Positions 1 through 64,000 of a stretch of DNA of 64,000 bases are shown one piece after another. The DNA is from Candidatus Poribacteria bacterium (GTDB lineage Bacteria > Poribacteria > WGA-4E > PCPOR2b), in assembly GCA_965208325.1 (NCBI GenBank), contig OZ242326.1, positions 3,296,001 through 3,360,000 of the forward strand, read 5' to 3'. The stretch's first letter is position 1. Each line of letters opens with the position of its first letter. The notes beneath the pieces are model-generated. The model was not told the DNA's origin. It did not search any database and saw only the letters and a list, made by a program, of their open reading frames with translations. The translations under genes and the position numbers were made by a program.

Positions 1-1370
1 GTATGATAACTAAACCCGCTGAACATGAATGCGGTGGCACCTTCCGGACTCTGATACGCCTTGAACGCGCGAAGCGTGGACAACGCCAGTTCGGGGAAGA
101 AGTATACGATTGGAATGTTTCCCTCGAAAGTTGGGGGCAGGCATTCAATCTGCGGGCAATATTTAGGGGATTCATTCATGCCGAAAATACCATCTTCCTC
201 CCGGCACCACTCCCCAATCGGCGGTTCTGCTACCGCCCACATGCTGTTTTCAGCGATGTGGTTTAAGCCATTCAGCAGCGAATCCTGCAACCATCCGGGC
301 AATTTCTCCTCTGAATAGAAGACTTGCTGCCAAGCTAGAATGCGTTTTAATAAGGATTCATGATTTTCAGCCAAAACCTGCGCCGCGTCAAGCGCACTGC
401 GGTATCTGGTTGTGTACATATGCGTGTACGTATATCCACCCGCCGTAGGTGTTCCCCCACCTTTCCAACGCGGGCTATACCAACCGAGGACAAACCGTGC
501 AATTTTAGTTTCATGCGGGTCAAGAGAAAAGTCGACCGCCAGGGATGAGCCCGGTTTATATTCCAAGGCTTCAGGAAGCTGAGATTCAATTTTTGCCCAA
601 GCTTCCCCGTTGATACCGAGTTCCCCGCCGTATCGGATTTTTTCGCTTCCTACCACGCCCAAGGCATATCCGATGCCGCGGCTATTTGCCACCGAGATTC
701 CCGAGAAAGTCCCTTCTACGGCTTCACGGGCAAACGTCGTTGCGTCTTCCATCTCCTCATCAGAGGGACCAGGGAAACTGAAGGCGACGGTACCGTTCTG
801 CGGGGTATCTTTCACGTTGCGCAGGTGCACCTCAAAGACCGCACCGGGAAGGAGGGACATATCGACATCTCCCGGAATGAACGGCGCCCAAGCCCTCATT
901 CCAACGCTGACGGGCGTGTCTTGAAGGTCGTATTCCACATCAGCTACCGGATAGTGGCCCCAGTAATGGATTTCACGGAGCGGATCCCGCGGCAGGCTTC
1001 GGAGTTTCGGTTCGCCCGCTTCCCAGTAACATACCCAGTCTTGGGCACATTGCGCTTTGGTCAGCAACCGCGGTTCACCCTCAACGCTGATACCTAGGAA
1101 TGGGCGGTTGACTAGCCGGCGAGGGACATGAGAGTTAAAGAGTGTGCACAGCCCGAAGGTTCCATTGACCTCAAGGTCAATACATCCGGTGTCGATTGCC
1201 CCTAGCGGCATACCCTCGTTAGGCGGGCCCATTTCAATTCCGGATTCGCTGCGAGTGCGCTTCGTAGTAAAAATCATCCCGCTAACGGGCGCGGTAAATC
1301 CTTCTGCTTCAAACCTTATCCACTCCCGTTCAGGGAGATCTGTCGGGAAGAGTTTCTGATAATCATTCAT
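1..1370 (-). CDS. GH116-family (GBA2-like) glycoside hydrolase, 3'-partial (runs off the left edge)
   Basis: Not in the ORF track. Start (ATG at 1370, SD AAGGAG upstream) and left end translated by hand in the same frame: MNDYQKLFPTDLPEREW...GMPLGAIDTGCIDL...YWGHYPVADVEY...RAWAPFIPGD...FGMNESPKYCPQIEC...YFFPELALSTLRAFKAYQ. These motifs are typical of bacterial GH116 proteins. Confidence 0.7.
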   Translation of the reverse strand, partial: MNDYQKLFPTDLPEREWIRFEAEGFTAPVSGMIFTTKRTRSESGIEMGPPNEGMPLGAIDTGCIDLEVNGTFGLCTLFNSHVPRRLVNRPFLGISVEGEPRLLTKAQCAQDWVCYWEAGEPKLRSLPRDPLREIHYWGHYPVADVEYDLQDTPVSVGMRAWAPFIPGDVDMSLLPGAVFEVHLRNVKDTPQNGTVAFSFPGPSDEEMEDATTFAREAVEGTFSGISVANSRGIGYALGVVGSEKIRYGGELGINGEAWAKIESQLPEALEYKPGSSLAVDFSLDPHETKIARFVLGWYSPRWKGGGTPTAGGYTYTHMYTTRYRSALDAAQVLAENHESLLKRILAWQQVFYSEEKLPGWLQDSLLNGLNHIAENSMWAVAEPPIGEWCREEDGIFGMNESPKYCPQIECLPPTFEGNIPIVYFFPELALSTLRAFKAYQSPEGATAFMFSGFSYH

Positions 1371-1670
1371 CAATTTTCTCCTTGCGATTTCATCATCTTC
1401 ACGCACAGCGATGTTTGCCGCGAGATTTTCCCCCCAAATTCATGGTAACTACGAGGATTTTCAAAAGCAATGCTAGACGATTTTGCCATGTAAAATCCTT
1501 GAGTTATTGGCGAATTGATAGTGCAGCCAATTTGAGGGAATTCCTCGCCTAGTGAGCGACGCGAACAGTTCTGTCATATTCAACGTTTTGGCAGGATTGA
1601 AATGAAACGAACCACCGGCGGATGGGCATAGATATGCTACCGCAATGCACAAGAGAGACAGGACAAAGCG

Positions 1671-3050
1671 TTATGCAAGAACTTCTGAAATTATTTTGCC
1701 GTGCACATCGGTTAACCGAAAGTCGCGGCCCCCATAACGGTAGGTGAGTTTTGTGTGGTCAATCCCCATTAAGTGGAGGATGGTGGCGTGGTAATCATGG
1801 ACATGGCACGGCTGCGAGACGATGCCTAAACCATACTCATCTGATTCACCATATGCTACGCCGCCCTTAATACCGGCGCCCGCGAGCAAACAAGTAAACG
1901 CTGTGCCATGGTGGTTGCGGCCAACGCCGTCCGAAAACGGCGTGCGGCCGAACTCGGTACAGATTGCGATGAGCGTTTCATCAAACATACCACGCTGCTT
2001 CAAATCCTTGACCAGCGCTGAGAGCGGCAGATCGACGCGTCGGGCTTTTGGACGATGTTCTTCCATGTTGCCGTGGGCGTCCCAGTTATCATTTGAGCCA
2101 GTGTCAATGAGTTCCACCACGCGTACGCCGTGTTCGACCATCCTTCGAGCCACCAAACACTGCCAAGCGAACGATTTGTTATCGTCTCTTTTTAGTCCGT
2201 ACAGGTTTAGGGTGGCATCGCTCTCCTTTGATACATCGAACATTTGCGGCGCGGCACGCGCCATACCCTTAGCGGTGTTGTCAGCATTCATTCGGGCACG
2301 CAGTTCCAAATCGCCGGGGCGCTGCTGTGCGTGAATTTCGTTGACATCGTGCAGCATGATTCGTTCAAGCTCCGCCAGCTTTAGCGACCTAGCGTTGGAT
2401 TTTAGATTGCGTATCGGTTCGTCTCCCGGAATGACGCGTACACCTTGATGCACCGGCGGCAAGAAATGACTGTCCCACACCTGCGACCCGGAGTAGGGGA
2501 TACGCTCGCACAACACCATGTACGATGGCAGGTCGAGGTTTTCCGTGCCTAGCCCATAACTCAACCATGCGCCGATGCTCGGCATCGGAACTGTTGCGGA
2601 TCCGGTGTGCATGGCAAGCGTCGCTTGAAAATGCTCTACAAGATCGGTGTGCATGCTTCTTATCACGCATAGGTCGTCGACTATGCTCCCAAGGTGAGGG
2701 AACAACTCGCTAATCATAAGCCCAGACTCGCCGTACGGCTGGAATTTGAAAGGCGAGCCCTTTGCCGGTTGCGTGGTGTTTCCCCACGCCGGAATCTCTT
2801 TGCCGTGATCTTGCTGCAGCTTCGGTTTATAGTCGAAAGTGTCGACGTGTGAGAACCCGCCCGTCAGAAACACGAAAATCAGATTCTTAGCCTTCGCCGG
2901 ATGATGGGTCAGCTTGGGCGCCAAAGGATGTCCGTTATGAAACTCTGCGGCGAGACACAGTTTGGTTATAGGGCCAAGCATAGTCGTGGCGCACCCGGTG
3001 AGTGCATAGTTCAGAAAATGCCGTCGATTGATTCGATGCTCTTCTTTCAT
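1671..3050 (-). CDS. DUF1501 domain protein (Tat-exported, sulfatase-like)
   Basis: RRHFL Tat motif, GGFSHVDTFDYKP, WDAH, TEFGRTP, GRNHH and C-terminal RLTDVHG. Start trimmed to MKEEHRINRR. Confidence 0.9.
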   Translation of the reverse strand: MKEEHRINRRHFLNYALTGCATTMLGPITKLCLAAEFHNGHPLAPKLTHHPAKAKNLIFVFLTGGFSHVDTFDYKPKLQQDHGKEIPAWGNTTQPAKGSPFKFQPYGESGLMISELFPHLGSIVDDLCVIRSMHTDLVEHFQATLAMHTGSATVPMPSIGAWLSYGLGTENLDLPSYMVLCERIPYSGSQVWDSHFLPPVHQGVRVIPGDEPIRNLKSNARSLKLAELERIMLHDVNEIHAQQRPGDLELRARMNADNTAKGMARAAPQMFDVSKESDATLNLYGLKRDDNKSFAWQCLVARRMVEHGVRVVELIDTGSNDNWDAHGNMEEHRPKARRVDLPLSALVKDLKQRGMFDETLIAICTEFGRTPFSDGVGRNHHGTAFTCLLAGAGIKGGVAYGESDEYGLGIVSQPCHVHDYHATILHLMGIDHTKLTYRYGGRDFRLTDVHGKIISEVLA

Positions 3051-3075
3051 GGTTGCACCTGCCTGTCTATTGAAG

Positions 3076-5622
3076 TTAGTCAATGTAAAGAAATTCGTTG
3101 GCTGTCAATACGACTCGCGCGTAGCTTGACCACGTCTCCAATTCGCGTTGTTCAGGCGACATGTCGTACGCATTGAGTTCTTGAGACACTTGTGCGATAT
3201 ATTCTGTTGCGCGCTGCTGTTCGTCAATGTATGCTTCACGTCCATAAGCGACCTGGTGCGCGCGGTTGACGCGCTGGGCAGAGTCTATGGACGATTCAAT
3301 TAGTCGGTTCGCGAAAGCCGCCGCCTGTTTTTGCACCCATGGATGATTCCTCAGAAACAGCGACTGTTGCGGGACGGTTGATTGCTTTCGCTTGCCGGTA
3401 GTCGTGTTGGTGTCTGGCGAATCAAATAGACCGAGGAACGGATGCCGCTGAAGCCGCTGCGTCATCAGATAAACGCTGCGATGGTTTGATGGATAAGTCT
3501 TCTTCTTGAATGGGTAATGCTGCGTCCATCTCCACGTGCTAACGGGTGGAAATGGGTGTCCTCCTGGTGGGTTTAACTTCAGAAGCCCGCTGGCTGCCAT
3601 CATTGCGTCCCGAATTGCTTCGGCTTCGAGCCGGCGGCGGTCAAATCGCCAATGATAGGCATTGGCCGGGTCTATTGAGGCATTCTGAGCGTTATAATCG
3701 CTCGCGAGTTGATAGGTTTTCGAGGAGAGAATCAGCCGGTGCATCGCCTTAATCGACCAGCCGCTCTCAACGAACCGCTCTGCAAGATAATCAAGCAATT
3801 TTGGATGCGTTGGCATGGCGCCGCTGCGTCCAAAATTGGACGGCGTTGACACAATTCCCTTTCCAAAGTGGTATTGCCAGATACGATTGACCATGACCCG
3901 CGCAGTCAAAGGGTTCGCCTGGTCGGCCAGCCACTCCGCCAATTGAAGGCGGCCGCTCTGCCCGCCGGGAATGTCAAGAGAAGTGTTGCCGTTGAGGAAT
4001 TTGGGCGTGTTTCGTATGGCTACAGGCCCCGTCTCCTTTGGATTTCCCCCAATTTGAATGGGGACATCTACAGGGGTGCCATCCTGGACAGCATAGGCTT
4101 GAGGTAAATCGCCGGGCAGGTCCGACCGCGCGAGTTGCTGCTTGAGCTCCTTTTTCATTCTGTCAATTTGCCGTTTAACTCTGTCTCGGCGCTCAGTTAG
4201 CATCTTTTTTTGCGATTCGATAGTTGTAATATCCTGCCCCGCCTCCTTCAGTGCAGCAATCTCCTTGTCAACGCTTTCGACAATGAGATTCAATTCATCA
4301 CGTTTTTTCGCCGGCAAACTTTTACCTTCGAGGCGACGCATCTCGTCCTGAATCTGGGAAAGCTGTTTTCGATGCGAATCGACCCTTGGTTGAGCTTGCT
4401 CTGGCAGTAATAGGGGGACGAAATTCATACGCCGTTCGCTTCCGAACCGAAAAAGTTCGGAGCCGGTATAGGGATACTGTGTGCTGGCGAAAATGCCATA
4501 GAGGGCATAGTAGTCTTCCATCGTAACCGGGTCGAACTTGTGGTCGTGACAACGGGCGCACCTGAGCGTCATTCCCATAAACGCGCGCCCTACCGTCTCA
4601 ATGGTGTCTTCAATTATGAGATGGCGCAATTCGTAGGGAGACGTGCCGTAACGGCGGGACAAGGCGACGAACCCCGTGGCGATCACCTGCTCGGCAAAGC
4701 GTTCCGGACTTCCACCCTTAGCGAGGATGTCACCGGCTAGCTGTTCTTGAATAAACTCGTTGTACGGCTTGTCCGCATTAAACGCATCAATGATATAATC
4801 TCGGTATTGATGAATCTCGGGTATGGGATAATCTGCGTTGTCACCTGCCGTATCCGCGTAGCGTACTACATCCATCCAATGCCGCCCCCAGCGTTCGCCA
4901 TATCGGGGGGACGTTAACAGTTTCTCCACAAGCTTCTCAAATGCATCGGGGGATGTATCATTCACAAACGCGGAAACCGCGTCGGGCGAAGGCGGCAAGC
5001 CGATGAGACTGAAGTAGACGCGGCGGATGAGCGTGCGCTTGTCCGCCAGCGGATTGGGAGACAAATCGTGCGCAGCCCACCCGGCACTGATGAATTGATC
5101 TATTGGGTGATTTGACCAAGCGTTTGACGGGACGAGCGGTTCAACCTTTTTCACCGGTTCAAACGACCAGTGGGGTGCGCTCGGATCGGACACTTCCGCA
5201 CCCCAAGTTGACTCCGCTGGCCACAAGGCGCCGCTGCTCACCCAGTTTTCAAAGTCGGCTACAACGTGATTTGGGAGTTGCTCGTCGGGCGGCATGTGAA
5301 CATATGCCGTATCATCATGCCGAATCGCGTCAAGCAACAAACTTGCGTCCGGCTGACCGGGAACAATGGCTGGACCGTGATATCCGCCTTCAATCAAAGC
5401 TTCCCGCGAATCTACGCGGAAACCGTTGTTGACCTCCTCGCCGCCGTGGCAATTGAAACAGGTGTTTAACAACACGGGACGTATTTTCGCCTCAAAAAAA
5501 GCGTGCTGTTCATCTTGAAACTCTTGCTCGGCGCCTGTCGCCGCCGCTAGATTGAGGCAAAATGGTATGGATAAAGCAACTACCATTCCCATTAAAAATA
5601 CGATTCTATTCCGCCTTAGCAT
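3076..5622 (-). CDS. PSD1/DUF1549-DUF1553 protein with planctomycete cytochrome c domain
   Basis: CFNCH and CARCH heme-type motifs, ERWGRHWMDVVRYADT, RVMVNRIWQYHFGKG. Start trimmed to MLRRNR (GGGGAG upstream). Usual partner of DUF1501. Confidence 0.9.
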   Translation of the reverse strand: MLRRNRIVFLMGMVVALSIPFCLNLAAATGAEQEFQDEQHAFFEAKIRPVLLNTCFNCHGGEEVNNGFRVDSREALIEGGYHGPAIVPGQPDASLLLDAIRHDDTAYVHMPPDEQLPNHVVADFENWVSSGALWPAESTWGAEVSDPSAPHWSFEPVKKVEPLVPSNAWSNHPIDQFISAGWAAHDLSPNPLADKRTLIRRVYFSLIGLPPSPDAVSAFVNDTSPDAFEKLVEKLLTSPRYGERWGRHWMDVVRYADTAGDNADYPIPEIHQYRDYIIDAFNADKPYNEFIQEQLAGDILAKGGSPERFAEQVIATGFVALSRRYGTSPYELRHLIIEDTIETVGRAFMGMTLRCARCHDHKFDPVTMEDYYALYGIFASTQYPYTGSELFRFGSERRMNFVPLLLPEQAQPRVDSHRKQLSQIQDEMRRLEGKSLPAKKRDELNLIVESVDKEIAALKEAGQDITTIESQKKMLTERRDRVKRQIDRMKKELKQQLARSDLPGDLPQAYAVQDGTPVDVPIQIGGNPKETGPVAIRNTPKFLNGNTSLDIPGGQSGRLQLAEWLADQANPLTARVMVNRIWQYHFGKGIVSTPSNFGRSGAMPTHPKLLDYLAERFVESGWSIKAMHRLILSSKTYQLASDYNAQNASIDPANAYHWRFDRRRLEAEAIRDAMMAASGLLKLNPPGGHPFPPVSTWRWTQHYPFKKKTYPSNHRSVYLMTQRLQRHPFLGLFDSPDTNTTTGKRKQSTVPQQSLFLRNHPWVQKQAAAFANRLIESSIDSAQRVNRAHQVAYGREAYIDEQQRATEYIAQVSQELNAYDMSPEQRELETWSSYARVVLTANEFLYID

Positions 5623-6047
5623 TTTAAACTCCCCATAGGTTGCTAAATTGTACCTGAAAAATACTAAAATCTCAAGGAAAATCAAGGTACGGCGTTGCTT
5701 GGCGGCAATGAAAATTAAATCGCCGGCGCCTAACAAAACTCATCTTGGAGATTGCGTGAAGCAAATCGAACAATAATCTCACACCGTACGGGAATTTTTG
5801 CCAACAAATCCTAGCTTGAAAATTGACAAATCGGGCTGGTTTATTTCTCGCTAGTTTTTTGGAGAGTGCATTTGCTATAATTTTACTCCTCACGCGGCAG
5901 TGACGATAAATTGTCCAAGATACATTGAAATCTAACGAACCTGTAACCTGCGCCTGCGCGTTAATCCTAATTGTTAAATCATACCGGGAAATTTATCAGG
6001 ATACTCATCAATCCTTTTTCTGGTGACGCAACGGTTCTTAATCTCGG

Positions 6048-6746
6048 ATGAACATGATGAAGAACACCGAAATTGATGTAATATTTCCGGAGGCGCTTTT
6101 TGATTACGAACGCTTTGAGCATAGGCATCTATTTGCGAATGTCCGCTATGTGTGGGAAGCGTTGCTGTTATTGAGGGATTATATTGCGAAATGTATTGCC
6201 CGGCCGCGCCGCCAAATGAATGCAGACATTATGCAAGGCGCAATCGTAGGGCCCGATGTCATATTAGGTGAAGGTGTAGTTATAGAGCCGAATGTATACA
6301 TCAAGGGGCCGGCAATTGTTGGCGACAGGACAGTGGTTCGACATTGCGCATACGTTCGCGAAAATGTCATCATCGGGGAAGATTGCGTTATTGGATATTC
6401 GACCGAAATTAAGCATTCGATTGTAATGAATGGAACACGGGCGGGCCATTGCAACTACATCGGCGATTCAATTATTGGATTTAACTCGAATCTAGGGGCA
6501 GGGGTCAAGTTCGCTAACAGAAAAATTACAGATACAGACGTAATTGCGCGAAATCTTGATGGGGAAAAATTTACAACGGGGCTTCGGAAACTTGGAGCTA
6601 TTACGGGTGACGATACGCAGATAGGTTGTAATTCGGTGCTGAACCCCGGCACGCTGCTTGGGAGGGGGTGTGTAGTGTACCCGGTACTGTCCGTCCAAGG
6701 GACGCATTCTCATCATGAAGTAATCAAGTCTATGTGCGATGTCTAA
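6048..6746 (+). CDS. Left-handed beta-helix acetyltransferase, GlmU C-terminal-like (stand-alone)
   Basis: Hexapeptide repeats, HCNYIGDSIIG, NLGAG, TGLRKLGAITGD; lies directly upstream of glmS. Confidence 0.8.
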   Translation: MNMMKNTEIDVIFPEALFDYERFEHRHLFANVRYVWEALLLLRDYIAKCIARPRRQMNADIMQGAIVGPDVILGEGVVIEPNVYIKGPAIVGDRTVVRHCAYVRENVIIGEDCVIGYSTEIKHSIVMNGTRAGHCNYIGDSIIGFNSNLGAGVKFANRKITDTDVIARNLDGEKFTTGLRKLGAITGDDTQIGCNSVLNPGTLLGRGCVVYPVLSVQGTHSHHEVIKSMCDV

Positions 6747-6791
6747 TGTGGATTAATCAAAGAATAGTAATCGGAATCAGGAGTACCTTTA

Positions 6792-8615
6792 ATGTGCGGG
6801 ATTGTCGGATATATCGGCAACAATTACGCTGATTCTGTATTGTGGACAGGATTGGAAAGACTTCAATACAGAGGATATGATTCAGCCGGAATCGCTGTCA
6901 TCAGCGACGGCGAATTGAACCTCAGGAAAATGGCAGGTAAGCTACACGTTCTAGACGAGAGCCTTCGCCAGAAGCCTATGCACGGCCCCATCGGTATTGG
7001 ACACACACGATGGGCGACACACGGCGAGCCGAATGAACGAAATGCTCACCCGCAAGTGGACGAACAACAGACGATAGCTGTCGTTCATAACGGTATTATC
7101 GAAAACTACCTTCAACTCCGGCAGGAATTGCAAGCACGCGGCCATGTATTCGTGTCGGATACTGATACGGAAGTGCTCGTACATTTATTTGAAGAAAATG
7201 TAAATGGAGACATTTTTGATGCCGTCCGCCGGACGCTTCAACGATTGGATGGAACGTTTGCCGCCGCCTTTATTCACCGGCAGTTTCCAGATTGCATTGT
7301 TGCGGCTCGACGCAATAACCCGCTGATTTTGGGACTAGGAAAAGATGAGAATTTCGTTACTTCGGATTTGCCCGCGCTGCCTACCCGTACACAGCGGGTG
7401 ATTTATCTTGAAGACAATCAGGTTGCTGTTGTAGGTCGAGAGCACATTGAGGTGCGGACGATATCGGGTGAGCGAATTGAACCGCAGATTCATCCTATTC
7501 ATCTGAGCGCCGAAACAATCGATAAAGGGGACTACCCGAACTTCATGCTCAAAGAGATACACGAACAACCTGATGTCTTACGGCGTTTATACAACGCGTA
7601 TGTGACGGATACGATGAGGGTTGATTTCGGGGAGTTTGGATTGGATGACTCATTTCTGGGCAAAGTCAACCGTATTGTAATACAGGCGTGCGGCACATCA
7701 TGGCATGCGGGCTTAATTGGCAAGTATTTGCTGGAGCGGTATACACGGATTCAAACAGAGGTGGACATCTCCTCCGAATTCCGCTATCGAAATCCAATTT
7801 TGGAGGGTGATACGCTGGTCATTTCAATTTCCCAATCCGGAGAAACCGCCGATACGCTGGAGGGGCTGCGCGAAGCACGAAGCAAGTCCATGCCGGTATT
7901 GGCTATCTGCAACATGATTAACAGTACCATAGCTCGGGAAGCAGACGCCGTGATAGACATTCACGCCGGGTTGGAAATTGGTGTGGCTTCAACCAAAGCC
8001 TATACGGCACAGATTGCCGTCCTTGGACTCTTCGCACTGCATATGGGACAGATTAAGGGGTTACTAGAATTTGAAGAAGTTCAACGTTTCCTCGCGGCGC
8101 TTCGAAAAGCCCCCATTCTTATAGAACGATTTATCCAAAAGCAGCAAATACAGGTATGCGCGGAGAAATACAGCGATGCGGGCGTGTACATATTTCTTGG
8201 ACGAAGCTACAACTATCCCAACGCTTTGGAAGGCGCACTCAAGCTGAAGGAAATCTCATATATTCATGCCGAAGGCCATCCCGCGGGCGAGATAAAACAT
8301 GGTCCTATTGCGTTAATCGACGGCAATGTGCCGGTCGTGTGCATTGCCAATAATAGCAGCATCTATTCGAAGGTTGTAAGCGCCATCCAGCAGGTGCGCG
8401 CTCGAGATGGAGTCATCATCGCAATCGCTAGCGAAGGCAACACGGAAATCCATGCACACGCTCAGGAGGTTATCTTTGTTCCGGAGATTGCGGAGGAGCT
8501 CTCACCCTTGCTGGTTGCGGTTCCGCTACAATTGCTCGCCTACCACAGTGCCGTTCATCGTGGGTGCGATGTCGATCAGCCGAGAAACTTGGCTAAGAGT
8601 GTTACCGTTGAGTAG
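6792..8615 (+). CDS. glmS: Glutamine--fructose-6-phosphate aminotransferase
   Basis: MCGIVG N-terminus, GHTRWATHG, SQSGETAD, C-terminal PRNLAKSVTVE. Confidence 0.99.
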   Translation: MCGIVGYIGNNYADSVLWTGLERLQYRGYDSAGIAVISDGELNLRKMAGKLHVLDESLRQKPMHGPIGIGHTRWATHGEPNERNAHPQVDEQQTIAVVHNGIIENYLQLRQELQARGHVFVSDTDTEVLVHLFEENVNGDIFDAVRRTLQRLDGTFAAAFIHRQFPDCIVAARRNNPLILGLGKDENFVTSDLPALPTRTQRVIYLEDNQVAVVGREHIEVRTISGERIEPQIHPIHLSAETIDKGDYPNFMLKEIHEQPDVLRRLYNAYVTDTMRVDFGEFGLDDSFLGKVNRIVIQACGTSWHAGLIGKYLLERYTRIQTEVDISSEFRYRNPILEGDTLVISISQSGETADTLEGLREARSKSMPVLAICNMINSTIAREADAVIDIHAGLEIGVASTKAYTAQIAVLGLFALHMGQIKGLLEFEEVQRFLAALRKAPILIERFIQKQQIQVCAEKYSDAGVYIFLGRSYNYPNALEGALKLKEISYIHAEGHPAGEIKHGPIALIDGNVPVVCIANNSSIYSKVVSAIQQVRARDGVIIAIASEGNTEIHAHAQEVIFVPEIAEELSPLLVAVPLQLLAYHSAVHRGCDVDQPRNLAKSVTVE

Positions 8616-8649
8616 GCAGTCGTCTTTACCAAGACAAATCAATTTAGCG

Positions 8650-8686
8650 AAGGGAGCGGCACCGCGAGGTGTCTCTCCCTTTTTTT
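8650..8686 (+). terminator. Intrinsic terminator after glmS
   Basis: AAGGGAG-CGG-CACC-gcga-GGTG-TCT-CTCCCTT hairpin followed by a T-run. Confidence 0.85.
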
Positions 8687-9014
8687 GTGGTAAAAATTAG
8701 GATGGAATAGCAGCGGAAAATGGCTGATTTCTGGGTGAATCAATGTCGATGGTTACCTTTCACTGAAATGCGCCGGTCCGCTTGTGGTGCGGGTTCGTTG
8801 AAATCGCGGGGTAACCAAAAGGTAACCAAGAAAAAAGTTGTGTAGGTCTTTTGAGGGGCTGTGATGCTAAAATATTAGCATTCACTATTTAGAGGCGATT
8901 TTCAAGAAGATCGGGCGGCGGATCGCCGCGTCAAGGGGAAACCGGATGCGCAAGATCAGGGAAAGATAGTGCCAAAGGGGTCGTTTAGCACGGGTGATGT
9001 GTGGGATAGAGAGA

Positions 9015-9578
9015 CTAGCTCAGAGGATTTGCGGAAGCGGGTAGCGGAAAGAGGGTGGTAGATTCTGTGGGTTGGTTAGAGCGGAGTTGGTTTAACGCTG
9101 GGAAAATTAAGAATGTGAAATTCACGTGTGATATAGTCAAATCAGGAAAAGTAAGAGTAAATTTAGCGTTACGACAGTCGAAGGTAAATTTTCCTTTCTC
9201 CAGTAAATTTAGGCCGATTAGGCAATTGATTCCATTTAGCGATGTAAAGACATCACGCTCGCCATCTAAAACCTGAACTTTAGTGAGTCCACAATTGTAG
9301 GTTGGTTGCGAATCGGTAATTATCAGCTTGATATTAACAAGATATTGAGTGCAACCTACCAATTCGCCGCTACCTACGTAGGTTTTCGTCTCAGTATTCA
9401 GTAAGGGAGTTAAATTCAAGCGTTCTGAAATTGTTTTGCTGATTGTCGTTACATCTGCTCCCGTATCTATCCAAGCCGGCGTCTTGATAGGTGTGCCGAA
9501 TTCTTCGGTAGGTTTGCTTATTTCAATGTCAATAATGGGCCTTCTAGTGTAATCGCATCTGAACTCAAATTCAGGCAT
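9015..9578 (-). CDS. Retropepsin-like (clan AA) aspartic protease
   Basis: AWIDTGADVTTI catalytic motif and CLIGLNLL motif. ATG at 9578 overlaps the upstream gene's end (ATGCCTGA). Confidence 0.8.
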   Translation of the reverse strand: MPEFEFRCDYTRRPIIDIEISKPTEEFGTPIKTPAWIDTGADVTTISKTISERLNLTPLLNTETKTYVGSGELVGCTQYLVNIKLIITDSQPTYNCGLTKVQVLDGERDVFTSLNGINCLIGLNLLEKGKFTFDCRNAKFTLTFPDLTISHVNFTFLIFPALNQLRSNQPTESTTLFPLPASANPLS

Positions 9579-9891
9579 AGTAGATTCTGGGTTCACTTCT
9601 AATTTCTTGGATAAAAAGCGGAATATACCCGAATCGCTTATATCCAGCCTCAGCACCTGTGGCTAAATCCTCATATACATCGACGACTTCTTCGTCCTTA
9701 ATTAAAACAAACTTGCCTTCTCCATACTTTTTTATCAGATGCTCTTTATTGGCTTCAAAAAACGCCAATTCCGTAAGAAATGTACCTTCCTTCGTTAGAT
9801 AAGGAAAAACATAATACTCGTGCATTCTCAAAGGGTCATCTTCTGGAGGCACATGTTCGTTTTCACGCACTTTAATTCTCGCCATCGTCAT
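9571..9891 (-). CDS. Small DUF5678-like protein
   Basis: C-terminal FEANKEHLIKKYGEGKFVLIKDEEVV...GYKRFG..P.FI pattern; GGAGG RBS. This family is usually paired with aspartic proteases. Confidence 0.6.
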   Translation of the reverse strand: MTMARIKVRENEHVPPEDDPLRMHEYYVFPYLTKEGTFLTELAFFEANKEHLIKKYGEGKFVLIKDEEVVDVYEDLATGAEAGYKRFGYIPLFIQEIRSEPRIYYA

Positions 9892-10366
9892 TTGCCTCCA
9901 TTTTCTTTCGATAGTAATCCCGAATTAATTCATCTTTGATGACAGAATCCCCTTTTCTGTTTGCAATATCCCAAGGAGTACCTGACAAATGAGTAAGGCT
10001 CGATAGGTCTATTGCATCATGACCTTTATACTCGTCCCATACCGCATCTAAGAATTGCTCAATATCGGCGAATCCTTCTCTTTTGGATGGCTCTTTTTGA
10101 GTAGTATGCAAGGAAGCAGGTTCTTGTGCATACGTTTGAATAGGATTATGCCCGTAGTGTTTGAACTCATGATATAGCGTAGGAATGACAGGTCCGTATT
10201 TCCACGCTTCAACTCTATCTTCAAATAGAGGTTTATCTGTATACGCTAAATGCCAGCCGTGTGCAATATAAACCAATTTCAGAAGTTTCATTGGAGTTAG
10301 GGGGTCTTTGTCAGCTTTTCCCTTATCAATGAAGTGATTGGCAATTGCCTTTACAGAATACATCAT
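9872..10366 (-). CDS. Panacea (DUF4065/SocA-like) antitoxin-domain protein
   Basis: AIANHFI, LTPMKLLKLVYIAHG, EAWKYGPV, LSSLTH..GTPW motifs. Confidence 0.9.
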   Translation of the reverse strand: MMYSVKAIANHFIDKGKADKDPLTPMKLLKLVYIAHGWHLAYTDKPLFEDRVEAWKYGPVIPTLYHEFKHYGHNPIQTYAQEPASLHTTQKEPSKREGFADIEQFLDAVWDEYKGHDAIDLSSLTHLSGTPWDIANRKGDSVIKDELIRDYYRKKMEANDDGEN

Positions 10367-10601
10367 GGATTCCTTTCGTGTTGTCGGTGTACATTGACTA
10401 TAAAGAGGCGCTATGACTTATCGCAACGCCTTTCGCTTGCGAATATACCATCGAGTACGCCGTAATGTCAAGGAAATGTCAAGTAAAACGAACACAGCAC
10501 TTGCAGTCTTTGCATTACCAAAACCGGGCAAAATCACCAAAATTGTTCCAAAAAAATCCAATGTAAGTTCATGGTGGCAACAAAAATCAAGGGGTCTACT
10601 A

Positions 10602-11240
10602 TGTTTACTTACCCCCAATGTTTAGACAGTTATGCTTGTTGATTAAGATGCAATTGCTAGGCAATCCGGCTATGCTTCAACACCTAGGTTTTTTGAAAAT
10701 ACACCTCGTGAGGTGTTCTAGTGTTGAGCGACGTATGAAGCCGCTCCTCATTATAAAACTTGAAATTGTTGTTCAAGCCACACCAAGCCGTGTGAACCGA
10801 GTCATAAGCGTGTAGATAGACATGTTCATACTTGACGGTCCGCCAGAGACGCTCAATGAAAATGTTGTCAAACACGCTGCCGGTACCAGTCCAACTGATG
10901 CGTATGTTAGCCGATTCGTAAAGGCATCTGACGTGAACTGCGCGCCCTGGTCGCTATTGAATATCAAAGGCCGAGAAGAACTCAATGCCCGTTCCAGTGC
11001 CGATAGACAAAAGTAATCGTCTAGTGTATTTGACAATTCCCATGATAACACATATCGAGAGTACCAATCTATAATCGCCACTAGATACACAAAGCCGGTG
11101 TTCAAGCGGATATAGGTGATATCAGTTGCCCATACCTGGTCCGGTCGAGTGATAATTGAATCCTTCAGTAAATAAGCATACTTTTTCGACAGCCTGCCGT
11201 GCTTGGAGAGATTCGGCGTGGGAAAGATTGGGCTGATGTC
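10602..11240 (-). mobile_element. IS3-family transposase remnant (OrfB 3' half, frameshifted) with right end
   Basis: RPDQVWATDITYI, FNSDQGAQFTS, then DNIFIERLWRTVKYE...YNEERLHTSL in another frame. IS3-like end CTGTCTAAACATTGGGGGTAAGTAAACA terminates at ~10602. The 5' half is missing. Confidence 0.9.
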
Positions 11241-11251
11241 TCGCTGCCGTT

Positions 11252-11364
11252 CTTTCAGTCCGCTTTTCATCGCGGTAGAGGTTGTTACGCGTGTAATGAG
11301 TAATACGTAATGCGTAATTTATTAGAGCTTTGAGTGCGCTTTTGATTGCAGTATAGCTAGTGTC
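11252..11364 (-). CRISPR. Detached mini-array: degenerate repeat, 39-nt spacer, perfect repeat
   Basis: Perfect 37-nt repeat at 11252-11288, spacer at 11289-11327, degenerate copy at 11328-11364 (27/37 identity by manual alignment). About 90-100 nt of non-repeat sequence separates it from the main array. Confidence 0.8.
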
Positions 11365-11466
11365 CGGCGGTGGAAAACTTTCTTGCCCACGAAGTCACAT
11401 TACTCTGAATGTGTAGTGATGTAGTAGAAACAAGACTATCGCCTTCGCTATCCGCTCAGTTGATCC

Positions 11467-14400
11467 CTTTTCATCGCGGTAGAGGTTGTTACACTGCCAA
11501 GGTGCAATACCCAACTCTCATTGCGGGCTTTCAGTCCGCTTTTCATCGCGGTAGAGGTTGTTACAGAACAGGAGACGGAACGGCGCAAACTCCGCAGAAT
11601 CGCCTTTCAGTCCGCTTTCCATCGCGGTAGAGGTTGTTACCTGTACCCAGAGAATGACGATGAGATCTACGTGCACTTTCAGTCCGCTTTTCATCGCGGT
11701 AGAGGTTGTTACTCAATCCCACGCTTGACTTTCTTCTCGATACTCTTAAACTTTCAGTCCGCTTTTCATCGCGGTAGAGGTTGTTACTTATCAATTCGAT
11801 TTGAATCTGCGGCGGTTTTCAACTTTCAGTCCGCTTTTCATCGCGGTAGAGGTTGTTACGCAAGCCAAGACAGAATAATCTAATAGCAAAGTATGAACTT
11901 TCAGTCCGCTTTTCATCGCGGTAGAGGTTGTTACTCCCTTTATCTCGGTGTGTCTGTAGACACTAAATTGCTTTCAGTCCGCTTTTCATCGCGGTAGAGG
12001 TTGTTACCCAATTCTGCGTTGGTTATCAGTTTTCTAAATAATCTTTCAGTCCGCTTTTCATCGCGGTAGAGGTTGTTACGTCAACACGAGGGCAGGCACA
12101 ACGCACCACCAGAACTTTCAGTCCGCTTTTCATCGCGGTAGAGGTTGTTACTCTTGTTGATAGCATCCTGTTCTAACCCGTAGGCGACTTTCAGTCCGCT
12201 TTTCATCGCGGTAGAGGTTGTTACTGACTTGAATGAACTGGACATGTATCCGGTTCTGCATTTCTTCTTTCAGTCCGCTTTTCATCGCGGTAGAGGTTGT
12301 TACAGACAGTAGTTGGGCGTTTGGGCAACTAGATAGCGTCGCTTTCAGTCCGCTTTTCATCGCGGTAGAGGTTGTTACTAGTAGCTGCAGATAGGGTAGG
12401 GAGACGATGGATACTTTCAGTCCGCTTTTCATCGCGGTAGAGGTTGTTACCCGCGAGATTTGGGAGTTCCGCGCGGAATAGGTGCGCTTTCAGTCCGCTT
12501 TTCATCGCGGTAGAGGTTGTTACTAATTGATAACTCAATCTTCAAGCCAGATATGCCAAGCTTTCAGTCCGCTTTTCATCGCGGTAGAGGTTGTTACCAA
12601 TTCGACAGGCTGCGAATGAAACATCAGATCCATCTTTCAGTCCGCTTTTCATCGCGGTAGAGGTTGTTACGAAGAATCTCATGCCGTGAACCCTGAAGAT
12701 ATTTTGCTTTCAGTCCGCTTTTCATCGCGGTAGAGGTTGTTACTTGAATTGCCGCTTGCAGAAAACGCATTTGTGTTTTTGCTTTCAGTCCGCTTTTCAT
12801 CGCGGTAGAGGTTGTTACATGCAATGTTTCACTTGTGACAAGTCGGGCGCGGGTCTTTCAGTCCGCTTTTCATCGCGGTAGAGGTTGTTACCTAATACTT
12901 GCGAACGGGCGAAACACACGGCGCAATGCTTTCAGTCCGCTTTTCATCGCGGTAGAGGTTGTTACTCCAATTTTAGTGTCAGTTTTAGGGATTCTTTATT
13001 CTCTTTCAGTCCGCTTTTCATCGCGGTAGAGGTTGTTACTCTTTCGTCTGTACGCCTCCCGTTAAAGTGAAAAACTTTCAGTCCGCTTTTCATCGCGGTA
13101 GAGGTTGTTACCCGATAGGGGCGGTGGCACAGGCAACTTGATTGAACTTTCAGTCCGCTTTTCATCGCGGTAGAGGTTGTTACAATTCGCACGGCTTGAT
13201 TGAAGTATTTAAGAAGTTGGACTTTCAGTCCGCTTTTCATCGCGGTAGAGGTTGTTACAAAGTGAGCACCTTTGGATTCAGCTCTTTCTATTATCTTTCA
13301 GTCCGCTTTTCATCGCGGTAGAGGTTGTTACTTCTAACGTCAACCCGGCGGCGAACACAATTCGATCTTTCAGTCCGCTTTTCATCGCGGTAGAGGTTGT
13401 TACCACTAATCAGGTCGCTGAATATGAAAGCCTTTACGATCTTTCAGTCCGCTTTTCATCGCGGTAGAGGTTGTTACTTGCTAGAGCTGTACGAGAACGA
13501 GCCCATCGAAGAGTCTTTCAGTCCGCTTTTCATCGCGGTAGAGGTTGTTACTATGAAGAACCCTAGTATCTCTATTACCACCTACGGTACTTTCAGTCCG
13601 CTTTTCATCGCGGTAGAGGTTGTTACCCAAGTAGAAAAGAGTTCAAGGCTAGACTTACGAATCTTTCAGTCCGCTTTTCATCGCGGTAGAGGTTGTTACT
13701 CGCGTTGCCCTGTGGCGTGTCAATACGCTTCAGTGGTATCTTTCAGTCCGCTTTTCATCGCGGTAGAGGTTGTTACCTTTGTCTTGAACCGTCGCCCCCG
13801 CCATGCCTGATTCGCTTTCAGTCCGCTTTTCATCGCGGTAGAGGTTGTTACGCAAACCTTTGTGACTTTGCAAAGGTTAAGAAAACGCTTTCAGTCCGCT
13901 TTTCATCGCGGTAGAGGTTGTTACCAGAAATGTTGACATTCATACGGGCGACACGATAAGCTTTCAGTCCGCTTTTCATCGCGGTAGAGGTTGTTACTCA
14001 AGATCTTCCGTGCTGTTAATGACGTTGTTTTTACTTTCAGTCCGCTTTTCATCGCGGTAGAGGTTGTTACCTACTTTCCCCCTAGCCGGCACAAGACATG
14101 CTTCACCTTTCAGTCCGCTTTTCATCGCGGTAGAGGTTGTTACACATCACCTATCGGTGTACGGGAATGTCCTAGAGTCTTTCAGTCCGCTTTTCATCGC
14201 GGTAGAGGTTGTTACACGGATTCACGGGCGAAAAATTTTCACTGCCTTGACTTTCAGTCCGCTTTTCATCGCGGTAGAGGTTGTTACTTTCTAACACGGA
14301 CCCGAAAAGTAACACGATTCGATCTTTCAGTCCGCTTTTCATCGCGGTAGAGGTTGTTACCACGGTTCATGCGCGGAGTCGAGCCGGTCGTTGCGCGTCT

Positions 14401-14506
14401 TTCAGTCCGCTTTTCATCGCGGTAGAGGTTGTTACTTGGACGCCGCCTCAAACACGTCGAGATCGAGCACTTTCAGTCCGCTTTTCATCGCGGTAGAGGT
14501 TGTTAC
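11467..14506 (-). CRISPR. CRISPR array: 41 full 37-nt repeats plus one truncated trailer repeat
   Basis: Plus-strand repeat CTTTCAGTCCGCTTTTCATCGCGGTAGAGGTTGTTAC (minus strand GTAACAACCTCTACCGCGATGAAAAGCGGACTGAAAG, CCGC/GCGG stem). Counted from 11528 to 14506; spacers ~34-42 nt; one variant repeat at 11604. The 3' TGAAAG end and left-side degeneration indicate minus-strand transcription. Confidence 0.99.
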
Positions 14507-14899
14507 CGACCTCGTGTAGTAAAGTAAAGATTGGACAAACACAGCAGCAATCCACGTTTGTAAGTTTTATCTCCTATCATGACGGATACACCTTGTTATG
14601 TCGATGGTTTAGTGTTAATGTGCGGCGATTTGAGTTACCGTCTATATTGAAGGCATTCTCGCTCGAATTTTCGCAAATCTACTGATTTCTAACGAATACC
14701 GGCATAACTCGTTTTACGCCGAGCTAGTCCGTCGAAAATCGGGCTAAAGTTGACCTAAATCCGCAATTCTAATCTCGTTTACGTGCGGCAACATTCCCAA
14801 AAAAAGCCTGTCAACCCGCGTTGTGTCTGGATTTTACCCAATAATAAATCTTTCGCAAATCGCCCCAATTATTCCGCAGAAAAACGATTTGCGAAACGC
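14507..14899 (-). promoter_or_regulatory. CRISPR leader
   Basis: Non-coding region between the cas4 stop and the non-degenerate end of the array. Confidence 0.75.
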
Positions 14900-15472
14900 T
14901 CACAATACATCGGCGCAGAACCTGCGAAATTCACACTCAACGCATTTTCCGCGCTGCGGCGTCGGCGAAGGCATTCGCTCGTGTGATAACATAGCCCGTA
15001 TCTGAGCGATACTGTCGAGGGTTTTTCGCCGCAACGCGTCTGAAATCGGTACAGCTGTGATTCGCTTTGTAGGAAACCGATAGATGAAACCTTGGGATAC
15101 TGTTTGGCCGAGGCATTCCTCCACCATCATGGCATACGCAGTCAACTGATATTTGGCATTGAGATTCAGCCTCTGCCTTGTGGACTTAAACTCAACTGGA
15201 AATGCGCCTTCATTTGCCTCAATGAGCAGGTCAAGCACGCCAGTCAATCCGAGAGCGTCCGCGTTCAGTGTGACATGAAACTTGCGGCTTCCCGATTCCA
15301 ACCCATACCGAGAGAGAAGGCGGCGCCGCTCCAAGACACTGAGCACCTCGTGTTTAACCGCGCCGTGCTGCATCGGATGCGTGACAGGGCGGTGGACCGG
15401 CGTGAAGTAGGTGTGATAGACCACCCGCGGGCAGTAGAAGTATTGTTTGATGTCACTCACACGTATTTTCAT
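14900..15472 (-). CDS. cas4: CRISPR-associated exonuclease Cas4
   Basis: YCPR, GVLDLL, PVEFK, QLTAYA, C-terminal CVECEFRRFC Fe-S cysteines. Start trimmed to MKIRVSD (AAGGA upstream). Confidence 0.95.
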   Translation of the reverse strand: MKIRVSDIKQYFYCPRVVYHTYFTPVHRPVTHPMQHGAVKHEVLSVLERRRLLSRYGLESGSRKFHVTLNADALGLTGVLDLLIEANEGAFPVEFKSTRQRLNLNAKYQLTAYAMMVEECLGQTVSQGFIYRFPTKRITAVPISDALRRKTLDSIAQIRAMLSHERMPSPTPQRGKCVECEFRRFCADVL

Positions 15473-15511
15473 TCTTGGTTCCTTATAAAATCGCGGTGCA
15501 AAAGAATAGGA

Positions 15512-15543
15512 GAAACCGAGTTTTGGGGAAAAAACTCGGTTTT
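15512..15543. repeat. REP-like palindrome (family A) between cas2 and cas4
   Basis: GAAACCGAGTTTT-ggggaa-AAAACTCGGTTT. Confidence 0.85.
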
Positions 15544-15557
15544 TGCCGTTAGAATAT

Positions 15558-15809
15558 TCATTCTCCGAACTCTTCAATGACGGTTCGTTTGTCGTAATCT
15601 TTTGCACATACACTCATGACTTCGATTACTCCCTCTGCTTTGCCGAGTTGAACTGCCAGTTTTTCCTCCAATGCGCGCCGCCGTGTCGTGTTAATGTCGC
15701 CGCGGAACGCGCTGTATTGGATTCGGTGTAAGCCGTAATCGAGGCAAACATCGGCGATTTTTTTGCGGATACGGTCATTGACGATGTCGTAGATGACGTA
15801 GGTTTGCAT
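15558..15809 (-). CDS. cas2: CRISPR-associated endonuclease Cas2
   Basis: YVIYDI...R.KIADVCLDYGLHRIQYSAF. Confidence 0.95.
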   Translation of the reverse strand: MQTYVIYDIVNDRIRKKIADVCLDYGLHRIQYSAFRGDINTTRRRALEEKLAVQLGKAEGVIEVMSVCAKDYDKRTVIEEFGE

Positions 15810-15818
15810 GGGGAAGAC

Positions 15819-15940
15819 TAATGAGTAATGCGTAATGAGTAATGAGTAATGCGTAATGCGTAATGAGTAATGCGTAATGAGTAATGCGTAATGAGTAATG
15901 CGTAATGAGTAATGCGTAATGAGTAATACGTAATGCGTAA
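15819..15940. repeat. Heptamer tandem repeat TAATG(A/C)G, 17 units
   Basis: Read directly: 122 nt = 17x7+3, with one TAATACG variant. Confidence 0.95.
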
Positions 15941-15953
15941 AAGTGCGATGCGA

Positions 15954-15986
15954 GAAACAGAGTTTTGAAGAAAAAAACTCGGTTTC
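15954..15986. repeat. REP-like palindrome (family A) between cas1 and cas2
   Basis: GAAACAGAGTTTTGAAGAAAAAAACTCGGTTTC. Confidence 0.8.
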
Positions 15987-15999
15987 AAGAATTTGCCCA

Positions 16000-17100
16000 T
16001 TACCATGTGGCGATGAAGGGTTGATAGTCCCGTTCGCGGCGTAGGAACATTGCCAGGTGTCGGGCTTGGACTTGAATGATGTTGCAGAGTTTTTGTTCCT
16101 TACGCTCGAACCGCTCGGTTTCCTGTAATCGCCCTAACACACGGCCGGCAATTGCGCGGCGGGTTTCCCGGCTTAGTCGGCGCTGCGAGGGCGTATCTGC
16201 CGCCTCATTGGATGCTGAGGATTGGTGAGCGGCTTTTGCGGCTTCGCTGTCTGGCTCTTCCCACTCGACGTTGAATCTTTTGTTAATCATGGCGAACACA
16301 ACCCTATCCACGACGGACTGGCGGAACTCTTCGATAAAGTCTAACACTAACGACGGTTTGCCGGGACGGTCGACATGCAGGAACCCCGCAAACGGTTCGA
16401 GTCCGGCGAGTGACAGCGCGCTCCAGACTTGCGAGTAGAGCATCCCGTAGCCGTAGTTTAGCAGTGCGTTGACATCATCGACTGCGCCGCGATGGTTTCG
16501 GGTGGTGAAGCGTCCGGCGGGCAGTAGGCGTTGGACGCATTCCCAGTAGAGCGCGCCGGCGCGTCCTTCGAGATTAAGGAGCGTCGATCGCATCGCATCA
16601 ACCGGTGTGGTGGTATCGGCGGGCGTTTCCAGAGCGCTCAACTCCGACAGAATCGCCTCAATTTTTGCAATGCGTTCCATGAGTTCACCAAATTTTTTTG
16701 GTGCTTGTTTCTTGCGGTATTTTCCGAAATATCGGACGAGGTTTACTTGATTCTTCAGCTTGCCCGCTGCGAACCGTTTGGCAATCTCCAATCCGCGCTC
16801 GTCGTGGTAGGCGGCGAGTTGTTCGCGTCTTGAGATTACGGTGGCGGTAAGGGATGGGCTGTTGAGTTTCGCGTACGGTTTTCCGTTGAAGCTGAGGAAC
16901 GAGATTTCGATGCCGCGTTCGGTACACGCTTCAATCAGGTCTGAAGAGACACTGACCCCGCGCGAGGCGATAACAATCTGGTCGAGATCCATAAGAGCGT
17001 GTTCCTCTTTACCACGCTCCTTGTCTCGGTATCGGACACTGACACGCTCGGAGTGTTTGCCGAGATAGGTGCCGTAATCGGAGATAGTGAGTTGGTTCAT
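16000..17100 (-). CDS. cas1: CRISPR-associated integrase Cas1
   Basis: LEGRAGALYW, NALLNYGYGMLY, GFLHVDRPGKPSLVLDFIEEFR catalytic motifs. Confidence 0.97.
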   Translation of the reverse strand: MNQLTISDYGTYLGKHSERVSVRYRDKERGKEEHALMDLDQIVIASRGVSVSSDLIEACTERGIEISFLSFNGKPYAKLNSPSLTATVISRREQLAAYHDERGLEIAKRFAAGKLKNQVNLVRYFGKYRKKQAPKKFGELMERIAKIEAILSELSALETPADTTTPVDAMRSTLLNLEGRAGALYWECVQRLLPAGRFTTRNHRGAVDDVNALLNYGYGMLYSQVWSALSLAGLEPFAGFLHVDRPGKPSLVLDFIEEFRQSVVDRVVFAMINKRFNVEWEEPDSEAAKAAHQSSASNEAADTPSQRRLSRETRRAIAGRVLGRLQETERFERKEQKLCNIIQVQARHLAMFLRRERDYQPFIATW

Positions 17101-17278
17101 TTTCTCTTTCCTTTCAATCTAATTGCATAGAATAATCTCGAAGTGTTTTCTTAATCCTTGCGCGAATGCCGAAATTCAGGTACACTTTAAAGACGATTGA
17201 CCAATCGTTGAACCCCGTGCAACTGCCCTGCAACACTACGCCATTTTCGACACACGATTGATGCAAAGGACCCAATTA

Positions 17279-17560
17279 ATGTGCCAACAACCCAATACTT
17301 ACAGATTTCTTGAAGCCCGTCCGAATCATTGGCGCCGGCAACTCTGGATAAAGGGTAGAAACATGACCGTTTGGCACCTTATCGCCGCCATGCGCACCGA
17401 ACGCGAGACTCTTGAGGGTACTGCCAAAAACTTTGAGTTGCCGCTTGAAGCGGTCCTTGAAGCAACACACTACTATGTCCTCCACAAAGACATTGTCGAA
17501 GCCGACACGAAAGAGGAGAAGCGCATTCTCACCGAAGAATTCGGTTATCACTTGGATTAA
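17279..17560 (+). CDS. DUF433-like antitoxin
   Basis: WRRQLWIKGRNMTVWHL...AKNFELPLEAVLEATHYY HTH pattern; ends 2 nt before the PIN-like gene. Confidence 0.7.
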   Translation: MCQQPNTYRFLEARPNHWRRQLWIKGRNMTVWHLIAAMRTERETLEGTAKNFELPLEAVLEATHYYVLHKDIVEADTKEEKRILTEEFGYHLD

Positions 17561-17562
17561 CC

Positions 17563-17931
17563 ATGTCTTTCACAATCTACCTTGAAGATTGTTCTGATGA
17601 TAACCGTCTAATCCATTCCCTCACGCTGGCAGGACACTCCGTTATATCACCCCGATCGACAAATACAAAAGACTTGGAGGATGCCGACCACCTCCGCTAC
17701 GCCGCAGCTCATGGTTACTGTGTCCTTACCCATAACCCCGCAGATTTTCGCCGATTACACCGTGATTGGCAGGATCGAGGATATACGCATTCGGGAATTT
17801 TTATTATCTACCGTGACAACAACATTCGCAAGGATATGAACAATATTGACATCGTCAGGTCCATCGCAAACCTGTCGGCTTCAAACTTACCTATCGCCAA
17901 CGAAATCCACATCCTCAATCAGTGGCGATAG
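17563..17931 (+). CDS. DUF5615 PIN-like (VapC45-type) toxin
   Basis: IYLEDCSD, L..AGH.V, D.DHL.YA, VLTHNPADF, HSGI motifs. Confidence 0.8.
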   Translation: MSFTIYLEDCSDDNRLIHSLTLAGHSVISPRSTNTKDLEDADHLRYAAAHGYCVLTHNPADFRRLHRDWQDRGYTHSGIFIIYRDNNIRKDMNNIDIVRSIANLSASNLPIANEIHILNQWR

Positions 17932-17956
17932 TAGCTTCAAAGCAGGCACGAGGCGC

Positions 17957-18255
17957 ATGTTAATTGCGCTAGCCCGACCAAGAAGGGCAAACCGATCAAC
18001 CGACTGAATAAAGAGGGCGATAGAAATTCCGCAGCGAACGAGGCCGAAATTAACGCGGCGGCAGTATCGGACCCCGACGCCCAGCCGACAGATAAGGCTT
18101 TCTGGAGTGATGCCGAGGTTGTAATTCCCGAACCTAAACACGCTATTTCTCTGCGCGTCGACAGCGATGTGCTCAAGTGGTTCAAATCTCAGGGCAAAGG
18201 TTACCAGACCCGTATGAACGCCGTGTTGCGGGCGTATATGGAAACACATCAATAG
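17957..18255 (+). pseudogene. BrnA-family antitoxin with disrupted 5' end and no BrnT partner
   Basis: Hand translation: EAEINAAAVSDPDAQPTDKAFWSDAEVVIPEPKHAISLRVDSDVLKWFKSQGKGYQTRMNAVLRAYMETHQ*. The upstream ATG (17957) is out of frame and stops at ...STD*. Confidence 0.75.
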
Positions 18256-18321
18256 GAAGCGCCCAGCCGAGTTTGAAACATAAACCGTGCCGCTTAGGCG
18301 CAATTTTTACGCGTCCACACT

Positions 18322-18354
18322 GAAACCGAGTTTTTTCTTTCAAAACTCGGTTTC
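18322..18354. repeat. REP-like palindrome (family A), opposite orientation
   Basis: GAAACCGAGTTTTTTCTTTCAAAACTCGGTTTC. Confidence 0.85.
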
Positions 18355-18371
18355 TTTCGACACGTACAATT

Positions 18372-18476
18372 TATGACGAATTCGGAGCTAGGTTCGCGAC
18401 GTTTCGCGAAACGCCGACAAACTATCTGTGGGCGTACGAGGTGCGAGTTAAGGACCCAGACGGTCACAACCTGTGA
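18372..18476 (+). pseudogene. VOC/glyoxalase-family C-terminal fragment
   Basis: YDEFGARFATFRETPTNYLWAYEVRVKDPDGHNL*; contains the DPDG motif; no start codon. Confidence 0.5.
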
Positions 18477-18639
18477 TTCAGGTTTTAACCGAAAAATGAT
18501 GAACGGTGCAGCGAGTCGCATCTTTGAGATGATGACTTGTTTGCGATCGGTTTCTTACGCTGAACGTTCCGTATTTTTCCCAAATTTTTATTAGACATTA
18601 GTATGTTCAACTAGCATACTTAAACTGATGCAGGCTTAC

Positions 18640-18739
18640 AGAAACCGAGTTTTTTCCGGAGTAGAAACGCGAAATTGACGAAAATCGGGGCAATTTACCT
18701 TTTTTGATTTAGCATTCGTTAACCAAAAACTCGGTTTCT
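18640..18739. repeat. 100-bp element with family A arms as terminal inverted repeats (REPIN/MITE-like)
   Basis: AGAAACCGAGTTTTT (18640-18654) ... AAAAACTCGGTTTCT (18725-18739), 20 nt past the cas3 stop. Confidence 0.75.
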
Positions 18740-18759
18740 CTGCATACGTAGGGATTGCA

Positions 18760-21120
18760 TTAGTCAAACGTCAATCCCACCTCCGAGTCGTATGTGGCTT
18801 CAATTCGATGCGGTTCTTTCCGTTCCCTTGGAAGGATTCTATCGACACTTTTTAGGGCGTGATATCTCCTCCAGCTTATCGGGACTAACAGTTCTCCTGC
18901 GCGAATTGGCTCTTCTTCGCTCAGGGTTTTGTATTCATTATAGAGAGAAGCCGGTAGGACCTCAAGTCCATCAAACGCCCTGTAAAATGCCTCTTCAAGT
19001 CCCTCGTCGGCTGCAAAAGGACGCATTGGGCGTATGCACATTCTATCAAAGTTTGCGGCGGCGTTTTCGTATTTCTCCCGCCAGCGAATCTCGATCTCTC
19101 CGCTATAGATTTCATCTAACCAAGCGCCGATTGCGCCCTCATTAATTGGACGTTCGTTTTCGCGCTCAAGAATTGACAGGGTACGTTTCACCAATTCGGG
19201 ATCATAAATCTTTTGTCCATCGTGGGGTTGACGAAAGACGTGAACAGGCGCGAGGCCTTTCTGTAGTATACGGCGGTTGATACGACCAAAACGTTGTATT
19301 AGTGCCTCCAACGGTGCCGGTTCTGTGTAAATCGTATCCAAATCAATGTCCAGACTGACCTCGACCGCTTGTGTGGCAACGAGGACAATAGGTTGACGTT
19401 TCTCGCTCGTTGCTCCCGTCGCATCCCGAATGAGTTTTTCTTTTGCAGAGCGGTCTCGCATATTGAAACGACCATGTAAAAGTTCCGTTCGGATATTCAC
19501 CGCGTTCAACTGGTCACGAATCTGATTGTATGCCTCTTGTGCCTGATTAACAAGGTTGCACACGACCAACACCGATTTCCCTGCCTTCGCGTCATTAATC
19601 ACCTTTGTTAGATTGGAATCGTCTAATAACTCACCGTCGTGTAGTATGAGTTGATGGCGCTCGAATACTTGAAATAGATCGGGATTGGCTTCAATCGTAG
19701 TTGGCGAGTTTAGAGCTTTAGATAACCACTCTTGAATAAGCGTTGGGAAGGTCGCTGACATAACAAAGAAACGCGCATTGAAATTTACCCTAAGATATTC
19801 GATGGTCTTGAAGATCATCGCCAATCGCGTGACTTCGTAGGCGTGAATCTCGTCAAATATAAACGCCGCGTTATGATAATCGGTAAGCAACGCCTCGTAA
19901 CCCTTGAGGCGGTACATCCCTTTAAGCATTTGATACGGACTAAACACACGGACCGGCGGATAATTAAGCCGTGATAGATTGCGCGCCCATGTTGCGGTAC
20001 GAGCTGCTGTTTTTGTGCCATAACCTTTTTCTAACAGAAGACGGTAAAGCGCGAGGAGACTGCGTCCATGCTGTAAACCAACATATTCCTGTTTTGGAGA
20101 GTTTTTTTCTAAGCGACTTTGCATTGCGTTCATGCTGGCTTGATAGGGGAGTGTATAAAAAAGTCGTGGTAAGCTTCCAATAATTGATGACTGGTGTACG
20201 GCCCAGAACAGAGCGGCTTCAGTTTTCCCGCTACCGGTTGGTGCTACCAGTAGGGCTGAACCATCAACTTGTCCGGCTTGCGACTGATGTCTATGGAGGT
20301 TTTCTGGCAATAATTTATTCCTTGCTAAAATTGTGTCGATATCAAGTTGAACAGGCGGTGGTATTGGTCCAGTGTGTGCGGAGGCACTATGGTCCGCATT
20401 GATGATATAACCGCGAACGGTAATACCTAATACAACTGCATGGGTTACGTATCCATCTTCTAGATCTTCGTTGAACCTACAGTAATCTTCTAACCAGTAT
20501 TGGATTCTCTCAATACCGTGTTGTTGAACGGATTCGATTGCAATGTGCTGCGCTTGCAACGTTGGCATTGAGATGCCAAAACCACTTAATCCAAGTTCAT
20601 CCCGCCACGGGATACCGCATTTTGACAACCAACACCACAATCCACGCAAGATTGTCTCAGATAAAGAAATGTGTTGTGGATACGGGTATTTAGGAAAAAG
20701 ATAACTCTCTTGAATTTCCTTGAAATCTCGATGATGCGAGACAATACTGGCAACAAGCCACTGCTGCTCTTCCGTTGAAAGGTCGTCGGTCACCCAATCC
20801 ACAAATGCAAGCGAAAATACTTCGTGGCGATGTGACCATTTTTTCCCACCAGGACGCAGTTGGGTTTGAAAGCCTGGAACTGCCTTGCCAAAATCGTGAA
20901 GGAAGGCAGACCAGAAAAGGATGTGCCATAAGCGTGGCATATTGAGTTGGGTAGGAAGGTTAGGGCGTATTTGGATAAATTCTGCCAATCGTGATAACAC
21001 ATACCATGTGTGTTGAGCTAACGTTTCTGGATGACCGCCTTCACCCAATTCCGCGCTTTTTGCCCACACATTGTTTAACCAACCCGGATATGGGACGTTT
21101 TCAATTGAAGGTTGCATCAT
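18760..21120 (-). CDS. cas3: Cas3 HD nuclease-helicase
   Basis: HDFGK (HD), APTGSGKT, DEIH, SAT, QRFGRINR. Start trimmed to MMQPS (GGAGGT RBS; ATG at 21120 or 21117). Confidence 0.97.
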   Translation of the reverse strand: MMQPSIENVPYPGWLNNVWAKSAELGEGGHPETLAQHTWYVLSRLAEFIQIRPNLPTQLNMPRLWHILFWSAFLHDFGKAVPGFQTQLRPGGKKWSHRHEVFSLAFVDWVTDDLSTEEQQWLVASIVSHHRDFKEIQESYLFPKYPYPQHISLSETILRGLWCWLSKCGIPWRDELGLSGFGISMPTLQAQHIAIESVQQHGIERIQYWLEDYCRFNEDLEDGYVTHAVVLGITVRGYIINADHSASAHTGPIPPPVQLDIDTILARNKLLPENLHRHQSQAGQVDGSALLVAPTGSGKTEAALFWAVHQSSIIGSLPRLFYTLPYQASMNAMQSRLEKNSPKQEYVGLQHGRSLLALYRLLLEKGYGTKTAARTATWARNLSRLNYPPVRVFSPYQMLKGMYRLKGYEALLTDYHNAAFIFDEIHAYEVTRLAMIFKTIEYLRVNFNARFFVMSATFPTLIQEWLSKALNSPTTIEANPDLFQVFERHQLILHDGELLDDSNLTKVINDAKAGKSVLVVCNLVNQAQEAYNQIRDQLNAVNIRTELLHGRFNMRDRSAKEKLIRDATGATSEKRQPIVLVATQAVEVSLDIDLDTIYTEPAPLEALIQRFGRINRRILQKGLAPVHVFRQPHDGQKIYDPELVKRTLSILERENERPINEGAIGAWLDEIYSGEIEIRWREKYENAAANFDRMCIRPMRPFAADEGLEEAFYRAFDGLEVLPASLYNEYKTLSEEEPIRAGELLVPISWRRYHALKSVDRILPRERKEPHRIEATYDSEVGLTFD

Positions 21121-21826
21121 TACCTCCCACAAAGCTATGAAAAGCCAATCCGAGATAGTTGCCTTGATATTCAGGTGTTGATGGGTCGATCCAATATTTG
21201 CCCTTCTCATTTGAAAGGGAAACTCGGTCGGTGAGTACCGTGTACTGCGAAAAGGTTGGATGGCGGTTTTGACTGTAATCCAAATAGCGAGGCATAAGAA
21301 CTGATACACCGCGCCCAATTCGGGGTCCCATCTCATGCGGCATAATCGTGTGTTCAAAGTAGGCAGCCTCGTTCTGCTGCAATTCAACAACGTTGATTGC
21401 TGTGTAGGTGAACAGGTCTTGCGATCTGCCCAACGTAACTGCATAGCGTGGACTTCGGAACGCCGCTTCCCACTCTGGGCGGTTGATATAGAGCGTGAGA
21501 CGAGGTTGAAAGAGCAATTCCCTTTCAAAGGGATTTACATTGCCCTCAAGTACATTTGGGATTTGAGTCCCCGGCAGCTTGCTACGACTGGAGTTAGGCG
21601 GTGCCAATACAATGATATGCTCAAGATCCCGGACATGTCCTTGATGGGTGAAATGGTAAGCAAATTGAACTCCATTTGAATCGAACCAATCCCCCAATGC
21701 GCTACAGATATGCCCATAAATGGTTGCGGGTGGCGGCATCTGAAAGCTGGGGTGAATTTGTAGCATAAAGTGAGGATAGCGGAAGGAAGTGGTAAGTCCT
21801 TCCGCAACGATTTTGAGGACTTTCAT
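21101..21826 (-). CDS. cas5: Cas5, type I-B
   Basis: TSFRYP, PPPATIYG, LGRSQDL. Start MKVLK with GGAGGT RBS. Confidence 0.93.
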   Translation of the reverse strand: MKVLKIVAEGLTTSFRYPHFMLQIHPSFQMPPPATIYGHICSALGDWFDSNGVQFAYHFTHQGHVRDLEHIIVLAPPNSSRSKLPGTQIPNVLEGNVNPFERELLFQPRLTLYINRPEWEAAFRSPRYAVTLGRSQDLFTYTAINVVELQQNEAAYFEHTIMPHEMGPRIGRGVSVLMPRYLDYSQNRHPTFSQYTVLTDRVSLSNEKGKYWIDPSTPEYQGNYLGLAFHSFVGGNDATFN

Positions 21827-21850
21827 AGAGACCTCCCAAATCAAAGATGA

Positions 21851-21882
21851 GAAACCGAGTTTTGAAGAAAAAACTCGGTTTC
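21851..21882. repeat. REP-like palindrome (family A) between cas7 and cas5
   Basis: GAAACCGAGTTTTGAAGAAAAAACTCGGTTTC. Confidence 0.9.
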
Positions 21883-21892
21883 TTCTCCGTTG

Positions 21893-22999
21893 TCAATCCA
21901 ACCAATTGGCATTTTCCGATTTTTGCAAATCTTCGATTAAAGCCTTAAAGGCGTCTCGTGGATGATTCACTCTAATGTTTGCCTCACAATTTGCCAAACG
22001 GGAGGAATCACTTAATGCTTTCTCAAATTTATCTCGTTCATCGTCGAGATAACCCTTGGTCCAACCGACATAAACATCCGAGAGAATATCATCCTTGAAG
22101 ACCTCCAGTGCTTCAGCAAGCGCGCCATCCTTCAGTTCCGGTCCATCCCGTCGGTTTGGGCCAATGACGTGACCGAAAATGTGATTGCCACCTTTGGTCA
22201 CAGCTAGAATTGTCAGTGCCGGACTCACATCTGTATAATGCAGCGACTGCTTTGCGCCCCCTTCGAGGTGGGCTAGTCCGTCCAAAAGCGTGCTGATGCG
22301 CTGAACGCGCGCCTCGTATGGAAGTCGATAAGATTTTTCAACGTCTAGGTGCTCAAGGTTCTGAGCTTTCGCTAATTCTGTCCTCACGTTGTCAAGGTTT
22401 CGATAACCCGTTTTGTTCCGGTAGGAGAATGTCCCTGCCGCGTGTAAATCAAGTGAAAAGAGTCCTTTGAGAGTTGCGCGGTAGAATTGACTGCTGTATG
22501 GTACAGTATCTCCTTCTATGCGACTCATTGATTCCCAGTCTTCCACAATCCTAACAGGTGCGACAGACACTAGAGTGCTGACTCGGAACGGAGATACTCG
22601 AGTAATTCCCTGTTCTTTTTTCTCCTTGATGTCAAGTGGTGTTAGTTCTTGGTATTCCGGATCTTCTTGTCGTGCCTTTTGAGCTGTTGCATCATTTTTG
22701 GGGGCTCGCATGTAGCCAAAAAGATCGTCATCCCACCACTCAATTGGGTTGGCATCAGTATAAGCGATCTTCCCTTCACGATAAATGGGTGCCTCTTTCC
22801 ACTCAGAATCCATTTTTTCGAGCGTTGTGCGGTGCCAATAGCGGAATGCCTGTGCAGAGACATAAGGAAATACCTTTCCACCTGAACTAATGGCTTTTAC
22901 CGCGACCTTGTTATCGTATAATTCGTCTGGTATGTTGCCCTTGTTGTTAAGTGCTGAAGCAGGAGCATCAATTAGTAACAGACCAGTTATGAAAGACAT
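21893..22999 (-). CDS. cas7: Cas7 (Cst2/DevR type), type I-B
   Basis: DAPASALNN, PYVSAQAFRYW, DDDLFGYMRA, TRVSP, LEGGAKQSLHYTDVSP. Confidence 0.93.
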   Translation of the reverse strand: MSFITGLLLIDAPASALNNKGNIPDELYDNKVAVKAISSGGKVFPYVSAQAFRYWHRTTLEKMDSEWKEAPIYREGKIAYTDANPIEWWDDDLFGYMRAPKNDATAQKARQEDPEYQELTPLDIKEKKEQGITRVSPFRVSTLVSVAPVRIVEDWESMSRIEGDTVPYSSQFYRATLKGLFSLDLHAAGTFSYRNKTGYRNLDNVRTELAKAQNLEHLDVEKSYRLPYEARVQRISTLLDGLAHLEGGAKQSLHYTDVSPALTILAVTKGGNHIFGHVIGPNRRDGPELKDGALAEALEVFKDDILSDVYVGWTKGYLDDERDKFEKALSDSSRLANCEANIRVNHPRDAFKALIEDLQKSENANWLD

Positions 23000-23035
23000 A
23001 AACTAACCTCCTTAGATTTGTGTGAGATTGGCCTT

Positions 23036-23401
23036 TCACTCTGATTGACCATCTTCTTCTTCAATATCGATCTCTATATCTACATCGGCATTCTTATCAA
23101 ACCAACCTAGTTTGTGTAACCGTTCAATCATTCGCAGGAATACTAAATCACGTGTGAGTCGCCAATTCAGGTGGGAATCATTCTCGGCGTGTTCAAAAAC
23201 CTCAATGTAAGGATCGAACTCAATAATTGGAGAATTACCGCTCTTTATTTGGCGATAGTTTGCTCGAAGTAGAGCCGTACGAAATACACCGTAATTTATG
23301 TGCCGAAAATTCGTAAACAGATGATGATCGTCTTGCTTACTGATGTGTTCAGCCAAGCGATCTCCCATCTTACGAATTTCCTCAATCCGTCCTTCTTCCA
23401 T
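23036..23401 (-). CDS. cas11: Putative internally translated Cas11 small subunit (121 aa) nested in cas8
   Basis: In-frame ATG at 23401 (MEEGRIEEIRKMGD) preceded by GGGAGGT with 7-nt spacing. Confidence 0.65.
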   Translation of the reverse strand: MEEGRIEEIRKMGDRLAEHISKQDDHHLFTNFRHINYGVFRTALLRANYRQIKSGNSPIIEFDPYIEVFEHAENDSHLNWRLTRDLVFLRMIERLHKLGWFDKNADVDIEIDIEEEDGQSE

Positions 23402-24535
23402 ATTAAATACCTCCCTTAAAAAAGATGAAGTGATGTTCCATGAAACCAAATCCATCTCATGTGTTAATCCGTAGTCCCCCCGTGGATCACCTTTTTCGGC
23501 GCGGGCGTAACGGAACGGACGACGCAAAAAGTAGGTGCGTAAAAATCTCTTTGCTCTATCTGGTCGCAGAAACAATCCATCATATAGTCTCAGGATTTCT
23601 TCATAAAGCCAATTGCGATGCGAATGGAATGGTTTATCCTCCTTTTTCTTTCGTTTCTTCTGCGGTTCAGTTTCCCACGCCCGATTGACAATTTGGCTCC
23701 ATTGTGTACGGTAAACTGGGCTCTCCATTTCGCGCAGAAATCCGATAATTTGGAGCGGTAGGTGATAGATATCCAAACCGACCCCCTGCCCGCTGTTCGT
23801 TAGATGATATGCCGTGATTGAGAAGTGCTCCTCATCATGAGATTTCTTCCGTTGTCTAATATCTGCCCGACAAAGCGTGTTGATTAGCAGTGTACCGCGA
23901 GAGTGATGGGGTTCGTCCATTTTCTTGCTGCCCGCTTCTTGGGCAAGGGTAATGGCTCTCAGGTTTCCTTCTAGAAATGTCCGGGCAAAATGCAGCATAA
24001 GGCTCGGGTTGTCCGAATGCACCGCAAGCAATCGCCCACCAGACTTTGCACAACCAAGCGGAAACGCTTGAATAGCAAGCAGTGCTTCGCCTGAAACAGG
24101 CAAGCCAGCATCACCATAGGTGTGGAAATTGATAACATTCTCGCCGGTAAGCAATGGAATGTGTTGCCGAAAAGCACGTCCTTGTGGAAGATTCTCTTTC
24201 TCTCCAAACGCTACATCAACAGCAGGTTTGCCTGTGAAAACACACACTTCATCATCAAGTAACGGCGTATCAGCCCTGTAGTTGCGAAGCACACGCTCCG
24301 CATACCTCTTCCGTTTTTCTGGCCTCCTAATGTATGCTGGCTGCGTAAAGCCTGAGTTTGGAAAAGCAACTGTTAAAAACGACTTGAGCGGATCTTGGAC
24401 ATACTCAAGAGCGATATAGTCCGCAACATCGTCTAGATCTGCTTCGGTTAGTTCTTCAGGTCTTCGCTTGTGGGCAAAGGCGGTAATTGTCGCAATTCCC
24501 ACATCAACAAGTGGATGCCCTGTGTATTTGAGCAT
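23036..24535 (-). CDS. cas8b: Cas8b1/Cst1 large subunit
   Basis: YTGHPLVDVG, FPNS, RQHIPLL.G...NF, C-terminal W.L.RDL; lies between cas6 and cas7. Confidence 0.88.
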   Translation of the reverse strand: MLKYTGHPLVDVGIATITAFAHKRRPEELTEADLDDVADYIALEYVQDPLKSFLTVAFPNSGFTQPAYIRRPEKRKRYAERVLRNYRADTPLLDDEVCVFTGKPAVDVAFGEKENLPQGRAFRQHIPLLTGENVINFHTYGDAGLPVSGEALLAIQAFPLGCAKSGGRLLAVHSDNPSLMLHFARTFLEGNLRAITLAQEAGSKKMDEPHHSRGTLLINTLCRADIRQRKKSHDEEHFSITAYHLTNSGQGVGLDIYHLPLQIIGFLREMESPVYRTQWSQIVNRAWETEPQKKRKKKEDKPFHSHRNWLYEEILRLYDGLFLRPDRAKRFLRTYFLRRPFRYARAEKGDPRGDYGLTHEMDLVSWNITSSFLREVFNMEEGRIEEIRKMGDRLAEHISKQDDHHLFTNFRHINYGVFRTALLRANYRQIKSGNSPIIEFDPYIEVFEHAENDSHLNWRLTRDLVFLRMIERLHKLGWFDKNADVDIEIDIEEEDGQSE

Positions 24536-24536
24536 T

Positions 24537-25511
24537 CTATTTTATCCTCCCTTCTTTAGCAACGGAGTTTCTGTGGTGGATCTCATACTTCCCCAACCCA
24601 AACGTCGCATTTTTGCCGACATGCAGAAATTTGCCCAACGCTACAAACGGCAGGAATGCCTCTAAATCGCCAGTGTAGGTTACATTGCCGACTAAACCGC
24701 CGAGTTGCATCTTCTGATTCTGGCGTGAGGAGTAGCGCGTCCAGTCCTTCCATCGTAAACTGCTGTCAACGGTCTCGACCGTCTCTGCCTGTGCGATGAG
24801 TCCTTTAAAGTCGAGCTCCAGTGATTCGCCGCAGTGGAAATATGCCAACGCGGAGATGCGGCCAATCAGGCGCCGCCAGAAGAGGTGGAAAGGGAGTTTA
24901 TCGGTCAACTGTCCACCGTGCGTGATGCGCGTGGGGTTGAGCAAGTGGAAGGTCAACCGGTCGTTCGGTAGGGATGCGGTGTTGTCCCGAATCTCGCCAA
25001 AACTGAGTGTGTTATTTCGATTGTGGACCATCTGGGTTTCGCTGTCGTAGATACATTCACCGTCATCGCTCAGGACTCGGGTCAACTGGAAACGTCCGCG
25101 TCCCTTGCCGATTCCGATCTCGCCCAGCTCGCGGAAGCTGGCGATGAAATAGGGGAGGTAGTCAATGGCACGGCCGATGAGCGTGAGTTGGAACGAGAAC
25201 GATTCGCCTACCCGGTATTCGCCGCGTGTATCCAACGGATCAATGACAAACGGTCTCGGCACGTCGCCATAAGTTCGCAACTGCTGCGCCCCTTCAAACG
25301 GCGCCGTCTCAAAGATGTACGGGTATGGGCAGGCGACCTTTAGTACACAATCTCGGCAGTCGATCGGTCCTTGGGTGCAAACCATTTTTCGGAATGCATG
25401 ACCGAATCCGCCGCGGAGCGTCGAGCCAGCGTAGGGCGGCATCACAATGGGTGATCGTACGGTTAGAATTACACGGTATCGCGCGAGTCTGAAATTTTGA
25501 AGTAGATTCAT
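24537..25511 (-). CDS. cas6: Cas6 crRNA endoribonuclease (Cys-cluster type)
   Basis: GSTLRGGFG, C.....C..C.....C cluster, VPRPFVI, C-terminal G-loop HVGKNATFGLG. Confidence 0.93.
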   Translation of the reverse strand: MNLLQNFRLARYRVILTVRSPIVMPPYAGSTLRGGFGHAFRKMVCTQGPIDCRDCVLKVACPYPYIFETAPFEGAQQLRTYGDVPRPFVIDPLDTRGEYRVGESFSFQLTLIGRAIDYLPYFIASFRELGEIGIGKGRGRFQLTRVLSDDGECIYDSETQMVHNRNNTLSFGEIRDNTASLPNDRLTFHLLNPTRITHGGQLTDKLPFHLFWRRLIGRISALAYFHCGESLELDFKGLIAQAETVETVDSSLRWKDWTRYSSRQNQKMQLGGLVGNVTYTGDLEAFLPFVALGKFLHVGKNATFGLGKYEIHHRNSVAKEGRIK

Positions 25512-25532
25512 TGGTGAGCTCCAGATTTTTTT

Positions 25533-25549
25533 GTCCGCTTTTCATCGCG
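25533..25549 (-). promoter_or_regulatory. CRISPR-repeat core (17/17 nt) in the cas6 5' UTR
   Basis: GTCCGCTTTTCATCGCG equals plus-strand repeat positions 7-23, in the same orientation as the array, 21 nt from the cas6 ATG. Confidence 0.7.
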
Positions 25550-25581
25550 TGATTGGGTAGGTCTTTGAAACCGGAATCTCA

Positions 25582-25717
25582 GAAACCAAGTTTTGAAGAA
25601 AAAACTTGGTTTAAAGCTAAGTCGAGTTTTGAAGAAAAAAACTCGGTTTCAATGGCTGAAGCAACGGAGTTTTGAAGAAAAAACTTGGTTTCAAGATAGA
25701 AGAAAAAACTCGGTTTT
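25582..25717. repeat. Tandem cluster of 3 full and 1 half family A REP palindromes downstream of the RAYT
   Basis: Copies at ~25582, 25619, 25661 and 25699. The first shows a compensatory CCAAG/CTTGG change. Confidence 0.85.
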
Positions 25718-25736
25718 GACTTGGCTTCGAGGGATT

Positions 25737-26303
25737 TTAATCGAACATCATATGCTCGATTAACTCTCTGTCGGTCTCGGAATATGCGAGGACAAATTTT
25801 GCATATGCTTGGCGCGAGGGAAACTGGGAAAGTACAATTTGAGGCTTGGCTAATGTGCCGTTGCGCAAACCAACGTAGTCCTTATAGCTTGAAAATGTCC
25901 AGTTCGCTGGGTTATCCGTTAACCCCGCGAACACCGGATTCAGGTGAATATAGCGCGAAAGATGCAGTAAATACTCGATTTTGTCGATTAACTTTGCCTT
26001 AAAGGCACCTTGAAAAATTGGTCCCACACGGCTCTGTTGCCGGTTCACCGCTTTGGTGTATGATACTGTGAATGGTTGCATGATTTTAGTGCTAAGGTTG
26101 TCATCGTTTAGGTAAACCAGAATGTGGTAATGATTCGGCATGAGACAATAAGCAACAATGTCAATCAATTCAGGGCGGCAGTAGCGGCGAAGGCGTTTTA
26201 TAAAATACTCCCAGTTTTCCTCGTTGAAGAAAATCGGTTCACGATTTACGCCGCGGTTGTATAGGTGGTAATAGTGTCCGGCTTTGAATTGTAGGTTGCG
26301 CAT
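25737..26303 (-). CDS. REP-associated tyrosine (Y1/HUH, IS200-like) transposase, RAYT
   Basis: YYHLYNRGVNREPIF, AYCLMPNHYH (HUH), GPIFQGAFK, SRYIHLNPV (catalytic Tyr), WTFSSY; flanked on both sides by family A palindromes. Confidence 0.9.
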   Translation of the reverse strand: MRNLQFKAGHYYHLYNRGVNREPIFFNEENWEYFIKRLRRYCRPELIDIVAYCLMPNHYHILVYLNDDNLSTKIMQPFTVSYTKAVNRQQSRVGPIFQGAFKAKLIDKIEYLLHLSRYIHLNPVFAGLTDNPANWTFSSYKDYVGLRNGTLAKPQIVLSQFPSRQAYAKFVLAYSETDRELIEHMMFD

Positions 26304-26317
26304 TTGTAGTTTTTTAA

Positions 26318-26348
26318 GAAACCGAGTTTTGAAGAAAAAACTCGGTTT
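26318..26348. repeat. REP-like palindrome (family A) upstream of the RAYT
   Basis: GAAACCGAGTTTTGAAGAAAAAACTCGGTTT. Confidence 0.9.
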
Positions 26349-26388
26349 ATAAGGATTATATCATGCCAGAGTGCAATATATTCGCACT

Positions 26389-27360
26389 TTACTTTTTGGC
26401 GTAAATTTTTTTCATTTTTTCGGCTTCGTCGTGGATTTCACGGCGGAGGCTTTCGGGTTCGAGGACTTCCGCATGCGATCCGTAGCCCATGACCCAGCGT
26501 TTTACTTCGCCTATCCCACCGACTCTCAGTCGCAGTATCAGTTCGCCCGACGGTAATTCCTCAATTTGTTGGCTGGAATGCCATTGACGTTCTCTTATCC
26601 AGCGCGCCTGATATTCGTCAAATCTGACCGCGACATCAGTTAGCGATGGGGAGCGTTCGGCGAGAAACCCACTGGCTAAGTATGCATCTAACGAAAAGCC
26701 GGGATTGACTTTGAACGTCGAGGTTAGGGGTTTATGCGCATTGATGCGGCTGGCGAGAAAGTCGCGAGGTTCACGCCGCATGTGGCAGTAGGCGATAAGA
26801 TACCAATCGCCGCGGATGTTATGGAGGTGATACGGGTCGACGGTACGCGTGCTCGTTTTGCCGCTGCTCGCAGAAAAGTATTCCATTTCAACCGAACGCT
26901 TTGTGCGGATGGCTTCATTGAAATCTATGAGCAGTTCCGGTTTGACCTTTGCAGTGCTGCCGCCTGAGAATGTAAACGCAGAAGTTTCTTTTTGTGCGTC
27001 GTAGCTTACGTGCGCCGGCAGATGTTGTTTAATCTTATCGAGTGCGAGTTTTAGAGGGGTTTCAAAGGGCGTGCCTAGATAACGCTTGAATAGTTCTTCA
27101 CCTAGGAATAGCGCTGTAATTTCTTCACGTGTCAGCATTATTGCGGGAAGGGAATAGGTGGGATCCGTGTAGTACCAGCCGTTATTGGATGCGTCGCGTT
27201 TGATTGGCGCGCCAAGGCGATTTATCATAAATTTTCTATCTTCGTAGGCGATTCGGGTGCTGCGGAGTTCGAAGCGTTCCTTGACGGTGTGGGCGTTTGG
27301 ATACTTGTTTGCGCGGATTTGCTCGTCTATCCAGTAAATTCTTTCCAGCTTTGTGGACAT
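26389..27360 (-). CDS. HTH-WYL-WCX transcriptional regulator
   Basis: N-terminal HTH, RTVDPYHL...WYLIAYCHMR...RDF..SRI, C-terminal WVMGYGSHAEVLEP.SLR. Confidence 0.93.
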   Translation of the reverse strand: MSTKLERIYWIDEQIRANKYPNAHTVKERFELRSTRIAYEDRKFMINRLGAPIKRDASNNGWYYTDPTYSLPAIMLTREEITALFLGEELFKRYLGTPFETPLKLALDKIKQHLPAHVSYDAQKETSAFTFSGGSTAKVKPELLIDFNEAIRTKRSVEMEYFSASSGKTSTRTVDPYHLHNIRGDWYLIAYCHMRREPRDFLASRINAHKPLTSTFKVNPGFSLDAYLASGFLAERSPSLTDVAVRFDEYQARWIRERQWHSSQQIEELPSGELILRLRVGGIGEVKRWVMGYGSHAEVLEPESLRREIHDEAEKMKKIYAKK

Positions 27361-27383
27361 ACGGCGTTGTCTCCTTTCAGAAT

Positions 27384-27410
27384 AAGGTATTCGGTTGAAT
27401 ATTATACCTT
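27384..27410 (-). promoter_or_regulatory. -10 box (TATAAT) overlapped by an inverted repeat; candidate WYL operator
   Basis: AAGGTAT-N13-ATACCTT; minus-strand TATAAT at 27406-27401. Confidence 0.45.
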
Positions 27411-27432
27411 GCGCGTTGGGTATTGGGAGGCA

Positions 27433-27523
27433 AAATGAGTAAAAAGTAAAAAGTAATGAGTAATGCGTAATGAGTGATGAGTAATAGGTAATGAGTAATG
27501 AGTAATAGGTAATACGTAATGAG
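27433..27523. repeat. Degenerate heptamer tandem repeat (TAATGAG family), ~13 units
   Basis: TAAAAAG, TAATGAG, TAATGCG, TAATAGG and TAATACG units read directly. Confidence 0.9.
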
Positions 27524-27835
27524 TGCGGTTAGAAGCCGCTCCCACAGGTGGTGTGCCGCAATTCAGAGATTGCTGCTACGGGGGAGGGTGAATCTAGGGT
27601 GCCGGCGGTAGAATTCGATGATTTGACTATTTTGGTAACTTCGAGCAAGAACTACAAGTAAAACCTCCCCCTCCTTCTTGGCAAGAAAGAAGAGAAATAG
27701 TGTGCGGACGATATAGGCTTGCCGTAAACAGCTAAAATTGATATAGTCATATTCAGTACATTAAGTTGGGTTCATTGATTAAATTCTAACCGATATGCCG
27801 CCAACGGCGTAACCACTGAAAAAATTTCAATTCTG

Positions 27836-28570
27836 ATGCATAGCTGCTATGTTCCTCCCGCGCGGATATCTAAGGACGCAATCCACATTGGCGGCTCCGA
27901 TCGTCACCACCTGCTCAATGTGCTGCGCCTCAAAGCAGGCGATTCGGTGCGCGTCTTTGACGGCGAAGGAAACAGCTACACCGCAATCCTTCGTGACACC
28001 CACCTGCCCGCACTTTATGCTACTATAATCAAACATCAATTTCATCCGCACACCCCGCCGCATATCACACTTTTCCAAGGTTTGCCTAAGTCGGACAAAA
28101 TGGATCTCGTTGTTCAAAAAACAACGGAAATCGGTGTTGACGGAATTGTGCCCACGATTTGCCATCGTTCGATTCCGAGGCGATCGGAAGCTGCTCAAGG
28201 GAAGTTGCAAGCGCGGTGGCAGCGGATTGCAAATGAAACCGCTAAACAGTGCAGGCGTTCGCGATTCGCTATAGTTCACGATGCCAAAGCGATAGAAAAG
28301 TGTTTTGAGCAAGCATCTCATTTCGACCTGTCAATTTTGTTGTGGGAAAACGAGGAAGAACAGGGAATCAAGGAGGTGTTGCGACGCCATAACAGTGCAG
28401 CATCAGTCGGGCTTTATGTTGGACCGGAAGGAGGGTTTTCGGCTGAAGAGGCTGAAACTGCCATTCAATGCGGAATACACCCCGCTACACTTTGCCCAAA
28501 TATCTTGCGTACCGAAACCGCCGGAATTGTGGGTGCGGCGATTGTTATGTATGAATTGCGCGAGGTTTAA
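27836..28570 (+). CDS. rsmE: 16S rRNA m3U1498 methyltransferase
   Basis: HHLLNVLRL, QKTTEIGV, VGPEGGFS, ILRTETAG. Confidence 0.95.
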   Translation: MHSCYVPPARISKDAIHIGGSDRHHLLNVLRLKAGDSVRVFDGEGNSYTAILRDTHLPALYATIIKHQFHPHTPPHITLFQGLPKSDKMDLVVQKTTEIGVDGIVPTICHRSIPRRSEAAQGKLQARWQRIANETAKQCRRSRFAIVHDAKAIEKCFEQASHFDLSILLWENEEEQGIKEVLRRHNSAASVGLYVGPEGGFSAEEAETAIQCGIHPATLCPNILRTETAGIVGAAIVMYELREV

Positions 28571-28625
28571 ATGGGACTAGACGATCTCATCCTTTGTAGT
28601 TATTTGGGTTCATATTGTGATAAGC

Positions 28626-28870
28626 AAGCTTCTCCCACAAGCAAATCGAGGCTAGGAAGCCTCTCCCACAAGGGAATCGAGGTTGGGAAGCCTCTCCTAC
28701 AGGCTAATGGAGGCTAGGAAGCCTCTCCTACAGGTTAATCGAGGCTAGGAAGCCTCTCCCACAAGCCAATCCAGGCTGGGAATCCTCTCCTACAGGCTAA
28801 TCGAGGTTAGGAAACCTTTCCCACAAGGCAATCGAGGTTGGGAAGGCTTTCCCACAATATAATCGAGTTA
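28626..28870. repeat. 31-bp tandem array of GTRG-type REP hairpins (7 full units plus partials)
   Basis: Unit AATCGAGGCTAGGAAGCCTCTCC(C/T)ACA+4 nt starting at 28644, 28675, 28706, 28737, 28768, 28799 and 28830. Confidence 0.9.
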
Positions 28871-28922
28871 GCACGGTGCGAATGGGAGTTCGGTTTATGA
28901 CATTCAATTGCGGACCAATTTT

Positions 28923-29013
28923 TTGCTTGCAAAATCCTAACCGGGTATGATAATATTTAGACAGACCGCGAGGAAACTTTCCCTACGGGGAAAAACATCG
29001 CGGTTGTTTTTTT
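28923..29013 (+). promoter_or_regulatory. Promoter and leader hairpin/attenuator of the rimP-nusA-infB operon
   Basis: TTGCTT-N17-TATGAT, then ACCGCGA...TTTCCC-TACG-GGGAAA...TCGCGGT followed by a T-tract. Confidence 0.6.
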
Positions 29014-29093
29014 GTGGGTTGCGCTTTGACACCTTGGTTTGATTATTGAGAAGTGTAATTGCTTCAGCGAGACAATCTTTTTAGTACGCCGTT

Positions 29094-29555
29094 ATGAGTT
29101 CCTCACTGAAAACTTCAGTTTTCGACTTGTTATCACCCGTGCTGGACGGCGAAGGGATTGAGTTAGTTGACGTTGAACATGAAAACCAAAAGAGTAATGG
29201 AACGCTTAGGCTTTTAATTCACAAGCCTGACGGAATAACGACTAAGGATTGTCAACGAGTTAGTGAGATTGCCGGTCCAGTTCTAGCGGTGCATGGATTT
29301 AAACTGGATAGTTATAGTCTAGAGATTGCATCTCCGGGATTGGATCGGCCGCTTATTACGGAACTGGACTTCCGCAGAAATTTGAGTCAGAATATTCAAA
29401 TTGAAGTACTTTCCTCATGCGGAAAGTTTTTGCAAATGAGCGGCGTCCTGATAGATGTTAACTCGGAAAAGATTTGTCTTACTCAACGTTCAGGGGAAAC
29501 AGTTCAGGTTAAACTTTCAGATATTACTAAAGCTCATGTCCAACTGATGTGGTAA
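29094..29555 (+). CDS. rimP: Ribosome maturation factor RimP
   Basis: YSLEIASPGLDRPL; lies upstream of nusA. Confidence 0.95.
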   Translation: MSSSLKTSVFDLLSPVLDGEGIELVDVEHENQKSNGTLRLLIHKPDGITTKDCQRVSEIAGPVLAVHGFKLDSYSLEIASPGLDRPLITELDFRRNLSQNIQIEVLSSCGKFLQMSGVLIDVNSEKICLTQRSGETVQVKLSDITKAHVQLMW

Positions 29556-29574
29556 TATTTTTGGATGGAATGAA

Positions 29575-30882
29575 ATGACCAACGACTTACTAATGACTAT
29601 ACGTCAAATCATGAATCAGACGGATCTGCCGCAGGAGATTTTTATCGAGGCGATCGAAGCCGCACTATATTCAGCGGCGAAGCGGCGTTACGGCTCAACG
29701 GAAGGTGTATCCATTAAGATTGATTCTGAGACCGGCGAGATAAAATGTTATGTTCCCCAAAAAGTGGTTGAAATAATGCACCATTTCGCGAGAGAGATTC
29801 CGATTGAGGAAGCATTGAAAATAAAACCCGATAGCCAGTTGGATGAGATTATTGAGGTTGAAGTGGACCCAAGAGAGTTTGGTAGAATTGAAGCTCAAAC
29901 GGCGCGTCAGATTCTTGTCCAAAAAATTAAAGAGGCTGAACGGGAACAGATTTATCAGGAGTATAAAACCCGCGAAGGAGAGATTATCACGGGGTATGTG
30001 CAACGCGTTGAACGCGGGAATGTCATCCTTGATTTGGAGCGAACCGAAGGAATATTACCGTATAGCGAAAGCGCTCATCCGCACAATTATCAACGCGGCG
30101 ACACGTTAAAGTGTTTAATTTTGGAAGTGCAAGCTGATGCAAAGGGGCCGCAAATCGTCCTTTCCCGGACACATCCCGATCTAATAGACCGATTATTTGA
30201 AATGGAAGTGCCCGAGATTTATGACGGGTTAGTACGCATCATGGCAATCGCACGGGATCCGGGAAATCGAGCAAAAGTGGCTGTTACTGCGCCGTCCGAA
30301 AATATTGACGCTGTTGGCACTTGTGTTGGGGTAAAGGGTTCTCGGGTTGAGGCAGTTGTGAGGGAGTTGGACGGGGAGAAAATTGACCTCCTTGAATGGG
30401 ATGCATCGCCGGCGACTTTCATTGCAAATGCTCTTCAACCCGCTACGGTGGCGTCCGTGAACATTGATGAGGGGGCCGAAAATGCGGGAGTTATTGTGCC
30501 GGACGACCAGCTGTCGCTAGCGATTGGCAGGCGCGGGCAAAACGCACGGCTTGCCGCAAAATTGACGGGGTGGAAAATTGATATAAAAAGCGAGTCGGAG
30601 GCAGACTCGCAACTTAAGGAGGAAATCGCGGCGGAACTGTTTATTGTTCAGCCGAGTGAATCAGAAGATTCTCCGCGGACAGCAGCGTCTGACGGCGAGG
30701 TGGATTTGACGGATTTGGATGGCGTCGGCGCAAAAACTGCGAATGCACTGAGAGACTCTGGATTTTCGACAATACAATCCATTGCGGCAGCAACGTTAGA
30801 GGAACTGTTAGCGGTACCGGGGATTGGCGCAAAAACTGCCGAGAAAATTCAGCGTAACGCGGCAGAAGCTGAAAGCCAATAA
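29575..30882 (+). CDS. nusA: Transcription termination factor NusA (C-terminal HhH)
   Basis: [12 protein letters not shown]1/KH domains, [20 protein letters not shown]. Confidence 0.98.
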
Positions 30883-30945
30883 TACCAATTAGGGCTTACT
30901 TCGTTGGACACGGTTACTATATTTCCGTTCCACCGGCCGGAGATA

Positions 30946-31011
30946 GGGAAGGCACAAGACCTGACCCTACACTCGGTTTATTCCCTGTAGGGGGGAACCC
31001 TTATGGTTACC
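30946..31011. repeat. Inverted pair of GTAG-type REP-like hairpins
   Basis: GTAGGGTCAGGTCTTGTGCCTTCCC on the minus strand and GTAGGGGGGAACCCTTATGGTTACC on the plus strand. Confidence 0.55.
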
Positions 31012-31290
31012 TTGATTCCGAAATTGAACCGCGCGTCACCATAAATCCCCGAGAAGAACTTGCATCGGTTGGCTTGCGATTTTCCCCGATACCTCTGAAT
31101 CGGTCCAAAACGCAGACCAGCAGGTTACGGCGCTTATGTCTGCCCATCCCGATTGCGCAACACCGCAGCTTTCAGGTCTCCCAAAATCACAAACATTTTT
31201 TAAGGGCGTGAATCGCTCAAAGTAAACAATGCGTATTATCAAACAGGAACTGCTTGACCTGACGAATTAGACAAGCGTGAAGAGGTGTGA

Positions 31291-33312
31291 ATGAAAACCG
31301 ATAAAACCAAGAACAGCAAGAATATCAGAGTTTACCAATTGGCAAAACGCTATGGGTTGAGCAGCAAAGCATTTATTGAAGAACTCCAGGGGTTCGGTGT
31401 GCCTGTCAAGAACCACATGAGCACACTCGATCCGGAAACCGTGGAGTTAATTGAGGCTGAACGTAATTCAAAAAAATCCAAACTTGAAACGCCTTTAGAT
31501 CGAGGTGAAGCGGCAACTGAAGAAGCCGCTACCGAAGCAGTTACGGTTAAAGAAGAAACCCCAAGTATTCCGCAAGTTCAAGAGGGTGTTTCAGTGGCTC
31601 AAATCGCATCAATCCTGGGATTTAAGGACACAGAAATGATTAGGCGGTTGATGAAACTCGGGATAATGGCGAGCATTAATCAACGCCTGGATTTCGACAC
31701 GTTGGAGAGTATCAGCGAGAAGTTTGAATTTGAAGCTGTCCGCCAGTTAACGCTAGAGGAAAAGGTGCTGAAGGAAGCACCTGAAGATCCGAAAGATCTC
31801 GTTCCCCGCGCCCCCGTTGTCACGATTATGGGCCATGTCGACCACGGCAAGACGTCACTGCTTGACGCCGTTCGCGAGTCGAATGTAATGGAGACAGAAG
31901 CTGGAAATATTACGCAACATATTGGTGCGTATCACGTGGAATTGAAGACCGGCAACGTTGTTTTTCTAGACACCCCCGGTCATGCCGCATTCACGGCTAT
32001 GCGCGCGCGCGGCACACAAGTGACAGATATCGTCGTCTTGGTTGTAGCGGCAGATGATGGTGTAATGCCGCAAACGATAGAAGCTATCAATCACGCAAAG
32101 GCGGCAGAAATTCCCATTGTTGTTGCAATCAACAAAATTGATGTAGATAGCGCCAGACCCGACTATGTCAAGCAACAGTTGGCGGATCAGGGTCTTATTC
32201 CGGAGGATTGGGGCGGGCAAACGATTTTTGTTGAGATTTCTGCGAAGGAAAGTATTGGCGTTGATGAACTGTTGGATATGCTGCTGCTTGAGTCGGAACT
32301 GCTTGAACTGACAGCCAATCCAAATAAAGCGGGACGAGGCGCTATTATTGAAGCGAAGTTGGATAAAGGGCGAGGCCCTGTTGCAACAGTGCTAGTGCAG
32401 AGCGGAACGTTGGGAGTTGGGGATGTGTTCATCGCAGGCCGCTGCTATGGCAAGGTTCGGGCGTTAATCGATGATAGAGGACACCGGCTTAAACAGGCAT
32501 CGCCATCGACACCGGTTGAAGTGCTTGGTTTCACCGGGGTACCAGAAGCGGGTGACAGCTTTCACGTTGTAGATTCCGAGAAAGACGCCAGGACCATCAG
32601 CGAAACTCGGCAATCAGAACACCGGTATGCTCAACTCGGGCCGCAGAGCCGTGTGAATTTGGACGATCTCTTTCAGCAGATTCATGAGGGCGATATCAAA
32701 GAATTGAACGTGATTGTCAAAGGCGATGTTCAAGGCTCGGTTGAAGCTGTATGTGATTCGCTGCGAAAGTTAAACGCCAATGAGGTCAAAGTCAACATCA
32801 TTCATCAAGCTGTAGGGGGAATTACAGAAACAGATATCTTACTTGCATCTGCATCCAATGCAATTGTGCTCGGATTTAACGTTCGCCCCACAACTGAAGC
32901 CTTGATAGCAAAGGACCTCGAAAGCATCGATGTTCGGACGTATAATGTGATTTATAATCTGATTTCCGATGTCAGGTCTGCAATGGAAGGATTGTTAGAT
33001 CCTGAGGTTCGAGAGGTTGCCGTGGGCAGAGCAATTGTTCGCGAGTTGTTCAAGATTCCGCGGAGGGGTATGATTGCTGGCACTTATGTCAATTGGGGGC
33101 AAATCATTTATAACTACCCCCTGCGTGTTTTACGTGACAATCGGCTGATTTATGAGGGGAAGGTAGACTCGTTACGCCGGTTTAAAGACGATGTTACCGA
33201 GGTTGCGGCGAACTACGAATGCGGTATCGGCACGAGCGCTTTCGACGATTTCAAAGTGGATGATGTGTTGGAATGCTATACTCACGAACATATCCCGCGC
33301 GTATTGAGGTAA
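31291..33312 (+). CDS. infB: Translation initiation factor IF-2
   Basis: [17 protein letters not shown]. Confidence 0.99.
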
Positions 33313-33446
33313 ATTCGGGGAGTACCCGGTTGGGGGAATCGCGTATTTAAAATTTAACAACTTCCGTTCTCGTTCAATCTATGCGGGAATTCAGTGCCTT
33401 ATTGGGTTGTGTTACATGAAGGCGTGGATGTTCAACGTACAACGCT

Positions 33447-33731
33447 ATGCATGTTGGGATTTGTAAAGCCTTTTTGACGATTTCAGAAAGCCATTCGCTG
33501 AAACAGAAAAGGCGGGTTGTCAAAAGCATTATTGCACGGTTGAAAAATCAGTTTAACGTTGCCGTTGGTGAAGTTGATGCGTTAGATGTGCACCAGCGAG
33601 CCGTGCTTGGCATTGTTTCGGTGTCCAACGATTCAGCGCACCTCAACCACGTGTTGTCGAAAGCAATAAATTTCATTGAGGCAAACGGATTAGCGGAATT
33701 AACTGACTACGAGATTGAATTCATATTCTGA
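33447..33731 (+). CDS. ylxP: DUF503 (YlxP) protein
   Basis: SHSLKQKRRVVKS...FNVAVGEV; lies between infB and rbfA. Confidence 0.9.
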   Translation: MHVGICKAFLTISESHSLKQKRRVVKSIIARLKNQFNVAVGEVDALDVHQRAVLGIVSVSNDSAHLNHVLSKAINFIEANGLAELTDYEIEFIF

Positions 33732-33741
33732 CGAAGCGGCA

Positions 33742-34134
33742 ATGTTTGAAAACAGGCGTATCGATCGGGTGAGCGCACTCATTCAGAAGGAACTAAGTAC
33801 CGTAATTCATCGATCCCTTAAAGATCCGCGGGTGAAATTTTGCTCTATTACGCAGGTCGATGTGTCTTTAGATTTGAAATATGCCGATGTTAAGGTGAGC
33901 GTAATTGGCGACAAGCAACAAAAACAGGGGGCGATGGCGGGATTAAAAAGCGCCGCCGGTTATCTCCGACGCGAAGTGGGAGGGCGAATTGATTTGCGGT
34001 ATGTGCCTGAATTGCGTTTCAAGTTGGACCAGTCTATTGACCATTTAATGAATTTAGACGGACTACTGAAGCAGGTGCGCGCTGAGGAAGAAAAACTCGG
34101 TATTTCGTCGGAATGCGGCGATGAAATTTCCTAA
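33742..34134 (+). CDS. rbfA: Ribosome-binding factor A
   Basis: R..RV...IQ, LKDPRV, LRYVPELRF. Confidence 0.95.
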   Translation: MFENRRIDRVSALIQKELSTVIHRSLKDPRVKFCSITQVDVSLDLKYADVKVSVIGDKQQKQGAMAGLKSAAGYLRREVGGRIDLRYVPELRFKLDQSIDHLMNLDGLLKQVRAEEEKLGISSECGDEIS

Positions 34135-34149
34135 ACCGCTTCATTAGAT

Positions 34150-35172
34150 ATGGAAACCTACGATACAGTCCTAGATGTATTTGATGACCACCAGAATTTT
34201 GCGCTTTCCACACACATCAATCCCGACGGCGATGCGATTGGATCGGAATTAGCACTTTATTCGTTCCTTAGAGACTTAGGGAAGCAGGTCCTGATTTTCA
34301 ATACGGATGCTGTACCAAAAATCTACCAATTCCTACCTTTCTCCGATGCTGTTTTACCTCCCGAAGCGCTCCAGGGATATTCACCCGAGATTCTAGTCGT
34401 TCTTGACTCAGGAATGCTAAAACGTATTGGTGACGACCTGTGCCGGAGCCTTATCCCGTCTAACGCGATTGTCAACATTGATCATCACGCCACGGCAAAT
34501 CATTTTGGGCGTTACAACCTAATTGAAGAAGAAGCGTCATCAACATCCGAGATTATTTATCAGTTGATTAAACACCACGGTACGCCGATTGGGAGAGAAA
34601 GAGCGCTATGCCTTTACACCGGAATCATGTTTGATACCGGCTGTTTTCGATATTCGAATTCCACACCCGCGGCGCATCGAATTGCCTCAGAACTCATTAA
34701 TGCGGGTGTATCCGTAGATGAGATTTACCGTTTGGTTTATGAAACCACGCCGGCTGCAAGAATTCGTTTGCTTGGCGACGTTCTTCAAACGCTCGGTATG
34801 ACACCCGACGGCAAGATTGCATGGGGATACGCGACTCGGGAGATGTTCCGAAAAACAGGAACGGGCCGGGAGGATGTAGATGGATTCATCAATCACATAC
34901 GATCCATTGATACTGTTGAGTTTGCGGTGTTGGTAAGTGAACAGGAAGATGGGCGGTCTAAAGCGAGTCTGCGCAGCAAATCGTATATTGATGCCGGGGA
35001 AATTGCCGCGGAATTTGGCGGGGGCGGGCATCAACGCGCCGCGGGCTGCGAGATTGATGCGCACTATGATGCCGCAATTGCGCAACTCGTGGCAAGCGCT
35101 CAACAACGAATCAACAAGTTGAAGGAGGTATTGGGCGTTAAGCCTGAAGAATTTAGTGAACGGCTAAACTAA
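34150..35172 (+). CDS. nrnA: DHH/DHHA1 oligoribonuclease-pAp phosphatase
   Basis: HINPDGDAIGS, IDHH, DTG.F, GGGGH. Confidence 0.9.
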   Translation: METYDTVLDVFDDHQNFALSTHINPDGDAIGSELALYSFLRDLGKQVLIFNTDAVPKIYQFLPFSDAVLPPEALQGYSPEILVVLDSGMLKRIGDDLCRSLIPSNAIVNIDHHATANHFGRYNLIEEEASSTSEIIYQLIKHHGTPIGRERALCLYTGIMFDTGCFRYSNSTPAAHRIASELINAGVSVDEIYRLVYETTPAARIRLLGDVLQTLGMTPDGKIAWGYATREMFRKTGTGREDVDGFINHIRSIDTVEFAVLVSEQEDGRSKASLRSKSYIDAGEIAAEFGGGGHQRAAGCEIDAHYDAAIAQLVASAQQRINKLKEVLGVKPEEFSERLN

Positions 35173-35255
35173 TCTTATTGCCTCTGATGCCAATTCTGTC
35201 ACTAGTATTCACATCGCACAACACGGTTTGTCCGATAATCTACAATGGTTGCCCA

Positions 35256-35996
35256 ATGCGGATTGACGGCGTTCTCAACCTGAATAAACCTGCCAAAATG
35301 ACCTCTAGACAAGCAGTTGATCGGATTAAACACCTGTTAAATGTCCGGAAAGCTGGGCATGGAGGAACGCTCGATCCCGATGCAACTGGTGTACTGCCCA
35401 TCTGTTTGGGGAATGGGACAAAGTTGTTTGAACCGCTGCAGCTTGGTACAAAGGAGTACGAAGGCACGCTGACATTAGGCATTACTACAGATACGCTTGA
35501 TGCAAGTGGACGCATTCTCAGCACGGCGGAGGTAAGCGAGGTTACTTTAGAAAAAATTTATACTGTTTCCCAACAATTTATTGGAGAGATTGAGCAAGTT
35601 GTTCCAATATTTTCTGCTGCGAAACGGAAGGGTAAACGGCTGTACAAACTAGCACGCCAAGGAATTGAATTAGAGCATTTACCCAGAAAAAAAGTGTTCA
35701 TTGAATCACTTGAAATTCTGTCAACCAAAATACCAGAAGTTCGGTTCCGAGTCGTTTGTTCCAAAGGGACGTATATCCGGACGCTTGTATCTGATTTTGG
35801 CGCTGTGCTGGCTTGCGGCGCTCATCTTTCACAGTTAACCCGCACGCAATCCGGAATATTCAATATCGCGGATTCTCAGGCTCTTGACAGCCTTGAAAAC
35901 AATCCCGTTCTTGCTCATCGGACGGTTATGCCGATTGAGGTTGTTATTGAATCGCTGCATCGCCGTTTCCCATTGCAGGCAAAAAGTGCGTTTTAA
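35256..35996 (+). CDS. truB: tRNA pseudouridine(55) synthase
   Basis: KAGHGGTLDPDATGVL, CSKGTYIRTL. Confidence 0.96.
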   Translation: MRIDGVLNLNKPAKMTSRQAVDRIKHLLNVRKAGHGGTLDPDATGVLPICLGNGTKLFEPLQLGTKEYEGTLTLGITTDTLDASGRILSTAEVSEVTLEKIYTVSQQFIGEIEQVVPIFSAAKRKGKRLYKLARQGIELEHLPRKKVFIESLEILSTKIPEVRFRVVCSKGTYIRTLVSDFGAVLACGAHLSQLTRTQSGIFNIADSQALDSLENNPVLAHRTVMPIEVVIESLHRRFPLQAKSAF

Positions 35997-36079
35997 TCCA
36001 AATAATGTGTCATTTCATATGAAGATTGCAGGATGTTGTCTTATCAGTTCGAAATGCGTCAAAACTTGGAGACTGATTT

Positions 36080-37012
36080 TTGGAAATTTTCTACAATCTA
36101 GAAGCAGCGTCTAAGTTTTGCCATGCATCTGTTGCCACCGTTGGTGTGTTCGACGGATTACACATTGGACATCAAGCTGTCATTAAGCAGGTATTATCTC
36201 AAGCGGAAAAGTCTGAGTTGCCCAGTCTTGTTCTTGCATTCCATCCGCCTCCGCTTGCTTTTCTAGCTCCCGAAAAGTGCCCGCCAACTTTGACGGTTAT
36301 CTCGAAGCGGATTGAGATACTGGAACGCCTCGGTGTTGATACCGTGATTTTTGCCCGTTTCGATGCCAACTTGCAAAAGATGTCTCCCGATCAATTTGCG
36401 CAGCAGGTCTTACTAGAGCAATTACACGCAAAACAGGTAGTCATTGGCTATGAATGGCAGTTCGGCAAAGGGCGAACCGGCAATGTGGAGGATTTAAAGC
36501 AGCTTGGAACACAGTATGAATTTGGCGTGGTTGTTGTTGGCCCCACTGAATTTCATGGACTTCCCGTTCATAGTACTCGCGTCCGAGAAGCGATTGCAGC
36601 AGGTAAGCTTGATTTAGCGGAGCAATTATTAGGGCGCCAGCACTCGATTCTCGGTAAGGTCATTACGGGGACGGGCCTTGGACGCAAACTCGGGTTTCCA
36701 ACGGCAAACATTGACGCCGGCGATCAGATGCGCCCGCCAAACGGTGTTTACGCAATCCAAGCTAAATTAGGGAATCGGATGTACGATGGGGTGCTGAATA
36801 TGGGAACGAGGCCAACATTTGATGGATTGAAGTTCCAGATTGAAAGTCATCTATTCGGTGTTGAGGGCATGTTTTACGATAAAGACATGGAAATATTCTT
36901 TGTCGAAAAAATTCGTGATGAGCGTACGTTTCCAAACCAAAGCGCGTTAGTGCATCAAATTCAGCAAGACATCGTCACGGCTCAGACAATTCTTAAACAG
37001 CGGGAGAATTGA
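36080..37012 (+). CDS. ribF: Riboflavin kinase/FAD synthetase
   Basis: GVFDGLHIGH, GRKLGFPTAN, GTRPTF. Confidence 0.96.
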   Translation: MEIFYNLEAASKFCHASVATVGVFDGLHIGHQAVIKQVLSQAEKSELPSLVLAFHPPPLAFLAPEKCPPTLTVISKRIEILERLGVDTVIFARFDANLQKMSPDQFAQQVLLEQLHAKQVVIGYEWQFGKGRTGNVEDLKQLGTQYEFGVVVVGPTEFHGLPVHSTRVREAIAAGKLDLAEQLLGRQHSILGKVITGTGLGRKLGFPTANIDAGDQMRPPNGVYAIQAKLGNRMYDGVLNMGTRPTFDGLKFQIESHLFGVEGMFYDKDMEIFFVEKIRDERTFPNQSALVHQIQQDIVTAQTILKQREN

Positions 37013-37127
37013 CCGTGGTGCATACTACTGGCTGGAAAATTTAATTTACAAAACGATTTGATTATGGTATATTAACCTTCAGGGAAAGGCTTTATGAGGG
37101 GGATGTGCCAAAAGGAGGTGAATTGGA

Positions 37128-37418
37128 GTGGCACTTGAATTTGAAAGGAAAAAAGAACTCTTGGAAGCACACAGATTGCACGATAGTGATACGGGTTCAC
37201 CCGAAGTACAAGTTGCAATTATTAATACCCGTATCCGGGAGTTGACGGAGCATTTCCGCAATCACAACAAAGACCATCATTCCAGATGCGGCCTTTATAA
37301 GCTTGTGGGAAAACAGCGCCGTTTATTGCGTTATCTTTACAAAAAGGATGTTCGGCGTTACCACAAGCTCATTGAGCAATTGGGAATTCGGGACACGATC
37401 ACTGTAAGGAAAAGTTAG
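37128..37418 (+). CDS. rpsO: 30S ribosomal protein S15
   Basis: [18 protein letters not shown]. Confidence 0.98.
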
Positions 37419-37455
37419 CAGTCCACCGTAGGACTTTTTGAGGAGGAAGAAGATA

Positions 37456-39681
37456 ATGAAGGTAGAAATGCAACTTGGAGAGGAAAAGCTGTCGATCGAG
37501 ACAGGGAAGGTCGCGAAACAAGCGGATGGCGCTGCTTGGGTGCAATATGGCGGAACGGTGGTTTTAGTGACTGTCGTTGCGGATAAGCGGGAAAGCAACT
37601 TAGATTTTTTTCCTTTAACCGTTGACTATCGTGAGAGAGCCTATGCTGCAGGGAAGATTCCAAATGTTTATGGGAGACGAGAGCCGCGTCCCGGAATGCG
37701 GGAACGCTTGGTTGCGCGTTTAGCGGATCACTGTATTCGCCCGCTTTTTCCGAAAGATTTTAAACCTGAAGTACAGATTTTGGCGACGGTACTTTCTTCA
37801 GATCAGGTTCACCCGGCGGATGTACCTGCTTTAATTGGGACATCGGCGGCGTTGAGCATTTCGGATATACCGTTTAATGGTCCGGTCGGGGCGGTTACGG
37901 TAGGAAAACTGGATGGCAGATTGGTTATTAACCCAACCTATGAAGAATTGGAAGCGTCTGAGCTAGAACTCTTTGTGAGCGGCAACACATCCGCGGTAAT
38001 GTCCGTTGAAGGCGGGGCTGACGAACTCCCAGAAGATGAAATAATTGATGCCATCGTTTTTGCCCATGAACAAATCAAAGAAATTATCAAACTTCAGGAG
38101 GGTTTGGTTGCATTATGCGGAAGACCTCCGCGAGAGTACCAGACAAAGGAAATTGATGCGGAACTGAATGCACAGGTTCGGAATCTCGCAACGGAAAAAA
38201 TCCGTGCGTCAATTGGTATGACGAACAAACAGGATCGCGAGGCTTACCTTGAGCAGGTGCAGGAAGAAGTTCTGTCAGAAATCTTGGACGAGAACGAGGA
38301 ACCAGACAGCGCCGTATCACAAAACGCCATCTCCGTATTGAGCGAAATTGAGAAAGAGGAGATGCGGCGTTCTATTTTGGATGAAGGCAAACGCGCCGAT
38401 GGACGCGGCACCAAGGAAATTCGCCAGATTGCGGGAGAGATTTCTCTTCTTCCGCGAGTACACGGTTCGTCACTATTCACACGCGGGCAAACCCAGGCGC
38501 TTTGTGTTGTAACGCTGGGTACTTCGGGAGATGCGGATGTGGAGCGGGGGCTAATAGGGGAAATCAGCCGCCCGTTCTTTTTGCACTATAATTTTCCGCC
38601 GTTCAGCACTGGTGAAGTGAAACGCATGATGGGGCCGGGGCGAAGGGAAATGGGTCATGGCGCGCTGGCGCAAAGGGCGCTTGAACCCGTTATTCCCTCG
38701 AAGGAGGAGTTTGCATATACGGTCCGCGTCGTTGCAGATATTCTTGAATCAAACGCCTCATCTTCAATGGCAACTGTATGCGGTGCCACTTTGGCGTTGA
38801 TGGACGCAGGTGTGCCTATAAAGAAACCGGTTGCCGGAGTTGGCGTGGGCTTGATCAAAGAAGGCGATCAGGAGATTATTTTGACGGACATGCTTGGCGC
38901 CGAAGACTTCCTTGGGGATATGGATTTTAAGGTTGCGGGTACGATGGGCGGCGTAACCGCCATTCAGATGGACATTAAGATTGACGGTGTAACGCCGGAG
39001 TTAATGCGAAAGGCTATCCATCAGGCTAGGGAAGCCCGCGTGATTGTCCTAGACAAGATGGGCGAGGTCATTGCGGAACCGCGTGAAGAACTTTCCCCGT
39101 ACGCGCCACGAATTTATTACCTGCAAATTTCGCCAGCGAAGATTAAGGATTTAATTGGTCCCCGCGGCAAAGTTATCCAGGGAATTCAAGAAGAAACGGG
39201 TGTGACAATCAATGTAGAGGACGATGGAAAAGTTGAGGTGGCATCAACAAGCGCGGAAGCCGCTAAAAAAGCGGAAGAGAGAATTCTTGCGGTGACGGCC
39301 GTGCCGGAAATCGGCAAAGAATATGCCGGGAAAGTAATTCGGACCACGTCGTTTGGTGCTTTTGTTGAAATACTGCCGGGTCAAGACGGCCTTATTCATA
39401 TTTCGCAAATGGGCGATGGTTATGTCCGACAGGTTGAAGATGTAATGAACGTGGGTGACGAAGTCGCTGTAAGCGTATTGACAATTGATGAACAGGGCCG
39501 CGTTGATTTAAGAATGGCAAATGATGGGCCGTCGGCTGAATCAAGCCCGCCAGACCGGAGTGCGCCGCGCGGCCGTCGAGGAGGACAACGCGACTCTCGT
39601 AACAATCGGAATGGCCGCAACGAAAATCCACGCGAGTCACAGCGTCGCGGACCGCCGAGAATTCCTAAAGGACGCGTTTAA
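37456..39681 (+). CDS. pnp: Polynucleotide phosphorylase
   Basis: DFFPLTVDY, FTRGQTQ, GDMDFKVAG, KH and S1 domains. Confidence 0.99.
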   Translation: MKVEMQLGEEKLSIETGKVAKQADGAAWVQYGGTVVLVTVVADKRESNLDFFPLTVDYRERAYAAGKIPNVYGRREPRPGMRERLVARLADHCIRPLFPKDFKPEVQILATVLSSDQVHPADVPALIGTSAALSISDIPFNGPVGAVTVGKLDGRLVINPTYEELEASELELFVSGNTSAVMSVEGGADELPEDEIIDAIVFAHEQIKEIIKLQEGLVALCGRPPREYQTKEIDAELNAQVRNLATEKIRASIGMTNKQDREAYLEQVQEEVLSEILDENEEPDSAVSQNAISVLSEIEKEEMRRSILDEGKRADGRGTKEIRQIAGEISLLPRVHGSSLFTRGQTQALCVVTLGTSGDADVERGLIGEISRPFFLHYNFPPFSTGEVKRMMGPGRREMGHGALAQRALEPVIPSKEEFAYTVRVVADILESNASSSMATVCGATLALMDAGVPIKKPVAGVGVGLIKEGDQEIILTDMLGAEDFLGDMDFKVAGTMGGVTAIQMDIKIDGVTPELMRKAIHQAREARVIVLDKMGEVIAEPREELSPYAPRIYYLQISPAKIKDLIGPRGKVIQGIQEETGVTINVEDDGKVEVASTSAEAAKKAEERILAVTAVPEIGKEYAGKVIRTTSFGAFVEILPGQDGLIHISQMGDGYVRQVEDVMNVGDEVAVSVLTIDEQGRVDLRMANDGPSAESSPPDRSAPRGRRGGQRDSRNNRNGRNENPRESQRRGPPRIPKGRV

Positions 39682-39761
39682 CTATTAGGGCTTGGGTGTT
39701 GCGGGAATTGTCTGATTCTAACCTTTTATTCTATGCTCATACTTGATGAAAGCCGTGTGAG

Positions 39762-40037
39762 ATGCAACCAAAAAGACCGATTCGGGCAAAAAGAGATTTA
39801 CTGGATCAGAAATGGTTGACCTATTTCTTAATCTTTGTATTACTCCTGTTAATTGCAATCTTTGTACTGTCCTTGAGGTATCAAGATTCGATTGTCCGAC
39901 ATGCAAAACGGCTACTGCATCATGCGAAGCAGTTACTAAATAGAAAAAAAAGCGAACCTCCCCGTCCACGTCCGATGGGAATGCGGCAAAGTGAGAAAGC
40001 GGCACCTACGCCAAGTTTCTCACTTTGCATCGCATAG
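39762..40037 (+). CDS. Small hypothetical single-TM protein
   Basis: Hydrophobic stretch WLTYFLIFVLLLLIAIFVL; co-oriented with its neighbours. Confidence 0.4.
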   Translation: MQPKRPIRAKRDLLDQKWLTYFLIFVLLLLIAIFVLSLRYQDSIVRHAKRLLHHAKQLLNRKKSEPPRPRPMGMRQSEKAAPTPSFSLCIA

Positions 40038-40102
40038 TGCATCTCTCACCCACCCATCTTCTTTTTGTCCGCCGGAAAATTTACAAGGCAGGAGCACATC
40101 AG

Positions 40103-40642
40103 ATGTCTGAAAATAAACAATCCTTTATATCTCAATGTGTTCTGATTACGGCGCTATTAATATTGCCCAATTTCATCTTCGGTTGCGGCTATGTGTCAAC
40201 CTCCTCTTATCTTGAACATATCAAGACTGTTAATATCCCGCTAATTTCTATTGAAGATCCAGACTTTTCTTATGACGCGGATTCAGGGACAACCTACGAT
40301 GAAATCATTACCGAGCAACTGAGGGATCGGTTTAACCAGAAATGGCGCGACGGCAACGATGCACAACTTGACATGGTTATACTCGACTACGACTTGGAAC
40401 CGATTCAGTATGATGTCAACAATAATCCGTCTCAATTTCGCATGAGTTTGCAGATTGAATACGAGTTTCGGGATCGCGTGCAAAACAGGATTATTGATCG
40501 TCAGGAGAACTATATACAAGTCCACGACTTCTATATTACTTCAGTTACAGGCGAGGAACCGGAGACTCGCCAGGAAGCAACGACACGGCTTATTCGAGAA
40601 CTAACTGATGATCTTTACAACCAGCTCGCTGAACAGTGGTAA
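40103..40642 (+). CDS. LptE-like lipoprotein
   Basis: Lipobox-like FIFGCGY followed by HIKTVNIP; GGAG RBS. Confidence 0.65.
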   Translation: MSENKQSFISQCVLITALLILPNFIFGCGYVSTSSYLEHIKTVNIPLISIEDPDFSYDADSGTTYDEIITEQLRDRFNQKWRDGNDAQLDMVILDYDLEPIQYDVNNNPSQFRMSLQIEYEFRDRVQNRIIDRQENYIQVHDFYITSVTGEEPETRQEATTRLIRELTDDLYNQLAEQW

Positions 40643-40645
40643 ATT

Positions 40646-41686
40646 GTGGGCGGAAATATCGGAAATTCAGGAATGGGAACGCGGCGGCAGTATCTCTGGT
40701 TTTTTCTTACCATTTACGCATTAATCTTTCTCTCATGCCGCGCAGAACAGGGCAATTACACCGCCGTAAATCATGACGGCCACTATCTTTATGGAGTATG
40801 GCATGCCCATACATCCAAAGCGGCAGAGAACCTCTCACGCCAAATAGCGACTGCCTGCGCAGCAAATCCTCCGCAAATTGAGCAACTTTCAATAATCACC
40901 GTCGACAAATCGATAAATCTCTTGCCAAAAAACGGGGAAGCATCCGATTGGGTGCGCTCACGGACACCGAGTACTTATACGGGTCAAAATCTGTATAAAG
41001 ATGTGATCGGCGGCAACGCTGGATTGTATCATTCCTACGGATTTGTCGAAGCGGCATATGTTGAGTACCAAACCCCCAAGCTTGGATCGAAACCCCTGAT
41101 TTTGGTGGAAGTCTTCGACATGGGAACACCTGAGAAAGCCTTTGGCCGCTTTAGCTTCGATCGCTACCCACAAGATAACCACGAGTGGGTCGGCAGCAAA
41201 GCAATCATCTCCGGCGATACGCTTAGTTTTTGCAAGGGGAAATATTTTATACAGATTGAAGGTTATGAGTTTGCGAGTGCGATTAAAGGCGGCATGAAGG
41301 CACTTGCCCGAGTGATTGCCAAGCGCATCAAGGATGCACCAGACTCAAAACCGGTGCTACTGAGGTTGCTTCCCCGAAAAAATCAAGTGCGGTATAGCGG
41401 AAAATATTTTGTATCGGACTCACTGTTACGGGAGATATATCGCTTCCTGCCGGAGAATGAGTTAAACCTGGGGTCGAACGCTTCTACCGTTTCCGCGCAG
41501 TATCACCATAAATCTTCCAAAAAACCCACAGATTTAGCTTTGCCAGATGCAATGATTGGATTTATCAGCCGGTATGACAATGCGTCTGATGCAAAAGGAG
41601 CTTACGAAGGTTATCAAGGTTACCTCAATGAAAACGCAACCGTTGTCGATACAACGCAATCTGGCGGGATTATTGCCAAGCATTAG
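40646..41686 (+). CDS. Putative lipoprotein (DUF6599-like)
   Basis: FLSC lipobox; NLY...GNAGLYHSYGF, VEVFDMGTPEKAFG, F.KGKYFIQI. Confidence 0.55.
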   Translation: MGGNIGNSGMGTRRQYLWFFLTIYALIFLSCRAEQGNYTAVNHDGHYLYGVWHAHTSKAAENLSRQIATACAANPPQIEQLSIITVDKSINLLPKNGEASDWVRSRTPSTYTGQNLYKDVIGGNAGLYHSYGFVEAAYVEYQTPKLGSKPLILVEVFDMGTPEKAFGRFSFDRYPQDNHEWVGSKAIISGDTLSFCKGKYFIQIEGYEFASAIKGGMKALARVIAKRIKDAPDSKPVLLRLLPRKNQVRYSGKYFVSDSLLREIYRFLPENELNLGSNASTVSAQYHHKSSKKPTDLALPDAMIGFISRYDNASDAKGAYEGYQGYLNENATVVDTTQSGGIIAKH

Positions 41687-41847
41687 CGCAATTACTGGCA
41701 CGAACCTCGTCTTGGCTGCCACTACACGGCGTGAGTTAAACGAGGAAACCGATTGTATCTATCGACCGCAAATTTGTTATACCTGTCCTTTAGGACAGGT
41801 TTGGGTGTTTGAATAGATTCCGCTTATTTTTCTTCAGTAAATTCATC

Positions 41848-42945
41848 ATGCAAGAAAGCCTGAAACGCACGCCGCTCTACGACATACACAAAAAACTCGG
41901 CGCGAAACTAATTGAATTTGGCGGTTGGGAGATGCCGGTCCAATATAGCGGCATAATTGATGAACATTTGGCGGTCAGGTCAAACTTGGGGATATTTGAC
42001 CTTTCACACATGGGAGAGATTGAAATTCGAGGTGCGGGCGCTTTGCCGCTGATTCAGAAACTCATCACCAATGACGCAGAACACAAACTCGTTGATGGAC
42101 GGATTCTCTATTCCCCGATGTGCAATGAAACTGGCGGCATTGTCGATGATGTAGTGGTTTATCGTTTCCAAGCTGACCGGTATATGCTTGTTGTGAACGC
42201 GACGAACATCGGGATGGACTTTGATTGGATATGTGGTCACAATGACACCGGCGCGGAAATTGAGAACCGAAGTGATGAAACTGTGCTTATTGCGCTGCAA
42301 GGACGGAATGCCCCGACGGTTTTGCAAAATCTTACCAATACCGAAATCTCGGCGCTCAAATACTTCTGGTTTACCGAAGGAGAGGTTGCCGGTGTGCCGA
42401 CGGTTATTTCACGGACAGGGTATACAGGCGAGGCCGGATTCGAGCTTTATGCGAATGCGGATTGCGGTACAGATTTGTGGAATGCCATCTATGAAGCAGC
42501 GGCTACAATTAGCGGTAAACCCGTTGGATTGGGCGCAAGGGACACATTGCGGCTTGAGATGAAGTATTGCCTGTACGGAAACGATATCAACGAGACAACA
42601 ACGCCGTTGGAGGCGGGATTGAATTGGACAATTTCCTTTGATAAGAAGGATTTCATAGGCCGAGATGCGCTAATCAAACAACGTACCCAAGGGATAAAAC
42701 GCCGCTTGGCAGGGTTTCAGATGTTGGATCGCAGTGTTGCACGCCCTCACTACGCGGTTTACAACAAAAACCAACACATCGGGGCGGTTACGAGCGGCCT
42801 GCCGTCACCGAGTTTGAAATGCAATATTGGGCTTGCATACCTTCCCGTCGAACACAGCAAGATTAACACGAAAATCGAAATCGACATTCGAGGGAAACGC
42901 CATCCGGCGAAGGTTGTACGTACGCCGTTTTATCAACCTGATTGA
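41848..42945 (+). CDS. gcvT: Glycine cleavage T protein
   Basis: FGGWEMPVQY, FDLSHMG, SRTGYTGE.GFE, GLGARDTLRLE. Confidence 0.98.
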   Translation: MQESLKRTPLYDIHKKLGAKLIEFGGWEMPVQYSGIIDEHLAVRSNLGIFDLSHMGEIEIRGAGALPLIQKLITNDAEHKLVDGRILYSPMCNETGGIVDDVVVYRFQADRYMLVVNATNIGMDFDWICGHNDTGAEIENRSDETVLIALQGRNAPTVLQNLTNTEISALKYFWFTEGEVAGVPTVISRTGYTGEAGFELYANADCGTDLWNAIYEAAATISGKPVGLGARDTLRLEMKYCLYGNDINETTTPLEAGLNWTISFDKKDFIGRDALIKQRTQGIKRRLAGFQMLDRSVARPHYAVYNKNQHIGAVTSGLPSPSLKCNIGLAYLPVEHSKINTKIEIDIRGKRHPAKVVRTPFYQPD

Positions 42946-42954
42946 GGAGTAAAG

Positions 42955-43356
42955 ATGCCAGAAGAACAAAAATTTCCTGAAGACCTAAAATACCGCGAGA
43001 CTCACGAATGGGCTAGGCGCGAAGGCGGCATTGTCACAGTCGGTATTAGCAACTATGCACAAGAAGAACTTCAAGATGTCGTCTACGTTGAGCTGCCAGA
43101 AGCCGGAGCAGCCGTAGCTTTGGAACAAGAGTTTGGTGTCATCGAATCCGTTAAAGCAGCATTTAATCTCTGGCCGCCGGTCAGCGGCGAAGTTATTGAG
43201 GTGAATGCAGAGCTCGAAGATGCGCCGGAGTTAATAAACGAACATCCCTACAGCTTAGGTTGGCTGATTAAGATTCGGATGAACAATCCGGACGAGTTGG
43301 ATAACCTCTTGTCCCCTGATGAATACCGGACACTCGTCGAAGGGGAGAGAGATTGA
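42955..43356 (+). CDS. gcvH: Glycine cleavage H protein
   Basis: THEWAR, IESVKA lipoyl-lysine motif. Confidence 0.98.
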
Positions 43357-46289
43357 CCGATCGGATAACCCCAACTTCCAACGCCGATGAGCGTCAGACT
43401 TCAAGGCACCTCCCCTTTACAGACAATTTTGTTGACCGCCATATTGGCCCTCGCGAGGACGAAGTAAATCTGATGCTCGAAAAAATTGGGTATGCTTCAC
43501 TAGACAAATTGATTGAAGATATCGTACCCGCAGATATTCGTCTAGGCCGCCCTCTTAATCTCGGCAAGGGCAAAACCGAATATGAAGCCCTTGAGGCGTT
43601 GAAAGATATTGCTTCTCAAAACAAGGTGTTTCGAAGTTTTATTGGAATGGGATATCACAATTGCATTACCCCGCCGGTTATCCGGAGAAACATCCTTGAA
43701 AATCCCGGGTGGTATACACAGTACACACCGTATCAGGCAGAGATATCACAAGGCCGGCTCGAAGCTTTGTTAAATTTTCAAACGATGATAATTGACTTGA
43801 CCGGCCTCCCCATTGCGAACGCCTCGCTTTTGGATGAAAGTACCGCCGCCGCTGAGGCGATGGGAATGTGCCTCGCCGTCAAAAAACCTAACGCGAGGCG
43901 GCAATTTTTTGTTTCAGAATCGTGTCATCCCCAAACTATTTCTGTCCTTCAGACTCGTGCAGAGCCTCTGGGGATAGAACTCCTTATCGGCGATCATCGG
44001 GAAGTTACGTTCGAATCCGCCCCTATTTTGGGTGCGCTTGTTCAATATCCTGCAAGTGATGGCGAGGTTTATGACTATTCTGATTTTGCTAAACGAATCC
44101 ATGATGTGAATGGGCTGTTGGTAGTGGCTGCGGATGTGCTGAGCCTGACATTATTGGCGTCTCCAGGCGAATTCGGTGCGGATATTGCGGTCGGATCCAC
44201 CCAACGGTTTGGCGTGCCGATGGGATACGGCGGTCCTCATGCAGCTTATTTCGCAACCAGAGAAGAATTCAAGCGCAAGACACCGGGGAGAATGGTAGGC
44301 GTTTCAGAGGACGCAGAAGGGCATCCTGCACTGCGTCTCGCGCTTCAGACACGTGAGCAGCACATCCGGAGAGAAAAAGCCACAAGCAACATTTGTACGG
44401 CGCAAGTGTTATTGGCGGTGATGGCGAGTATGTACGCTGTTTATCATGGGCCCAATGGACTTCGGAGAATTGCCGAGCGCATTCATTTGCTGACGTGTGC
44501 GCTCCGCGAAGGATTGGAGCGGTTAGGATATTCCTCCGGCGGCAGCCCGTTCTTTGATACGCTCAAGGTCAATTTAAATTCAGTCAATCTCAAGGACATT
44601 TTGTCCGCGGCGCGTGAAAAGCAGATTAATATTCGAGTTCTTGATTGCTCGCACGCCGGAGTTTCGCTTGATGAAACAAGCTCTCTTCGGGATGTACATG
44701 ATCTTCTTGAGATATTCTCACTCGGGAAAAATCTCCCCTTTGAAGTTGAAGATTTAGTTGATATACATGCCGCAAAAACCCCAACCGCACTTCAGGATTC
44801 GGCACACATTCCTAAACCATTACGGCGAAAGAGTTCCTATCTTACGCATCCCGTTTTCAATATCTATCACTCCGAAACGGAGATGTTGAGGTACATCCAG
44901 AAACTTCAGGAAAAAGATTTGTCATTGGTAACATCGATGATTCCGCTCGGATCCTGCACGATGAAACTCAATGCCACGGCTGAAATGATTCCTGTCACAT
45001 GGCCCGAATTCAGCCATCTTCATCCGTTCGCCCCGCTTGAACAGGCGGCGGGATACCAAATTCTCTTTAAGCAGCTGGAATCGTGGCTTGCAGAAATCAC
45101 AGGATTCGCCGGTATCTCTCTACAGCCTAACGCCGGATCCCAGGGCGAGTACGCGGGACTTTTGGTCATCCGCAAATATCATCTGCGCCAGGGCGAAGGA
45201 CATCGCAACGTTTGCTTGATTCCCCAATCTGCCCACGGCACAAACCCTGCGAGCGCAGTGATGGCAGGGATGAGAGTAGTGGGGGTAATCTGCGATTCCG
45301 ACGGCAATATCGATCTTGCGAATCTTCGGGCGAAGTCTGAGGAACACCATCAAAATCTTGCGGCAGCAATGGTTACTTACCCATCCACTCATGGCGTTTT
45401 TGAAGAACAGATTATGGAAATTTGCGATATCGTCCACGAACACGGTGGACAGGTCTACATGGATGGGGCAAACATGAACGCCATGGTAGGTCTGTCTCGT
45501 CCGGGTAATTTCGGTCCGGACGTGTGCCATCTGAATCTGCACAAGACTTTTTGTATTCCTCACGGCGGCGGCGGCCCTGGCATGGGGCCGATTGGCGTTA
45601 AGGAACATCTGGTTCGTTTTCTCCCAACCCATCCGGTGGCGGCGGTTGGGGGTGACGATGGGATTGGTGCAATTTCAGGCGCGCCTTGGGGCAGTGCCAG
45701 CATCCTTCCAATCTCCTGGGCATACATTGCAATGATGGGCGCCGAAGGGTTAAAGCGGGCAACCGAAGTGGCAATTTTAAATGCGAACTATGCCGCCAAA
45801 ACTCTTGAACCGCATTTCTCGATACTTTACAAAGGGAAACAAGGATTGGTAGCACACGAATGCATAATTGACCTTCGTGATTTCAAAAAGAGTATCGGTG
45901 TTGGTGTGGGCGACGTTGCAAAGCGGTTAATGGACTACGGTTTTCACGCGCCGACGGTATCGTGGCCAGTTCCTGAAACCATGATGATTGAACCGACTGA
46001 AAGCGAATCCAAGGCGGAATTGGATCGGTTTAGCGAAGCGTTGATTTCCATCCGGCAAGAAATATCTGAAATTGAGGCGGGAACGGTAGACCGGTCTGAC
46101 AATGTACTTAAAAATGCACCCCACACTGTTAAACACGTAACGCGGTCCGCGTGGGGTCATGGATATTCTCGAGAAAAAGCGGCGTTTCCAGCGCCGTGGA
46201 CAAACGAACGTAAATTTTGGCCCCCCGTGGCGCGGATAGATGAGGTATTCGGAGACCGTAATCTTATTTGTTGGTGTCCTCCCGTGTAG
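43353..46289 (+). CDS. gcvP: Glycine dehydrogenase (single-chain P protein)
   Basis: [32 protein letters not shown]. Confidence 0.99.
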
Positions 46290-46370
46290 ATTTTTGGGGC
46301 GTTCAACAGGATGCATCTAGAGATATCAAAACTTGTTGTGCCTTAAAGCTCGACGTAAACTTGAACAGGT

Positions 46371-47750
46371 ATGAAAGCAATCGTCATAGGTGTGGGAGAG
46401 TTCGGATTTCATGCAGCAAAGCTGTTGACCGCCGAGAACAACGACGTTGTTCTGATTGACCAGTCGGAGACAGCTTGCCGGCGTGCTCAGGAACAGCTAG
46501 ATCTCTCGACACTCCAAGGTTCAGGGGCTTCACCCCCCTTACTAAAACAAGCTGGCATCCAAGACGCCGAGTTACTTATTGCTGCAACGAACTGCGATGA
46601 AATAAACTTACTCGCGTGTTTGATCGCTTCCAAACATGGAGTCGAGACGAAGGTTGCGCGCGTTTCGTCTCCGGACTACTTCGCGAACAGTGAAGATTTA
46701 TCGCCGCAGGACTTTGGAATTGACCTGCTCATCAATCCGGACCAACTCTGTGCACAAGAACTCTTGCGGCTGCTCAATATGCCGGAAGCGCGTGAAATTG
46801 TCGAATTCGAAGACGGCAAGGTACAGTTGGTTGCATTTCAGGTGAATGCCTCCAATCCGCTCCAGGGCAAAACGCTAAGCCAGATTGGAAGGGAAGGCGC
46901 AGCTTGGGGAAATAAAGAACTCACGTCGAACATACTATTCACGGCGATAAAACGTAAGGATGGCGCGACGATTATTCCAAAAGGGGGAGACCGCATCTTA
47001 GTAGGCGATGAAGCGTTTGCAATCGGAAGCCGCGACGCGGTTATGCATCTACTCGAACTTTCCGGTGTGTCCTTGAATCGAAAACTCAAGCGGGTAATAA
47101 TCGTCGGTGCCGGGCGAATTGGTATTTATCTGGCGCAAGCCCTCGAAAAGGGCGGGGTTCAAGTCAAAATGATTGAGTCGGACCGTAGGTTGGCCGAAGC
47201 TGCATCAACCATTTTGAATAAAACCACGCTGCTCTACGGAAATTACCTGCAGCCCGGTTTCTTGGAGCAAGCCGGTGTCAACGAAGCGGATGGATTTGTT
47301 TCCGTAACGGGCGATGATGAAAACGATATTATGGCGTGTGTGACAGCCAAGCAGAACGGCGCTGCCCGTGTGGTTGCACTGGTTCAAAAACCACGTTACT
47401 TGCCAATCCTTGCATCTATTCCCACACTTGATGCGGCGGTGAGTCTCCACCTAAATGCAGTCAACAACAGTCTCCGGCTTATTCGCCGCGGGCCCGTGGT
47501 GTCTGCGGCATCGTTGCGAGAGGTTGACGCGGAAGTCATCGAGCTTGTTGCGGGTATCAACTCAAGAGTTACGCACAAAGAGATTAACCACTTGAAATTG
47601 CCCGATGACGCTTTGATTGGCGCAATTGTTCGGCGCGATCGAGTTTTTGTTCCGACAGGTGACCTCGTGGTTCAAGTGGGGGACCGTGTCATTATCTTCA
47701 GTTTACCAGATGCAATCCCTGCTGTCGAAGCACTGTTCTCAGAGAAGTAA
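46371..47750 (+). CDS. trkA: Trk K+ uptake NAD-binding subunit
   Basis: Two RCK_N domains (G.G..G) plus RCK_C domains. Confidence 0.95.
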   Translation: MKAIVIGVGEFGFHAAKLLTAENNDVVLIDQSETACRRAQEQLDLSTLQGSGASPPLLKQAGIQDAELLIAATNCDEINLLACLIASKHGVETKVARVSSPDYFANSEDLSPQDFGIDLLINPDQLCAQELLRLLNMPEAREIVEFEDGKVQLVAFQVNASNPLQGKTLSQIGREGAAWGNKELTSNILFTAIKRKDGATIIPKGGDRILVGDEAFAIGSRDAVMHLLELSGVSLNRKLKRVIIVGAGRIGIYLAQALEKGGVQVKMIESDRRLAEAASTILNKTTLLYGNYLQPGFLEQAGVNEADGFVSVTGDDENDIMACVTAKQNGAARVVALVQKPRYLPILASIPTLDAAVSLHLNAVNNSLRLIRRGPVVSAASLREVDAEVIELVAGINSRVTHKEINHLKLPDDALIGAIVRRDRVFVPTGDLVVQVGDRVIIFSLPDAIPAVEALFSEK

Positions 47751-47930
47751 TGGCGAAAGTTAAAACACAACGCCTTGATTGGCTGATTCGACTGTAACGT
47801 CATTTTGATGTAATCCTGAAGCATTGATGCCGCAAAAACGATTAGTTTTGAATCATGAAACCACGCTTGACGGGTTTCTCTATATGCTTTCTCGCGCATA
47901 GGAAAAATGGTATAGTCTGCTCCTGATGCT

Positions 47931-49466
47931 GTGAATTTAAGATTAGTACGGTACACGCTTGGCAATTTACTGGTATGTCTTGCGGCAACGATGCTATGCC
48001 CGCTGCTGATAGCTGTGTACTATCAATCGGCAAAGGGCGAAACGGATTTACGAGCGTTTATCTACTCCTTTCTCATCACGCTCCTCGTCGGACTAGCACT
48101 CCGTCTGAGGACTAAATCCGGTCAAGAACTTGGAAACAAAGAAGGGTTTGCCGTTGTCACATTAGGTTGGGCGGTTATCGCCCTGTTTGGGTCGTTCCCA
48201 TATTATTTTTACCATGTGTTCGAGGGGGCGGGGAGAAATTGGCTGGCTGAATTTTCTTTTTGCTACTTTGAATCCATGTCGGGGTTCACAACAACCGGCG
48301 CAACCGTTCTCACCGAAATCGAGCATCTTCCCCATGCCATTCTTCTCTGGCGAAGCTTGATGCATTGGCTTGGCGGAATGGGCATTGTTGTGCTTGCGCT
48401 GGCGATATTGCCGATGTTGGGCGTCGGCGGGATGCAGCTTTACCGCGCTGAAGTTCCGGGGCCCAGTAAGGATCGATTAACACCGCGCATCGCACAAACC
48501 GCCAAACTGCTTTGGGTGGTTTATGTTCTGATTACGTTTGTAGAAGTCATGCTTCTCTGGATTGGCGCTACCAAGTTTGTTGCCCCTGAGCTTCGCGCAC
48601 CTACGGGAGAAGCGTTATTTGATGCATTCTGCCACGCATTCGGTACGATGGCGACCGGCGGCTTCGCAACCAAAAATTCGAGCATCGGGCATTATGACAG
48701 CGTTTTTATTGACGTGGTCGTCATCATCTTCATGTTCATTGCCGGGGCAAGTTTTTCCTTACACTATCGGGCTTTACGCGGTAATTTCAAGAGTTACCTG
48801 CAAGATGCCGAGTTTCGGTTTTACTGCCTCATGATCATCCTTTGTACGGGGTTAATCGCTTGGAACACGGCGAGGGTCAAAGTTGGTGAGGAGGTCGTCT
48901 ACGGTTCGATTGGCACAGCGCTGCGCTACGCATCTTTTCAAGTCGTATCCGTTATCACGACAACAGGATTCGGCACCGCAGATTTTGAACGGTGGCCTTA
49001 CTTATCCCAAATTATCTTAATTGTATTGATGTTCTTCGGTGGGTGTGCTGGTTCAACAGGGGGCGGGATTAAGCATGTGCGTTTTTTGCTGCTCATCAAG
49101 CAGGGGTACACAGAGATTAAACGGTTAATACTCCCGCACGCCGTCTTGCCTATTAAACTCAATGATAGGGTGGTTCCGCCGGAGGTCATGACGCACATCC
49201 TTGGGTTTTTCTTTCTATTCGTCGGAATTTTCACGATTGCGACTTGCATGATGGCAACGCTAGGCATGGATTTAGCTAGTGCAGCCGCGTCCGTTATTGC
49301 AACGATGGGGAACATCGGCCCCGGTTTCGGATCTGTAGGGCCCGCGGACAATTACGCACATGTCCACCCGCTGGGGAAATTTATCCTCAGTTTTTGCATG
49401 TTATTAGGGCGTCTGGAACTTTACACCGTATTGGTTTTATTCTCACCGGAGTTATGGAGAAAGTGA
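47931..49466 (+). CDS. trkH: Trk K+ uptake membrane subunit
   Basis: SGFTTTGAT, ATGGF, TTTGF and GNIGPG pore loops; GRLEL. Confidence 0.96.
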   Translation: MNLRLVRYTLGNLLVCLAATMLCPLLIAVYYQSAKGETDLRAFIYSFLITLLVGLALRLRTKSGQELGNKEGFAVVTLGWAVIALFGSFPYYFYHVFEGAGRNWLAEFSFCYFESMSGFTTTGATVLTEIEHLPHAILLWRSLMHWLGGMGIVVLALAILPMLGVGGMQLYRAEVPGPSKDRLTPRIAQTAKLLWVVYVLITFVEVMLLWIGATKFVAPELRAPTGEALFDAFCHAFGTMATGGFATKNSSIGHYDSVFIDVVVIIFMFIAGASFSLHYRALRGNFKSYLQDAEFRFYCLMIILCTGLIAWNTARVKVGEEVVYGSIGTALRYASFQVVSVITTTGFGTADFERWPYLSQIILIVLMFFGGCAGSTGGGIKHVRFLLLIKQGYTEIKRLILPHAVLPIKLNDRVVPPEVMTHILGFFFLFVGIFTIATCMMATLGMDLASAAASVIATMGNIGPGFGSVGPADNYAHVHPLGKFILSFCMLLGRLELYTVLVLFSPELWRK

Positions 49467-49584
49467 ATTAACGTCGCGATACGAAATCATTAAAGTGCAT
49501 GTAGGATAGGTTGAACGGTTACACAACCCCTATATTTGACTCTACAGGAATTCAGCAGTTATTAGCTTTAGCCGCTTATCAATT

Positions 49585-50568
49585 ATGCAGACCGAAGTCC
49601 AAGTACAACAGTTCCGAGAAAATTACAACCGCATTAAGGCAGAGGTCCAAAAGCGCATCGTTGGGCAGGATGAAATCATCGAAGGCGCGTTACTGTGCCT
49701 GCTCGCCGACGGACATGCACTGCTCGAAGGCGTTCCCGGCTTGGGCAAAACGCAACTGGTACATACGTTAAGCGAAGTGTTGAGCTTGTCCTTTTCGCGA
49801 ATTCAGTTCACGCCCGATATGATGCCATCCGACATTACGGGTACTATGTTGCTTATCGAAAACGCACAAGGGCGCAAACAGTTCGAATTTCAGAAGGGGC
49901 CGATTTTCGCGCAGATTGTGTTGGCAGACGAGATTAACCGAGCCACACCGCGAACCCAATCCGCGTTGCTGGAAGCTATGCAGGAGCGGACAGTAAGTGT
50001 AGCGCGGACAAGCCACAAACTCGATGAACCGTTTTGTGTTCTCGCAACGCAAAATCCGTTGGAGTTAGAGGGGACGTATCCGTTGCCAGAAGCCCAGTTA
50101 GATCGATTTCTATTTAAGCTTCACGTGAATTATCCGGACGCAGATGAAATGCTTGAGATTATGCGCCGCACCACAAGGGATGGAGATGTTCCAATAGAGC
50201 GGGTGATTGATTCAGAGACGATTCAGTGGATGCGGCAGATGGTTCGGCGTGTGCCAATTGTGGAACATGTGGAGCGGTATATCATTGCGCTAATTCGAGC
50301 GACTCATTCGGACAATCCCGATGCACCGGAGATTACCAAGCAGTATGTCGAGTTGGGGGGGAGCATTCGCGGTGTACAAGCGGTCACACTAACAGCAAAG
50401 ATTAAGGCATTGCTAGACGAGCGCTACAACGTGGCTTTTGAGGACGTACAAGCAGTTGCACTCCCTGCGCTGCGTCACCGCATATTCTTGAACTATGAAG
50501 GTAAGGGCGAGGACATCAAAACTGATGAAATCGTCACGAGTATTCTTGAATCTTTAGATGCGGAGTGA
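49585..50568 (+). CDS. moxR: MoxR-family AAA+ ATPase
   Basis: GVPGLGKT, RIQFTPD, LADEINRA, TYPLPEAQLDRF. Confidence 0.93.
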   Translation: MQTEVQVQQFRENYNRIKAEVQKRIVGQDEIIEGALLCLLADGHALLEGVPGLGKTQLVHTLSEVLSLSFSRIQFTPDMMPSDITGTMLLIENAQGRKQFEFQKGPIFAQIVLADEINRATPRTQSALLEAMQERTVSVARTSHKLDEPFCVLATQNPLELEGTYPLPEAQLDRFLFKLHVNYPDADEMLEIMRRTTRDGDVPIERVIDSETIQWMRQMVRRVPIVEHVERYIIALIRATHSDNPDAPEITKQYVELGGSIRGVQAVTLTAKIKALLDERYNVAFEDVQAVALPALRHRIFLNYEGKGEDIKTDEIVTSILESLDAE

Positions 50569-50602
50569 AGTCTGGTGGGGGATTGGATGGATTGGCGGCA
50601 AC

Positions 50603-51712
50603 TCAATCGCTCATTTCAAGCATTCGCTCAATTGGGCTTCTCGCCCCCTCAATGACCTCCGGGCTCAACGTAACTTCGTGCGGGCTTAAATCGCCGCCGC
50701 TATCTAGCGTTTCCAGTATACGCAGCACTTTGTCGAGAGAAACTTTTGCCATGTGCGAGCAACGCACGGAACAAGCCGTCCAAAACTGAATTGTTGGAAA
50801 CTCCTGCGCCAGATTCGAGGTTAATTCACATTCCGATGCGATAAAGGCGCGTTCCAGCGTGTTTTCTTCGACCCGCTTTGCGATGTCCCTGCGAATCTGG
50901 CTGGTGCTGCCGTAATAGTCCGCCTCATGAAGCACCTCCGGGCGGCATTCCCAGTGTGCATAGAGTATTCGCTCCGGATGACCTTTGGGGATTTCGAACG
51001 AGTCTCGTATCGCGAGTAAATCTTGGAGTGAGAACCTTTCATGGACCTCGCACACGGCGCCCGGTTCTTGATTGCCTTTGCCCGGATACAGAACTGTTTT
51101 TTCTCCCATGAGTTCTTGTTCCAAATTTTGTGAGAAGAAGATATCCGGAACAAAAAGAATCTCCTCGCCCGGCATGGCTTGCGCAATCTTGGCGGCATTC
51201 GCTGATGTACAGCAGATGTCTGATTCCGCTTTCGCATCAGCGTAGCTGTTGATGTAAATCATGACCGGAACGCCGGGGTAGAGCGCTTTCAACTTCTTCA
51301 CATCCTCCGCGCCGAAATTGTCCGCCAATGAACATCCCGCCGATTTATCAGCGACAAGCACTGTTTTTAACGGATTAAGTATCTTTGCCGTTTCCGCCAT
51401 AAACGGCACGCCGTTAAAGATAATGTATTGTGCTTCTGTTTTTGCAGCGTGCATGCTTAATCCAAGCGAGTCCCCTTGCTCTGATGTTTCAGACAGACCG
51501 AACACAAGCGGTTCCATGTAATTGTGGCCGAGCATTAACACGTTGTGTTTTTTCTTGAGTTTTAATATATTGTAGACAGTTTCTGCATGCGCTTCGATGT
51601 CGATGTTCGTTAAACTCGGATGATGCCGCTGGTAGAGTTCATTTTTTACGCCTTCAAGACTGAACTCTTCCGTATGCATGCTAAAGTCTCTTGCTGTGGG
51701 TTGGGCGTCCAT
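50603..51712 (-). CDS. nadA: Quinolinate synthase
   Basis: GHNY, GDSL.L, FMAETAKILNP, AGCSLA, YINS, CEVH, AHWEC. Confidence 0.93.
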   Translation of the reverse strand: MDAQPTARDFSMHTEEFSLEGVKNELYQRHHPSLTNIDIEAHAETVYNILKLKKKHNVLMLGHNYMEPLVFGLSETSEQGDSLGLSMHAAKTEAQYIIFNGVPFMAETAKILNPLKTVLVADKSAGCSLADNFGAEDVKKLKALYPGVPVMIYINSYADAKAESDICCTSANAAKIAQAMPGEEILFVPDIFFSQNLEQELMGEKTVLYPGKGNQEPGAVCEVHERFSLQDLLAIRDSFEIPKGHPERILYAHWECRPEVLHEADYYGSTSQIRRDIAKRVEENTLERAFIASECELTSNLAQEFPTIQFWTACSVRCSHMAKVSLDKVLRILETLDSGGDLSPHEVTLSPEVIEGARSPIERMLEMSD

Positions 51713-51980
51713 GATTTCATCTACCCCGATATTTTACGGGGGATTTTCACCTCATGTCTTTTTAGTGTCATGATTGCAGTGAGGAAATATTACGGCATTT
51801 TATTAAAAGCTACAACAAAGTCATGATACTTGCTAAATTGCTAGAGTTTACATTAAGGCAAAAGGATTTGTCAAGTTTGAACGATTAACGCATTGGATTA
51901 AGAGGGGGCGACAGCGTGATTTACAATGGCAGTAGTCTTCAAAACTACCGCAGCCGCTGCGCGCTCCTCCGATCCCGCGA

Positions 51981-53432
51981 CTATTCACCAAACCCATACT
52001 CCTTCCACCGTTTGTCGACGAGATCGATTACCTCTTGAGACATCTTGATTTCGTCGGGCCATTCGCGTTCGTAACCCTCTTCACTCCATTTGGTCGTTGC
52101 ATCAATCCCCATCTTTGACCCGGCGCCTATCAGGGGGGCGGCGTGGTCTAGTACATCAACGGGCCCCTCGACAATGGTTACGTCGCGTTTCGGATCGACG
52201 TTGCTGCCGACGCGGAAAAACACCTCCTCCACACGCTGCACATCTACATCTTTATCGACAACGATGATGATTTTGCTGAACATGAGTTGTCCGAGTCCCC
52301 ACAAGCTATGCATAATCTTCTTTGCGTGGAAGGGATAGCGTTTATCAATCGAGACCAAGGCAAAATTGTGGAACACACCGAACAACGGAAGATTCATGTC
52401 GACCAGTTCCGGAAGTTGTGTTTTAATCAACGGCAAGAAGATTCGCTCGGTTGCTTTACCCATGTAGCAGTCTTCCATTGGCGGTTTGCCAACGATGATA
52501 GTTTGGTAGATAGGGTTCTTACGGTGGGTGATAGCGGTGATATGAAAAACGGGATATTCGTCCTCAAGCGAATAATAGCCGGTGTGATCGCCGAAAGGGC
52601 CTTCTATGCAGGTTTCGTCGGGTTCGATATAGCCTTCAATCACAATGTCGGCGTCTGCTGGCGCAAGCATATCAATCGTCTTACACTGCACCATTGGCAC
52701 ATTGGATTCGCGGAGAAAGCCCGCGAACAGGATTTCATCAATGCCTGTCGGGAGCGGGGCGGTACCGATATAAGACATGACCGGATCGCCGCCGATTGCA
52801 ACGGCGACAGGCATCCGCTCCCCCGCCTGACGGTATTCGCGGTGATGCGCCGCGCCGTCATGGTGAATCTGCCAATGCATCGCCATTGTCCGTGAATCAA
52901 TCTTCTGTATTCGATAGGTGCCAACATTGCGCTGACCTGTTTTCAGGCTGTGCGTAAAGACTTGGGGCAGTGTGATATATTTATCCGCATCAAGGGGCCA
53001 ACATTTGATAAGCGGCAAGCTATCCAATGAGACGCTATCGCCGGTATGCACTACTTCTTGGCTGGCGCCGCGCCGCACGGTCTTGGGAGGGAATTTGGTC
53101 AATTTCGCCAGTATGCCGAGTATCTTGACTTTATCAAGAAGCGATTCTGGCGGGCCAAGCTTAATCATTCCTTCAATTTCATCGGCAATCTCGTTGAGGT
53201 CTTCCACGCCGAGCGCCATTGCCATCCGCTTGTAAGATCCGAAGGCGTTGATGAGCAACGGCATCTCGCTCCCTTCTACATTTTCAAACAGCAATGCCGG
53301 ACCTTCTGCTTTACTCACCCGATCGGTAATCTGCGAGACTTCAAGATTGGGTGAGACTTTGGCTTTAATGCGTTTCAGTTCGCCCTCTTGTTCCAATGTT
53401 TTGACAAAATCTCTTAGGCTGGAATATGCCAT
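51981..53432 (-). CDS. UbiD-family decarboxylase (menaquinone/futalosine-pathway type)
   Basis: EGPFGDHTGYY, KRYPFHAKK, GPVDVLDHA, GIDAT. Confidence 0.9.
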   Translation of the reverse strand: MAYSSLRDFVKTLEQEGELKRIKAKVSPNLEVSQITDRVSKAEGPALLFENVEGSEMPLLINAFGSYKRMAMALGVEDLNEIADEIEGMIKLGPPESLLDKVKILGILAKLTKFPPKTVRRGASQEVVHTGDSVSLDSLPLIKCWPLDADKYITLPQVFTHSLKTGQRNVGTYRIQKIDSRTMAMHWQIHHDGAAHHREYRQAGERMPVAVAIGGDPVMSYIGTAPLPTGIDEILFAGFLRESNVPMVQCKTIDMLAPADADIVIEGYIEPDETCIEGPFGDHTGYYSLEDEYPVFHITAITHRKNPIYQTIIVGKPPMEDCYMGKATERIFLPLIKTQLPELVDMNLPLFGVFHNFALVSIDKRYPFHAKKIMHSLWGLGQLMFSKIIIVVDKDVDVQRVEEVFFRVGSNVDPKRDVTIVEGPVDVLDHAAPLIGAGSKMGIDATTKWSEEGYEREWPDEIKMSQEVIDLVDKRWKEYGFGE

Positions 53433-53531
53433 GTTTTACCTCGTGCCGTATCGGAACACAAATTCCTATGACTATCGGGAATCGCGTTACCTGCATTTCC
53501 TCGATTCTTTACACGCCCGAATCTCCGGCCG

Positions 53532-55055
53532 TTATGGGAAAAAGTTGTTATCTTTGGTGGTTGTGGGACACCATCGGGCGGCAAAAAGAAAGTGTAACAA
53601 GGCTTCTTGCGCTTCAGGTGTGCCAATTCGATGCAGTGCATCAATCGCATTCGCACGGACATAGCGATTCTCATCGTTCAACGCGGCCTTCAACGCCGGC
53701 ACCGCTTCATGCGCATGCGTTCCGATCCGAGTCAATGAGAGTGCAGCCGTGAACCTAACCTGAGCGTCCGAATCGTGCAAGGCGTCCGTCAACGCCGGCA
53801 CAACATCTTTGGGCGGGGATTCAATTATTCCTAACGCCTCAACCATGTTCTGGCGCACCTCCTCTGACGGATCTTTGAGAAGTTTGGCTAGTTTCGCCAC
53901 GGTGTCTTGAGTCGCTGCCCCAATCTCGCCCAGTGCAAAAGCCGCACCGGCGCGAACCGCGTCAGACTTGTGTTCCAACGCGGCTTCCAGCGCAGGAACA
54001 GCCGGCGCGCCGGCCGCGCTGAGTGCGTACGCGGCATTCCGCCGCACCGACTCCGTCTCGTGATTCAATGCATCTATCAACAACGACACAGCGTGGGCGC
54101 CAATTTCGCCCAACGCGTAGGCGGCGTTGAGGCCGACAGCTTCTTGAGTGTCTCCCAGAGATTCTATCAATGCCGGCACAGCGTCTTGGCTGGCTTCATC
54201 ACTCATCATTCCCAACGCGTCCACCGCATTGAGGCGGTGGGTAGGGTTCTCATCGCGCAGCGCTTTAATCAATTTAGCCGCATCGCCATTCCTCGACGAA
54301 TTTTCGTTGTGCGATGGGGCGCCTTTCTCATGCAATCGTTCCCTGCCCGACAACCAGTTCCAACAATGCCGCCACATAGTCTGAGGTTTTAAGGCTGGGC
54401 CGCCGTTTTCGACGGGCGACCAGGCCGACATTTCATTGTTCCAAGTGGGTTCTTTCGGCGCATCCATGCGGATGAATTGGAATTTCAACATGAACCGATG
54501 CTTGTCGGTACGATTTGCCATCGCCCGGTGCAAAAGGTCATAATGGATAATCGTTACTGTACCGGCACCACCGAAAAGCGGCACTCCGGCTTCATCATTT
54601 CCATGTTCACCTGTACAGTAATATTGTGTGCCCGGTAACACCGCGGTCGGTCCAATGTCTTCGGCGACATCCTGCGGATAGTAGAACGCCATTGCCCACC
54701 AGGGGCGGTGGTTGCGCATCTTTAAATAACCCCAATAGCTGTCCTTGTGCCAGCCCTGCGCCTCACTGCCGGGCGAATTGTGGTGGGGATGGCGGTGCGG
54801 GTGCATGATATAATCCGGACCTAGTATACTGGTAAAGGCGCCCCGGATAACGGGTTGATCGAAGACTTCCTGAATCTCAGGAATCCTCGGCAGCACGTTG
54901 TTCCCCGGGTTGCCTTCCTTCTCGACGACCGAGTTAAGCTGCTGGTAGACGTATTCGTGGAAACTAGTGGGTAGATTCGTCTTGACCGTCACATATCCGT
55001 TGACAATGAAATCCCGTATCTGATTGTCATTGAAGAGATATCTGTCATCAAGCAT
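53532..55055 (-). CDS. Phytanoyl-CoA dioxygenase (PhyH)-like domain fused to HEAT repeats
   Basis: WHKD (HxD) and HYDLLHRA Fe-binding motifs; multiple VR..AA.ALG HEAT_PBS repeats. Confidence 0.85.
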   Translation of the reverse strand: MLDDRYLFNDNQIRDFIVNGYVTVKTNLPTSFHEYVYQQLNSVVEKEGNPGNNVLPRIPEIQEVFDQPVIRGAFTSILGPDYIMHPHRHPHHNSPGSEAQGWHKDSYWGYLKMRNHRPWWAMAFYYPQDVAEDIGPTAVLPGTQYYCTGEHGNDEAGVPLFGGAGTVTIIHYDLLHRAMANRTDKHRFMLKFQFIRMDAPKEPTWNNEMSAWSPVENGGPALKPQTMWRHCWNWLSGRERLHEKGAPSHNENSSRNGDAAKLIKALRDENPTHRLNAVDALGMMSDEASQDAVPALIESLGDTQEAVGLNAAYALGEIGAHAVSLLIDALNHETESVRRNAAYALSAAGAPAVPALEAALEHKSDAVRAGAAFALGEIGAATQDTVAKLAKLLKDPSEEVRQNMVEALGIIESPPKDVVPALTDALHDSDAQVRFTAALSLTRIGTHAHEAVPALKAALNDENRYVRANAIDALHRIGTPEAQEALLHFLFAARWCPTTTKDNNFFP

Positions 55056-55181
55056 TTTTAATTCCTTTTCTTGGTTTTACATCAGAGGCTATTTTTCGTT
55101 GCCTACACAATAATCCATCTTCAGCGTAGTTTAATGCAGTTGAAAATTTGATGCGCAACCGTGATAGTTTGTTTAAGTCTC

Positions 55182-56339
55182 TTATGGTGCAACGACTACC
55201 TTCATACACTGCTCGGGTTGCATCGACTTCAGCATTCCGATTTCGGTCTGAGCGAGCGGGTATTCATGTGTCACGAATTTCTCAAATGGAAAGCGGTTGG
55301 TATTCCTTTGCATTAACTCCATGCTAGGCGTATAACCGGTGAATGGGTGGTTCGTCATCCCGATAAGCCGGATATTTTTTGAACAGAAATGGCGGTGCGG
55401 ACTTAACGATACCTCTCCCGTCTCGACAAAATTGCCGGCCTCAATGTAAACGCCGCCCTTGCGCAGCATCTCCAGCCCTTCAGGCACGACTTCGGCAATG
55501 CCGGCACATTCCACGACGATGTCCGCGCCGCGCCCATGGGTCAAAGAACGGACGAATTCGATTCGCTCATCTTGGGTGGTCTGAGTCACATTGAGGGTGT
55601 GGTCAACACCAAATTCTCCAGCAAGGTCAAGTCGGAAATCCGCTCCATCGGTGGCGATAATCTGACCGGCGCCCATCATTCGCGCCTTAATGACGTGACA
55701 AATTCCCATTGGGCCGACGCCTTGAATAACAACGGTGCTGCCCGTAGCGAATCCCTCGCCAGTGAGCGTGAAGAACTCCTTCGTCTTATCCAGGTTGTAG
55801 CTAACAGCCATCAGTTCGACCATGACAGCAACTCGCAGCGGAAGTTCTTCGGGAACTTTATAGAGAAATGCGTTAGGCAGGATGTACATATATTCCGCCC
55901 AGCCTCCAAAAAGGTGAGGAGGATCAGCGGCGGTAAACGCATTGCCATAACCTTGCAGGTTTTCACACCAAGGGAACGCAAACGTGTGCCGGCAGTCATA
56001 GCATTCGCCGCAAATGACGTCCGGGCACAAGGCGACGCGATCGCCCACCCGCAGCCGTTCCCCGTTGAAGTCGAGGCGCGGGTTCTTGCTATCGTTGATT
56101 TCAGCGACGATTCCAACCACTTCATGCCCCGGAATGATTGGGAACGGGGTATCCGATTCTGCGTCGGTGCCGGCATATTGTTTCGTCTCCCCGCGCCAAG
56201 TGTGCTTGTCCGTGCCGCAGATGCCGCACATCTCCACCTTGAGGAGCACACCGCCATCTTCCAACTCTGGGAAAGGAAATTCTTGAATCTCGATTTTTCC
56301 CGGGTGCACCATTACCGCCGCTTGGACGACATCGCCCAT
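55182..56339 (-). CDS. Zn-dependent medium-chain dehydrogenase
   Basis: CGICGTD, PGHE, C..C..C......C structural Zn site, G.GPMG. Start trimmed to MGDVV. Confidence 0.92.
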   Translation of the reverse strand: MGDVVQAAVMVHPGKIEIQEFPFPELEDGGVLLKVEMCGICGTDKHTWRGETKQYAGTDAESDTPFPIIPGHEVVGIVAEINDSKNPRLDFNGERLRVGDRVALCPDVICGECYDCRHTFAFPWCENLQGYGNAFTAADPPHLFGGWAEYMYILPNAFLYKVPEELPLRVAVMVELMAVSYNLDKTKEFFTLTGEGFATGSTVVIQGVGPMGICHVIKARMMGAGQIIATDGADFRLDLAGEFGVDHTLNVTQTTQDERIEFVRSLTHGRGADIVVECAGIAEVVPEGLEMLRKGGVYIEAGNFVETGEVSLSPHRHFCSKNIRLIGMTNHPFTGYTPSMELMQRNTNRFPFEKFVTHEYPLAQTEIGMLKSMQPEQCMKVVVAP

Positions 56340-56720
56340 AATCTCTGGTCCTTTCCAAAAAATCAACATAGACGGAATCGGCGGATACAGTCTCGTTTTC
56401 CCAGTGAGCCGATGTACTGCACGATTCCGCCGGCAGCAGTCCACAGCCAAACATCGGACAACTGCGTTTCGTGCGCAGCGGGTAGATTGTATCATACGCG
56501 GCTGATTATATCAATCCTCCTCTCATATATTGCGCGTATATTTGAAACAGCTTCTCCCACGGAGCCTTCACCGATGCATCACTAAAATCGGTGTATAAGC
56601 AAGGCAAGGCACTCATAAATGCTTGTCACACGGAGAGAAAAGCGTTACAATTTAGATGTAAACGGCGTTACATTTTTGCAATGTTTGCGTCTCGATATTC
56701 AATCTCAAGATAGGGTAACT

Positions 56721-56854
56721 ATAGTAAATTACATTCATATTTGCATATATTTCCGCAGGCGCGGTTTCCATGCGCGCATGCGGACGGGATAAATACTAAT
56801 TCGGTTAGGAAACCGAACCCACGGCAACGTATAAATAATTATCGGATTAACTAT
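56721..56854. repeat. MITE/REPIN-like intergenic element
   Basis: Imperfect terminal inverted repeats ATAGTAAATTACAT / ATCGGATTAACTAT enclose two inverted REP-like hairpins (GCGCGGTTTCCATGCGCGC; TTCGGTTAGGAAACCGAA). Confidence 0.45.
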
Positions 56855-56890
56855 TACCATCGGAACCTCGGAGGAATTTTAACGGAATAG

Positions 56891-58762
56891 ATGAACAAGA
56901 AGTTGTATTTTAGTTTGACCATGTTGTTGGTCTACATTTTGTTTCTACCGGATGCGTCCGCGCAAGATTACACCCGCTGGGGTTTGCCCGAGGGTGCGAG
57001 TGCGCGTCTGGGTAGAGGTTCAATAACAGATGTTGCGTTTTCTCCGGATGGGGCGCAACTTGCTGTGGCTAGCAGCGTCGGGATTTGGCTTTATGATGCA
57101 CGTACTTATCAAGAGACTACCCTATTGGCCGGGCATACTTGGGTCAATACCGTTGAATTCAGTCCCGATGGCGGGACGCTCGCAAGCGGGAGTGCGGACG
57201 GAACCATCCGCTTGTGGGATGCCGTTACCGGCGAATCCCACAGAACGCTCAAGGGGCATACGTCCGATGTGAGGAGCGTTGTGTTCAATTCAGATGGCAC
57301 GACCCTGGTTAGCGGCGGCGGTTGGGAGGACAATACAATTCGCCTGTGGAGCACCGCAACGGGAGCGTTGCGCACAACACTCACGGGGCATGAATCTGAT
57401 ATTTATTGCGTTGCAATCAGCGGCAGCGGCAAGACAATCGCGAGCGGGAGTAAGGACGGCACAATAATGCTGTGGAATGCCGCCACCGGCAAGCTGCGCA
57501 GAAAGATTACGAGGCATAGCGGCGGTGTAAGGAGCGTTGTGTTCAGCGCCAATGGGAGGACGCTCGCCAGCGCGGGGGGGTGGAGAGACAACACCATCCG
57601 TCTGTGGAACGCCGCGAACGGAAAGCTGCGAAAAACGCTCAAGGGACATACGGATGCCGTGACTAGCCTTGCGTTCAGCGCGGATGGGGCAACGCTAGCT
57701 AGCGGCAGTTGGGACAATACTATCCGCCTGTGGGACGCCGCTACGCGGAAAATTCGCATAACACTCGAAGGTCATGCAGGCGATGTCAATAGCGTTGCGT
57801 TCAGTGCGGATGGTGCCACGCTCGCCAGCGGCGGCGGCCGAAAGGACAACACCGTCCGCCTGTGGGACGCCGCCACGGGTGAGCCGCGGGCAACGCTTAA
57901 TGGTTATACGTCCGATGTGTGGAGCGTTGTGTTCAACGCAGACGGCACGACGCTCGCCGCCGGCGGTTGGGACGGTGCTATCCGTTTGTGGGATGTTGCC
58001 AAAGGCGAATCCCGCAAAACACTCGCGGGACATACAGACGAGGTGGATAGCGTTGCGTTCAGCGCGGATGGCGCGACACTTGCCAGCGGCAGTAGAGACG
58101 GCACCATCCACTTGTGGGATATTGCCGCGGGTGCGATCCGCAAAGAGATTACGGGCCATGCGGGGGATGTCAATAGTGTTGCATTCAGCGCCGACGACGC
58201 CACACTCGCCAATGACGGGGGTTTGCACGGCACAATTTACCTGTGGAATGCCGCCACGGGCCAGTTTCGCAGCATGCTCACGGGGCATACGTCCCCGATT
58301 AACAGCTTAGTGTTCAGCGCCGATGGCGCCACGCTTGCCAGCGGGAGTTGGGACGCTACCATCCGATTATGGGATGCCGCCACGGGAGCGCATCGAAAAA
58401 CGCTGGCAGGGCACACGGAAGCCGTCACGAGTATTGCGTTCAACGCCGACGGCACGGCACTCGCCAGTGAGGGTAGGGACGGCACGGTTCGATTATGGGA
58501 TGTTGCCACGGGTGAACTCGGCAAAACCCTCACCAGCAAAATGGCTCCCATCAACAGCATTGCGTTCAGTGCCGATGGCGCGACACTCGCCAGCGGGGGC
58601 TGGGACGCCGCCATCCGATTGTGGGATATTGATACCGGGGAGCTCCGCAGAACACTCACAGGACATACCGGCGGCGTGACTAGCGTTACCTTTGGAGCCG
58701 GTGACGCCACACTCGCCAGCGGGAGCATGGATGGTACAATTCTGCTCTGGGAACTCCAGTAG
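56891..58762 (+). CDS. Secreted WD40-repeat protein (14 repeats, two 7-bladed propellers)
   Basis: Signal peptide ending ASA-Q; QDYTRWGLPEGASARLG leader; 14 WD40 repeats counted. Confidence 0.95.
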   Translation: MNKKLYFSLTMLLVYILFLPDASAQDYTRWGLPEGASARLGRGSITDVAFSPDGAQLAVASSVGIWLYDARTYQETTLLAGHTWVNTVEFSPDGGTLASGSADGTIRLWDAVTGESHRTLKGHTSDVRSVVFNSDGTTLVSGGGWEDNTIRLWSTATGALRTTLTGHESDIYCVAISGSGKTIASGSKDGTIMLWNAATGKLRRKITRHSGGVRSVVFSANGRTLASAGGWRDNTIRLWNAANGKLRKTLKGHTDAVTSLAFSADGATLASGSWDNTIRLWDAATRKIRITLEGHAGDVNSVAFSADGATLASGGGRKDNTVRLWDAATGEPRATLNGYTSDVWSVVFNADGTTLAAGGWDGAIRLWDVAKGESRKTLAGHTDEVDSVAFSADGATLASGSRDGTIHLWDIAAGAIRKEITGHAGDVNSVAFSADDATLANDGGLHGTIYLWNAATGQFRSMLTGHTSPINSLVFSADGATLASGSWDATIRLWDAATGAHRKTLAGHTEAVTSIAFNADGTALASEGRDGTVRLWDVATGELGKTLTSKMAPINSIAFSADGATLASGGWDAAIRLWDIDTGELRRTLTGHTGGVTSVTFGAGDATLASGSMDGTILLWELQ

Positions 58763-58881
58763 TTACGTGTTTTTGCCAAGATGCATGAGGTTCGTTGCAC
58801 CTGACGGTGCGGAAACCGCGTCCGCCGGCGGAACTCGCAGCGGTCTCACGGTGTTGCACGCGCAGAGCTTCTAGTGAGTAA

Positions 58882-58980
58882 CTCGACCAGTTTTTGGATA
58901 TTGAAATCAGCGGTGTTGCGGGCCGGCTTCACGACGCTAGGAAACAACTCAACCGACGGTTATGGGCAATGGTTGAAAAC
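58882..58980 (+). pseudogene. ECF sigma-70 region 4-like remnant
   Basis: LDQFLDIEISGVAGRLHDARKQLNRRLWAMVE, preceded by an in-frame stop. Confidence 0.45.
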
Positions 58981-59101
58981 CACACTTCCACGAACATACC
59001 AAAAGCTGCGTCCACTAAGCTACAGCAATCGGTCAAAACTCCCCGACTTCGAGGAGTCATAGGAGTCGAGATTTATAGCCGAAACATCTGGAGAGCTCGA
59101 C

Positions 59102-60670
59102 ATGTCCAATCTTTTGATGAAAACGCCGCCGGCTCGCACGGTTAAAGGCAAGGTCACTGATGAACGCGGCAACCCGATCGAAGGGGCACTGCTCTGTTCG
59201 ATATATCACTACCACGAATGCAGAGACGAAAAGCGAAACGAAAACACCGCCGCGACAGACGCTGCGGGAGCGTATTCGATCGACAGATGGGTTAACGACC
59301 GTCCACTGCTCTACGCAATGGCTGACGGCTATACGACTGGCGTCGTGCATCTCGATTTGGTCAATCATACTTCGTTCTCAATTGATTTTGCGCTCAAACC
59401 CGCTGTCGAAACATCAGGGCGTGTTGTTGACGAAAACGGCGAGCCGGTGGAACGGGCTTACGTCGGATTTCACTATCCTCTGCAACAACACGGGGTCTTA
59501 GACCCGTGGTCAACATTCACCGATGCGGACGGCCGTTTTTGTATCTCCGGATTGCCTGAAGGCGGGATGCGAGCCAAGGCTTCGCACGATGACTATCACA
59601 GAACTGAGGACTGGCAGGAGATAGTGTCGGGAGATACAGATGTCGAATTGGCGTTGACGCCGATAACCCTAGCGAAAATCCTCGGGCAGGTTGTTGATGC
59701 CGAAACGGGAAACCCGATTCACGATTTCACCTATTTTACAGACAGGCCGTACAAACCGTCAAAAGAGCGGGACTCAGCTTGGAGGGGATTGAAAGCGGAT
59801 GGACGCCGCGTTACATCGAAATCTGGAGAATTTACCACCAAGGCGCTCGAGATTGATTGTGAACTTGATATCATCGTAACAGCGGACGGATATGCACCAT
59901 TTCGCATCGGCAACGTTGTCGTGGGCTGCGAACGGCTTCGATTCCCACTGGAACGCGGCAAAACCGTTCATGGGCGCGTTGTTGAAGCCGATACAATGCA
60001 GCCGATTGCCAACGCGGCGGTTCGCCATTTCTGTGCCGAACGCCCATTAGTCCATATGCTAGGTGTCCAACGGTTCATTTTTTTTGGCGGGTCGGGTTCA
60101 GTTCGCTATGAAAAACAAGGTGGACAATCAAGCGTGACCGATGCAGCGGGGCGGTTCGTTCTCAACACTCTTGGTAAGATGGGGGGCTATCTTTACGTCG
60201 AGCCTCCAGATGGCAGCCGACTTGCACAGTCGGCTGTTGGACCAATCCAATTTGATGACGGGGTATCGGCACTCGAGATGGTCATCATATGTAACCCCGG
60301 TGGCACGATTCAAGGCAAGGTACCGGAACTGCCGGCGGCGGAAATTGCTCACTACAAGGATTTTCATGCCTGTTCAGCGGCACCAATAGAATCTGTCTGG
60401 CTCGCGTCAGACGAGATTCCACACCTTAAGATTGAATGCGGCCAGTTGATAGCCAGTTGCGGGGCGCTCAGCCTAGACGAAATGGACTGCGACGAATCAT
60501 ACGAGATACCGGATAGCCGCGAGTTTACGTTTTCGCGCGTTATGCCGGGGCGATGGCGGTTGGAACACTGTACCCACCACCCAGATTTTTTCTATGAAAC
60601 TGAAGAGATTGAGGTGCTTCCACTCCAGATTGGGAAAGGTGAGACGATTGCCGAACCGTTCAAAACTTGA
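59102..60670 (+). CDS. Carboxypeptidase-regulatory-like (prealbumin-fold) repeat protein, possibly 5'-truncated
   Basis: Repeated G.V.D..G.P...A and TDA.G.F units; no signal peptide. Confidence 0.75.
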   Translation: MSNLLMKTPPARTVKGKVTDERGNPIEGALLCSIYHYHECRDEKRNENTAATDAAGAYSIDRWVNDRPLLYAMADGYTTGVVHLDLVNHTSFSIDFALKPAVETSGRVVDENGEPVERAYVGFHYPLQQHGVLDPWSTFTDADGRFCISGLPEGGMRAKASHDDYHRTEDWQEIVSGDTDVELALTPITLAKILGQVVDAETGNPIHDFTYFTDRPYKPSKERDSAWRGLKADGRRVTSKSGEFTTKALEIDCELDIIVTADGYAPFRIGNVVVGCERLRFPLERGKTVHGRVVEADTMQPIANAAVRHFCAERPLVHMLGVQRFIFFGGSGSVRYEKQGGQSSVTDAAGRFVLNTLGKMGGYLYVEPPDGSRLAQSAVGPIQFDDGVSALEMVIICNPGGTIQGKVPELPAAEIAHYKDFHACSAAPIESVWLASDEIPHLKIECGQLIASCGALSLDEMDCDESYEIPDSREFTFSRVMPGRWRLEHCTHHPDFFYETEEIEVLPLQIGKGETIAEPFKT

Positions 60671-60842
60671 TACATGATGCGAATCAGGCACACAGAACCA
60701 ACCGAAAACGTGAGGTTTCGGACAACTTTTTTCGGTCAGTCGCAGCTACTGGAATTTTTCAGCGAGGCGGCGGGAAATCAGCGATTGCTGGCAAATCTTC
60801 TAACAACTCCGGCGACTCCGTAGTTCGAGATGCGAGGGGCCT

Positions 60843-63800
60843 TTAGACCAGCGCGGCGCTGCAAATAATCTGCGGCAGGTCTGCGTTCTGGGAATGGATG
60901 TCCTGCTGCCTCGTGTTCCATTCCCTCATGTTGTGTTGGCGGTAGAGATGGCTTAGGTTTCTGAGCAGCGCGTCTCCAGTTACACCGTTTCGGCGCAGCA
61001 GATTAAGCTCGCGGTTAAGCGCATCGGTAATGGCGCCGCGGAATGCACGCTCCAACAGGTTGATTTGCGCCTTAAGGTCTTCGCCGTTCGCCTCCATGTA
61101 GATAAGTTGCAACTCACGGATTACATACCGCTGCGCATGCGACAGCGAAAGTTTGTGCTCTCGTTCCGCACGACGCGCGCTAATCTCTCGGGCGAATTCT
61201 CGCTTGACCCGCATGACGGTTTGATTGTAATCGGCGGGCAACGCGCCGCCGAGCAGATCGGGTTCGCACTTGATGGTGGTGAGGATGCGAGGGATGTCTC
61301 TAGAGATAATCTCGCCTGCTTCGTTCAAGAGAAAGAGTTGCTGAAACTGCCCTGCTTGACAAAACAGGTAGGTGCCCTTTGATTCACTCGGCATCGCGGC
61401 GCGGATGCCGTCGCGAAGATTCGCGATTCGTTCAAATTCAGCCGGGTCATCGCGTTGCAACTGCCGCAGCAACTCCTCCGCCTCGTTAAGGTCCATCAAC
61501 TCTTTATCGTCATCGAAGAGGCTCAACTGGTCGCCCTGCCCCTCATAGATGGCGTACATTGCGGTTTCGTTGAGCTGCTCAGATTCATCAAGGATAGCCG
61601 CGTCCTCGCCGATGGTATCGTGAATCTCCTGGATCCGCGAACGGAGAATCTCACGCAACCCCAAATTCCGCTCGATTCCGGTTTCAGGTAGAAAATTGAA
61701 GCCGTAAATCACATCGTGTTTGCTTCCGATGCGGTCGATACGGCCGAACCGCTGGATGAGCCGCACCGGATTCCAGTGGAGGTCGTAGTTGATGATTGTA
61801 TTCCCGTCTTGGAGGTTCAGCCCTTCCGCCAAGACATCGGTGGCGATGAGTGTGGACAGTTCCGATTCACCGCGTTGAAATTGGTACTCGGGATTCGCTT
61901 TCGGGGCGAACCGGCCCACGGCGCGTTCCTTGCTTTTTTCCCCGCTATAAATGACATCAATATCGCCGCGCTTGTTGTCCGGGTTGAGGTTCTTGTAAAG
62001 ATAGTCTGCGGTGTCCGCGTATTCCGTGAAGATTAGGCACTTGCCGCCTTGCAACGGGGGTTGTTCCAAGCGGTTTAGCAGCGATTGCAGCTTCGCGTCT
62101 TGTTCGGGGGTAATCGGATCGACCAGATTCAAGATTCTCTGCAACAGTTCTATGTCGTTGGAGAGGTGTTCTTGAAGCAATTCGACATTGAAATCGTCTG
62201 CCTTATACCGCTCGGACGCTGCTGCCAAAGCGTCCATTAGGTCTTGCTCTTCCACGGCGGAGGGTTCGTAAAGAATCGCCTGCGCATCATCGCCAGCGGG
62301 CACAATTCCGTTTTCGAGCGCCTCCGCGAATAGTCTGTGCAACCTAAGCAGCCGCCGTATCGTCTGCCTAAAGGCGTGGACGCTGGATTCAAAACGTTTG
62401 AATAGGAGAATTCGCATCAACCCGCGAAGATTTGCCCCGGATCTCTGCAGGTCGGCATACGGATCCTGCTTCTGCTTCGACGGGTGCACATAGTTCCAGA
62501 GTCCGTACCGCGCATAGGTAAGCTGTCCAGCCGCGAGCGAAGCCGAGTCTTTCCCGCGCGGTTTGCCCAAATGACCGCGCAACTCATGATAAAGCCCTTG
62601 ATATGTGTCTTCAATGCTGTAGGATACGGTTTCTAAGGAACGGTTAGGAAAGAACTGTTTGTTGCCGCCGACGAGGACATAAGCCGTTCGACCCCCGTTG
62701 AGGTACTGCTGAAACTCGGACGGATCGACCGGTTTTTCGGTCTGGGCATCGAAACCGTACCAGCGCAGAATGTGGCTGCGTGTGCGTCGAATCAGAATAT
62801 TTCCCAACAAATCGGGGAGCCGCCGCTCGCCCTTCTCAATTTTACGAAAGTATTCTCGCAGGTCGGGCGGGTCTATCGGCAAGTCGGTGATGTCGTTGGG
62901 GTGGAAGAGTTTAATCTGATGGAACACGTCCCAGGCGCTTTTGTTGCGTGGTGTTGCGGTGAGAAAACAGCAGCGCCGTCCAGATGCCAAGAACGTCTGC
63001 AGCAACTTATAGCGCTGCGTGTCGGAGTGGCGAAAGTTGTGGCTTTCGTCAATCAGCACGAAATTGCGGTCGCGGTATCTGACATCGTTAAACACCGAGG
63101 ATGTCGCGCCATCCGCACTCTCTGGGTTTTCTCCGGCACGCTCGCGCAACTTGCCCATGGAAAGGACGCGGGCGTTGAGATGGTACACCTCATTGTAGCG
63201 TTCCCACATGTTGACCAGCGGCGCCGGACAGATAATGAGCGGACGCGCATGCTCGGTCCATTCAAAGTGCTTGATAATTGACGCGCCGACGTAGCTTTTT
63301 CCGAGCCCCACGACATCGGAAACAAAGACACCGCCGTTATCGCGGATTATCTGCACCGCTTGCCGCACGGCGACCTTTTGAAAATCCGCCAGATCCTTGG
63401 TAATGTCATCCTCCCAGAGAACCTCGCGGTCATCACCGCCCTCCAGCCGGTCTTTTACCAATTCGTACAGCGTTTTCATGTAGATGTCGTAGGGCTTAAC
63501 GAGCGCGTACCCCCATGAGGCTTTCATCGCCTCCATCAGGGATGCATCGAAGTCTTCCGCTTCGGCCCAAAGTTCGTCGAACCAGCGGCAGAGTTCGGCG
63601 TGGTTCGCAGCGCCGTGCACAACCACATTGAGTTCGGTGTTGTGGTTTAGGCCGGATAATGTGAGGTTGGACGATCCTATGACAGCGGCTCCTTTTTCGT
63701 ACCGTCCGTTTTGGCGATAGTCGAAGATGTAGGCTTTTGCGTGCAGCCGTCCTTTGGTATAAACCCGCACGAGAAGGCGTTTCTCGGCAATCATCTGTAC

Positions 63801-64000
63801 GATGGACTTGATTAGGGCTTCGGCTTCATCGGTCTGATCCATGAATTCCACGGATTCGCTGATGTTTTCTGCGGTTGCAACGCCCATCTGTCTTGCGTCG
63901 GCGCGTTTAACATAGCGCTGCGTGTCCGCCTTTTCGACAACCTGTTCAAGCCTTCGATGCCCCTCCGCGAGCTGCTCTAGCGTGTCCCGATCCGTGGTGT
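60843..64000 (-). CDS. PLD(HKD)-nuclease / SNF2-like helicase, 5'-partial
   Basis: LHAKAY...GSSNLT, DVVGLGKS, IDESHN, LTATP, AEGLNLQ, QRFGRIDR. The frame stays open to the window edge. Confidence 0.9.
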   Translation of the reverse strand, partial: TTDRDTLEQLAEGHRRLEQVVEKADTQRYVKRADARQMGVATAENISESVEFMDQTDEAEALIKSIVQMIAEKRLLVRVYTKGRLHAKAYIFDYRQNGRYEKGAAVIGSSNLTLSGLNHNTELNVVVHGAANHAELCRWFDELWAEAEDFDASLMEAMKASWGYALVKPYDIYMKTLYELVKDRLEGGDDREVLWEDDITKDLADFQKVAVRQAVQIIRDNGGVFVSDVVGLGKSYVGASIIKHFEWTEHARPLIICPAPLVNMWERYNEVYHLNARVLSMGKLRERAGENPESADGATSSVFNDVRYRDRNFVLIDESHNFRHSDTQRYKLLQTFLASGRRCCFLTATPRNKSAWDVFHQIKLFHPNDITDLPIDPPDLREYFRKIEKGERRLPDLLGNILIRRTRSHILRWYGFDAQTEKPVDPSEFQQYLNGGRTAYVLVGGNKQFFPNRSLETVSYSIEDTYQGLYHELRGHLGKPRGKDSASLAAGQLTYARYGLWNYVHPSKQKQDPYADLQRSGANLRGLMRILLFKRFESSVHAFRQTIRRLLRLHRLFAEALENGIVPAGDDAQAILYEPSAVEEQDLMDALAAASERYKADDFNVELLQEHLSNDIELLQRILNLVDPITPEQDAKLQSLLNRLEQPPLQGGKCLIFTEYADTADYLYKNLNPDNKRGDIDVIYSGEKSKERAVGRFAPKANPEYQFQRGESELSTLIATDVLAEGLNLQDGNTIINYDLHWNPVRLIQRFGRIDRIGSKHDVIYGFNFLPETGIERNLGLREILRSRIQEIHDTIGEDAAILDESEQLNETAMYAIYEGQGDQLSLFDDDKELMDLNEAEELLRQLQRDDPAEFERIANLRDGIRAAMPSESKGTYLFCQAGQFQQLFLLNEAGEIISRDIPRILTTIKCEPDLLGGALPADYNQTVMRVKREFAREISARRAEREHKLSLSHAQRYVIRELQLIYMEANGEDLKAQINLLERAFRGAITDALNRELNLLRRNGVTGDALLRNLSHLYRQHNMREWNTRQQDIHSQNADLPQIICSAALV

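Follow-up and report, generated by a model that had tools for sequence, protein, structure and literature searches.

At the trailer end of a type I-B CRISPR array in a Poribacteria-like genome, a small detached unit reads degenerate repeat, spacer, perfect repeat, and its spacer matches a tract of heptamer repeats inside the adjoining cas locus. Is this unit a guide that regulates the locus, or is it what is left of a spacer taken from the chromosome itself? An earlier note, made from the sequence alone, had put forward both possibilities. We analyzed the unit in its window (the whole 64,000-nt stretch, G000:C1:3296001-3360000, where G000 is the source genome, a 4.71-Mb single contig) and in related genomes, and conclude that it is a real feature, that it is not a cas regulator, and that it is most likely a muted self-repeat spacer.

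The array belongs to a type I-B locus of the Cas8b1/Cst1 type (14900-27360, minus strand) in which all cas frames are open, in the order WYL, REP-associated tyrosine transposase, cas6, cas8b1, cas7, cas5, cas3, cas1, cas2, cas4, leader, array. The leader (14507-14836, minus strand) shares 82% identity over 330 nt with that of G002, a genome of the same genus. Minus-strand transcription is supported by this homology and by the covarying repeat hairpin (CCGC/GCGG versus CCCC/GGGG in relatives). The main array (11493-14506, minus strand) contains 41 repeats, one with 1 mismatch, and regular spacers of 34-42 nt, the last of them at 11493-11527; in a k-mer scan of the genome, it was the sole regular CRISPR array of G000. 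The repeat core is present in 71 loci, 65 of which are labelled Candidatus Poribacteria. Past the array, a Panacea/SocA-like antitoxin, a 106-aa orphan frame, and an aspartic protease-like frame occupy 9015-10366, and a DUF5615 pair with a BrnA-like scrap lies between cas3 and cas1 (17258-18303).

In transcription order, the trailer consists of the last spacer, a 26-nt repeat piece, a 102-nt insert, the degenerate repeat, a 39-nt spacer, the perfect repeat, 23 nt, and an IS3 remnant, all on the minus strand. The repeat piece (11467-11492) is the 5′ 26 nt of a split repeat, without the 3′ hairpin arm and handle. The insert begins with a dispersed ~30-bp repeat joined to the CRISPR-repeat loop (11436-11466; 303 copies at ≥23/32 in G000) and continues with an interior and an 8-nt remnant of the element's right end (11365-11435, the remnant at 11366-11373). 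The degenerate full-length repeat (11328-11364) matches the canonical one at 27/37 positions, and the closing repeat (11252-11288) is a perfect 37-nt sequence match. Between them, spacer nt 11-35 (11293-11317 within 11289-11327) consist of 3.5 units of the heptamer TAAT(G/A)(A/C)G, and nt 1-10, the seed, are an A/T-rich flank outside the heptamer repeat. The array is truncated after the unit by the leftover 23 nt (11229-11251) and an IS3-family transposase fragment (10603-11228) with 93% identity to G000:3740859-3741494. The coordinates and the repeat-spacer-repeat layout given in the earlier note were exact on re-measurement; it overlooked both how a dispersed element splits the upstream repeat and how an IS3 fragment ends the array. 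Metagenome runs containing parts of the unit are mostly sponge metagenomes.

The degenerate repeat is beyond chance: besides the 41 perfect copies, 9 ungapped windows on both strands of the 4.7-Mb genome reach ≥27/37, all of them repeat-like. We rejected the idea that it is a mere decayed element end or heptamer piece, as its 5′ 16 nt fit the canonical repeat at 10/16 positions in fixed register (binomial p=0.0016); one of its 12-mers recurs in a tract of the CCACT heptamer family. Its stem pairs read C.C, U.G, G-C, and C-G against four G-C pairs in the canonical repeat, so that by predicted pairing three of four are possible and the bottom pair is lost. Folding energies of the degenerate repeats are −1.6 and −2.0 kcal/mol, versus −7.0 kcal/mol for the canonical one. 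A CreT-like toxin in the 91-bp insert was also rejected, as no ribosome-binding motif was seen by eye and the lone start codon is directly followed by a stop and is missing in G002. An Rfam search of the unit returned a sub-threshold match alone (19.9 bits, cut-off 100).

The unit stands apart from the array because the dispersed ~30-bp element split the preceding repeat. In the loci collected, this element splits CRISPR repeats at one loop position at 19 distinct sites (in L003, L006, L007, L009, L029, L077-L079, and the window pair). In relatives, it is often paired, its right end then rebuilding the 3′ half of the repeat, and pairs with the repeat loop at both sides occur in arrays of G001, G029, and G035; the window insert aligns with the array inserts of G001 and G035. 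In G000, 8 nt of the right end remain, with the degenerate repeat directly after them. The idea that the element is a MITE was not upheld in G000: there were 14 inward pairs among the 303 G000 copies, 12 of the 14 without a flanking direct repeat of ≥5 nt. Like the Tn7-like family described in the accessible text of PMC11837452, the element inserts repeatedly at one repeat position in several arrays; unlike that family as presented there, it is a ~30-bp dispersed repeat that brackets 60-150 bp, with no transposase found inside, and is mostly unpaired in G000. Trailer repeats elsewhere bracket larger inserts of 0.5-1.5 kb (L021:7775-9099, L023:12744-15061, L024:13132-13701, L068, and L103), some of which are gene-cassette-like, with open frames or ribosome-binding sites.

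The sequence match that first drew attention to the spacer was confirmed: 11293-11317 equals 15916-15940 at 25/25 positions, within a 17-unit tract between cas1 and cas2 (15819-15940). Real as it is, the match is not confined to the cas locus, a correction to the earlier note: the same 25-mer, extended to 26 nt, recurs at G000:4397621. This longest exact match lies 1.1 Mb away and flanks a four-helix-bundle gene, the genome's only PF05635 match, which is bracketed by four heptamer tracts (G000:4397573-4398480). G000 contains 27 tracts with at least three units of the TAAT(G/A)(A/C)G family, the cas1-cas2 tract being one of them; a heptamer tract also lies 74-164 nt upstream of the WYL gene (27434-27524). 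Heptamer tracts are thus abundant genome-wide, the very observation that the earlier note had named as one that would refute its proposal. Nor is the TAATACG unit rare, as had been supposed: it makes up 19 of the 134 units in the 27 tracts, the spacer's own 3 units included. Three family units can form 27 different 25-mers, of which the cas1-cas2 tract contains 8 and other parts of the genome contain 17, so that a 25/25 local match is expected about three times in ten for any three-unit spacer of this family.

A guide acting on the cas locus would have to engage one of its two tracts, at 15819-15940 or 27434-27524, in the manner of CreR or CreA. The layout of the unit, the 25/25 match within the locus, and the position of one tract upstream of the WYL gene speak for such repression, as does the TCG triplet upstream of the 15916 register, which fits the YYD PAM of the related Thermotoga maritima I-B1 system, a pattern satisfied by 12 of 64 triplets. 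However, the match comprises nt 11-35, the wrong end of the spacer, and the seed agrees with the 15916 register at 1/6 positions (nt 1-5 and 7), positions at which, according to the available text of PMC13199841, mismatches abolish binding in T. maritima I-B1. The caveat of the earlier note that the seed matches neither local tract holds, and the tract between cas1 and cas2 lies away from the effector promoter. Within 10300-28000, no site besides the spacer itself reached ≥9/10 seed matches (scored over nt 1-5 and 7-11), and none of the 17 sites with 8/10 lies upstream of the cas6, WYL, or Panacea gene. Of 195 tract registers with a heptamer core of ≥20/25, 193 match the seed at 2-5 of 10 positions, one at 6, and one at 7. 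Two chance 10/10 seeds lie far off in G000 with no further match, and no other site in G000 shares the first 11 nt or more of the spacer. The whole-genome search with all 39 nt that had been proposed as a check returned no full-length or seed-matched target in G000; the spacer matches the chromosome exactly over 25-26 nt at two places and at best 29/39 ungapped.

The scaffold of the unit was found in one of 40 relatives, G002. There, leader and split first repeat come before the shared insert, which is identical at 97/102 positions, the shared degenerate repeat, which agrees at 33/37, and a perfect closing repeat, and the spacer is a 38-nt sequence of the CCACT-type heptamer family, unrelated to that of G000. 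Both families, TAATG-type and CCACT-type, occur in both genomes. The bottom stem pair is lost in both degenerate repeats, and the 8-nt handle is kept at 7/8 positions in G000 and 8/8 in G002 (5/8 in G035), versus 20/29 and 19/29 for the rest of the degenerate repeat in G000 and G002. The G002 locus has lost its effector genes, a cut cas1 being fused to the end of cas4; the only Cas7 match in G002 comes from a separate I-B locus, which has a TAATG-family tract and whose repeat, of 30 nt, is a different one. As the guide of G002 is of the CCACT family and its other cas-locus tract of the TAATG family, guide and cas-locus tract do not covary. The G002-type spacer also appeared on unit-spanning contigs in three of four metagenome runs examined, one of which may be the source of G002; two of these contigs differ from G002 at spacer (seed) position 5, as read from difference tables. 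The metagenome contigs yielded no further orthologues of the degenerate repeat.

These observations allow a comparison with known regulatory mini-arrays. As in the type I-B and I-E CreA/CreR units described in the accessible part of Liu et al. (10.1101/2023.03.10.532045), the trailer unit has two repeat-like sequences (27/37 and 37/37) around one spacer of normal length, a degenerate first repeat that keeps its handle, and a type I-B context. In contrast to what is described there, no cas or cargo promoter offers it a seed-matched target with a flanking PAM; it lies on the trailer side and not between cas genes; a consensus scan of 11150-11620 gave 0 promoter-like sites of its own; and its spacer is not conserved, the scaffold being present in a single relative with an unrelated spacer. 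In the available text of the same source, CreA repression is lost on single seed changes. The CreA/CreR-type guide of the earlier note thus fails on seed, target, promoter, and spacer conservation, and repression of this cas locus by the unit is largely refuted; we consider it very improbable.

A broader function is also conceivable, in which the unit would yield a crRNA-like RNA, bound by Cascade or cut by Cas6, directed against dispersed heptamers as a class, with an exchangeable guide in a kept scaffold. Through a scaffold with swappable heptamer guides, Poribacteria would then police or mark selfish short repeats, along with the cassettes flanked by these repeats (four-helix-bundle genes, for instance), by means of a small RNA of CRISPR origin, which a solo Cas6 might cut without Cascade. 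Several observations agree with such a guide. The degenerate first repeat with kept handle and the perfect second repeat correspond to the CreA/CreR layout in the accessible text of 10.1101/2023.03.10.532045, and the scaffold is common to G000, G002, and contigs in three of four runs. Both guides are heptamer-derived, against a background of heptamer content among 38-mers of 0.09% in the genome and 0.38% in intergenic sequence. The G002 spacer has self sites with 6/7 seed letters and YYD-type PAMs (best 29/38), and a solo cas6 paralogue (68% to the cas6 of the locus) is kept away from arrays in both genomes (G000:761138-762109 and G002:805670). The retention of three of four stem pairs and of most of the handle, the CreR pattern, is the main reason against dismissing function.

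Intergenic identity between G000 and G002 averages 89.5% (37 segments, 0.77-0.99), and both the element with its interior (97/102) and the degenerate repeat (33/37, no better than the mean) fall inside this range, so the scaffold is not unusually conserved. The closing repeat, 37/37 in both genomes, is the exception (p ~0.017 at intergenic divergence); it speaks for such a guide, and would point to selection, homogenisation, or recent arrival. Against a heptamer-directed guide, moreover, the G000 guide is unable to seed on any tract, the bottom stem pair is gone in both alleles, seed position 5 of the G002-type allele differs from run to run, cognate Cascade is missing in G002 and G035 (the other I-B locus of G002 having a different repeat), and the unit is present in 3 of 159 genomes. 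We therefore regard a guide of this kind as improbable, and the policing or marking role built on it as equally so.

The G035 case was found in a pattern scan of 159 genomes, which used two patterns, one orientation each of the two heptamer families; 112 of these genomes represent the family without a match to the trailer unit in the relative and phylum searches. Heptamer tracts directly ahead of the start of an intact repeat turned up at three sites only, in G000, G002, and G035, all of them behind a split repeat. G035 has the same layout of split repeat, damaged repeat, and heptamer spacer, and as it belongs to another family and carries a different insert, it counts as an independent case. 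Its spacer is 49 nt long with a linker like that of genomic modules, and in its locus, a cas6 scrap adjoins the cas3 end and the query used gave no Cas7 match. At a second locus of G003, where only WYL and cas2 scraps remain, a heptamer tract comes right after the leader and first repeat; the upstream repeat is perfect there, and no clear closing repeat is present.

We then asked how such spacers are distributed. The survey covered 793 distinct flanked spacers from the window, the G000 orphan array described below, and the collected loci (7 cut by locus ends were dropped), and a heptamer spacer was one with a period-7 score ≥14, a class defined after the window was seen. None of 716 interior spacers but 3 of 70 end-of-run spacers (window, G002, and G000 orphan array) were of this kind (Fisher p=7e-4; p=0.008 without the window unit). 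Testing more broadly, with 15-mers that are multi-copy in G000, brought in no spacer other than that of the window; the REP-like end spacers of L078 and L081 failed this test. The next repeat follows within 420 nt at 8 of the 19 split repeats. Among these, the upstream 3′ halves match at 17, 17, and 13 of 21 positions in the three heptamer-spacer cases and at 20-21 of 21 in the five with ordinary spacers (damaged versus intact, p=0.018; 0.07 with related cases merged, as G000 and G002 share a slot). With few, post hoc, and partly related cases, this is a small recurring pattern.

The reading that we favor, and hold to be probable though by no means assured, is that the unit is a trailer relic, and that spacers derived from chromosomal repeats persist only where they are silenced. 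As the present arrangement of the trailer shows, the ~30-bp element split the near-trailer repeat and detached the last units, and the IS3 fragment later cut the array behind them. The spacer would have been taken up by Cas1-Cas2-Cas4, its source being a short heptamer tract in the chromosome of this bacterium or of a Poribacteria relative. Such a spacer could drive interference or priming and would be harmful or useless, because it resembles dozens of self sites. After the split, the anatomy suggests, the repeat before the spacer would serve that spacer alone and so could decay without cost to any other crRNA, whether under selection or by relaxation: its Cas6 hairpin is damaged in sequence, and the downstream repeat, which would serve the next spacer, has stayed intact. 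Heptamer spacers would thus persist only behind damaged repeats or where effector genes have been deleted, a pattern seen in the cases above, whose cause may be silencing. The trailer unit would have no target in G000 and regulate nothing.

Silencing is supported by the 27/37 upstream repeat in G000 and, in the loci of G002 and G035, by the deletion of effector genes; Cascade is intact in G000, and there the seed finds no self match. The self-acquired spacer silenced by repeat decay, the second suggestion of the earlier note, is accordingly the best supported and has gained comparative evidence, although the overall match to the chromosome is partial at 25-26 of 39 nt. Several findings count against it. 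No full-length protospacer was present among the candidates in 176 phylum genomes (5 scored in each), viral contigs contained no exact 19-nt match to the spacer, and a phage search with the array gave no match, so capture by Cas1-Cas2 would have to be read from spacer size and borders, which fit. For comparison, none of the regular spacers had a protospacer either (792 spacers against G000 and the collected loci). The handle is better preserved than the rest of the degenerate repeat, as in CreR, the G003 case has a perfect upstream repeat, and cas loss is common in these genomes anyway, including at solo repeats without heptamers. Furthermore, different heptamer families behind one inherited degenerate repeat in G000 and G002 mean that every reading needs a second event, array deletion or conversion.

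Alternatively, the spacer never came from Cas1-Cas2, and a dead slot between two hairpins was instead overwritten by an invading heptamer module, through the process by which heptamer and REP modules are moved and swapped in the intergenic DNA of Poribacteria. We consider this kind of repeat turnover unlikely. Heptamer turnover as such needs no CRISPR, as G002 and G000 have different families at one of 19 two-sided orthologous intergenic tracts (out of 23 in the 22 G002 regions chosen), a switch seen at L141:1414 versus G000:2367236. The splitting element is found inside REP hairpins elsewhere, its copies adjoining REP hairpin arms in G000, a REP transposase gene lies within the cas locus, the 49-nt spacer of G035 has a module-like linker, and the end spacers of L078 and L081 are filled by REP-like sequence. 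However, the intergenic switch changed the length (117 versus 167 nt), whereas spacer size was kept in the trailer slot (39 and 38 nt) with exact repeat borders. In addition, only 3 of the 27 tracts lie within 300 bp of the element, and damage confined to the upstream repeat is not predicted by overwriting.

According to the accessible text of a review (PMC6990116) that cites Stern et al. 2010, self-targeting spacers are escaped by mutation of the adjacent repeats or by loss of cas genes. The trailer unit resembles the neutralised spacers presented there in its chromosome-like spacer, its mutated adjacent repeat, and its sister loci without effector genes. It differs from them, as far as that text goes, in that the match is to a multi-copy heptamer family and covers only 25-26 of 39 nt, that a repeat-splitting element helps the silencing, and that one slot has different heptamer families in two species. 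In the available part of Shmakov et al. (10.1101/2023.03.03.530964), unconserved and targetless mini-arrays near arrays are degraded repeats. Intergenic heptamer sets are described in the accessible text of PMC4679880 (TAACTGA, in Beggiatoaceae, Cyanobacteria, and Bacteroidetes), where no link to CRISPR is made; they share with the Poribacteria tracts short intergenic 7-mers, variable copy number, and frequent proximity to gene starts, but the units given there differ. A literature search, with supplements and most subscription papers outside its scope, found nothing on heptamer-derived spacers in Poribacteria. The swapped heptamer family of G002 in the same scaffold and the independent G035 layout are new.

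If the silencing of a self-repeat spacer is the true explanation, the unit preserves a natural trace of autoimmunity directed at multi-copy repeats of the chromosome, and it shows an escape route, in which an insertion, by splitting a repeat, uncouples it from the upstream spacer and lets one harmful spacer be muted alone. If instead a heptamer-directed guide is made, the intergenic heptamer repeats of bacteria, which are unexplained, would for the first time be tied functionally to CRISPR RNAs. On the silencing reading, the case is also a caution for screens of mini-arrays that units of degenerate repeat, spacer, and repeat with a long local match can be relics.

Other repeat remnants were noted in the course of the analysis. 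An orphan array built on the repeat of the main array, in decay and with no cas genes, lies at G000:799166-799470. One of its spacers recurs in three near-copies, after which come a heptamer-like spacer of 37 nt, in the orientation opposite to that of the window, and a repeat stub joined to the ~30-bp element. REP-like or heptamer-like end or solo spacers were found at L081:1021, L078:1264, L092:1021, and L028:7614; in L081 and L028, the downstream flank is identical and the repeat module ahead of it different. A solo repeat that keeps hairpin and handle (29/37; G000:3617669-3617705, also in L072) stands at the junction of two genes. From inspection by eye, we take these genes to encode NADH dehydrogenase subunits A and B, and the repeat could be a Cas6 cut site in their mRNA. 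A seed scan around solo repeats (25 loci, ±1 kb) gave no convincing local target. L045 and L061 (~1001) share a conserved two-repeat unit whose second repeat overlaps the start of a 359-codon frame. L075 and L090 (~1001-1100) have in common a mini-array of repeat, similar 30-nt spacer, and degenerate repeat, upstream of a cas10d-like gene (below the cut-off); no target was found within 1 kb, and its conserved spacer makes it a candidate regulatory mini-array. Finally, the window itself has a half repeat with the Cas6 hairpin (25/37, 17 nt exact) at 25527-25563, after REP hairpins and ~15 nt upstream of the cas6 start, which might be a Cas6 site in the cas6 leader or the distal repeat of a lost mini-array, and which would be a better CreR-type lead than the trailer unit.
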